From Ruditapes philippinarum (Eukaryota): a stretch of 64,000 nucleotides of DNA. The first letter of the stretch is position 1. Each line of letters begins with the position of its first letter. This document shows positions 1 to 64,000 of this stretch, in pieces. Location of the stretch: the NCBI RefSeq assembly GCF_026571515.1, contig NW_026857197.1, positions 1 through 64,000 of the forward strand, read 5' to 3'. A program made the translations under genes and the position numbers. The notes below the pieces were generated by a model, which saw nothing but the letters and a program-made list of their open reading frames with translations, was not told the origin of the DNA and ran no database searches.

Positions 1-95
1 CAGTTTACTGGTGGAGGAAGACCTCAGGTGCCCTTCTGTGCATTTTTTTTCAGGCACAAATGACCTGAGTAGAACCACCGACGTTTCATAAGCAA
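1..95 (-). mobile_element. tRNA-derived SINE fragment (same family as 25308-25574)
   Basis: TTTACTGGTGGAGGAAGACCTCAGGTGCCC..AGAACCACCGACG matches the SINE body at ~25360-25440 and ~42720-42810. Confidence 0.7.
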
Positions 96-279
96 GAAAC
101 ATTTAAATACCATGAACTAGTGAAAGTGCTGGTAACAAAGTTACAAACTTTGATAAGATAAACTTGTCATTGAAGTAATGTAGTACAATTTAAGAGTTTA
201 AAGCAGTAAATAATTTATATATATACACATTGCCATGGTAACCATACCATTATTTCAGTATATTAATTGTCTATTATAG

Positions 280-2968
280 ATGATGTCAGATTATTTGTTT
301 GGTACGGGGATGGATGAGACAATTAGAGCCCAGAACCTCTACAACAAGACATATTTCTATGTGTTTAATTACAAGTCAAGATATGACTACTTACCTACAT
401 GGAGAGGTATTACATTAATTTTTATTGTATCTCTTTGATCTTTAATAGTGCATTTAGTATGTAATTAGTGCTAATGAAATAAACATATGGTATAATTTTA
501 TTTTTACCCGTTACAGAGTGTGTTTAAAATAACATACACTGTTGAAAGCAAATTAACCCGATACAGGGTGATTCAGTAAGAGCATTATTTGACAGTGTAA
601 ACAATTAAAAACTGACAAGGTGCATTTAAAAAGACATAGTTGCTCAGTTTGAAGAATTTTTACCGCACCCAATACAGGGTGTGTCAGTAAGAAACAGCTA
701 CAGTATAAAGAATGTTTTACCACTCACACTGGATGCATTAAAAAGGACATGAAGTAATTAAGAATTTTTACCACTTCTAGGGTTGGTCATAAAAGAAAAA
801 TATATAGTATAATGTATATTTACCACTGAAAATGTTTGTCAATAAAGAAAATGGTATTAAGTAATTTTTACTACTGAAAATGTGTGTCAATAAATAAAAA
901 TATGATACTATAAAGAATGTTTACTACTTACAGGTGTTGCACATGGACAAGAGCTACAGTACCTGTTTGGTTTCCCATATTTTAATGAAACATACACAGA
1001 TTTATTTGGTGTGTATCCAAGACAAGAGTACGACAAGAATTACAGTGATAGGAATGTCAGTGAATACATGATCAGTTTGTTTACCAACTTCTCAGATTCA
1101 GGGTATGTACAAATTAATTTTCTCAACTCTAGGTACCAGAAATATAGTATATTATCAGTTTATTTACCAACTTCTCAGACTTACAACCAACTTCTCAGAA
1201 TGAAATAATATATAATCAGTATATTTATTAACTTCACTGACTGAGAGTAGGTATTTGAAAATAATGCATTATCAGTATATTTAGAACTTTTTGCACTCCA
1301 ATTAGGTTGATAATACATAATCAAAATATTTCCTGGAGGTTACTAGACAAATTATACATTCTCAGGTTATTAACTAACTTTTCAGCCTTTGGGTACTAGA
1401 GGACACATTAATACAATATCGGTTTATTTATACATTTTTGTCAAAGTCTGGCTAAAATGTAAAATGATTTAGCTTAATCCCTGTGGCAGTCTGGCTAACA
1501 TATTTATTGATAAATTACTATGCTGATAAGGCCATCCTTAAAAAAATGTTGGTTTGCAGTAATGCGACCGACTTACAAAATTTGCCCCTACTCAAAATAA
1601 AATGTAGGTCTTATTAAATTAGAATTCAGTTATCAATTTATTAATTGTTACCAGATTATCAAAGCATATATTGTCCAGCATTTTGAAATTCCATGTTTAT
1701 TTGGGAGTACAGTTCAATAAAAAAAAAAAAAAATCGACCTACCTACCCACCTTGAAAATTCTGGGTCGGGTTACTGCAAACAAACATTTTTTTAAGGATG
1801 GCCTAAACATATTTTATAATTTGAATTACTATTGATAACAGTGTTTAATTGTGGTTTTTTTTAGGAATCCTACAGACACAAAATTTTCACTGAGCAATTT
1901 TAACAACATAGCATGGCTAGAATACAATTTACAGAATCATTCATACCTAGACATCGGGAATAAATCAAAAAATAGTGTGAACTATCGGCAGAGAAATTAC
2001 GCATTTTGGCGGGAGTATTTTCTTGCTGTTTCAAACAGAGAGACATGTAAGATTTTCTTCATCATAACCTGTTTATATGTTTTAACTTTAAAAATCTTAA
2101 TTTTCTTATCTCACCTTTCAATGCATATATTGAATGGATATGAACAGGTTTATCAGATATTTTATGTTTTATGACATTATTTGAATCTTTTCGCTGTGAT
2201 CTGAACATAATTATGTCATGTAGAAAATTACGACTTGTACAGTACTCAATTGTAATATGCACAGGCAGTCGGTGCGTGGCTTGGATACTATACATGTACA
2301 TGACCACTTGTATTATTTTTATAAATTAAATATCTTTTTATTCAAAATGTTTTTAAAACAACATATTTGTAGTAAAACAACAAAAGAAAGTTGTTTTTTT
2401 AATTTGACCCATATAATACTATTAATAATTTTCTTTATAATGTACTTTATGTATAATATCCATACACCGACTGCCTGTGGTTATATGTACAGGTTTGAAC
2501 TACACAAACAATAAAGCATGCGCGGTTCAATTAGAAATAAAATGAGCCGGGTCATAATAAAACCAACATAATGGGTTTGCGACCAGCATGGATCTAGACC
2601 AGCCTGCGCATCCTCGTAGTCTGATCAGGATCCATGCTGTTCGCTTACGAACCATATAACAAGTAGAGAAATTGATAGCGAACAGCATGGAGCCTGATCA
2701 GACTGCGCGGATGCGCAGGCCGGTATGGATCCATGCTGGTCGCAAAGGCACTATGTTGGTTTTGTTGTGACGCGGCTCATATTTATATTTAATATACATT
2801 GTATATATTATATTTATTTCAGATTTTACTACACAAGCTCCAGAGAGTGAACATGCGACGATGTATGAGTATGCCACGTGGTCAGTGACAGCATTAGCAA
2901 TAGTGTTAATTATAATAGTGACAGCTCTTGGGATTGTGATATGTAGGATGAGACCCAGGGATTACTAA
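280..2968 (+). CDS. Carboxylesterase/neuroligin-like type-I membrane protein, last 4 coding exons (5' part upstream of window)
   Basis: Exons 280-406, 934-1102, 1865-2046 and 2823-2968 have AG/GT boundaries and compatible phases. Translation: MMSDYLFG..TYFYVFNYKS..PTWR|GVAHGQELQYLFGFP..DRNVSEYMISLFTNFSDS|GNPT..WLEYNLQNHSYLDIG..YAFW..|..TWSVTALAIVLIIIVTALGIVICRMRPRDY*. It contains the cholinesterase-family catalytic-His motif (GVxHGxEL), the TNF..GNP motif and a C-terminal TM helix. Confidence 0.9.
1530..1803. mobile_element. PIF/Harbinger (Tourist-like) MITE
   Basis: TIRs GGCCATCCTTAAAAAAATGTTGGTTTGCAGTAA / TTACTGCAAACAAACATTTTTTTAAGGATGGCC, flanked by TAA on both sides (1527-1529, 1804-1806). 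Confidence 0.8.
2543..2779. mobile_element. Palindromic ~237-bp MITE (TGAGCC...GGCTCA family), copy 1
   Basis: ~100-bp imperfect inverted arms (AACCAACATA..TTGCGACCAGCATGGATC..TGTTCGCT / AGCGAACA..GATCCATGCTGGTCGCAA..TATGTTGGTT). A second copy is at 35383-35619. Confidence 0.85.
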
Positions 2969-3371
2969 ACATTGTGATGTCTGGCTGTTTAACATACTGC
3001 TTAATACAACATTCACCCTACTGATTTTTCATCATGGACTTTTCATGCTTTGAAAACAGAAAGTTGAACTTTCATTAATTTTGTTAACACTATTAATGTT
3101 TTTATATAAAATTGCTAAAATTGTGCCATCAATAGTACAGAATTAGTGGCCACATACGGATTACCAAGGAAGTGAAAAATGGCCATGTTCCTCTGAACGG
3201 AAAACTGACCAGGACCCATGGACGAGCATTACGGGGCAGGCTCTACAGAAGTGAAAACAGACTATGCTCTATACTTGTAATATTGGCAAGTTGTTATTGC
3301 TGTAATCATTTAAAGTGTTGCTTTTCTCTCAGTTTGTTAAAAAATCAGGCATGATATTTCTGTTCTATGTA

Positions 3372-4305
3372 TTTTTAGCTCGACTTTTCGCAGAATAATC
3401 GAGCTAATGCAGTCACCCATTTGTCGGCGTCAGCGTCCCTGTGGTTAAGTTTTTGCATGTAAGCTAGTATCTCCATAACTACTGAAGGGAATGGATTGAA
3501 ACTTCACACACTTGTTTTCTGTGATTATCTAAGATGATTGGCACAAGTCCCATTACTCTGATTTGCTTTTTTACATAATTATGCCCCTTTTTCGACAGAA
3601 ATTCTTGGTTACGTTTTTGCGTGTAAGCTGGTATCTCCATAACTACTTAAAGATCCTGTATGTTTTGTGATTGATTTTGTTACTGTGTATATCACACACT
3701 TGCAAAATATTATATATGTATATAATTATGCAAATAAAACAATTTTCAAACATCCAAGAATATGTAAAATGTGTACTGTAAATATTTGTGCACATTATAT
3801 TTAATCAATAAGTTACATGCATTCATTACTTATTGGAAAATTTGACTTGGAATTTATAGAAAATAAATTTCTAATTACCTCCATTTATTTACGCAAAATG
3901 TTAAATTGGGTAATATCTTTATAGATAATGCTTATTTGAATTTACAAGATTGACAAATCTTAATTTGAGCATCATATTTATGAAATAAAACCATGAAAAA
4001 AATGTGTTACAGGATCTTTAAGGGAATGGATTGAAACTTCACACACTTGTTCTCTGTGATTATCTAAGATGATTGGGACAAGTCCCATAACTCTGATTTG
4101 CTTTTTTGCATAATTATGCCCCTTTTTCAACTTAGAAATTCTAGGTAAATTTTTGCTTGTAAGCTGGCATCTCCATAACTACTGAAGGGTTTGTACCTTT
4201 TCGGACATTTGTATTCATATAGGTAAGCATTATTATACTCAATGAAACACCCTTGTGACAACTTTTCGAATAGTTGAGTGTTACTGTCCTCCGACAGTTC
4301 TTGTT
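3372..4305 (+). mobile_element. Helentron/HINE (DINE-1-like) non-autonomous element with 2-3 internal tandem units
   Basis: Starts TTTTTAGCTCGAC with a 5' stem-loop (AGCTCGA..TCGAGCT). The unit GTAAGCTGGTATCTCCATAACTACTGAAGGG is repeated. The 3' end has the hairpin ACTGTCCTCCGACAGT followed by TCTTGTTT. Confidence 0.65.
3651..4017. mobile_element. TTAA-flanked MITE (Kolobok-like) nested in the HINE
   Basis: TTAA|AGATCCTGTA...TACAGGATCT|TTAA interrupts the host unit AACTACT-AAGGGAATGG. Confidence 0.7.
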
Positions 4306-7118
4306 TATAATACCTGTACATTCCATAATGTAAATAATTATTATTCTCTTTATATATATGTTTAACTGACAGGGAATATATATACTGTAAATATTTTTTT
4401 TTTAAATCAAAGTTGATTGAAACTGTATGTATATAGTTAAATATTTCTATCTGTAAAATGTATGACACAAAGTGTAATATGATTCATTGTTTTACTTATA
4501 ATTCTTGCATTCATTAATTATGGCATGTGAAGGACAGACTTTACATTATTCCTTGTATGGATGAAACAATGTCACATTTTCATACCCTGTTCATATACCT
4601 ATGTTAACCTGTTCTCCTGGATCAGGAGCGCATTTTGCTTTTGGTCTGTCTGTAAAAAATGGGACGTAACACAAAAGTCCTTCCAGACTTCACACAAGCA
4701 TGCATCTTGTTGAGCTCTACCTGCAAGATCCACTTAGAAGTCAAAGGTCAAGTTCACCACTATTGCCATAGGTCTAGGTCACCCCTATGGGCATGGTGTC
4801 CATTCGAATATGGCACTTTTTGTGATGCACATCTTGTAAAATTTTTATTCATTATATTACATAATCAAATATGACATTATTTAATTGATTGTACATAGTT
4901 TAATGAACCATTGACCTTGTTTGCTCAAGTTACTTTGATGTGTATTATCAAAGTCACATTTTTAAGAAATAATTATTATTGATTGTGTTTTATATCACTC
5001 CAACACTTAAAGATTATATGGCATTTTCCAGTTTTAGTAAGCATGAGTAAGCACCTATGTAGAACCTCCAAACCTGTTTAAGCTATCTGGATAACTTTCT
5101 CACATTAAAGAATTTAATTTTTTCAGGATTTGATCCAATGGTATAGTGCTATTTTTAACAAATTACATATTCTGGAAACATAACTTGCTTGTAAATCAAT
5201 GGAACATATATGAGAAATATTAAGTTCTGATAGGGAAAATGTTTTAATAGGGGTCAGAACTGAACTTTCAAGCTGACCTTGACATTACGTTTCCTGGCTT
5301 GTCGGTTCATAGATAGATTTGATGAGAAAACTTTTTTGTAAGTGTAACAATTATTAAAATTGTCAGAGAAGTACATTAGCATTCTACTGTATTTATAGTA
5401 AAGAAATTCATGAACAGACATGTTTTCATGAGTGTTATTTGAACAGAAATAATAATACAGTGGTATGGTAATGTATCCGATATGATCATGACTTTATCAG
5501 GTTTGTGTATACAGTGTACATTTCTCTGCTATGCAGAGCATGTTGAAATAATTGTAAATGTCCAACAAAAGTTGTCTTCCCTTTGTATCTTGTATTTTTT
5601 TCCAAATCCTACAAAATTGTCTGAGCGAGTTATTTCTAGATTTGGTGATATTGGATGGTTGTTTTTGATGTCTATATTCTATGATTCTTAGGAATTGTGG
5701 TTTTGAATGAAAAATTGGTGCATGCTGTCCAAATTGGTTGATTGTTTTTATTTTGCTTTTTTTCCACCATCGTTTTATTTTAGCTCAAACCTGTATACAT
5801 GTATATGTATTTTTTGTGTTGTTTTTTATCATATAAGTTAATTGTATAAAACTTAAATTTACATTAATTTTACTGTCATATATTATAAAGGTGTATTGCT
5901 CTATGTTTCATATTAACTATTTCATGCAAATGTGTGACATCATTAAATTTTGATACCTTGTTGGGAAATCAGCATGCATAAAATGGATTTACAAAATAGA
6001 ATTAAACTCTATTTTCTAAATTTATTTACACAAGAGTTTATGAAATTTGTATATATTTTTTTAAATAAGGCTTTACTTATTTTTTACAGACCAAAGCTTT
6101 TAGCTATTTTAAGATATTTATATAATGTTAAATCATAAATATGTGACCTTGTTTTTACTTGTTTATAATTATAAGATATCTTTTTTCCTTTTATTAAATT
6201 CAGAGGGTTATAATAAACCTATGACTTATTTTTGGGTCTTAAATGTTTATGAAATATATGAAAATACAGTAATGTAAACCTGGGTCAGAGGTTATAAAGA
6301 AATTCTCTATGCTGAAACTCAAAATACACAGAATTTGATTTACCAGAAAGTAGCGCAGAATGTACACAATGAAAATCCAGAGATTTAAGACTGTATTAAA
6401 AAAGATAAATTTTGTAACCTTGAGGCAAGGTATGTTGTGCCAATAACAGAATTACTGTTGGGTTGGGGGCTATTTAGTTATAAGAACTATTGTTCTATAA
6501 AATTTAGTTAAGACCCATTCTTTAACAGTGAACAATATATGTTATGTATAAATAGAGGACTGAACACAATATAAAAACTTTTTTTCTTTTTCTTTTTTGA
6601 AAAATATGAAATAGTCCCAATGCTTATTTATACTCTTGGTTCACAACATTTTCTTTGGCAAAATTTTCTGTTGTGGCAATAGACTTTCTCAAGATTTTAG
6701 AATATTTTGGGTTTTCCCAGCTAATTTGGAAGGGAGGGACTTTTTATTTATTCCCAACTCAGCAATGCTTTTGGAAATCCTTGCAGTATGTAAAAATTGG
6801 GAGTTGTCTCCCTTCCACTATGATACTTACAATATGAATTTGGGAGTTGTCTCTCTTCCACTGTCTCTTGTAATTCAGAATAGAATGGCTGTGCACTATG
6901 TAAAATTATGTCATTGAACAATTAAATACGTGTTGTTATATATGGATAAGACTTTAATAAAGATTATTATATTCTAACCACTAATTCATTAAATGTGATG
7001 GATTAGTAGTGGGTCCCGGGTCCCTTGCTGAGAAATTTTAATGGTTAAGTTATCCATGAAAGCCAAGATATGACCAAAATGTATATAAGCATAAATAGAG
7101 GATGAAAATTACCATATA

Positions 7119-8806
7119 CACTACCCTCCATAAGTAAGTATACAGTGTGATATTTCATAAAAAAGTCAAAAAACAGCTCTTAAACTTAAACAAATACTTT
7201 ATTTGGCATTTAATTCATTTAATATCAAATTTGTTTGTTATTCATTGACAAATAAAAGTCTGCATAACAAGAACTTGGTCATTAAAGAACATTAAGAACT
7301 TTTTTAAAAGTCTGTATGCAAAATACCAATTCACGACATGAAGCAGCATTGCCAATAATTCATTTTCAATAACGTGTATAGCCTCCTTTGGAAGCAATAA
7401 CAGCCATCATTCTCTCTGGCATGCTTCTTATAAGTCTTTGACACCTCTCTACAGGTATTCTGTCCCAAGCATCCCTTAAATTGGCTTCCAACTCGGTTAG
7501 ATTTCTTGTCCTGTAGTCGTGAACACTGCATTTTAAATCATACCACAGATTTTCAAATGGATTAAAGTCAGGGCTTTGTGGTCATGCTCCTGCTTCCAGA
7601 CATTGACTATTCTGGCCCTGTGACATGGAGCCCCATCATCTTGGAAGAAGTAGGAGTCGCCATATCCAAGGTAGTGGGCAGAGGGGATTGCAACATTGCT
7701 CAAAATGTCAATGTATCCATGTGCATTCAAGTTACCGTGAATAGTATGGAGAAAACCTGGGCCTCTGTATGACATTGCACCCCACACAGTCACTCCACCA
7801 CCCCCAAACTTCACTGTTGGCACAACACAGTCATTGTGAAGCCTTTCAAAACCTCGCCCTGGACAAACACATTTCCATCATTTTGGAACAGAGTGAATCT
7901 GGACTCATCTGTCCAAAGAACAGCACTCCAGTCAACCCAAGTCCAATCAACATGCTCCTGAGCAAAGGCAATGCGCTTCTGGCAGTGAACTGGGGTCAAC
8001 AGAGGCTTCCTGACTGCCTTCCGTCCATGTAAACCAGCATCCTGTAATCTACGCCTTTCTGTGGTGAGGCTCGATGAGACTCCTTAGTTCTCCCATGAAT
8101 ATCTGAGGAAAGGCACAGTCTCCCGACGATCTCTGAGACTGAGTCTAATGATGGCTCTATCATCTCTCATATATGAAAGTCTAGGGTGCCCTGAACGAGG
8201 TCTTTCGGCCAGTCGTCCTGTCTCTTCCTTGCGCTCCAATGTCTTGTAAACTGTCTTCCTGTAAGAAATATTAAGACAAATATCAGGTCCATTTCTATAA
8301 AATTTGGTCAAGACATACATTTTAATTGGTAAAGTCATATAAAGAGTTAAAATTTAAGAAAAGACGCTTACCTGAAAACTCCAAGGACTCTTGCGATGGC
8401 AGTGACGCTCTCTCCATGTTGGTGACGGACCAGACATTCTACCCGCTGTTCTTCTGTCAAACGAACCATTTTATTGTTGTGTTTTATTGATGATTTTTGT
8501 CCAAAAATGTTATACTATTGTCATTTCACGCATTGATCATGTTGATTGTATGATTTGGATTGAATTTTTTTGACAAATCTCACTTTAAAAAAACTTGGTG
8601 AATTGAAAAGAATTGCCTCAAATTTAAATCAACGCATAATTTGTCTGAAAACGGTGGAACGGTGTGTTTTTATTCTCTCCCTTTTAATAAAGATTACTTG
8701 CATTACAGAATGAAGACAAAACAATTGAAATAATGTTAGCTATTAGCCCAAAATTTGACAAAAAGCATATTATTCATAAGTGTATACTTAATTATGGAGG
8801 GTAGTG
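7119..8806 (-). mobile_element. Tc1/mariner (DD34E-type) DNA transposon, full length but decayed
   Basis: 28-bp TIRs CACTACCCTCCATAAGTAAGTATACAGT / AGTGTATACTTAATTATGGAGGGTAGTG with TA on both flanks. Minus-strand transposase pieces: WTDESRF, KFGGGGVTVWG, FQDDGAPCH, QSPDFNPFENLW. Confidence 0.92.
7340..8469 (-). pseudogene. Tc1-like transposase pseudogene with one intron (8259-8371)
   Basis: ATG at 8469 gives MVRLTEEQRVECLVRHQHGESVTAIARVLGVF, which splices (GTAAG..TACAG) to RKTVYKTLERKEETGRLAERPRSGHPR. There is a premature stop at 8084-8086 and several downstream frameshifts. The 3' end coordinate is approximate. Confidence 0.85.
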
Positions 8807-11800
8807 TATTTCACTCGTGGCTACTGCCACTCATGAAATATTTATTTTCATACCACTCGATGAAAATAAATCATGTATTTATATAAAAAACTTGAATTTT
8901 CTGTTTATTATATGCATTTTTCTCTTTCTGGACATAAAAATTTGAAAGACGTTGCCTTAAATTTTGAGCACTGGCAGAATTTAAAAGAAAGTAGTCCGGC
9001 AAGACACCAGTGAAAATACGGAAAATATGTTTCACTGCAGTGAAAAAATAAATTTTTACAGTGAAAATACGGAAAATGAAAATACGCATTTTATTTCATC
9101 AATATTTCTCAATATTTCATTTAAAAGTATATAATAAAAAGTAAAACTTACAAAAATGTTCATGATTTTAGATATTTTGTTTGAATATTCAAACATGTTT
9201 TTTTAAGGTTTCATTTTTTTTTCTATATTTGTTTTGTTTTATAATTTTATTTTTTTTTCGTCTGACAAGTAAATTTTCATAAGTTATAAAACTTGTCCTT
9301 AACTTTTTTCTTGCGGTTTGTTAGTTTTTTTCTTTAAGTCCATGTTGTTGAGGTTTTTGTAGTTACTGCATGTTGTTATATTGACATTTTGAAACATTTT
9401 CATCCCTTTAATGAATGCAACAGATGGTGTGTTACAAGCTGTGAAGTGACAGGTTTATTTTATACCCTATAATGTCTCTCTGTTACTTTTAATCATAATG
9501 TTTTATTCAAATCAATTTAATAGGCGTAAAATCCCTTCAAACTGCAAGAATAGGAATACTTTATTGTTAAACTTCTTGGATGGTGAGTTTTATATTTATT
9601 AAATATATTATTTACATTCTGATATAAAAGAATGCTATTAATGTATTGCATATGGTCGAAGATGAGGGATGTACAATGGGGGGGGGGGGTATGTACTGGC
9701 AAAGATGAATAATTTTTTTTTTTTGAAACTATTTTTTTTATGCTGGCATAACACCACAAATTTTTTTTTTGTACTTTAGTCTTTGCATTATTTTACTTGC
9801 CCATTCAGAATAGCTAAATTTGAAAATTTCTAAGTCAAAGTTAGACACTTGAATAAGATTAAGAAATAAAATGTTTTAAACACCTACAGGTGTGCCTATG
9901 TCACAAGTTAAATCTCTGTTGAAATGCTTTCTTCGTGATTAGCTAAAAGCCTTAACATATTTTTCAAACAATAACATATTTTACTTAAAACCTTAAGGTA
10001 GACTGTAAGACAATGAAACTAACATTGAACACAGTCTGTTATACATGTTATAATGCTGGTGTGCCATACAGTTTGTTACTTAACTTTATTCACATGTAAA
10101 TTAATATGTAAGGCTGTAATTAAAAATTGTGATATCAATATCATCCATGATTCCCAACATACAGCCATTTCAATATTGATTCAAAATTTAAAAATTTATA
10201 CAATTTAAAACCCATATTTCCGTGAAAACATCACTTAATTTTTGTTAGAAGGGAGAAGACCATTTTATTACCCATTTGAGACTACATGTAGCTTGAATCC
10301 TGAATTTAATTTTCAGAGGTCATGTACAAACATTAACAAGAAAATTAGAAAGTATATTTTTTGTACACATGTATTTGTAAAGTTTATAAAAACAAGCATG
10401 TACAATACTTTGATGACAAAACATCTGCCACATATTTAAATACAGTGTCATCTGTACCAGGTATATTTGTATTTAAAGCTTCATGTCTCCAGATGAGCCA
10501 AAATATTTCAAGAAAAAAAAAACTTTGAAATAAATGTAGTAAGATTTTAAGAAAAATGAAAATATTCACAGTTCAAGAATTAATTATCGTATAATATACA
10601 ATTAATGACAAATTTTGCAGAATTTATCACCATATATCACATAACCATGCATGTTAACTTTTACAGATTTTAAATTATTTTAAACTGAGGAGTTAGGTTT
10701 AAGTTGATAATAATGCATAATAATTCATTGTGATGATTTTTTGAGAGTGGTTAGGAGAGTGTGACATTTATCTGTGTATTAAAATTGAAATTGATTATTT
10801 CATATTAAAATTGTACAGACATAATGAATCATTTTTTGTACAGTATTTACATGTAATTTGTATTATTTGAATAACAGTGGAACTATTTTTACGGATTTAA
10901 ATGAAGACATTATAATAAATTAATGATAGACAAACTTGCTTTAAAGACCACACTAAAAGGGCTGCGTTTCATGTAAGGTCTATAGTGTATCCTAAGTCCA
11001 AGGATATAAATCCAACTTCAGGACTAACTTATGACCACTTTGATAAATGTTTTTACCTTAAGTCACCGACTGTAGACTGTAATTAAATTCATTTTCCTGA
11101 GAAAAGTTAAGAAATACAATGACAGACCTTTTTATTCACAATATGTTATTGCTCATATCTATTGCTATTCAGAAATTAAAAGAGTCATAATTTAGGAGTC
11201 TTAAGTTTAGACGTTTTCATTGAAACACAAAAGTGTCTCTGGATTATAATGCCTTATAGAGAACCAGTAATATAAAGGTTATCATTTTAGTTTACCATTT
11301 GAGTTATTTGAACTGATTTTATTATGTTAAATCAGCTCTTTATTAGAGACCATTCCTCAAAAAAATGTACTGAGGTTTTTCCCTTAATTCAAATACTGGT
11401 TTTTTGGTCTCACTCTCTACATGCTCTAGGTCAAAAGATAATTCATACTTTTGTTATACATGTATATATTTCTAACACTGAGTCTATATTTGGTTTAGGA
11501 AAGGAAAAACATCCATCTTATAGATGGTTAATCTTTCCAATTCCCAAATACATTGTACAAGCTACTACTGTTTTGATTTTGGGAAAAGGGGAAGTAACTG
11601 TCTTTGTGGGATAATCTTGCAAGATAGCTTATCTTTCTTTTTTCCCAACGGATATTAATATACAGGAATTTCAGTATTTGATTTGGGAAAAGGACATGCT
11701 ATGATGAGTCACAGAGGCAAAACAATTCCAAAAACTAGTTTGACTGAATTCAATGAATGTGTCAGAAAAATGATTTCTCAATGAAAGCAATTGTGAATCA

Positions 11801-13383
11801 GTTCTGTATTTTTGTAATGTAGATTTTGTACATTTCTAATCCTGTATATTTTTTTGTATATAATGTTGTTGTTTTTTTTACTTACAGGGCAATATGTCAT
11901 TTATCATATACATATCAAACATGAAATCATTTTTACTCTATCTACATACCTATATTGTATCATTTTTCTTAAAATTATGTATATATATAACATTCCAAAA
12001 ACTGCAAACTATTATACGATTGCAGTAATGAATTGTATGATGAAATACAGAAATAACTAAGCATATACTTGTTTTACTTTATATCAGGAACAAATGAGGA
12101 GACATTACGTTCTGTAACGTTAGCTTATTTAGATAATCAGGCTGCAGAATATCTAGGGTACCAGTAAGTATATAAATCTTTTTCCAAGATTGAAAGTTAC
12201 AAAAGACATAACGTATGTCTTGATGTAATAAAAAAGCAACCAAATCTGTACATTATCGAGACATGAGTGTGATGATATGAATGTTTGTGAACAAAACAAC
12301 AGACAGCAGTTACCTAGTTTTGTTTGATATAAATCTTTTTATATGCATTCTAGAATCACCATTGTAGGACATAGTATCGAGCGCAAACACCATGGTCTCA
12401 AAAGTCAGAGATCAAGGTCAGACTTGGAGGTCAGGAGAGAAACCTTGTCGGAGTAAAACACTTTCGTGCATTGCATGATTTTGATATATCACTTGGCACA
12501 AATGTTAACTTTTTTGACGGGGTGACATCAGAGCTTTTCAACAAAGACTGTACCTGTTGGGTAGCATGTTACTTGTTTAAAATGTCAAATTTGTTATTAC
12601 GACCTAGGTATCAGCGAATACATAGAATCTACATGTCATCTACATCTCTGGTAGCTAAAGATACTTCAGCGAACAGGTTTTATAGTTCTGCTTTACTGTC
12701 GCAACGTCAAAATAAAAGCGACATATAAAGTTATGGAAGCCAGAACTACATCTCTGGTATCAGTAACCCATTTATGGCAGAACAGTATTTACAACATTAT
12801 AAATAAACGCCGTAAACAATACTAAGTCTTATACAACAAATGTTCTATGCCATGCAGTACTTATTTCTCATTTTCAAAATTACAAACATGTAAATCTATT
12901 TAATTTTCATGAAAAAAAAACCCCTGAATGAGTGCTTAATTCTGTTTTAAATATTTGTATTAGATCAATACGTTTCAATTTATATAACTATAAATCGGTG
13001 ATCCACTTCTGAACGCACAATCATTTATATAGCGTTTGTAATTCGAGCCCTCTTCCTATTCATTTTTTAATGCGGGCTATGCGTTGATATAGCTGATAAC
13101 TCGTATAGTAAAGGTTGAATTGTATGGGTAGAAATAAAGCCTATAGAATAGATATAGTTAGTCCAAAAATAGAAATATTGAAAGATTTTATTGTTAAAAA
13201 ATCATGTACGCACCTGTAGACCTATTGTAAAATAATATGTGATTAACTTGTGTTTCAGGACTTTTGGATTTTAATTAAAAACGAGTGGTGGCAGTTTAGG
13301 AGTGGAAAACAATGACGAAAGGGGAAGCGAAAACATTCATGTTGTTTTGTTAAATAATAGATTTTATCTGCATAAGAAAAGAA

Positions 13384-14505
13384 ATGGAGGGTAAAAGGAT
13401 ATTAAAAGTAGTGGGAATTCTTACGATTTTAGCTGGTGGAATGTTTTATCTCAGCTCAGGCAGAAGTTTCACCTTACCTCGAATAAACCTAACAAAAGAT
13501 CCTCTTGTTCTTGAAGAAAAGACTTCGCAAACTAAAAATTCGACTCTAGTCTATATGCCATTTACTTTGAAAAAGCAGACGACAAACGGCACCTTTACGC
13601 CATCATCGCCGTGGCGATGGGCAGTTATTTCTATTGCAGTGACGCCAAAAATGTCAAAAGGTTATATATTTTGCCTTCCATTAACAGTAGCTGCCTGGAA
13701 ACGCATTGGCTGGCATACGATGATAATTATTACTGGAGAAATTGAACAATGGAAAAATTCTTCTATTCTTAATATAGTGAAGCAGACGACTCTTGATATA
13801 GACAATACCGCGCGTTTTATTATGATGCCCGTTACACACAATCCAGTATCGTATGCCCAAGTGTCGAGATCGTTCGTGGTCGCATTCGCCGATTGGTTAA
13901 ATCCTGACGACATTGTTATGACGTCAGATATAGACATCGTACCGTTAAAAGGCGAGTTTTACGATAAAGTTCGTGGAAACGAAATTTTCATTTTGAATGC
14001 GGATTGCTGTGGTTCTTTTCGTTGGAAAGACAAAACGGTAAGAATGCAGCCAATGACGTCAATCGGAATGAGCGCACAAAATTGGATACAAGTGATGAAT
14101 CTAACACCTCTACCAGAAAATCAACCATATTTTGTCTATGTCAATTCCTGGCTACTTAAATACTATGGAAGAAACGTAACTACGAAAAACGTGGCGAAAG
14201 GCGTCAATGAAAATTGGTATCTTGACCAGCGTGTAGTCTCTATTCAACTCCACATGACAAACATAAAACAAAACAAATTACGTCGGCAAACGTTCAGAGA
14301 TAGAGTTGACCGGGCGTTCAGTGGCTCGTGGACGAACTTCAAGTCGCACGTGGACGCGCATGTGTACCTCGACCCTCTCACGGGCAATCATTGGGATAAA
14401 ACGTTGTCGCTTATTACAGATGTCTTTCCTGGGGATGTTGCTGACAAGTTAAAGCAATTTAAAGACGATTTTGTCAAAGCCTTTGACGCACATGGAATGA
14501 CATAG
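13384..14505 (+). CDS. Uncharacterised type-II membrane protein, putative GT-A fold glycosyltransferase (DxD)
   Basis: 373-aa single-exon ORF with an N-terminal signal-anchor (ILKVVGILTILAGGMFYL), a T/S/P-rich stem, hydrophobic strand plus DxD (IVMTSDIDIVP), a later WYLDQ motif and a C-terminal DAH. A splice acceptor TTTCAG at ~13258 suggests an upstream UTR exon. Confidence 0.8.
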   Translation: MEGKRILKVVGILTILAGGMFYLSSGRSFTLPRINLTKDPLVLEEKTSQTKNSTLVYMPFTLKKQTTNGTFTPSSPWRWAVISIAVTPKMSKGYIFCLPLTVAAWKRIGWHTMIIITGEIEQWKNSSILNIVKQTTLDIDNTARFIMMPVTHNPVSYAQVSRSFVVAFADWLNPDDIVMTSDIDIVPLKGEFYDKVRGNEIFILNADCCGSFRWKDKTVRMQPMTSIGMSAQNWIQVMNLTPLPENQPYFVYVNSWLLKYYGRNVTTKNVAKGVNENWYLDQRVVSIQLHMTNIKQNKLRRQTFRDRVDRAFSGSWTNFKSHVDAHVYLDPLTGNHWDKTLSLITDVFPGDVADKLKQFKDDFVKAFDAHGMT

Positions 14506-15585
14506 CTTATTAGTTTATATTGTTCAAAGTTATTTGTTTAGGGTATCTATGCATGTTTACATATATAGCGTGATTCTGTTCACTTTAGGGTTTGAAATTT
14601 TACACATGTACAGGTTCTTCTTTATACATTTACGTTTGAGAGAATGTCAATTATTTAAGCAGCCTACTTTCAGAGATGCTAATTTTATTATATCGAAATT
14701 TCATATGAAATGAAGTTTTTCATTTCAACAAAAAATTACAATCATGTTTACTTTGTAAATATGACCTGAAATAAACAATAAGTTTACAGCATTTAAAAAA
14801 AAGTTACTAGCCATTATACGACTAACAGTAAATACCATACGTCACAAAATGCTTCTGTCACGCCTATCGATCCGACGTTTGACGGAAAGGGCCGAAAAGT
14901 ATACTTCCCTTACCTGACAGTAAAACGAGCTAGGAAGACATGTAAATCTGTGCAGCCGTAGCTCTAGTACCGCCAAAATTTAAAATGGTCAGTCCCAAAA
15001 TTGTAAGCTGGACAAAATCAGATTAGAAATATGTTAAAAAATGTAACTTTAGTCGTCGAGTTTTTGCATTACATGTAGAAAGTTCCATTTGAGTTGGGAA
15101 TATGTTGTATCAATAAATTTTAGTTTCCTTACAGTACAATGTGAAACAGTTATCTTTTTGGTGTGTTCATTCAAATAGGAATATAAACAATGTACAACAA
15201 AAATATTTTCTTAAAATTTTATTTCCTGTCAGTTTATAGACGAACAAATAATTGAAAAATAAAATTTAATTATTGATACTATAACCTATTTTCCTATTAA
15301 TCATTTTTCTTTCCAATGTTGTACTGTTTTCTGAGATTCAATAAAATAATTATTAACTAAATAACAGTTGAGATGAGCTTTATTTGTGTTTTATTCGGAG
15401 GTACATATAAATGTGAACTTCTTAATAACTTTAATTGTAAGTTTTTGTTACATATATCATAAATGTTTCTTGTGGTAATTGATAGTGTATACTCTTTTAA
15501 TTGTATTTGTATTGTATTGATTTAACTATGATTAACTTCTGCCTCCAGTGGCAACTATTTTGTTCCAACAGAGACTGCCATCATA

Positions 15586-17208
15586 CTAGCTGATAGGTTT
15601 GTTCAAATCCTTCATAAGATTAGGTCTATAAACACGCAGACGACCATCTTTAAAGGCTACCCAAAGGTCACCTGACCGATCGATATTCAAAACGTACGCG
15701 TCTTTAAGGTTCTTAAACACTGCAGTTTGTAAGTATTTTCCTTCTTCACTGAAAATGTGCACATTTGGTGTTACATTGCCGTCAAGGATAAAGACGTGAC
15801 GTTGATTTGAACACGCGATTCCAGTCGGACGAAAAGGTCCACATTTTGACGAGGTCGTGACGTCACGATTTATAGCCCCTTTCCAAATACCATTACTATC
15901 TAAGATAGTGACATTTGAGATATCGTCTGAGAAGAAAATGTCCCCAATATAGTTCAAGGTCAAATGCCTTGCTCGGTAAACCATCTTTGGATCAGGATGA
16001 ATAAGTTCCATCAAAATTGAACCGTGCCTGTCATATTTCATTATCTTTCCGGCGTCATGAAAAGCGACATATATATCAGAGTTACCGTCCTTGGTTACGC
16101 AAATGGCACTCGGTGTCTCAGTGACAGAGAAACATTTCAAAAATTTCCCATGCATTGTAACAGAATTAACCGATTTCTGAGTTAAGTAAAACAGAAGGCC
16201 ATATTGATCATTTGAAATATCAATAATGTTGTCCCTAACGGTCATAATGGTGGTAAAATGAATATTACAGCGTCCTTTATTGTTTCGTCTGCTGTCTAGA
16301 GTATAAACGAGAATGTATTCACCAAATGAGGCGTACAGTTGTGAAGCAGACGACAAAGACACTTTTGCAAGCTCGTCATCAAATGCTTTTTTCGGAATGG
16401 CTAACCTGGTGTCAAACATTCTAGAATATATTACTGGTTCAATTATTTCGTGATCAAAGGACACGGTACAGTTTTTATCGTAAAGATTTTCTGTATGCAA
16501 CTGCACAGCACCAAATACCGGAACTGTTTCAAGTTTTATCGTTACTAGTATTTCTTCACGCGGCCATTTTGGCTCGTGCAACGTCTCGACACTTGTGCGT
16601 AGTGAATTAAAAATCAGCAGAAGTTCCGCGTGACAAGCTGAATCCAGCTGACCTTGAATAAGATGAAGACCCGTCTCAACATCAAACAGTTGCTCCTTTA
16701 GAAATGACAATTTCTCGTCCATTGTGTCATAATATCTTTTTGACCTGGCAATGAGTCCGCCTTCAAACTCTTCCTCCGATGTGAAGAGTTTGTCCCTGTG
16801 TTTACTGGCATAACTCTCGTAGCGTCTCCTCGCATTCTCCACACGGTCGTGTAACCTAGTTTTGCTCTCACATATTTCTATTATTATTGCCTTGATTCTG
16901 GGAATAACTAAGCTTTTTCGAGTGTCCAACATTTTCTGAATGATTTTCCGTTTGTATTTTGCCGCGCGAATCAACGCATTTCGCCCTTTAATTTCGGTGC
17001 TGTGACGCGCATGCGCAGTGGTTTTGCATTTTTCACAGACAGGCTTCTCACAGAAACAGCAGTACAGGTTCACATTGCATGTAGAATGGGTTGGACACTG
17101 GAAAGGTCGGTCATATACATCTTGAATGCCAATGTCTGTCTCGGCTCCATATGAATACTGTGATTTCTTAGATTTTGACGAGTTCAAGTTCCGTCTAACT
17201 CGCGCCAT
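15586..17208 (-). CDS. TRIM-like B-box/coiled-coil/NHL beta-propeller protein (RING-less)
   Basis: 540-aa intronless ORF. B-box2 CPTH..LYCCFCEKPVCEKCKTTAHARH, a coiled-coil region, and NHL-like repeats (PSAICV..DIYVA, GDIFFSD, FRPTGIACSNQRHVFILD, GDLWVA). Confidence 0.85.
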   Translation of the reverse strand: MARVRRNLNSSKSKKSQYSYGAETDIGIQDVYDRPFQCPTHSTCNVNLYCCFCEKPVCEKCKTTAHARHSTEIKGRNALIRAAKYKRKIIQKMLDTRKSLVIPRIKAIIIEICESKTRLHDRVENARRRYESYASKHRDKLFTSEEEFEGGLIARSKRYYDTMDEKLSFLKEQLFDVETGLHLIQGQLDSACHAELLLIFNSLRTSVETLHEPKWPREEILVTIKLETVPVFGAVQLHTENLYDKNCTVSFDHEIIEPVIYSRMFDTRLAIPKKAFDDELAKVSLSSASQLYASFGEYILVYTLDSRRNNKGRCNIHFTTIMTVRDNIIDISNDQYGLLFYLTQKSVNSVTMHGKFLKCFSVTETPSAICVTKDGNSDIYVAFHDAGKIMKYDRHGSILMELIHPDPKMVYRARHLTLNYIGDIFFSDDISNVTILDSNGIWKGAINRDVTTSSKCGPFRPTGIACSNQRHVFILDGNVTPNVHIFSEEGKYLQTAVFKNLKDAYVLNIDRSGDLWVAFKDGRLRVYRPNLMKDLNKPIS

Positions 17209-18251
17209 TTAATCAGATGTACAGCACGTGCTGAAGCTAGCGTTTCATTTCTATTTATATCAACAAAATACTGGATGACATATTCACTAATCCATTTGTA
17301 ATTGAATCAAATATTTTTTATTTAAATGTCTTTCCTTACTTGGAATTTTAGTTTCTTTTAGTTATTTTGACGTAATTGTGCCCATTGAAAACCCGCTTGA
17401 CAATTGTTAGATCCTTTTCACTTTGATTTTATCTTTCAAGACCGTTTTGTTTCTTTCCAACACAAAATATCTCAGTGAATTTGCCCTTTAGTTAAACCTT
17501 TTAAACTTACTATGATTTTGTTTCAAATATCATACTCAACTAGCGGCAAGTACTCGTGTCTAAATTTGCTTTTCATGTACAAAAATAAAACCGCAGACCG
17601 ATTGACATTGCTTTGATACGAATCAGTTAAATCCGCTGTTAAAATTCGACGTCAATCTTAGAAATTTGATATTTTTACATGCAATCAAGGTCAATCTATT
17701 TAGAATAGTTAATTGAAGGAATATAGAACGAGAAATTTCATACACTTTCTTTTTCATTCATAAAAATTCAGGGGAAATGGTCTGGTTCAATTTATATGAA
17801 CAATCATTGTAACAGATTAGAAATAAATGCTGCATAGCGTAAACAGTTACCCCCCTTCCAAAGAGTTGGTTTGTCCTCAAAGATCTGTATTTGCGTCCGT
17901 CTACGCATCCGTTCGTCTTGAGCTATACACAGCTAGAAATCGGTTTTGAGGTTTTTATTCAGATTTATGAAACTTTAGTACATGTTTCACACGATAAAGA
18001 AACACAGAATGTTCTTTTATTTTGGATCTACTTGATATTTCTTGAGCTGAACAAGGCAAATTTAAGCTACCGTAAGAGAATACATGTAGTTAAAATGTAT
18101 ATAATCTAACATCTGCATAAGGATTAATTTCCCCTTACATAGAATAAACAGGTGATGGATCCAGCTTGACAAAAGCTTTATTTGAAGCTAATAAATGTAA
18201 GTAATTTTCACGAACGTGCTTCGATAGGAATTTCATTCAATAAAAAATAAG

Positions 18252-19203
18252 AACAAGAAATATCGAACGACATATATACCCCCTTTCTCGCCCTTGACTC
18301 ATACTATTGGTAATTTTGTTATAGACATGTCATAAATGGGTACATGGAAGTGTTCAGTTATGGAAAAATAAAAATAATGGCCAATATATGACCTGAAACT
18401 GAATGAAAGCTATCAGAAGCTGCTATCATAAGCTAAGTTGGAGGGTAGCTGAAATAAAATATATATTATCATATAAATGTAATTGTGAGCATCTTCTGTG
18501 GACATTTTAACATTAAAGGTTATTGTGACCTTGACCATTGACCTAGTGACCTCAGGGTGTCATCAACTATAAATGATCAAATAAAATGTGAAACACAAAA
18601 ATTTGATAAAAGTAGTTTTGAAGATAATGAGACGAAATCATTCTGAGATTTAAGGTCCCTCTGACCGTGACCTTTGACCTAAAGACCCCAAAATTGATAG
18701 GGGTCATCTACTAGTTATGACCTATCAATATGTGAAATATAAAGACTTTTCAAACTTTTTCAAACTTCAGACTTTGTGACAAACAGTTTTCAAGATAATT
18801 AGCGGAAACCATTCTGAAATTTAAGGCCCCTTTGACCTTAACCTTTATACTAGTGACCCCAAAATCAATAGGGTCATCTACTACATATGACTAATCAACA
18901 TGTGAAATATGAAGACTTTGTGATAAAGGATTTTCAAGATAATAAACAGAAATTATTTTGATATTTAAGGTCCCTGTGACCTTGACCTTTGACCTAGTAA
19001 TCCTTCAATCAATAGAGGTCAGTAACTAGTTATGAGCAATCAATATGTGAAATATGAAGACTTTGTGATAAATAGTTTTTAAGATAATCAGCGGGGACCA
19101 TGTGGTCTACCGACGGACAGACAGACAGACCGAGCGACCGAAATTAGCAAAATATACCCCCTCTTCCCCTCTTCTTCGAAATGTGGGGGGGGGGGCATAA
19201 AAG
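18252..19203 (-). mobile_element. Helentron/HINE-like element with ~145-bp internal tandem units
   Basis: About 4 units of GACCTTGACCTTTGACCTAGTGACCCCAAAATCAATAGGGGTCATCTACT, a (GACA)n microsatellite at ~19112-19135 and a terminal stem CCCCTCTT..GGGGGGCATAAAA. Confidence 0.7.
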
Positions 19204-19860
19204 GTTATTTCCTGTATCCTCCCGGTATATCCAGAAACCCAGGACTGTGAATATAACGCAGGAATTGTGCATTATGACGCAGATTTGTGAACATCTATAC
19301 CCGAAACTAACACCATGGTAAGTAAATTAACCAATATATTATTAGTATATCAAATTAAAAGAAATTAACTAGGGCCTGTATACGGCTGCTTAGAACTAAA
19401 TTAGTAATAATCTATGGAAAGTGACTTTTCAATTATAATATCATTCATGATATTTACGACGTTGCTCTAAGAACTATGACACAAGGAAAACCCATGACCC
19501 TGGGACAGGGCCAGTCAACCCCGGGTAATTATTTGTACATTCTTGGTAGAGATCCGTAAGATGATGTTTCATGCCAGACATTTAACCTCTAGCACCTGCG
19601 TTTGTATTTTTACAATCATTATGATTATCAGGAAAACCTATAACCCCTACCACTGGGCAACTCGATGATGATCAGAAGGCCATGATTTCAGCAACCTTGT
19701 AAGGGTTGTCTATAGATGATGTATGGCAAATATCTAAACTTTAGCCTTAAGTGTTCAAATGTAGAGGTTTTGGAAGATTTTATCATATACTAGGAAAACC
19801 CTTGATGCATAGTTTGGCGTCAGGGCCATGCTCTGAACAATCTGAGAAACATAAGTTATT

Positions 19861-21267
19861 ATTAGTCGCCGGTAGAAACCGGCGACTATATTTGTAATAG
19901 TTTAATATTATACCTATGGTAGGAGAAGCCCTTAAAATCTGAAAATAAAAGCATATCAATCATTGAACAATTTAAAACAACAATTATTTTTCAGTAATCA
20001 CAAAAAATCAAACATATGATAACTTTGCTCAGTGGAATGAAATATGCACATGCATTGACGTCTTAAAAAGCAACATTACAATTTTCATAAAATGAATCAA
20101 TTACGTATCCCCAAGGATCAGTCCTTGAATATTAGAGATATTTTTACTTTTTTCTATGTGTCAAGCATTGCTATTTTATAATAAATAAATCATAAATGAT
20201 ATTTGAAATGACACTTTAGAATTATTTGGTTGTTTATTTTTTATGAGACCTTTTATATTACATTATTTTATCTAATTATAAACAAATGCTCCCTGGTCTT
20301 TCGTAAGAATCACGTGACTACATGTTTATATATGTTGTATATCGTTATAAAATCTATTAATAGTTACAGATTGCTGATAAGACAGGTAAAGTGTTAATGG
20401 TGGTAACTGATAAGATGTAAATCATTGTAATTTTGTACAGATAATTACATAAGTTATTTTTCATTAATCAGGTTCATACTTTATATCATAAGAGAAACCT
20501 GTTAACATTAAAAATACATTTTCAAAACCTTTTCCTTTCTTCTTGGTAAAGGGTTTAACTTGGCCCTTTCTGTCAAACATTCGACAAGAAAGTTCAATTG
20601 TTTAGTTTAGGTTGAACATCCCAAAATAATGTTATGCTTAAGAGGCATATTATTGAAATATATAATGGTAATCGTTGATTTCGGTATATTCAGTCGGTTT
20701 CCGTCACGCAGGTTTCCAAAACGGTATGACGTCAGGGGTCCGGAATCGTATTAGATACATAGAAACATCTTTGTGTTGATAGTTTATCGCACTGAAAGGC
20801 AATTAAACGTTAATTTTATATATCGTATGTAACGATTGGAATACGTGTATTGATTTCAACTAAATTATATATTTTTTCTATAGCACATAATAATGATGTA
20901 CAACACTTTTACAGTAAAACTGTATTGTTTCATGTAATACAAAAATGTAATTAAACATATATATTTTCATAGTCACTTTGCAAATATTCGATGATCGGTA
21001 ATTATTTGTTGGTAATTATCTGAATCTGAACTAGTAACCTATACGGATTTCAATGTATGGTACAACAGTATATGAATAAAGTATAATTACAAGAAGAATT
21101 ACCAGCATAGCACTTGCCTTACAAGCCTCAGTGGCAAACATTATTCAACTCATTGTTCCTTTTATTTTTATACTTGAACCATTAAACTTATATTTTCTTA
21201 TATTTATGATAATACAATCATTTTTCTATCCGGCGACTTGATGCTTTAGCATCAAAATCTCTACTTG
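19861..21267 (+). mobile_element. Helentron-type non-autonomous element (subterminal inverted repeats plus 3' hairpin)
   Basis: 5' ATTAGTCGCCGGTAGAAACCGGCGACT stem. The 3' CCGGCGACT (inverse of AGTCGCCGG) is followed by the hairpin TTGATGCTTTAGCATCAA and then CTTG. Confidence 0.6.
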
Positions 21268-21299
21268 TATTATTGGTACGCGTTTAACTTTTGAGGCAT

Positions 21300-21415
21300 G
21301 GAGGAGCACGTGACCTGTTTTCGGTACATGGGGGAGCATGTGATCTGTAAACCGTACATGATTGGTTAATTGACCTTTTCGGAAACCTGGATAAATACCG
21401 TTTGCCGGTACGTTA
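21300..21415 (+). promoter_or_regulatory. Candidate TTC38 promoter region
   Basis: E-box/CLEAR-like CACGTGAC (21307-21314) with a duplicated CATGTGAT, an inverted CCAAT (ATTGG), local CpG enrichment, a possible donor GCCG|GTACGT at ~21407 and acceptor TTTTTAACAG at ~21993 upstream of the ATG. Confidence 0.3.
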
Positions 21416-22039
21416 CGGATAATCCTCTAGGGAATAAGACACCTACATAATAATTATGAACAAAAAACTATTACGTGATATTTTTAATTTTCTATAATTA
21501 TGTTACCGTTTAAGGTGGAAAAACTTGAATGATGTGTTTGAAAATTATCAATGTTTCTTTAATATGTATCTCAAAATGTTACAAACAATAAACTGAAAAT
21601 CTACAAAATTAAAATATTCGTAGTGGCATCTGCCATCATAAATACTTGTGTGTTTACTTTATTATTTTTTTTGCTCGGAATTATTCATAAAATGGTAGGC
21701 CTATTTAATTATTTTCTTAAAAAAGAAATAATTGTTTTATGTTCGACCTTCTCCGGTCATCAACGGTCACCAGTTTCCAAAGACCTTCTTCTATATTAAT
21801 CGATTACTGTCAACTATATTCCTGATACAAACGTTTATCGTTTATTTTTATCAAGATAAACTCGCCCGGATTAAATTGTACTTTAAATGTTCTACTTTCA
21901 CCAGAGTGGAAACGTAGCAAGTAGTGCATGAAATACACCGGTCAAAACACTGTATTAACATCGAATAAGTCAACAACCTGTACTTTTTAACAGACGGTTG
22001 ATTAAATTTAAGTTAACTAGTTGTCGTGTGTGTGGAATA

Positions 22040-34758
<12,719 letters not shown>

Positions 34759-35382
34759 GGATGCATTTTTCTATCTATAAATAAACATTATATTGTATAT
34801 GCTGAATATTCATAAGTGAATATTGTTGAATATTCATAAGTAATTATATATGTTTTATAATATACTTGTTAATTAATGTTTCCATTAGACGGTTTATTCT
34901 GAATATTTATTATAATTTACATGTTCGTAAAGTGAATAAATAAAGAATGGACAGTTTCAATCATATATGTATATGATTATTTACGTTTAAAGTAAATAAT
35001 TAGTTTGTAGTTGTACTCAAGCATAATGTATTTCTTTAAGTGAATAATCAATTGAAGACTTCATTCATGTATAATATTTATATTAAAGAGATAAATTAAA
35101 TGGCAATTTGGCTCACATAATTATATACTTTTGTTGATATTAAAGGGAATAGTTAGTTGTCAAGTTCATTCATGTAAAATATTCATTTTAAAGGGAATTA
35201 TAATTAATTGGTGATTTGACTGACTCATGTCTAACAATGTCTAACCCGTGATTCACTTCCGGCGAGTTATTATTAATGAATTAGTTAGCCTGGTATTTCT
35301 TGTGATACTGGCACAATTTTACGTGACACAGAAGTTCAACACCATTTTCTGTAAAATATCAACATCACTTGTAATCATTAAT

Positions 35383-35619
35383 TGAGCCGCGTCATGACAA
35401 AACCAACATAGTGCGTTTGCGACCAGCATGGATCCAGACCAGCCTGCGCATCCGCGCAGTCTGATCAGGATCCATGCGGTTCGCTTACAAACCCTAATAC
35501 AAGTAGAGAAACTGACAGCGAACAGCATGTATCATGACCAGACTGCGCGGATGCGCAGGCTGGTCTGGATCCATGCTGGTCGCAAACCCACTATGTTGGT
35601 TTTGTCATGACACGGCTCA
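35383..35619. mobile_element. Palindromic ~237-bp MITE (TGAGCC...GGCTCA family), copy 2
   Basis: Near-perfect ~100-bp arms, homologous to 2543-2779. Confidence 0.88.
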
Positions 35620-36670
35620 ATTGTGTTTTTCCTCAGCTATAAGTATAAATAAATGTACTACTATTTGTAAAAAATAGATGTAAAAACTGTACTTAGACAA
35701 TGTACCTCACTTTTTCGACATTTTTATAAAATAAAAAATAGACAATCAAATAGTATAACAGACTTTGTCATTTTGTACAAACTGAAGCGTAAAGTTAAGA
35801 AAGTTAAGATACCGTAACGTCAACTCAGCTATATTTAATGGCTTATAAAGTAGCAATTTTGTAAATAGGTCGAAAACAACAAATTATTGTAAGTTGTTTA
35901 TCCTTGAATAGTTTCCGATTATTTTGAAATTCGCATTGTTTATTTAGTCTTTCTTTTGTGATTGCAGTTGTTTTTTGTTTGTTTTTTTTGCACACGGATT
36001 AATCTAATAATGATTTTACAGATAAACTTACTGTATTTAAGTTCCGTATCCGCTTGAATATGTAATACGTTAGAAAAAATACTGTTAAACAAGCGAGTTC
36101 CCCGTGGGACTGTCTATTTATCTCATGGGATTTGAATACTTTTTGTTTCTGTTTATTTTTAGTGTGTTTACTTGTACATAAAATGCGCACTTACATGTTT
36201 TTTTTTATATTAAAATTCTCCTCAAACCTTTGTCTTACTCCAGCATAGGGTTTTGCTCTGCAGAGATTGTATTTTACTATGATAAAGGTTATGTTACAAA
36301 TCGTTACTATAAGGCATTAATTTATATTAAATTCTTGCTAACAATTAGAAATTTACACTCTATACTTCAGGACATGACCCAGTGTTTTCATTGGTTGTAA
36401 TCCTCAAAACGCAAAAGATGTTAGATAACTGATAAAAATCAATTCTAGTATGATGTAAGTGGTTGTTGTTATTGAAAGGCGCAATTTTGACAAGTGCCCT
36501 CGACAATCCCTATTGCGGCGCTTTTCTCCAAGTAGACCTTTTATTCGTTAAACGGTTTCCGGTATCAATGCATCACGGTACAGACGAGCAGAAAAATTGA
36601 CAAATATAAATTATGGAAACATAAATTACTGTAAAGGGATTCCAGAGACAATTTGAGATTTATTTTTCAC

Positions 36671-39600
36671 TTTTTAGCTCACCTGTCACAAAGTGACAGG
36701 GTGAGCTTTTGTGATCGCTTTTCGTCCGGCGTCCGTCCGTCGTCCGTCCGTCCGTAAATTTTTACTTTAAATGACATCTCCTCATAAACCACTAAGCCAA
36801 TTTTATCCAAACTTCACAGGAATGTTCCTTTGGTGGTCACCTTTAAAAATTGTTCAAAGAATTTAATTCCATGCAGAACTCTGGTTGCCATGGCAACCGA
36901 AAGAAAAAACTTTAAATATCTTCTTTTAAAAAACCGTAAGAGCTAAAGCTTAGATATTTGGCATGAAACATCTTCTAGTGAGTGTCTACCAAGTTTGTTC
37001 AAATAAAAGCCCTGGGGTCAAAATTGGCCCCACCCCAGGAGGTCATTGATTTTCCCTATATACATATAGTAAAAACTTAAAAAATCTTCTTTTAAAGAAC
37101 CAAAAGAGCTACAGCTAAGATATTTAGCATGAAACATGTTCTAATGAATGTCTACCAAGTTTGTTCAAATAAAAGCCCCTGGGTCAAAATTGGCCCCGCC
37201 CCGGGGGGGTCATTGATTTTCCCTATATACATATAGTAAAAACGTAAAAAATCTTCTTTTAAAAAACCATAAGAGCTAGAGCTTAGATATTTGGCATGAA
37301 ACATCTTCTAGTGAGTGTCTACCAAGTTTGTTCAAATAAAAGTCCTTGGGTCAAAATTGGCCCCGCCCCGGGGGGTCATTGATTTTCCCTATATACATAT
37401 AGTAAAAACGTAAAAAATCTTCTTTTAAAAAACCATAAGAGCTAGAGCTTAGATATTTGGCATGAAACATCTTCTAGTGAGTGTCTACCAAGTTTGTTCA
37501 AATAAAAGCCCTGGGGTCAAAATTGGCCCCGCCCCGGGGGGTCATTGATTTTCCCTATATACATATAGTAAAAACTTAAAAAATCTTCTTTTAAAGAACC
37601 AAAAGAGCTACAGCTAAGATATTTAGCATGAAACATGTACTAATAAGTGTCTACCAAGTTTAATCAAATAAAAGCCCTGGGGTCAAAATTGGCCCCGCCC
37701 CGGGGGGTCATTGATTTTCCCTATATGCATATAGTAAAAACTTAAAAAATCTTCTTTTAAAGAACTCAAAGAGCTATGGCTAAGATATTTAGCATCAAAC
37801 ATGTTCTAATAAGTGTCTACCAAGTTTGTTCAAATAAAAGCCCTGGGGTCAAAATTGGCCCCGCCCCAGGGGGGTCATTGATTTTCCCTATATGCATATA
37901 GTAAAAACTTAAAAAATCTTCTTTTAAAGAACCAAAAGACCTAGAGCTAAGATTTTTAGCATGAAACATGTTCTAATAGGTGTCTACCAAGTTTGTTCAA
38001 ATAAAAGCCCTGGGGTCAAAATTGGCCCCGCCCCGGGGGGTCATTGATTTTCCCTATATGCATATAGTAAAAACTTAAGAAATCTTCTTTTAAAGAACCG
38101 AAAAGGGCTAGAGCTAAGATATTTAGCATGGAACATGTTCTAATGGGTGTCTTCCAAGTTTGTTCAAATAAAAGCCCTGGGGTCAAAATTGGCCCCGCCC
38201 CGGGGGGATCATTGATTTTCCCTATATGCATATAGTAAAAACTTAAAAAAATCTTCTTTTAAAGAACTCAAAGAGCTATGGCTAAGATATTGAGCATCAA
38301 ACATGTTCTAATAGGTGTCTACCAAGTTTGTTCAAATAAAAGCCCTGGGGTCAAAATTGGCCCCACCCCAGGGGGTCATTGATTTTTCCTATATGCATAT
38401 AGTAAAAACTTAAAAAATCTTCTTTTAAAGAACCAAAAGAGTTAAACCTAAGATATTTAGCATGAAACATGTACTAATAAGTGTCTACCACGTTTGTTCA
38501 AATAAAAGCCCTGGGGTCAAAATTGACCCCACCCCAGGGGGTCATTGATTTTTCCTATATGCATATAGTAAAAACTTAAAAAATCTTCTTTTAAAGAACC
38601 AAAAGAGTTAGAGCTAAGATATTTAGCATGAAACATGTTCTAATAAGTGTCTACCAAGTTTGTTCAAATAAAAGCCCTGGGGTCAAAATTGGCCCCGCCC
38701 CGGGGGGTCATTGATTTTCCCTATATGCATATAGTAAAAGCTTAAAAAATCTTCTTTTTAAGAACTCAAAGAGCTATGGCTAAGATATTTAGCATCAAAC
38801 ATGTTCTTATAAGTGTCTACCAAGTTTGTTCAAATAAAAGCCCTTGGGTCAAAATTGGCCCCGCCCCAGGGGGTCATTGATTTTCCCTATATGCATATAG
38901 TAAAAACTTAAAAAATCTTCTTTTAAAGAACCAAATGAGCTAGAGCTAAGATTTTTAGCATGAAACATGTTCTAATAGGTGTCTACCAAGTTTGTTCAAA
39001 TAAAAGCCCTGGGGTCAAAATTGGCCCCACCCCAGTGGGTCATTGATTTTCCCTATATGCATATAGTAAAAACTTAAGAAATCTTCTTTTAAAGAACCAA
39101 AAGAGTTAAAGCTAAGATATTTAGCATGAAACATGTACTAATAAGTGTCTACCAAGTTTGTTCAAATAAAAGCCCTGGGGTCAAAATTGGCCCCGCCAAG
39201 GGGGGGTCATTGATTTTCCCTATATGCATATAGTAAAAGCTTAAAAAATCTTCTTTTTAAGAACTCAAAGAGCTATGGCTAAGATATTTAGCATCAAACA
39301 TGTTCTTATAAGTGTCTACCAAGTTTGTTCAAATAAAAGCCCTTGGGTCAAAATTGGCCCCGCCCCAGGGGGTCATTGATTTTCCCTATATGCATATAGT
39401 AAAAACTTAAAAAATCTTCTTTTAAAGAACCAAAAGAGCTAGAGCTAAGATTTTTAGCATGAAACATGTTCTAATAAGTGTCTACCAAGTTTGTTCAAAT
39501 AAAAGCCCTGGGGTCAAAATTGGCCCCGCCCCGGGGGGTCATTGATTTTCCCTATATGCATATAGTAAAAACTTAAGAAATCTTCTTTTAAAGAACCAAA

Positions 39601-41098
39601 AGAGCTAGAGCTAAGATATTTAGCATGAAACATGTTCTAATGGGTGTCTACCAAGTTTGTTCAAATAAAAGCCCTGGGGTCAAAATTGGCCCCGCCCCGG
39701 GGGGTCATTGATTTTCCCTATATGCATATAGTAAAAACTTAAAAAATCTTCTTTTAAAGAACTCAAAGAGCTATGGCTAAGATATTGAGCATCAAACATG
39801 TTCTAATAGGTGTCTACCAAGTTTGTTCAAATAAAAGCCCTGGGGTCAAAATTGGCCCCACCCCAGGGGGTCATTGATTTTCCCTATATGCATATAGTAA
39901 AAACTTAAAAAATCTTCTTTTAAAGAACCAAAAGAGTTAGAGCTAAGATATTTAGCATCAAACATGTTCTAATAGGTGTCTACCAAGTTTGTTCAAATAA
40001 AAGCCCTGGGGTCAAAATTGGCCCCACCCCAGGGGGTCATTGATTTTCCCTATATGCATATAGTAAAAACTTAAAAAATCTTCTTTTAAAGAACCAAAAG
40101 AGTTAGAGCTAAGATATTTAGCATGAAACATGTTCTAATAAGTGTCTACCAAGTTTGTTCAAATAAAAGCCCTTGGGTCAAAATTGGCCCCGCCCCGGGG
40201 GGTCATTGATTTTTCCTATATGCATATAGTAAAAACTTAAAAAATCTTCTTTTAAAGTACCAAAAGAGTTAAAGCTAAGATATTTAGCATGAAACATGTA
40301 CTAATAAGTGTCTACCAAGTTTGTTCAAATAAAATCCCTGGGGTCAAAATTGGCCCCGCCCCGGGGGGATCATTGATTTTCCCTATATGCATATAGTAAA
40401 AACTTAAAAAATCTTCTTTTAAAGAACTCAAAGAGCTATGGCTAAGATATTTAGCATCAAACATGTTCTAATAGGTGTCTACCAAGTTTGTTCAAATAAA
40501 AGCCCTGGGGTCAAAATTGGCACCGCCCCGGGGGTCATTGATTTTCCTTATATGTGTATAGCAAAAACTTAAAAAATCTTCTTTGAAAAAAACCAAATAG
40601 CTAGAGTTAAGATATTAAGCATGAAACATCTTTTAGTGAGTGTCTACAAAGTTTGTTCAAATAAAAGACCTGGGGTCAAAATTGGCCCCGCCCCGGGGGT
40701 CATTGATTTTCTTTATATGTGTATAGCAAAAACTTAAAAATCTTCTTTGAAAAAACCCAAATAGCTAGAGTTTAGATATTAAGCATGAAACATCTTCTAG
40801 TAAGTGTCTACAAAGTTTGTTCAAATAAAAGCCCTGGGGTCAAAACTGGTCCGGCCCCAGGGGTGTCATTGTTTTTAACTATATGTGTATAGTAAAAACT
40901 TAAAAAAAATCTTCTTTCAAAAAGCCCAATGAGCTAGAGCTTAGATGTTTAGCATGAAAACATCTTCTTATGGGTGTCTACCGAGTTTGTGCAAATAAAA
41001 GCCCTTGGGTTAAATTGGCCCTGCAACGTTGGGGGGGGGGGGGGGGTTGGGGGCCTATATACAGGTGAGCGACCTCTGGGCCATCATGGCCCTCTTGT
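36671..41098 (+). mobile_element. Helentron/HINE element, same family as 29822-31647, with ~25 x 166-bp array
   Basis: Termini are essentially identical to the TTC38-intron copy. The array spans ~36850-41020. Confidence 0.9.
36850..41020. repeat. 166-bp satellite-like tandem array
   Basis: AAATAAAAGCCCTGGGGTCAAAATTGGCCCC recurs about every 166 bp (e.g. 39497, 39663). 25 occurrences were counted by eye. Confidence 0.95.
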
Positions 41099-42330
41099 TT
41101 TGTAATCGTTGTTATGGTTTTTGGTTATTTTTGTTGGTTAAAGGATGTCCAATAAAATGTTGTTTCATGCTAAATATTTACTTTCTCGCCATTTGTGTTC
41201 CAGTCTAAAATATTGTTGAAGGTTTTACTGAAATCCATGAGCCTTAGTGTAGATTTAGTCCATAAGATGATGTTTCATGCCAAACATCTAAGATGTCAAA
41301 GGAAAAGATTTTAGTTTGACTATATACCATGTATACATATTTTGAAAACCTATATGACACCCGAGACAGCACCAATTTGACAGGACGTTAATTAGAATGC
41401 ATTGTATATTTGGTAGAGATCAACTAGATCATCTTTTATATCAAATATATAAGCTCCTGCACATTGCGTTTCCGAGAAGATTATTTTACAAATGTTTTTT
41501 ACAGGAAATATACATTTAAGGAAAACCCATTACCCCCTTCACAAGGACAAAACCAATGCTTACCATTTGGCTATTATTTTATTTATTATTTTTATAACAA
41601 TTTTAGCTTTTTGTGTTTGTTTTACCCTCGATTTAAACTTGTGTAAAGTAAGTGGCCTGCATTAAATAAAACAAAACACTTTGCCGTGATGTTTCATTTT
41701 GTTTTGTGAAAGGCTTTCCGAGAACCGCTTATGTAACATCCGTATGAAGTCGATTTTATCTTTATATAGAGAGTCTTACAGTATGGAAGTGATCAGAGTT
41801 TCTAAAATCGCTTGTCGACTGGAATGTTATAGAGATGGGTGTGAATGATTCAAACGTGTATTTTAAATATACATATTTATTCATGGCTGGATTTATATGT
41901 TTAAGTAAGTACCTTTTTCTTTCTTTCTGTCCTGTCTTTCTTTTTGTCTGTCTGTCTTTCTTATTTTTTTATTTCTTTCTTTCATTTTTTTTTCATTTTT
42001 TTCAATTCTTTATACGGGGTTTTGCCTTTTGTCTATTTCAAATTATCAAAACATATATAGAAAGATTTGTAAATTAGGATTCTTTTTCCTAATTTCAACT
42101 GTATTTATTTTCAATTTAAGTTTGAGTGAAGATTTAAAACAGGTCCAATTCATTCTTCTGTATGACAACCAAAAAAAAAAGCTACACATTTACACAAATA
42201 AAATTCAGTAATGTATTTCGACATTATTTTTCTTTTTTTTTCCTTTCTTTTATTTAATACTATGAGTTTATAAATGAAAGAGTAAGGCAAACACAAAAAT
42301 ATGAACAACAACAATAACATTAACATTAAA

Positions 42331-42370
<40 letters not shown>

Positions 42371-42674
42371 GCACACACACACACACTGCGCTAGAGGGCA
42401 ACTTAAGACGCTAAGCCCGTGTGCGCGTCTTCCATATGTATAAAGTTTAGGTGAACAATATCAAACTTAAAGATTCTATTTAATAAACTTTATTTTATTC
42501 TATTTCAAAAGAAAAATATTACCAACTGTATAAAATGAAGAACTTTTGCAACATTCTGATTCGTTCAAGATTGACCACCAGTATAGATTTGCCTCAATTT
42601 GAATTCGGATCAACCCATTGTTAGCTTAAGGGCTTTCAAACTTATGCTAATTTTGTTGGGGTTTTTTGTTCAGT

Positions 42675-42905
42675 ATTTAATCGCACCAAAACTGTAAAAA
42701 TTAAAGGTCATATAGCCGCGGCTTTACTGGCGGAAGAAGACCTCAGGTTTCGTTCCGTGCATTATTTCTGGCACGAACGGACACGTGAGTAAACCACCGA
42801 CGTTTCGTAAGCGAGCCAACACATAAAATAGTACAAATTCCTGGCGAGATTCGAAGACACAAGTTTGAGATCAACGACTTTAACTGCACTGTCACGGACG
42901 CCCCT
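42675..42905 (-). mobile_element. tRNA-derived SINE copy
   Basis: GCTTTACTGGCGGAAGAAGACCTCAGG..GCATTATTTC..ACCACCGACG..GAGATTCGAA..CACGGACGCCCC. Further decayed fragments lie at ~4985-5130, ~29520-29645, ~56715-56930, ~58845-58925 and ~61400-61640. Confidence 0.7.
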
Positions 42906-43892
42906 AACATAATATCAAACAACTAAAAATGTCCAAATCTTCGATAGTTTGTTGACCATCGAGTAGTAAGCCTCAACGAATGTTATAATTTTTAAAATTT
43001 TGAACCTTTTCATTTTGAGAAAGTTGTAGTCTGCTAAAAATTTTTTGTTTATATGTATCTAACAAGAAGCTGTATAGGTATCTAACAAGAAGCTGTGACG
43101 CAACATTTCGGTCTTTTCCGCCAATCTTTGGGCACAACGTATATATTGTAAACATATGCCATAAATCTATAGATAATTGTACATCAGTTGTCATTTCTAA
43201 ATTGATTATGATTGTCAAACACATTTTTTCAAAATAAATTTGCCGAAATAGTCTTAATTTTATACAAAGATAACACGATTACATCTCAAGTCACGTGGAA
43301 GATACATCTTTAATGTGTCCGAGTTTATCATGAAAATTCGTTAATGTTCTTGTCTGGCTTTGTTCCTAGCTGTACTCAAAAGGCAATTGTGATCTGTCTT
43401 GGCATGTCAGTAGCTTAAAAAAATTGTGTCATAGTTTGGAGATCTTTCTGGAGTTAAATTATATACCATATACATACACAGTGCGTTAACTGGAGTGCTG
43501 GACTATTCATTACCCGCACTCCAATTACGGACTGTCGGGGATAAAAAAAATAGAGCATGATACACTGTTACTGGTGTTTGCTTATTGTGATGACAGGCAC
43601 AGAGATAACAATAGACAAGTCATATTCGGATGCTCGTACATAATTTATTGGCTACCTTTCCTGTGGTTTCATATTGTGACGAAAGGAAACTTTTTTATTT
43701 TTACCTATGATACAAAAGAGGAAGAACATCAAAACAGCGAATAGCCTCCTTTTTTAATGCTCTTTCTGTTAGATAAATCCCCGATGTTTTTATATATCTA
43801 ATGTAGAATTTATACATTGTTGTTGTTGTTATTATTTTTGTGTTGTTTTACTCCTCCAGAAATTATCAGATTATTTTATCCATTTACATTCA

Positions 43893-45310
43893 ATTTTAGC
43901 TCGATTTATCGAGTTATGTGGACGTTGTCGTATCCGGTACAGGCACCATGGCCCATATCTTTGCCGTCAGGACACTTTTATTTTCATTTGTCAATGGATT
44001 CCCTTCATACTTGGACACAATAACACTTTGGGACCTTAAAGTATACCAGACTGAATTTGACCTTCTCACATAAATAACCTTGACCATCTAGGTCAAATGT
44101 TGAATGTCGCTTGATTTTTGCTATAATTGAATAAAACTTTGCTATTTATGAATAGATTGTCTTCATACTTGGATACAGCAATCCTTTGGACAAGACCTAC
44201 AAGAGGATTAAGTTGATTGTAACATTTACTCATCAATGACCTTGACTATGAAGGTCAAGTTGTTTTACTTTTGCTATAATGGGTTAAACTTTGTTTTTGT
44301 ATAATTTTATTGTCTTCATACTTGAGCGCAACTACCTTCAGGACAATATTCTAGAAAAGATCAAAACTAATTTGAACTCGATTCATAAATGACCTTGCCC
44401 TTGCAGGTCAAATTATTGTAACTTCAGTTGTTTGTTACAATAGGCTATAACTTTGTAAATAATACATGGATTGTCTTTATACTAAATACTAAGTCAAAAA
44501 ATTCCTTGGGACAAGACATCAGAAAGGATTTATTAAACATGAGCTTGATTTGACCTTGACATTTAAGTTCAAATAAGTGAACTTTGCTACAGGCTATATC
44601 TTTGCTATTTATTTATGGATTTTATTTAAACTTTGATAAAAAAACAATTATACCAAACCTGACATGTTTAGTACTTCAAAAAAATATGATCTCGACCTCA
44701 CCTTGACCGTCAAGGTCAATTATTGAATTTAGCTTATATTGTCACAACTTCGTTATTTAATACGTATTTGATTTATAATTGGACAAAAGTATCCTTACCG
44801 CAAAACCGACATGTTGAATGATTAAAAATGATATTAATGTTTATTTGGCCTGAACCGTCAAGGTAAAACTAATGAAATTTGCTTAAATTATCCTAACTTT
44901 GTTATTAATTTACCGGTTTGATTTAAACTTAATCAAAAGAACACATTATAATGACAATTTCGAAATGTTGAATTATTGCGATATGACATTGACCTTAAAT
45001 TGGTCTTGAATTATTGAAATTTGCTTAAATTGCCATAACTTTCTTAATTAAAGACACATTTTCTTATACTCGGACAAAAGTATACGTAGGATAAAATCGA
45101 CATATTGTGTAACATTGAGCCTTGAATGACCTTTACCGATACGGTACCATCAAGGTCAAATCATTTAATTTTGCTTGTAATTCTTAACTTGGTTATAACT
45201 AATGGATTTGAGTCATTCTTTTAAATGCATATGGTAAAATTGACATAATGTTATAATTGAATAATGATTCAAATTTGACCTCAAACTATGAATGACCTTG
45301 ACCGTTCAGA
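43893..45310 (+). mobile_element. Old HINE-like element with degenerate ~150-bp tandem units
   Basis: Starts TTTTAGCTCGATTTATCGAG, with recurrent ATGGATTGTCTTCATACTTGG..GACCTTGAC..AAGGTCAA. It runs toward the assembly gap. Confidence 0.55.
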
Positions 45311-45387
45311 TTAAACATAAAATTTAAACTATATTTTTTAACAAGAAAATTATGTTTTTTATTAGTAGTCTCTACTGCATTATTGTC

Positions 45388-45561
45388 NNNNNNNNNNNNN
45401 NNNNNNNNNNNNNNNNNNNNNNNNNNNNNNNNNNNNNNNNNNNNNNNNNNNNNNNNNNNNNNNNNNNNNNNNNNNNNNNNNNNNNNNNNNNNNNNNNNNN
45501 NNNNNNNNNNNNNNNNNNNNNNNNNNNNNNNNNNNNNNNNNNNNNNNNNNNNNNNNNNNNN
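45388..45561. other. Assembly gap (N run)
   Basis: 174 N characters. Confidence 1.
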
Positions 45562-45707
45562 GCTAGGCGGTGGCTTATCTAAACTTGATATAAAAAATAT
45601 CTAATATTAGGCATAAAATCTTCATATCATCCCTCTCTGTTATGTACCATAATTTATACAAAAGGGAACATTCTCTATTAATGGACTTTACATTATGATA
45701 ATTCCAG

Positions 45708-48700
45708 GTTTTCCGGGGTCAAGAACGCTTGATATTAAAGCAGCAATCAATGAAACAACAATGACAACCTCTACAACAGTAAATGTAACAGAGAGCGAGC
45801 AACCAAAGACAACCGCTACTACAACAATAAATGTAACAGAGAGTAAGCGACCAATGACCACCGCTACAGTAAATGTAACAGAGAGCGAGCGACCAATGAC
45901 AACCGCTACTACGACAGTAAATGTAACAGAGAGTGAGCGACCAATGACAACCGCTACTACAACAGTAAATGTAACAGAGAGTGAGCGACCAATGACAACC
46001 GCTACTACAACAGTAAATGTAACAGAGAGTGAGCGACCAATGACAACCGCTACTACAACAATAAATGTAACAGAGAGTGAGCGACCAATGACAACCGCTA
46101 CTACAACAGTAAATGTAACAGAGAGTGAGCGACCAATGACAACCGCTACTACAGCAGTAAATGAAACAGAGAGTGAGCGACCAATGACCACCACTACTAC
46201 GAGTACTACCTCTATTACAACAGAAAATGTAACAGAGAGCGATTTAGCTAATACAACCTCTTCTACAACAATAAATGAAACTGAGCGCGAGCTACCAAAG
46301 ATTGAAACCGCTACTACGACAAAGGATGTAAAAGACAGCGAGATACCAATGACAACCGCTACTACGAAACATAATGAAGCAGAGAGCGAGCGACCAATGA
46401 CAACCGCTACTACGACAGTAAATGTAAAAGAGAGTGAGCATCCAAAGACAACCGCTACTACAACAATAAATGTCACAGAGAGTAAGCGACCAATGACCAC
46501 CGCTACTACAACAGTAAATGTAACAGAGAGCGAGCGACCAATGACAACCGCTACTACGACAGTAAATGTATCAGAGAGTGAGCGACCAATGACCACCGCT
46601 ACTACAACAGTAAATGTAACAGAGAGCGAGCGACCAATGACAACCGCTACTACGACAGTAAATGTAACAGAGAGTGAGCGACCAATGACCACCGCTACTA
46701 CAACAATAAATGTAACAGAGAGCGAGCGACCAATGACAACCGCTACTACAACAATAAATGTAACAGAGAGTGAGCGACCAATGACAACCGCTACTACAAC
46801 AGTAAATGTAACCGAGAGTGAGCGACCAATGACAACCACTACTACGAGTACTACCTCTAGTACAACAGAAAATGTAACAGAGAGCGATTTAGCTAATACA
46901 ACCTCTTCTACAACAATAAATAAAACTAAGCGCGAGCTACCAAAGATTGAAACCGCTACTACGACAAAGGATGTAAAAGACAGCGAGGTACCAATGACAA
47001 CCACTACTACGAAACATAGTGAAGCAGAGAGCGAGCGACCAATGACAACCGCTACCACGACAGTAAATGTAAAAGAGAGTGAGCGACCAATGACAACCGC
47101 TACTACAACAGTAAATGTAACAGAGAGTGAGCGACCGATGACAACCGCTGCTACAACAATAAATGTAACAGAGAGTGAGCGACCAATGACAACCGCTACT
47201 AGAATAGTAAATATAACAGCGAGTGAGCGACCAATGACAACCGCTACTACGACAGTAAATGTAACAGAGAGTGAGCGAACAATGACAACCGCTACTACAA
47301 CAATAAATGTAACAGAGAGTGAGCGACCAATGGCAACCGGTACTACAACAGTAAATGTAACAGAGAGTGAGCGACCAATGACCACCGCTACTACAACATT
47401 AAATGCTACAGAGAATCAGCGACCAATGACAACCGCTACTACAGCAGTAAATGTAACAGAGAGCGAGCGACCAATGACAACCTCTTACAACAGTAAATGT
47501 AACAGAGAGTGAGCGACCAATGACCACCGCTACTACGACAGTAAATGTAACAGAGAGCGAGCGACCAATGACAACCGCTACTACGACAGTAAATGTAACA
47601 GAGAGCGAGCGACCAATGACAACCGCTACTACAACAGTAAATGTAACAGAGAGCGAGCGACCAATGACAACCGCTACTACGACAGTAAATGTAACAAAGA
47701 GCGAGCGACCAATGACAACCGCTACTACCACAGTAAATGTAACAGAGAATGAGCGACCAATGACAACCGCTACTACAACAGTAAATGTAACAGAGAGTCT
47801 GCGACCAATGACCACCGCTACTACAACAATAAATGTAGCAGAGAGTGAGCGACAAATGACAACCGCTACTACAACAATAAATGTAACAGAGAGTGAGCGA
47901 CCAAAGACAACCGCTACTATGAACAATAATGAAGCAGAGAGCGAGCGACCAATGACAACCGCTACTACAACAATAAATGTAACAGAGAGTAAGCGACCAA
48001 TGACAACCGCTACTACAACAGTAAATGTAACAGAGAGTGAGCGACCAATGACAACCGCTTCTACGACAGTAAATGTAACAGAGAGTGAGCGACCAATGAC
48101 AACCGCTACTACGACAGTAAATGTAACAGAGAGCGAGCGACCAATGACAACCGCTGCTACAACAGTAAATGAAACAGAGAGTGAGCGACCAATGACCACC
48201 GCTACTACGACAGAAAATGTAACAGAGAGCGAGCGACAAATGACAACTGCTACTACGACAGTAAATGTAACAGAGAGCGAGCGACCAATGACAACCGCTG
48301 CTACGACAGTAAATGTAACACAAAGCGAGCGACCAATGATAACCGATATGACGACTACTACTTCTGCTACGACAGAAAATGTAACAGAGAGAGCGTTACC
48401 AAATGCAACCTCTTCCACAAATATTTTCACAGAAAGTGAGCGACCAAAGCCATCCTCTAATTCAAGTTTTACAGAACCACCAGGCGTTATCGCAGTTGTC
48501 ATTTCCATAGTTTATAATTGGTTTTTTTCTTCAGATGAAAATGAAAGAAGTTCAAAAACGACAGAAAATGTAACAGAGAGCGAGTTACCAAATACATCCT
48601 CTAAAACAGTAAATATATCGCAGAGCGAGCGACCAAAGACTGTAACCGCTACTACGGCAAAGAATGTAACAGAGAGCGAGCGACCAATTACAACCGCTAC

Positions 48701-49887
48701 TACGGCAAAGAATGTAACAGAGAGCAAGCGACCAATTACAACCGCTTCTTTGACAGGAAATGTAACAGAGAGCGAGCGACCAATGACAAGCACTTCTTTG
48801 ACTACTACGACAGAAAATGTTACAGAGAGCGAGTTACAAAATACAACCTCTTCTACAAATATTTTCACAGAAAGTGAGCGACCAAATACATCCTCTAATT
48901 CAAGTTCTAACCTCTCAAAACTAACAACAAAAGCAAGGGCTGTAACTTCCACTAAATCAATATTTACGAGAGTTGAGCCACCTGGTACGAAGGTAGTGGG
49001 GGAAATCGGAGTGGATCTGCAGGCACTCAAGTTACTTTTAACTTTTTTATTAACATACTGTGTGTCATTCTCGCAATGGCATATTGTTAGTGAATATACA
49101 AATTGTAGTATAACTTCAGCAATCATCAGCGAATGCTTCAATTTTATGCTTTTAATCATTTCATTTGATAGAATACCGACACTGAATTTCTATTGTATAA
49201 TAAAGGAATAAACTACTTACTAAATTCTAAAATTTTCTAGTCGAGTAATTCGGCTGCAAAGCAGCCAGGTCTTATATGATTTGAATAAGACGCATTATTT
49301 ATTGCGGAATGACATGATTAATTTTGCGAGTCGTCGATAAAAACACGAGTACATAAAACTATTAAAATTTCACCTTTACACCTTATGACCAATTTTTAAT
49401 TTCTGGCTTTGTTGCAAAACATTTCAACATTTTCTTCAAAAGGAAATACAATGATTTTACTATCCCCGTGTACAAATAACGGACTGTGTCTGTAGTTTAC
49501 CGAGATTTGATATCGTTAAACCAGGCATAAATTAAATCAATCGAAAGTTTCGCATTCGGACAAAACGCATCAGTGTAAGAGCTGTTGCATTGCACTGTCA
49601 TCAAACATCTGAATCTGTTCAATATATCCATTTCTTGACTTTTAGAAACTAGGAAGTAGGTTCATTTTTGAAGAAATTTATCTTTTAAAGTTTTAGAGAT
49701 TATTTGGATAGTGCTGCGAGGTTTCAGAAACTTAAATAAACACATAGGTTAAATATAAAGTAAAGCGAGGTTACACATCTATACTGTTTTGTTTTGGTTA
49801 GATTTGGTAATTATAATGGGTCTGATGCTTTTAATGTCTTTATACTACGTTTACTTTGGTGTTTTATCGATTGTCATTTGCTTATAA
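45708..49887 (+). CDS. Thr-rich mucin-like membrane-tethered glycoprotein (repeat exon(s) plus hydrophobic last exon; frameshift near 47484)
   Basis: Acceptor TTCCAG|45708 opens a 48-nt repeat encoding ESERPMTTATTTVNVT. Donor CCTG|GTACGA at 48984 joins in phase 1 to GTTAG|49802-49887, which encodes DLVIIMGLMLLMSLYYVYFGVLSIVICL*. A possible signal-peptide exon is 43557-43596 (MIHCYWCLLIVMT, weak GC donor). Confidence 0.7.
45750..48900 (+). repeat. 48-bp coding VNTR of the mucin
   Basis: Dozens of copies of GAGAGTGAGCGACCAATGACAACCGCTACTACAACAGTAAATGTAACA. A variant block (ESDLANTTSS..KDVKDSE..KHNEAE) is duplicated ~650 bp apart. Confidence 0.95.
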
Positions 49888-51165
49888 AAAGTTTATATAT
49901 CGTTTAATCGAGATAACGGAGATATAATTATTAAATGCTCAAGGCATTATGATAAATCATTATGAGCAACACTGTATATAAGACACATGGGTCATTACGA
50001 CATTGACTGAAACGCACCTATAGAACGAGCTAATGGAATTTTCGTGTTGTAACGCTTATATACCTTTAAATTTCAATCTAAACAGATATTTCGTCTATGT
50101 AGCTGTTCTAAAGGCAACCATTTCACGATGCGTATTTTTAACTTAGCTTGTTCTATATATTTATTTTTGACATACGTATGGCGTACGTCACGATTGGTTT
50201 GAGTGCCTTTAGGGACTTATTAAAACTTTTCGCAACAAACATAAATCACAGGAACTTGAAAATGTAATATAGGTACGATTGCATACTACTTTTTGTGAAG
50301 ACTTTTTATGTTTGCTGCATTAAAGTTGTTATGTAAAATGAACAAACATGTCATGAGATATTTTATATCTTTAAACATTTTCATGGAATGTATTTAATGT
50401 ATCATCATATTAAAGTTGCATGCCTTCAGATTAGAAAAATGATTTCAAGGAAATCAAAATATGAAAAGAAAATTCACGGTCAATTCACTGCTTTGAAGCA
50501 TAATCACAAAATAAAATTTCAGGAAATTAAAAACCTTTTTAATACACTAAAGATAGACTTTTATTGTAAATCATAGTCGCAGATTTGAGATATGATTATT
50601 TATTCATATTAACATCATTATTGGCTATATATTGATTAAAAAACCCCGAAAGACACAGTTTGTAAATATTTATTACAATAAGATATGAAAAAAAGGTATT
50701 TTCCATCCTATGCGACGCGCCGATGTTAGCTATATTTATAATTCCCATGCTAAGTCGCGGTGGTGCTTGGGATAATCACTTGATACTGTAAAATTAATGG
50801 TACGAAAATGCCTGGCCCTCCTCGGACAGTTTATCCTGCCTAAAAGATATAAAAAAATACTTGCAATTCAAAGTTTGTTTGCTACATAAATATTATCGAT
50901 TTACTCTTTTTCTCTGCCTGTAATAATATTGATGTGTTTTCATTGGCTTAAATCATCACGTTATCAATACACATGTAGGTGTGAACTAATTTCGTGCTCA
51001 TTAAAATTATTCCGTTAATAGACATATAGCAATCTTATTTACAAATGAATTGATAGAAGCATTTAAGATAATAACAATCATTGGAAAAAAATAAATGCAC
51101 ATAAATTGTAAATTTGTGTATGACAACTCACCCCCTAAACAAAACATAATAGACTCAACCAAAAC

Positions 51166-51225
51166 AAGCGTCTGCTTCTTTACCTAACTATGTAGAAGCG
51201 TCTGCTTCTTTACCTAACTATGTAG
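51166..51225. repeat. Perfect 30-bp tandem duplication
   Basis: AAGCGTCTGCTTCTTTACCTAACTATGTAG x2. Confidence 0.9.
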
Positions 51226-51812
51226 TTGCATGACCATGATTAGCAAAAGCAAACCAAATTTAAGAGCTAAAGCTATTGTAAAAATAATACTATGACCACA
51301 GCAGATTTCGTACAGAAAAGTTTTACTGATCTTTTTGCCAATCAGTACATCTGCTAAATGCTGGTATTCGTAGTACCCCTTACATCCGGATTTTTATGGA
51401 AAATGCCGAAAAGTAAGGATAGACCTCTTGGAGAATTCTTCTAAATGTGTTTAGTACATGTGTGAAACTTCACAAACATTTTACGGACATGTCGGATGAT
51501 ATGACGGGGGTTAATAAACGCCGAAAGAGCTTGTAAAATTAACAGAAGATAGAAAAGTTCGGGGAAATTTGGGGAGGCATGCGTTAAACGTTCTCATTAA
51601 TGAAAAGAAAACACAGCATCAATACAGTATATTGTTTATGTACATAATCATATAAAAGAAACCAAAAGATCTACCGGATATACATGTAGCAATTTCAGCA
51701 TTTTTCCTGGAAAATAGAAATTATAGAATTTGTTAAGTTAAACTGACATTTGAATCGACAAGTGGTTCGATTTTTAAAAATAAAGAGAATATATAAATAC
51801 AATTAATTAATT

Positions 51813-51875
51813 AATTGGATTGATTGGTTGATTGGTTTATTGGTTGGTTGATTTATTGATTGATTGATTGATTGA
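51813..51875. repeat. (ATTG/GTTG)n microsatellite
   Basis: Imperfect tetranucleotide run just 3' of the Cvsi-like gene. Confidence 0.85.
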
Positions 51876-52004
51876 TCTGTTCATGTTCAATTTCTTTCAA
51901 ATAAAACATTTCGAACAACATGCAGAATTTAGAAAATAAAGTATCAAGTATTTTTAATTGGTGTCAGGACTTGTTTTAATTTGTTATAAAGATAAATACC
52001 TGAT

Positions 52005-53580
52005 TTAATAACACGTGCATATATTGTCCACACAGTGCCAGCTCTGGTATCGGTTTGGACATCTTTTACCCAGGTTTAAACAATCGTCACGTGTCTGACA
52101 TCCTACGGAGTACAATAATGGAAATCAAAAAATGTACATTGTATCAGCAAATATTGAGCGTTTGCAGAGGCAATAATAGAAAGTTTCAATAATATGGATA
52201 CAACATTTTAGCCATCAAAGAACTGCAATATTAGTCTTAAGTTTCTCTCCACCTCCCTCCCATTCCCCAGGTTCCCTAGTAACAGATGGTCAGTATAGTA
52301 ACCAATGGGCCGTACTTCTAAAACTATAGTCCGTAGAAACCTAGGTTTGGAACCAATGTACAACTATGTAAAACGTGTCAAGATCAGCAGTTCATTCGTT
52401 AGCCAGATAATCGTGACCATTATTTAGTTTTATAAAAGGTTGCCCCGTAAATTCACTTCATGCTTGCAGTATTGTTATATTTTTCTGGTCCTTTGGGATC
52501 ATTGATTCCAGCAGTATAAAGTGTTGAGAATAGAGTACCGCTCAAGCGAGTGCTAGGAGGCGTGAATGGTGTAGCAATATTCCATTAATCATGTACAGAC
52601 TCAATCAAACCGGGTCTGCATTTTTCATGTAATTTTGTTGTGATTAATGCTTCGGAGGGATCGCTTTGTTTCCGGATTATTATATACACTGCTGCTATCA
52701 AATTTTGAAGAAATATCTTCTTTTTTTCTCCAGCCGTATTATAAATTCGTTATTAAGATTGTTTATAGGTTATATTGCCATATATAAATGGTGGTTTGTA
52801 TGTACGAGTAACCGTTTATAAATATAGAGCCATATAACGTACCAAAAATCTTTATAATAACTAATAATATAAACAAACAACAAAAGATTCACTTTTACAT
52901 ATAATTAGCTTCTTTTGCTGACTTAATAAGACTGTCCTTCTAAACATAATGGAAATATTTTAATTGTAACGTACTGTCTGGTATTGGTGAGCACGTGCAC
53001 TCCTGGCGTTCACAGATAAGATTACTTCCGTTAGCACACAATGTTATCTGGCAGTCCATTGGTCCAACGCAGCGTTCTGCGTATATAACTGAAAACAACA
53101 CGACAGTAGCTAGAATTATTGTCTAGATAAAACAGTTGTTTAAAAGTAATTGCAAATTAAATTACATGTACAATTATGTAAAATTTATCAAGCTTTACAC
53201 GAGTTTATAGTGCACAAATCATTTTAAAACCCCTGTCAGAGGCAACATTCCCGCTTACGGATGGGGCATAACATGTGTTATTTTGGCGCCACAAAATAAA
53301 ACTATATGGTGCCAGGTAACAACAATGATATGGATCCGCGGGAACAGGGAGAAGAAATCATTCAACGGATTTATATTACAAAATCGGGCTGGAGTTTCAA
53401 CTAAACAACTGACTTGCGCATTATTAGTCATATTAAAAATCCCTTATCGGACACTTCATGGAAGTAATGCAATTGTTTTATTTGATAATAAAATGTCGAG
53501 CATTTCATGACAGTAAACAACAAAAGTCAATACTTACGGACAGCGGCAAAAGCCAGCACTGCTGCGATGACGATTTTCAT
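52005..53580 (-). CDS. Secreted 12-Cys serine protease inhibitor, Cvsi-1/Cvsi-2-like (MEROPS I84), 84 aa, 3 exons
   Basis: Exons 53580-53538, 53088-52975 and 52102-52005, with phase-1 introns GTAAGT..TTTCAG and GTACGT..CCGTAG. Protein: [84 protein letters not shown]. It has a signal peptide and two 6-Cys modules ending in CTC, plus the HCVD motif. Confidence 0.88.
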
Positions 53581-53599
53581 TCTTAAATGTTCTTGTACG

Positions 53600-53640
53600 A
53601 AATGAGACACTCCGTTACATTGCCAGCTATTTATTCATTG
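53600..53640 (-). promoter_or_regulatory. Candidate TATA/Inr core promoter of the Cvsi-like gene
   Basis: On the minus strand, AATAAATAG lies ~25-30 nt upstream of TCATTT, which lies ~20 nt before the ATG. Confidence 0.35.
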
Positions 53641-54191
53641 AAACTTTGTGAAGTAATGTTATTTCATACAAAGCTATAATGCAAAGTTATACAACACATA
53701 TCAGGAATATAATCTTGCTTATACAATCATATACAATACTTTGCAACTATACCATGAAATTATGTTCGTTTGTGATAAGTCACACCTATACGAATAAGAT
53801 CTCGGGTTATCATTAGTGGGCTGCATCAATAAGTTGGCACAACTATTCTTTTATTTGGGGACCATGCATGATACGAAAGGGTCATAATGCATATTTCATT
53901 ATCATACGTACAGACGTACAGACACATCTTCGGATGTATCTAAAGTTATGTTTATGTTCTACTTCAGTCGTCGTTATGGAGCGTAAACGATATAAGGCGG
54001 TAACCATTGTTAAGGAGCGTAGACTTTTAACAGTTCGTGAACAGGCTCTGCAACAGCTATAAGTTTCTGATTTTAGGCGTTATTAAAGGTTTCCGTATAT
54101 ATTTATCTATACAAACTGATATGGCTGACATTAGTAACAAGAATGTGGGAATCATTTGTACGTTTCCTGATATGACACCAGTACTGGTTAA

Positions 54192-54768
54192 GGCCGCTAT
54201 TCCATTTATACGTGATCAGTGGTCCGCGTCAGTGATCCGTGTCCGGGCATGTCCGTGGGTACATAGGTACGTTATTTTCTATATACTTTTAATTGAAGTA
54301 TAGCGAACAGAGGATAATTATTTGTAGAAAATGATATAATTTCATTCTAATACCAAAAACAGTTGTAACATCAAAGAATTAGGTAACAAACATTGAATAT
54401 CAGTTAGGCTTTCAAATAACATCTCTTTAGCAATCGATGACCAGATGTTGTTTTTTTTTAATCTGTCATTGCTGCATCATAAACTTATATGTTCTCCTAC
54501 ACTATTTTGGTGACTTCTTTAGTATTTTCTTTCGAAATCGATAAAGTATTTAATTTCGTTTGAGGCATTTTGTAGGGATGAGACATGTCAGTGACTATCC
54601 GCGTCCGTAAAAAATCGCTCATCCTGCGAAACGTCGCGGATGCCGTCGCGGAAGCGGATGGTAAACGGACAAAAGGAATAGATTCAACGTATTCTTTGAT
54701 TAGCGAATCGGTAACGGATGCGGATGACGGACGCGGACCACTGATCACGTATAAATGTAATAGCGGCC
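54192..54768. mobile_element. PIF/Harbinger-type MITE
   Basis: TAA|GGCCGCTATTCCATTTATACGTGATCAGTGGTCCGCGTC ... GACGCGGACCACTGATCACGTATAAATGTAATAGCGGCC|TAA. Confidence 0.85.
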
Positions 54769-54771
54769 TAA

Positions 54772-55519
54772 GGCCTCAACAGACGGTAGGATTTAGTTGT
54801 ACACCACTAATTAGAGATAACAGGGTCTTTCCAATTGAAAGACCCTGGAGATAAGATGTACACTTTTCAAAGCAATACAACACTTGCATTCAGACCGTAA
54901 TTCTGCATTGTATGAATCATCTGAGGTTTCCCTAAAAACAGTTCCCTCCCAATTGATCCCTTACATACTTTACTCACTAAATTTTTTTTTCTCCATGAGT
55001 AATGATTGAAACACCTCCATTTAAACAAAATCAAAACACTCTATAATTGTCAAAGGGCGAGATTAATGTGCAGCCGGACCGAGACTACATGTAGAACGTG
55101 GGACTCTCGAAATACGGTACTGTGGCTCTAGTGACTGAGCTATCCGGACGCCTTCAAACTACCTCTTCCGATTAGAGATCAGTTAAATACTGTTACATTA
55201 TCATTTTCGGAATAATTATGCATTCGAACATATCATAACTTTAGGTCTCCTGAAAAGTTTTTCAACATCATTTTTACCCCATCTTACTACTGTTTACTTT
55301 GTAGCCCCAGTCGTTCTGGAATTTCATTCATTCCACAAATTATCAGGGGGTAATTGGGAAATATGTCATCTGTCATTGTGGGAAGTCTGTACAGATAGAA
55401 CATGTCCTATCCTGTAAATCTAGTATTAAGTTGTATGAATTCTCCACACATTAAGATTTGCCTGTTCATCTTAGTTTTAATTGGTGTTGTACTGCAAAAT
55501 CCTACCGTCTGTTGAGGCC
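54772..55519. mobile_element. Second Harbinger-like MITE abutting the first
   Basis: TIRs GGCCTCAACAGACGGTAGGATTT / AAATCCTACCGTCTGTTGAGGCC. Its left flank TAA is shared with the neighbouring MITE. Confidence 0.75.
55048..55197 (-). mobile_element. Solo tRNA-containing LTR (homolog of 22608-22733)
   Basis: Minus strand TGTAACAG..GGAAGAGG..CGGATAGCTCAGTCACTAGAGCC..GGTCCGGCTGCACATT..CCCTTTGACA. Flanks TAAT/TTAT look like a 4-bp TSD with one mismatch. Confidence 0.6.
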
Positions 55520-58500
55520 TTTACACACAGTTTCAAGCGGGGTTCGCTTTTATTACAAATACAGTACTACTGTAACAAGTTACATCTAAGACTGAGGTAG
55601 TCTGTTAATTTTGTTGGATTGACGGCGTATCAACACAATTCAGGAACAGGACAGATAATTTTGGCTAACCTGGGTGTTACAAACTTAAGAAACACCAGGG
55701 GTCAAAACCACCTCACTTGCTGGAGTTAAAACATGCATAGACTACAGTAATTGGAACCCTTTTTAGTCGCCTCTTACGATCACGCAGGGATAAACAATTG
55801 CTGCAATTTTGATGCCCCAATCTTTTTTGGCAAATTCCTCAGTAACTAGGGATGCGCTAGTCTATAGAAGGACAAAAACACTGACTACATTCATAATATA
55901 CTTATTTTACTCTCTGAATCTTCAACAAATGAAATAAACAATAAATATTTCATAATTAATCTATGTAATATACATAACATGAAAATTATATAAAATCTAC
56001 ATATTTTTGAGAAAAAAAAACAGCATGCAACAGAAATTCTGATAATAGAAAAAGTATATATTTAAATGAATACAAAAGTACAGACATGATTAACAAATAT
56101 AAATAACACAATGAAGAAAAGTAACACAATATATAAAGTTACATACTGGACCTCTCAAGTGTTTTCAATTTAATACAAATAAACTTACTCCGAAATTAAT
56201 ATTTTAGGTATTCCACAGCAAATCCAGGGGGGAGGGGGGTTACAAATTAAACACACTAATGTACGGTTACAGCTATGAAAAAAAGCGCAACAGGTTGGCC
56301 CAGTACTAGTGCACCGTAAAATTATAACGGTAAAAGTACCAGGGTATTAGCTTGGAAAAACCAAGTTCTAGCGTTAACAGTTGTATCCAAGTTCGCATGG
56401 ACCTTCTTAGTGTTTACAATTTAATGCATATTGGTCGAATAGCTAACTAATTGCAAGCACCTAGTCTAGTTTAAACTGTACACAGCACTTTGTAGGAATT
56501 TTCCTCTGGCAGAAGTTGAATTTCTTTTAGCTAAATCAATGTAAATTCATCCTATATTCAACATACATTTGTAATTTGTTTGTGTATCATTTGGCAAAGG
56601 TAAATAACTATATATAGCACTCTCACAAAATGTGTCATGATGCTATGTTATAATATTTATGCAATATTTATATATATAATTGCATTATCTTTATCAAGCA
56701 ATTTGTCAAGTTTAAAGTCGCAACGTCACTGTTGAAGTTCCAGCTTTATTTGTGGAGGAAGTGGGCAGAGTTTGGACTTTCAAACATAAGCCCCGTGCAT
56801 TGTTTCATGCACCTTAGGTTAGACCTAATGAATTTTTTGCAAGCTTGCTGGGAAGCTTCTATAAGTAGAAGAATCTGAAATCCCTGGTAATTTTCAAAAC
56901 AATTGCGGCAAGAAGCAAGTTATTTTAAGATCATAGTAGACAATGTTGCATGCATTAATGTATTACAACAAAATTCATACACAAGATAAATTTAGCAAAA
57001 TTTAAAAAAGCTAACAATTACATAAGTATGAACACAAATATTTAAACTTTAACTTGATACTGGTTTAAATAGGGCAGATGATTTTGTTTTCCAATGATTA
57101 AATTTATTAATAATCGAAAAAAGTAAAACTATCACATGCCAAATGCAACCTTGGACACACCAAATTCTGAACATCAAATTAATAAAGATATTATTACAAA
57201 TGTTGTCAGTTGGTTTCCACTTAATTTATAAAACCTTATCACTAAACATTTTCAGAATTGACAAAAAAAAGTTGTTTTAGTATCATGTATAATACATGTA
57301 TATAATCATTTTCAACTCGGACAATGTCATGTATTAAATTTCACTCTAAAAATCCAGCTTTACAATTCAAAATCAAAAATATTATTCCCCAAAAATCATG
57401 AATTATTTCCCCTTCAATACAAAATCCTCTTATTTTCAATTTTCAAAATCCAGATTTATTTTGTTAAATTTCCCCATATATTCTGCTAAATAACTATTGA
57501 TTATTGTAAATCGTGAACTGATACACTTTGTCTATACAAAAAACAGGATAGTTCATTCATTTTGTTCAATATAAATTTTTTTTGGAATTATTTATGCAGG
57601 AATAAAATATATTATTAACAATGTTTATCAATTTATTTTTATATTTTGAAATGTGTCATTAAGTAATAATAATTATGTACTTACTAGAAAAGTCATTGAC
57701 CTATATAATACATGTATATGTATTTATGCCAGGGAAATTAAAAACACAAATGAACTAGAAATGTGCCAAAGGGACATGGATGCTCTGGACAACATTTCCC
57801 TGTTTTTTTTTTGATAGTTTACAGACCGAAAACTTAACAGAGGGACATGGGCAAATCTATTACAACATTCTCTTATGGGGGGGACATAAAAATCAGCAAA
57901 TACACAATATTTCTAATAATGCGCTGTTAAAAAGCTGAAAATAAATATGTGCGAAAGAAAGAATTTTATATGTTGTAAGAACATTCACATTTTTTTTTTA
58001 TGTTTAAAATGGTCGACCATTTTTGAAGTAACAATTTCACAATAATACAAAACACATCAAGATTTTCACAGTAAAAAGGTAATATTTAGATTTGAAACAG
58101 AAAATCTAAGACTACATGTATAAAAATCAATCAAAAGTCAAATCACGATAAACTCAATCATGCTTGTATGAGGGAACACATTTAAAATATACCTCAGGCA
58201 AGTGTGCAATTCATCACAGGTTGAATCTGGGATATACGATAACTTATCGTATGTCCCAGGTTGAATGCTATACACAATCAGAATAATAATTTCACTCTTG
58301 GCCATGTAGATTCAAATTCTGGGCTAGCCATTGTTTTCTTAAGCAGATTTTTTCAATACTGGTTGGGTCCAGAAATGATGTTTATATATATATAGCTTCC
58401 TACACAATATAGTATGAATTATGGTTGTTGCTTTAACCAACCTCTGGAAATACAACATTCAACTGGTCTATACAGATTTAAATAACATTATAGCAGTCAG

Positions 58501-59236
58501 TTTTCGGGTCCTAAATAATAAAATGTATAATTCGTATTTCCAATGCTTAAAGTTTGTAAAATTTTGTTTGAATTTTGAAAAATAATAATTCTAAAATTCC
58601 TGTATGAAAGCAATATGTAGGTACATTCCCTTTTGAGCAAATAGTGTGGTCTACATCTTTTAAAAGACAAGACTGGACAATATAACCTTTAATGACAAGT
58701 GGCTTTTGCCTTTATAAGAAAGGTATGTTTTGCCTTTATTGACCAGTGTCTTTTCCCTTTGTTTATTGATAACTGGCTTTCACCTTGTATAAGAACTATT
58801 TTTTGCCTTTAACGGAAAGAAGTGTTTTGTCTTTATTAACATTTAGCTGGATAGCTTCCAACGTCATGAAAAAATTCAAAGTTGCTGGTGAGATTTGAAC
58901 CAAAAGTGGTAAGGGGCAAGTGTTTATTTCTTCAAATGTAAAAATATCTGATCAAATTTGTAGTTCTCTGACTGTCTCTCATATGATTGTAGGATTTCCT
59001 TAGATTGTCAGATCACAGACGTAAAAAATACTGCACAATCGTAATTGTGCGTAAAAAGTCACTCAGTACGTACATCACAACTCAATTAAATGCCAATTAG
59101 CATCTAGTATTTCTATAGAATTATCACATTGTAGTACTTAGTACTGTTTTGTAACTGCCATCTTTAATTTCTATGGAGTGAAAACTGTTCCACTGCTCGA
59201 TAACCAAACTATATAAAATGATTTTTGCTGGAATCG

Positions 59237-62200
59237 CTATGTAATTTTAAATCTTTCTCGACGCTTTATTATCCATTCTGCATTAGGATTCACTTTATAC
59301 AGTGTTAACATATTTGTGTTGTGTGGTAAACAGCGTTCACCAATGTTGCCGCCCACTTCAAACAGGAACGTGTCATCCCCAGCGGACTGGTAATTTCTCG
59401 GATCATTGTAGATAGGTCCATGTTGTGTTTTCCCGACATCAGAGTTTTCATTTCTGAAAGAAACATTAACTTTAAATTGGCCATGGAGGTACAGAGTCAA
59501 GACTTTAATATAAAAATACAGTAAAAATATTTTCTGTTTCATAATCCTTATTTCATTAAAAATGACAAAAAGTATCTTAGTTTATACTCTTAATCAAATT
59601 TGTATATTGGACATGGCATGCTTTAAAATTGAAAAAATGCATCAAGAGTTTGAGGGAATAAATCAGTATCAATATTTTCAAACTGTGTACAGTCTGACCA
59701 GATGGAGCAAGCTGACATGGCTCTATAACTAGTGATAAAACAATGTCAATATTACTACCTTTAACACAGGTAAGATTAACCACATTATTTTCCATTTCTA
59801 TGCCATAAAATTACTAACCCAGCATTTGCTGAACCCTGAATGACCTTGAACTTGGCTACAACATCTCCTGCTGTCATATTGTTGTCCAGCTGTAGAGCAG
59901 TACTGCTCTTGGTCAGGTTAGGAGCTTGAATCCGTATCACACCATCCTGAAAGTCTGCCTATAAATAGAAATTATGCCTATAAATAAAAATCTTTAAATA
60001 GTAATTATGCCTATAAATAGACTTCCTCATCTGTCTATGCATAGATATCATACCTGTAAACAAATCCTGCTATAATGATATAAAACGTCTGGGTATAAAA
60101 TTAATACAAAGCTTGCCTATATACAGTCAAACCTGTAATGTCACCTCTCTCCAGTGGTCATCTGACCTGAACTGCCATTTTGTAACATGCTCAAAGAAAA
60201 TTGCTCTACTTTATACATTTGTACAGTGGTCACTTGCTGCCCGCGGTCAAAAGCCACTAAAACTGTTTTCCGAATCTGAAGCTTGGCTGTTTTAAGCAGT
60301 TAGCGAAGTTTGAAACAGCCAGACTATCTGCTGCTTTTTTTCAAAGATGACAGGAATCAGAGATTAACAAAAACTACATGTCGCGTGCCTGATATAAACA
60401 CCGGTCACAAAGAAATTTGCATAATGGCACATCCCAGTCATCGTTATAACAAATGAACAATTCTGATTGGATTATCTGCATGCACTTGTATATAAATAGA
60501 AAATTTACCTATTAGGGAAAATACATTCAACATGATAAATCAATATCACCATTCAACACAATAGATTTCTTTAGTTATTTTTGATGTCACATTGTCTTAA
60601 TCTTTGAAATAATGGCATCATTTGATGGCAATTCTAGCAAGTTAATTTGATGCCAATTCTATCAAGTTGAACATTTCACATCATCTGGCAGTAGAACAGC
60701 ATGCTTGACTATTCTCAGTACTTGATAGTAAAACAAAAACCTGGATGATGTAGAATTTTCTAAGTTCAAAAAGGGCCATAATTATGCCTTGGATAGTGCC
60801 GTCCTGTTATGCTCTAAAGTAAATATGTGGAGTGCCCTCTGTTATACCCTCAAATAAACGTGTGAAGTTTAAACACATATTCCCTTCAGTTGTGTTGGAG
60901 AAAACAACCTGCATGCAAAACTTTACCAAAGTGTGACAGCAACACCAATACCTTTGTGAGTACAGTAGCTCTCCCTTTATTCTTTGAATAGTCAAGCTTA
61001 AAACACAAAGATCTGTTCATTGAAACTTATACTTGGTAAATGAGCCTAATACGTCATGAATATATCTAATCTTGATATTAAGAATTACTTGTGAGCTGTT
61101 TAAAAATTATTTGTTTTAATAGTATAATTGTATACCTCATGTTTTAATGCTGGTTTTTTGTATACTTCACTCTTGTCTTTCTTTGATAACAAACCCTTCA
61201 TTTTCTGTAAATATAAAATCAATTTTAATATGCTGCTGATCTCCAGTGAGTAAACGATTTTAAAAAATCCCAAACTATACAAAAAAACATAAATAAAATA
61301 TGATACATGTATTGACAATACATCGATGGTCACACAGTCATGTGGTAAACACAACCAAAGTTATCACATTGATCACCCTTATGAGAGGGTATTATTTTTT
61401 TATGGGTTTTATGTCACACAAATACTGTAAAAGTCATAAGGCAAATTTCAAGCTTTACCTCTATGTGCAAATATTTCAGGCACAAATAGGCACCCCGAGT
61501 TAAGAACCAACCAATGATGTTACGTAAGCTTGCTGGCTAGCTTCCCCACATGAAATAATCTAGACGTCCCTAGCATTTGAAACCACAGTGGTTTTGGGGT
61601 TAAAATGGACTGAAGGCTTAAACCTCTTGGCTTCAGGTGTCACTCAAATTTTAAGAAGTTTGAAAAATATTTTGACTTACTTTATCACAGTGAATAATAA
61701 CATTATGACATTTTTTCTGCTTGCGGCAGATCACAAAATGTCACATTGTATTGGCACAATATTTATGCAATGCATTTGTATTGTATCATATCATACTAAC
61801 ATAAGTCATTTAGCTATTTTTAGACAAATGAAAGAAATGCTTACGCTTTTATTATCCTTGTTTTTACGAAGAGTTTCAAGTTCATACGTTCTTCTTACCA
61901 AGGACATGAGGTAGGTGGGAACCTACAAATACAAACATAAAATTACATATTGCACATGTGTAATAGAACAGTGACAATTTAAAATAGTTAACTACATAAG
62001 AAAAGAACTAGGTGATGTTCCCCAAATAGTTTTCGAACACAGAGAAGTCGTTTCTTGTTGATATCTCTCATAGTTGCAAAGTTTAAAGAGCACATTTTGA
62101 CATAATTACCAATGAAATTCACATGTAAAATGCAAATTTTTTCCAGTGTACAGTTAAAATTATTCCCTCCTTCAGTCTTATCACTTAAGTTTTTACAGTA

Positions 62201-63061
62201 ACTATAATCACTCTAAAAGTTTGTATTATATAATAACTTACTGTCCACAATATACCCCTATAGCGTATCAACATCTTCATAATATTAGAGGTATTAGCTG
62301 CCATTTTGATTTCAATATCCCAAACTGCCTTGTTCTTGGCAGGATTAGAGCCCCGTACTTTAGGTGCCATGAATAAATTAGGTGCCATTATCATGGCTAC
62401 ATTGTTTAAACTCATTTTATTGGTGTCCTTTTGTTCTATCACTCTTTCCAGGAACTCCAGTAATACCTGAAACATGTAAGTGCCAATAAAGTACCAATGT
62501 ATCAGCCTTAATAGTCTTCCGGCACTAGCCTAGCAATTTAGATTGGAATAGAAAGTACTTAAAAATTGTTTAAAAGCATACATTATGAATACAACAGTAT
62601 TTTGTACATGTGCAACATGATAAAAGTTCTATGTCAGTTTTACAATATTTAAAACATTAAAATTTTTATGTCTAACTGTACAATATGTAAAACGTGAAAA
62701 ATTTATGTCTCCTGAAAAATATGTGAAACATTATTCATTTCTGTCTGATGAAAATATGTGGTAGGTGAAAAATGTATGTCTATGAACAGTATGTGAAACA
62801 TTATTTATTTCTGTCTACTGTGCAATATTATACAATTATTGACTAGTGTGCCATTGAATATGATGTGATATTCACCGGCAGATGTCATATTGACCGGCAG
62901 ATGTCATATTGACCGAGGCAATAGCAGAGGTTTATTTTTTTTTATTTTTTTTTTTTTCCAAAATATTTTCATACTCACATTAAGTGTGTCTCTATGTACA
63001 GTAGGTAATAGTAGAATAAGGAGATTCAAAGCATGTAACTGTTGTTTCTTGTCCGGCAAGT
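59237..63061 (-). CDS. ARHGAP18: Rho GTPase-activating protein of the ARHGAP18/28/40 (conundrum) group, last 6 coding exons
   Basis: Exons 63061-62979, 62466-62242, 61922-61845, 61204-61136, 59958-59819 and 59453-59237 are GT-AG and phase-consistent. Motifs: ALNLLILLLPTVHRDTL, NKMSLNNVAMIMAPNLF, GVIRIQAP, LFEVGGNIGERCL..VNPNAEWIIK. The symbol indicates the family, not strict orthology. Confidence 0.9.
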
Positions 63062-64000
63062 CTGAAAGTACAAAACACAATAAAAACAAGTGGCACACTT
63101 TACACATATGGGAAAGGACTACAGGAAGGAATAACTCAGGATATTTAGTGCGATTCTTAGCTTGATTTGAGTTGAAAGTGATTATAGAGGATATTGAAAA
63201 ATTGTAAGTTTAATACTGAATTTATTGAACGAGTTACATGAATTTAACATTTTATTCAGCACATACCAAAAATTAAGACAGAATGAAATTAAAAATAACC
63301 ATTTTTCATTGACGTGCCTATTGTATAACGCTTAAATTTAGCTAATCTTAACGCTATGTTTGTATAACAAAAATGACGTCACAATATATATGCACGACCA
63401 TGCAATACTATTTTTACAGTGCCACAAAATTTGCACAGGTATGTGTTAAGAATGCTTTTCATTTTCAGGTTACTTTGCATTACAAGAACGATTATCTTGA
63501 AAAACAGAGTTTAACAAATGAACTTAAATTTGCACACAAGTGTTTGGTACAGACCTACATTTATTTTGGACATAATGAGTTATTAATTGTTCATGCAAAG
63601 TGAATTATAGAATTTAAAGGTATAATGGCATAGTGTAAACTTTGACTTTCATCTGTTCACTCATGATATACCCCTGGATGGACATGTCATTTTATTGCTC
63701 AGCTACTCCGGTTATTTCTGGCTCATGGAGGCCTTTATTTTATTTTCTTCAAAATAAACTTAAATGACCTCCAATGAAGTCCAAAAGCCTAAATTAGAAT
63801 AAAATTTTCTGACCTAGATCAGCTGGGGCAGTTAAAAAGTTATACAATGCATAATATAATTAAGAAATACACCCAGAAATGAATAGAAAAATCTATTTTT
63901 GTGGTATTTTAGCCTTAGATTAGAGAGAAAACCAATTCAATTTTGGATCATTTTTTCTTAGTAAGATTATTCTGGAAAACAAAGCGAGCAAGTAAACACA

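What the first reader, a model, noticed from the sequence alone, without database searches (positions are those of the whole stretch)
52005..53580. Hidden 3-exon secreted 12-cysteine Cvsi-like (I84) protease inhibitor gene missed by the ORF track
Seen: three short exons with strong splice sites assemble into an 84-aa peptide with a clean signal sequence and two 6-Cys modules, each encoded by its own phase-1 exon. Known: oyster cvSI-1/cvSI-2 (MEROPS I84) are 12-Cys plasma inhibitors of subtilisin-type pathogen proteases. Inference: an immune effector whose two-module architecture arose by exon duplication. Small genes like this are easily left unannotated.
Basis: partly seen in the sequence, partly recalled or inferred. 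Interest (0 to 1): 0.7.

Follow-up and report, generated by a model that had tools for sequence, protein, structure and literature searches.

The report
Already-annotated clam I84 protease inhibitor gene
This is a real, spliced clam gene for a small 12-cysteine protein of the known mollusc I84 family, already listed in RefSeq, which is likely secreted and likely blocks microbial subtilisin-type proteases; it is an ordinary member of a large gene family.

Summary
Three coding exons on the minus strand (53580-53538, 53088-52975, 52102-52005), joined by two phase-1 GT..AG introns, give an 84-aa peptide with 12 Cys that fits the published I84 array exactly. RNA contigs from three studies carry the junctions.

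The gene is not hidden. [quoted passage not shown] The three-coding-exon layout with six Cys per exon is already published for the family. The genome holds at least 31 related module-1 exons on 22 contigs.

One correction: the transcript has a fourth, non-coding exon. A 293-nt intron starts 5 nt after the stop codon.

Exon duplication is plausible but unproven. The two module profiles match beyond their Cys pattern (0 and 2 of 200 shuffles reach the score), but the DNA shows no trace. Both modules also weakly resemble plant NCR peptides and short scorpion-toxin folds.

Protease inhibition by this paralogue is inferred from family membership only. Verdict: already known, low interest.

The parts
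53538..53580 (-). Coding part of exon 1 (43 nt): start codon and most of the hydrophobic signal-like segment
   Evidence: joined to exon 2 in RNA contigs X5, X9, X12
53581..53788 (-). 5' untranslated part of exon 1; contigs end at 53606 (X5), 53616 (X6) and 53788 (X12), so the true start is not fixed
   Evidence: contigs cannot show a start
53089..53537 (-). Intron 1, 449 nt, GT..AG, phase 1
52975..53088 (-). Exon 2 (114 nt, phase 1-1): end of the signal-like segment, module 1 (Cys1-6, ending C-T-C) and the linker
52103..52974 (-). Intron 2, 872 nt, GT..AG, phase 1
52465..52700 (.). High-copy genomic repeat inside intron 2; it accounts for nearly all reads laid on the stretch and is not part of the mRNA
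   Evidence: 3421 candidates, scored ones 85-88% identical; depth 10^4-10^5 against about 125 on the flanks in X15
52000..52102 (-). Exon 3: module 2 (Cys7-12, with the invariant His-Cys), stop codon at 52007-52005, then 5 nt of 3' UTR
51707..51999 (-).
   Evidence: loose ends of X1 and X9 contigs at 51999 equal window 51676-51705 over the 30 letters shown
51626..51706 (-). Exon 4, non-coding; start fixed at 51706, end not fixed (81 further nt in the X9 contig, 279 in X1, of which 30 were seen and matched)

Best explanation
This spliced four-exon gene encodes an 84-residue, 12-cysteine member of the mollusc I84 (Cvsi) family that is likely secreted and likely acts as a tight-binding inhibitor of subtilisin-type serine proteases of microbes and parasites. 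Shown: exon structure, splicing, Cys array, likeness to bivalve Cvsi-like proteins, and an existing RefSeq entry. Inferred: the N-terminal ~18 residues are cut off (hydrophobic core, conserved Glu19 after small residues), leaving an acidic peptide of about 66 aa and 7.5 kDa. Also inferred: each exon-encoded module folds on its own as a short helix or turn plus a beta-hairpin held by three disulfides, and an exposed loop of one module would sit in the protease active site. The reactive loop was not located. Expression is likely tissue-restricted, as in razor clam (digestive gland, per PMC9198434), which would explain the two raw-read runs without junction reads.
For: Identical to XP_060594705.1 'Cvsi-2-like'. 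Fits the published array CX5-8CX4-5CX7-9CX4CTCX6-23CX5-7CX3-6CX5-8CX4CXC (PMC9198434). Two phase-1 introns and six Cys in each of exons 2 and 3, as published. Of 32 phmmer hits at E<=1e-3, 27 (self included) are small proteins of this kind. Of 20 clusters looked up, 15 have a member named Cvsi-1/2-like, and every species named is a bivalve. All 12 Cys are found in 28 of 28 aligned relatives; His75 is invariant. Mature mass 7.5 kDa and pI 5.63 lie within the published 7.1-9.3 kDa and 4.98-6.11. AlphaFold2 gives a signal-like helix at 2-18 and two hairpin modules, mean pLDDT 78.5.
Against: No activity data exist here for this paralogue. By PMC9198434, activity rests on purified oyster cvSI-1/2 and on bulk plasma. 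The characterised cvSI-1/2 sequences were not among the hits I could name, so no direct alignment to them was made. 'Cvsi-2-like' is an automatic name. Identity to relatives is only 31-42%. With at least 31 related loci in the genome, some may have other targets. Two raw-read RNA runs show no junction reads. Model pTM is only 0.41.
Confidence: 0.65

Rival explanations
1. It is an I84 family member by descent but has shifted target: it inhibits the clam's own digestive or haemolymph serine proteases rather than those of pathogens.
For: Razor clam I84 genes are expressed mainly in digestive gland and hardly in gill, and tandem copies diverge in expression (PMC9198434). Loop residues between the Cys vary widely.
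Against: The same paper reports induction by pathogens and selectivity for subtilisin-type enzymes in the characterised members. A Cvsi-2-like transcript is LPS-induced in Manila clam hepatopancreas (PMC7430831); it was not shown to be this gene.
Confidence: 0.15
2. Each module is a defensin / short-scorpion-toxin-like (CS-alpha-beta-type) unit, and this paralogue acts directly as an antimicrobial or receptor/channel-binding peptide rather than as a protease inhibitor.
For: Family profiles weakly match NCR13 (E 0.0085 whole, 0.0017 for module 1) and short K-channel toxins (E 0.36-0.93). Pfam Nodulin_late hits 13 of 28 members and Toxin_2 hits 3 of 28 at E<=0.5. Best Foldseek row for module 2 alone is hongotoxin, TM 0.59, rmsd 2.8 A. 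One Mytilus relative is auto-named alpha-KTx-like.
Against: No fold match is significant (best E 0.47 and 2.3; VIA Z 2.3 at best, none >=2 for module 2). The standard three-residue Cys spacing of the cysteine-stabilised helix (PMC5116183) is not met: spacing is 4 and 6. There is no GXC before the fourth Cys of either module. The mature peptide is acidic (pI 5.63), unlike most such antimicrobials (recalled).
Confidence: 0.12
3. It is a weakly expressed, near-redundant copy with little present function.
For: No junction reads in two raw-read runs. Razor clam has barely expressed and broken copies.
Against: Intact frame, all 12 Cys, canonical splice sites and spliced contigs from three studies. 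The three coding-exon variants whose places I read are two synonymous and one conservative (53045, 53063, 53086).
Confidence: 0.08

Closest known systems
[quoted passage not shown]
   Same: Identical, 84 of 84 residues.
   Different: Nothing at protein level. Whether the RefSeq mRNA model includes the 3'-UTR exon could not be seen.
MEROPS family I84 (oyster cvSI-1/2/3; razor clam scSI-1 to 14, PMC9198434)
   Same: Signal-like N-terminus, 12-Cys array with C-T-C, acidic 7-9 kDa mature peptide, two phase-1 introns, six Cys per exon, multigene family.
   Different: A fourth, non-coding exon (the paper reports three exons and two introns). Mature length about 66 aa against 67-89 in razor clam. No tandem neighbour in the window or among the hits on its contig. 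Activity untested.
Legume NCR peptides (NCR13; Pfam PF07127) and EB modules (PF01683)
   Same: Weak profile and fold likeness per module.
   Different: Plant single-module peptides. The protein itself has no Pfam hit; Atlas scores of 0.76 are within chance range.
Short scorpion K-channel toxins / CS-alpha-beta superfamily
   Same: Six Cys ending C-x4-C-x-C, short helix plus beta-hairpin in the model.
   Different: Cys2-Cys3 spacing is 4 and 6 rather than 3, no GXC, acidic, two modules; all matches non-significant.

Membership tests
MEROPS I84 (Cvsi) | 12 conserved Cys in the published array, with C-T-C at Cys5-6 | tested here: met
MEROPS I84 (Cvsi) | N-terminal signal peptide of 17-19 aa | tested here: met
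   Hydropathy 2.1-3.5 over the first 12 windows, helix 2-18, Glu19 in 27 of 28; no dedicated predictor was available, cleavage site inferred
MEROPS I84 (Cvsi) | Mature peptide of about 70 aa, 7-9 kDa, acidic | tested here: met
   66 aa, 7548 Da, pI 5.63 for a cut after residue 18
MEROPS I84 (Cvsi) | Three coding exons, two phase-1 introns, six Cys in each of exons 2 and 3 | tested here: met
   against PMC9198434; one extra intron lies in the 3' UTR
MEROPS I84 (Cvsi) | Sequence likeness to family members in other molluscs | tested here: met
   15 of 20 looked-up clusters have a member named Cvsi-1/2-like; best non-self family hit E 3.4e-9
MEROPS I84 (Cvsi) | Direct alignment to the characterised type peptides cvSI-1 / cvSI-2 | not tested
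   Those accessions were not among the hits that could be named
MEROPS I84 (Cvsi) | Inhibition of subtilisin-type serine proteases | not testable with these tools
   needs a bench assay
MEROPS I84 (Cvsi) | Six intramolecular disulfides | not testable with these tools
   The folding tool returns no coordinates; the paper itself calls the disulfides speculated
CS-alpha-beta (scorpion-toxin-like / defensin) superfamily | Three residues between the two helix cysteines, one between the two strand cysteines | tested here: not met
   Spacing 4 (module 1) and 6 (module 2); the C-x-C half is met. Four of 28 relatives have 3 in module 2 and one in module 1
CS-alpha-beta (scorpion-toxin-like / defensin) superfamily | Fold match to solved members | tested here: inconclusive
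   such peptides recur among weak rows, none significant
CS-alpha-beta (scorpion-toxin-like / defensin) superfamily | gamma-core GXC before the hairpin (common, not required) | tested here: not met
   No Gly two places before the fourth Cys of either module

The most novel reading that the evidence does not exclude
I84 inhibitors are a tandem pair of defensin / short-scorpion-toxin-like modules, made by duplicating one phase-1 exon and repurposed as protease inhibitors. That would give the family, which has no solved relative in my sequence search, a fold and an origin among invertebrate defence peptides, and some of the 30-plus clam paralogues might keep direct antimicrobial activity.
Probability: 0.25. 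Interest if true: 0.45.

Novelty: already known. Interest (0 to 1): 0.12.

Why it matters
For this gene, little: it is one annotated paralogue in a described immune gene family. Two by-products have modest use. The genome holds at least 31 related loci (a lower bound that may include uncollapsed alleles) against 14 reported for razor clam, which bears on breeding for disease resistance. And the fold and reactive site of I84 remain open: no solved relative turned up, and none of the listings from my literature searches named a structure. That library lacks most subscription journals, where the primary cvSI papers sit.

Tried and rejected
Complex prediction with subtilisin BPN': no verdict, the pair was not folded, so binding and the reactive loop stay open.

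Pfam: no family for the whole protein at E<=10; single exons gave only sub-threshold CUT_C, Nodulin_late and EB. PDB by sequence: two chance hits. Fold searches: no significant match for the whole model or for module 2; this shows neither a new fold nor a different one. ESM Atlas: best 0.76, within the chance range.

Recent exon duplication: rejected, DNA of module 1 against module 2 scores no better than Cys-fixed codon shuffles (622 of 1000 reach it). Tandem cluster in the window: none by motif scan or tblastn.

High read depth at 52465-52700 was considered as expression and rejected: it is a genomic repeat. Five long or repetitive phmmer hits (P0002, P0008, P0022, P0023, P0032) were dropped as Cys/repeat noise. 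P0004, P0025 and P0026 were left out of alignment A2 for odd length or module number.

Pacifastin link: PMC13388995 only cites the cvSI papers; its text has no 'cvSI' or 'I84'. Literature one search was too loose (57,840 papers) to show anything. Earlier scan findings: none by sequence or by words.

Full report
Observation. On the minus strand, exons at 53580-53538 (43 nt), 53088-52975 (114 nt) and 52102-52005 (98 nt) join into a 255-nt frame for 84 residues with 12 Cys spaced 5,4,7,4,1,6,5,6,8,4,1. The introns are 449 and 872 nt, GT..AG, both phase 1. The two six-Cys patterns occur once and twice in the window and in none of 40 block shuffles.

Splicing. I laid 8 of 24 listed runs. The exon 2/3 junction is in four (X5, X6, X9, X12) and the exon 1/2 junction in three (X5, X9, X12), from three studies. 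One X5 contig carries all three coding exons. X6 and X9 are RNA on record; X5 and X12 are guessed RNA. X15 passes the introns unspliced, as DNA would. The raw-read runs X21 and X23 gave no junction reads in the 4 and 6 in 100 that were read, so expression is low or tissue-restricted there. Nearly all reads on the stretch come from a high-copy repeat in intron 2.

A fourth exon. Contigs of X1 and X9 leave the window at 51999, and the 30 loose letters shown equal window 51676-51705. This defines a 293-nt GT..AG intron (51999-51707) that opens 5 nt after the stop codon. X5 and X6 contigs also run on 78 and 85 nt beyond that point, letters not shown. An intron this close to the stop would not be expected to trigger nonsense-mediated decay (established rule, recalled).

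Identity. A search with exon 2 returned one protein, P0001. [quoted passage not shown] The gene is therefore annotated; a plain ORF scan misses it only because it is spliced.

Family. A full phmmer scan gave 32 hits at E<=0.001. Of these, 27 including self are small proteins of this kind and 5 are repeat noise. Of 20 clusters looked up, 15 have a member named Cvsi-1/2-like; all named species are bivalves. In 28 aligned sequences (31-42% identity to ours) all 12 Cys are present in 28 of 28, with His75 in 28, Glu19 and Thr46 in 27 and Asp78 in 26. PMC9198434 (parts 1-4 of 6 read, abstract through discussion; supplements not opened) gives the I84 array, which our peptide matches. It also reports three exons, two phase-1 introns and six Cys per exon for all 14 razor clam genes. 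The characterised cvSI-1/2 were not among the named hits, so membership rests on the published array, the gene structure and auto-named relatives.

Genome context. Four protein searches of G000 fetched 59 loci. A motif scan gave 52 hits. After dropping one spurious hit and moving two from module 2 to module 1 by eye, 31 module-1 exons on 22 contigs remain, several in tandem. This is a lower bound and may include uncollapsed alleles. This gene has no neighbour of its kind in the window or among the hits on its contig.

Exon duplication. Exon 2 is symmetric (phase 1-1), which allows it. Module 1 and module 2 profiles align with probability 83-84% and score 22. With Cys columns fixed and the others shuffled, 0 of 200 reached that score in one test, in which 7 of 28 module-1 rows carried an extra upstream Cys. 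In a cleaner test on exon alignments, 2 of 200 did. The DNA shows nothing (622 of 1000). One relative, P0026, has three modules, so modules do duplicate in this family. Against a simple reading, module 1 matches plant NCR13 at E 0.0017, so the shared features may be generic to small disulfide hairpins. PMC9198434 stresses that the two modules differ. I put ancient duplication at about 60%.

Structure. AlphaFold2 gives a helix at 2-18 and two hairpin modules (pLDDT 78.5, pTM 0.41); module 2 alone reaches pLDDT 86.3. No fold search was significant, though short scorpion toxins and NCR13 recur among the weak rows. [quoted passage not shown]

Mechanism. Most likely the signal segment is removed and an acidic, disulfide-locked peptide of about 7.5 kDa is released into gut or plasma, where it binds subtilisin-type proteases of microbes. 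This is inferred from cvSI-1/2 as summarised in PMC9198434 and PMC9892467 (passages only); the primary papers were not read. PMC7430831 (passages only) lists an LPS-induced Cvsi-2-like transcript in Manila clam, not shown to be this gene. PMC13388995 (passages only) adds nothing on I84.

Verdict. A real gene, correctly read by the first stage, but an already-annotated member of a described family. Interest 0.12.

Noticed in passing
window 52465-52700: High-copy repeat in intron 2: 3421 candidates genome-wide, some in tandem at about 280-nt spacing (e.g. G000:C8920), and very abundant in RNA runs.
   Followed up: partly
window 51999-52501, run X1: A 780-nt contig has intron 3 spliced but keeps 400 nt of intron 2 up to the repeat: partly processed RNA, or a transcript starting in the repeat.
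   Followed up: no
G000:C656, C13585, C7617, C506, C7835, C3774, C11176, C13742: Tandem groups of I84 paralogues; near-identical sets on C656, C13585, C681 and C12862 may be alleles or a recent expansion.
   Followed up: partly
L002 (G000:C14138:116348-119446): Closest paralogue in module 1 (52% identity); its module 2 has a His/Gly-rich insert between Cys9 and Cys10, as do two Mytilus relatives; possible metal binding, untested.
   Followed up: no
P0026: A 133-aa relative with three six-Cys modules (module 2 repeated), source not looked up.
   Followed up: no
window 45653-49208 (+): Thr-rich mucin-like coding tandem repeat, 48-nt unit, about 53 copies, split over two long frames.
   Followed up: no
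window 15589-17208 (-): Single 540-aa frame with a B-box zinc finger, TRIM-like.
   Followed up: partly
window 59240-62529 (-): Exons of a RhoGAP gene with a RHG40-like C-terminal domain, the nearest recognised upstream neighbour.
   Followed up: partly
window 13354-14502 (+): 383-aa open frame with an N-terminal membrane-anchor-like segment and no Pfam match at E<=0.01; not identified.
   Followed up: partly
window 906-2171 (+) and 7536-8083 (-): Carboxylesterase-family exons and a broken Tc1/Tc3-type transposase fragment.
   Followed up: no
window 36905-41021 and 30064-31251: 166-nt satellite arrays of about 25 and 7 copies.
   Followed up: no
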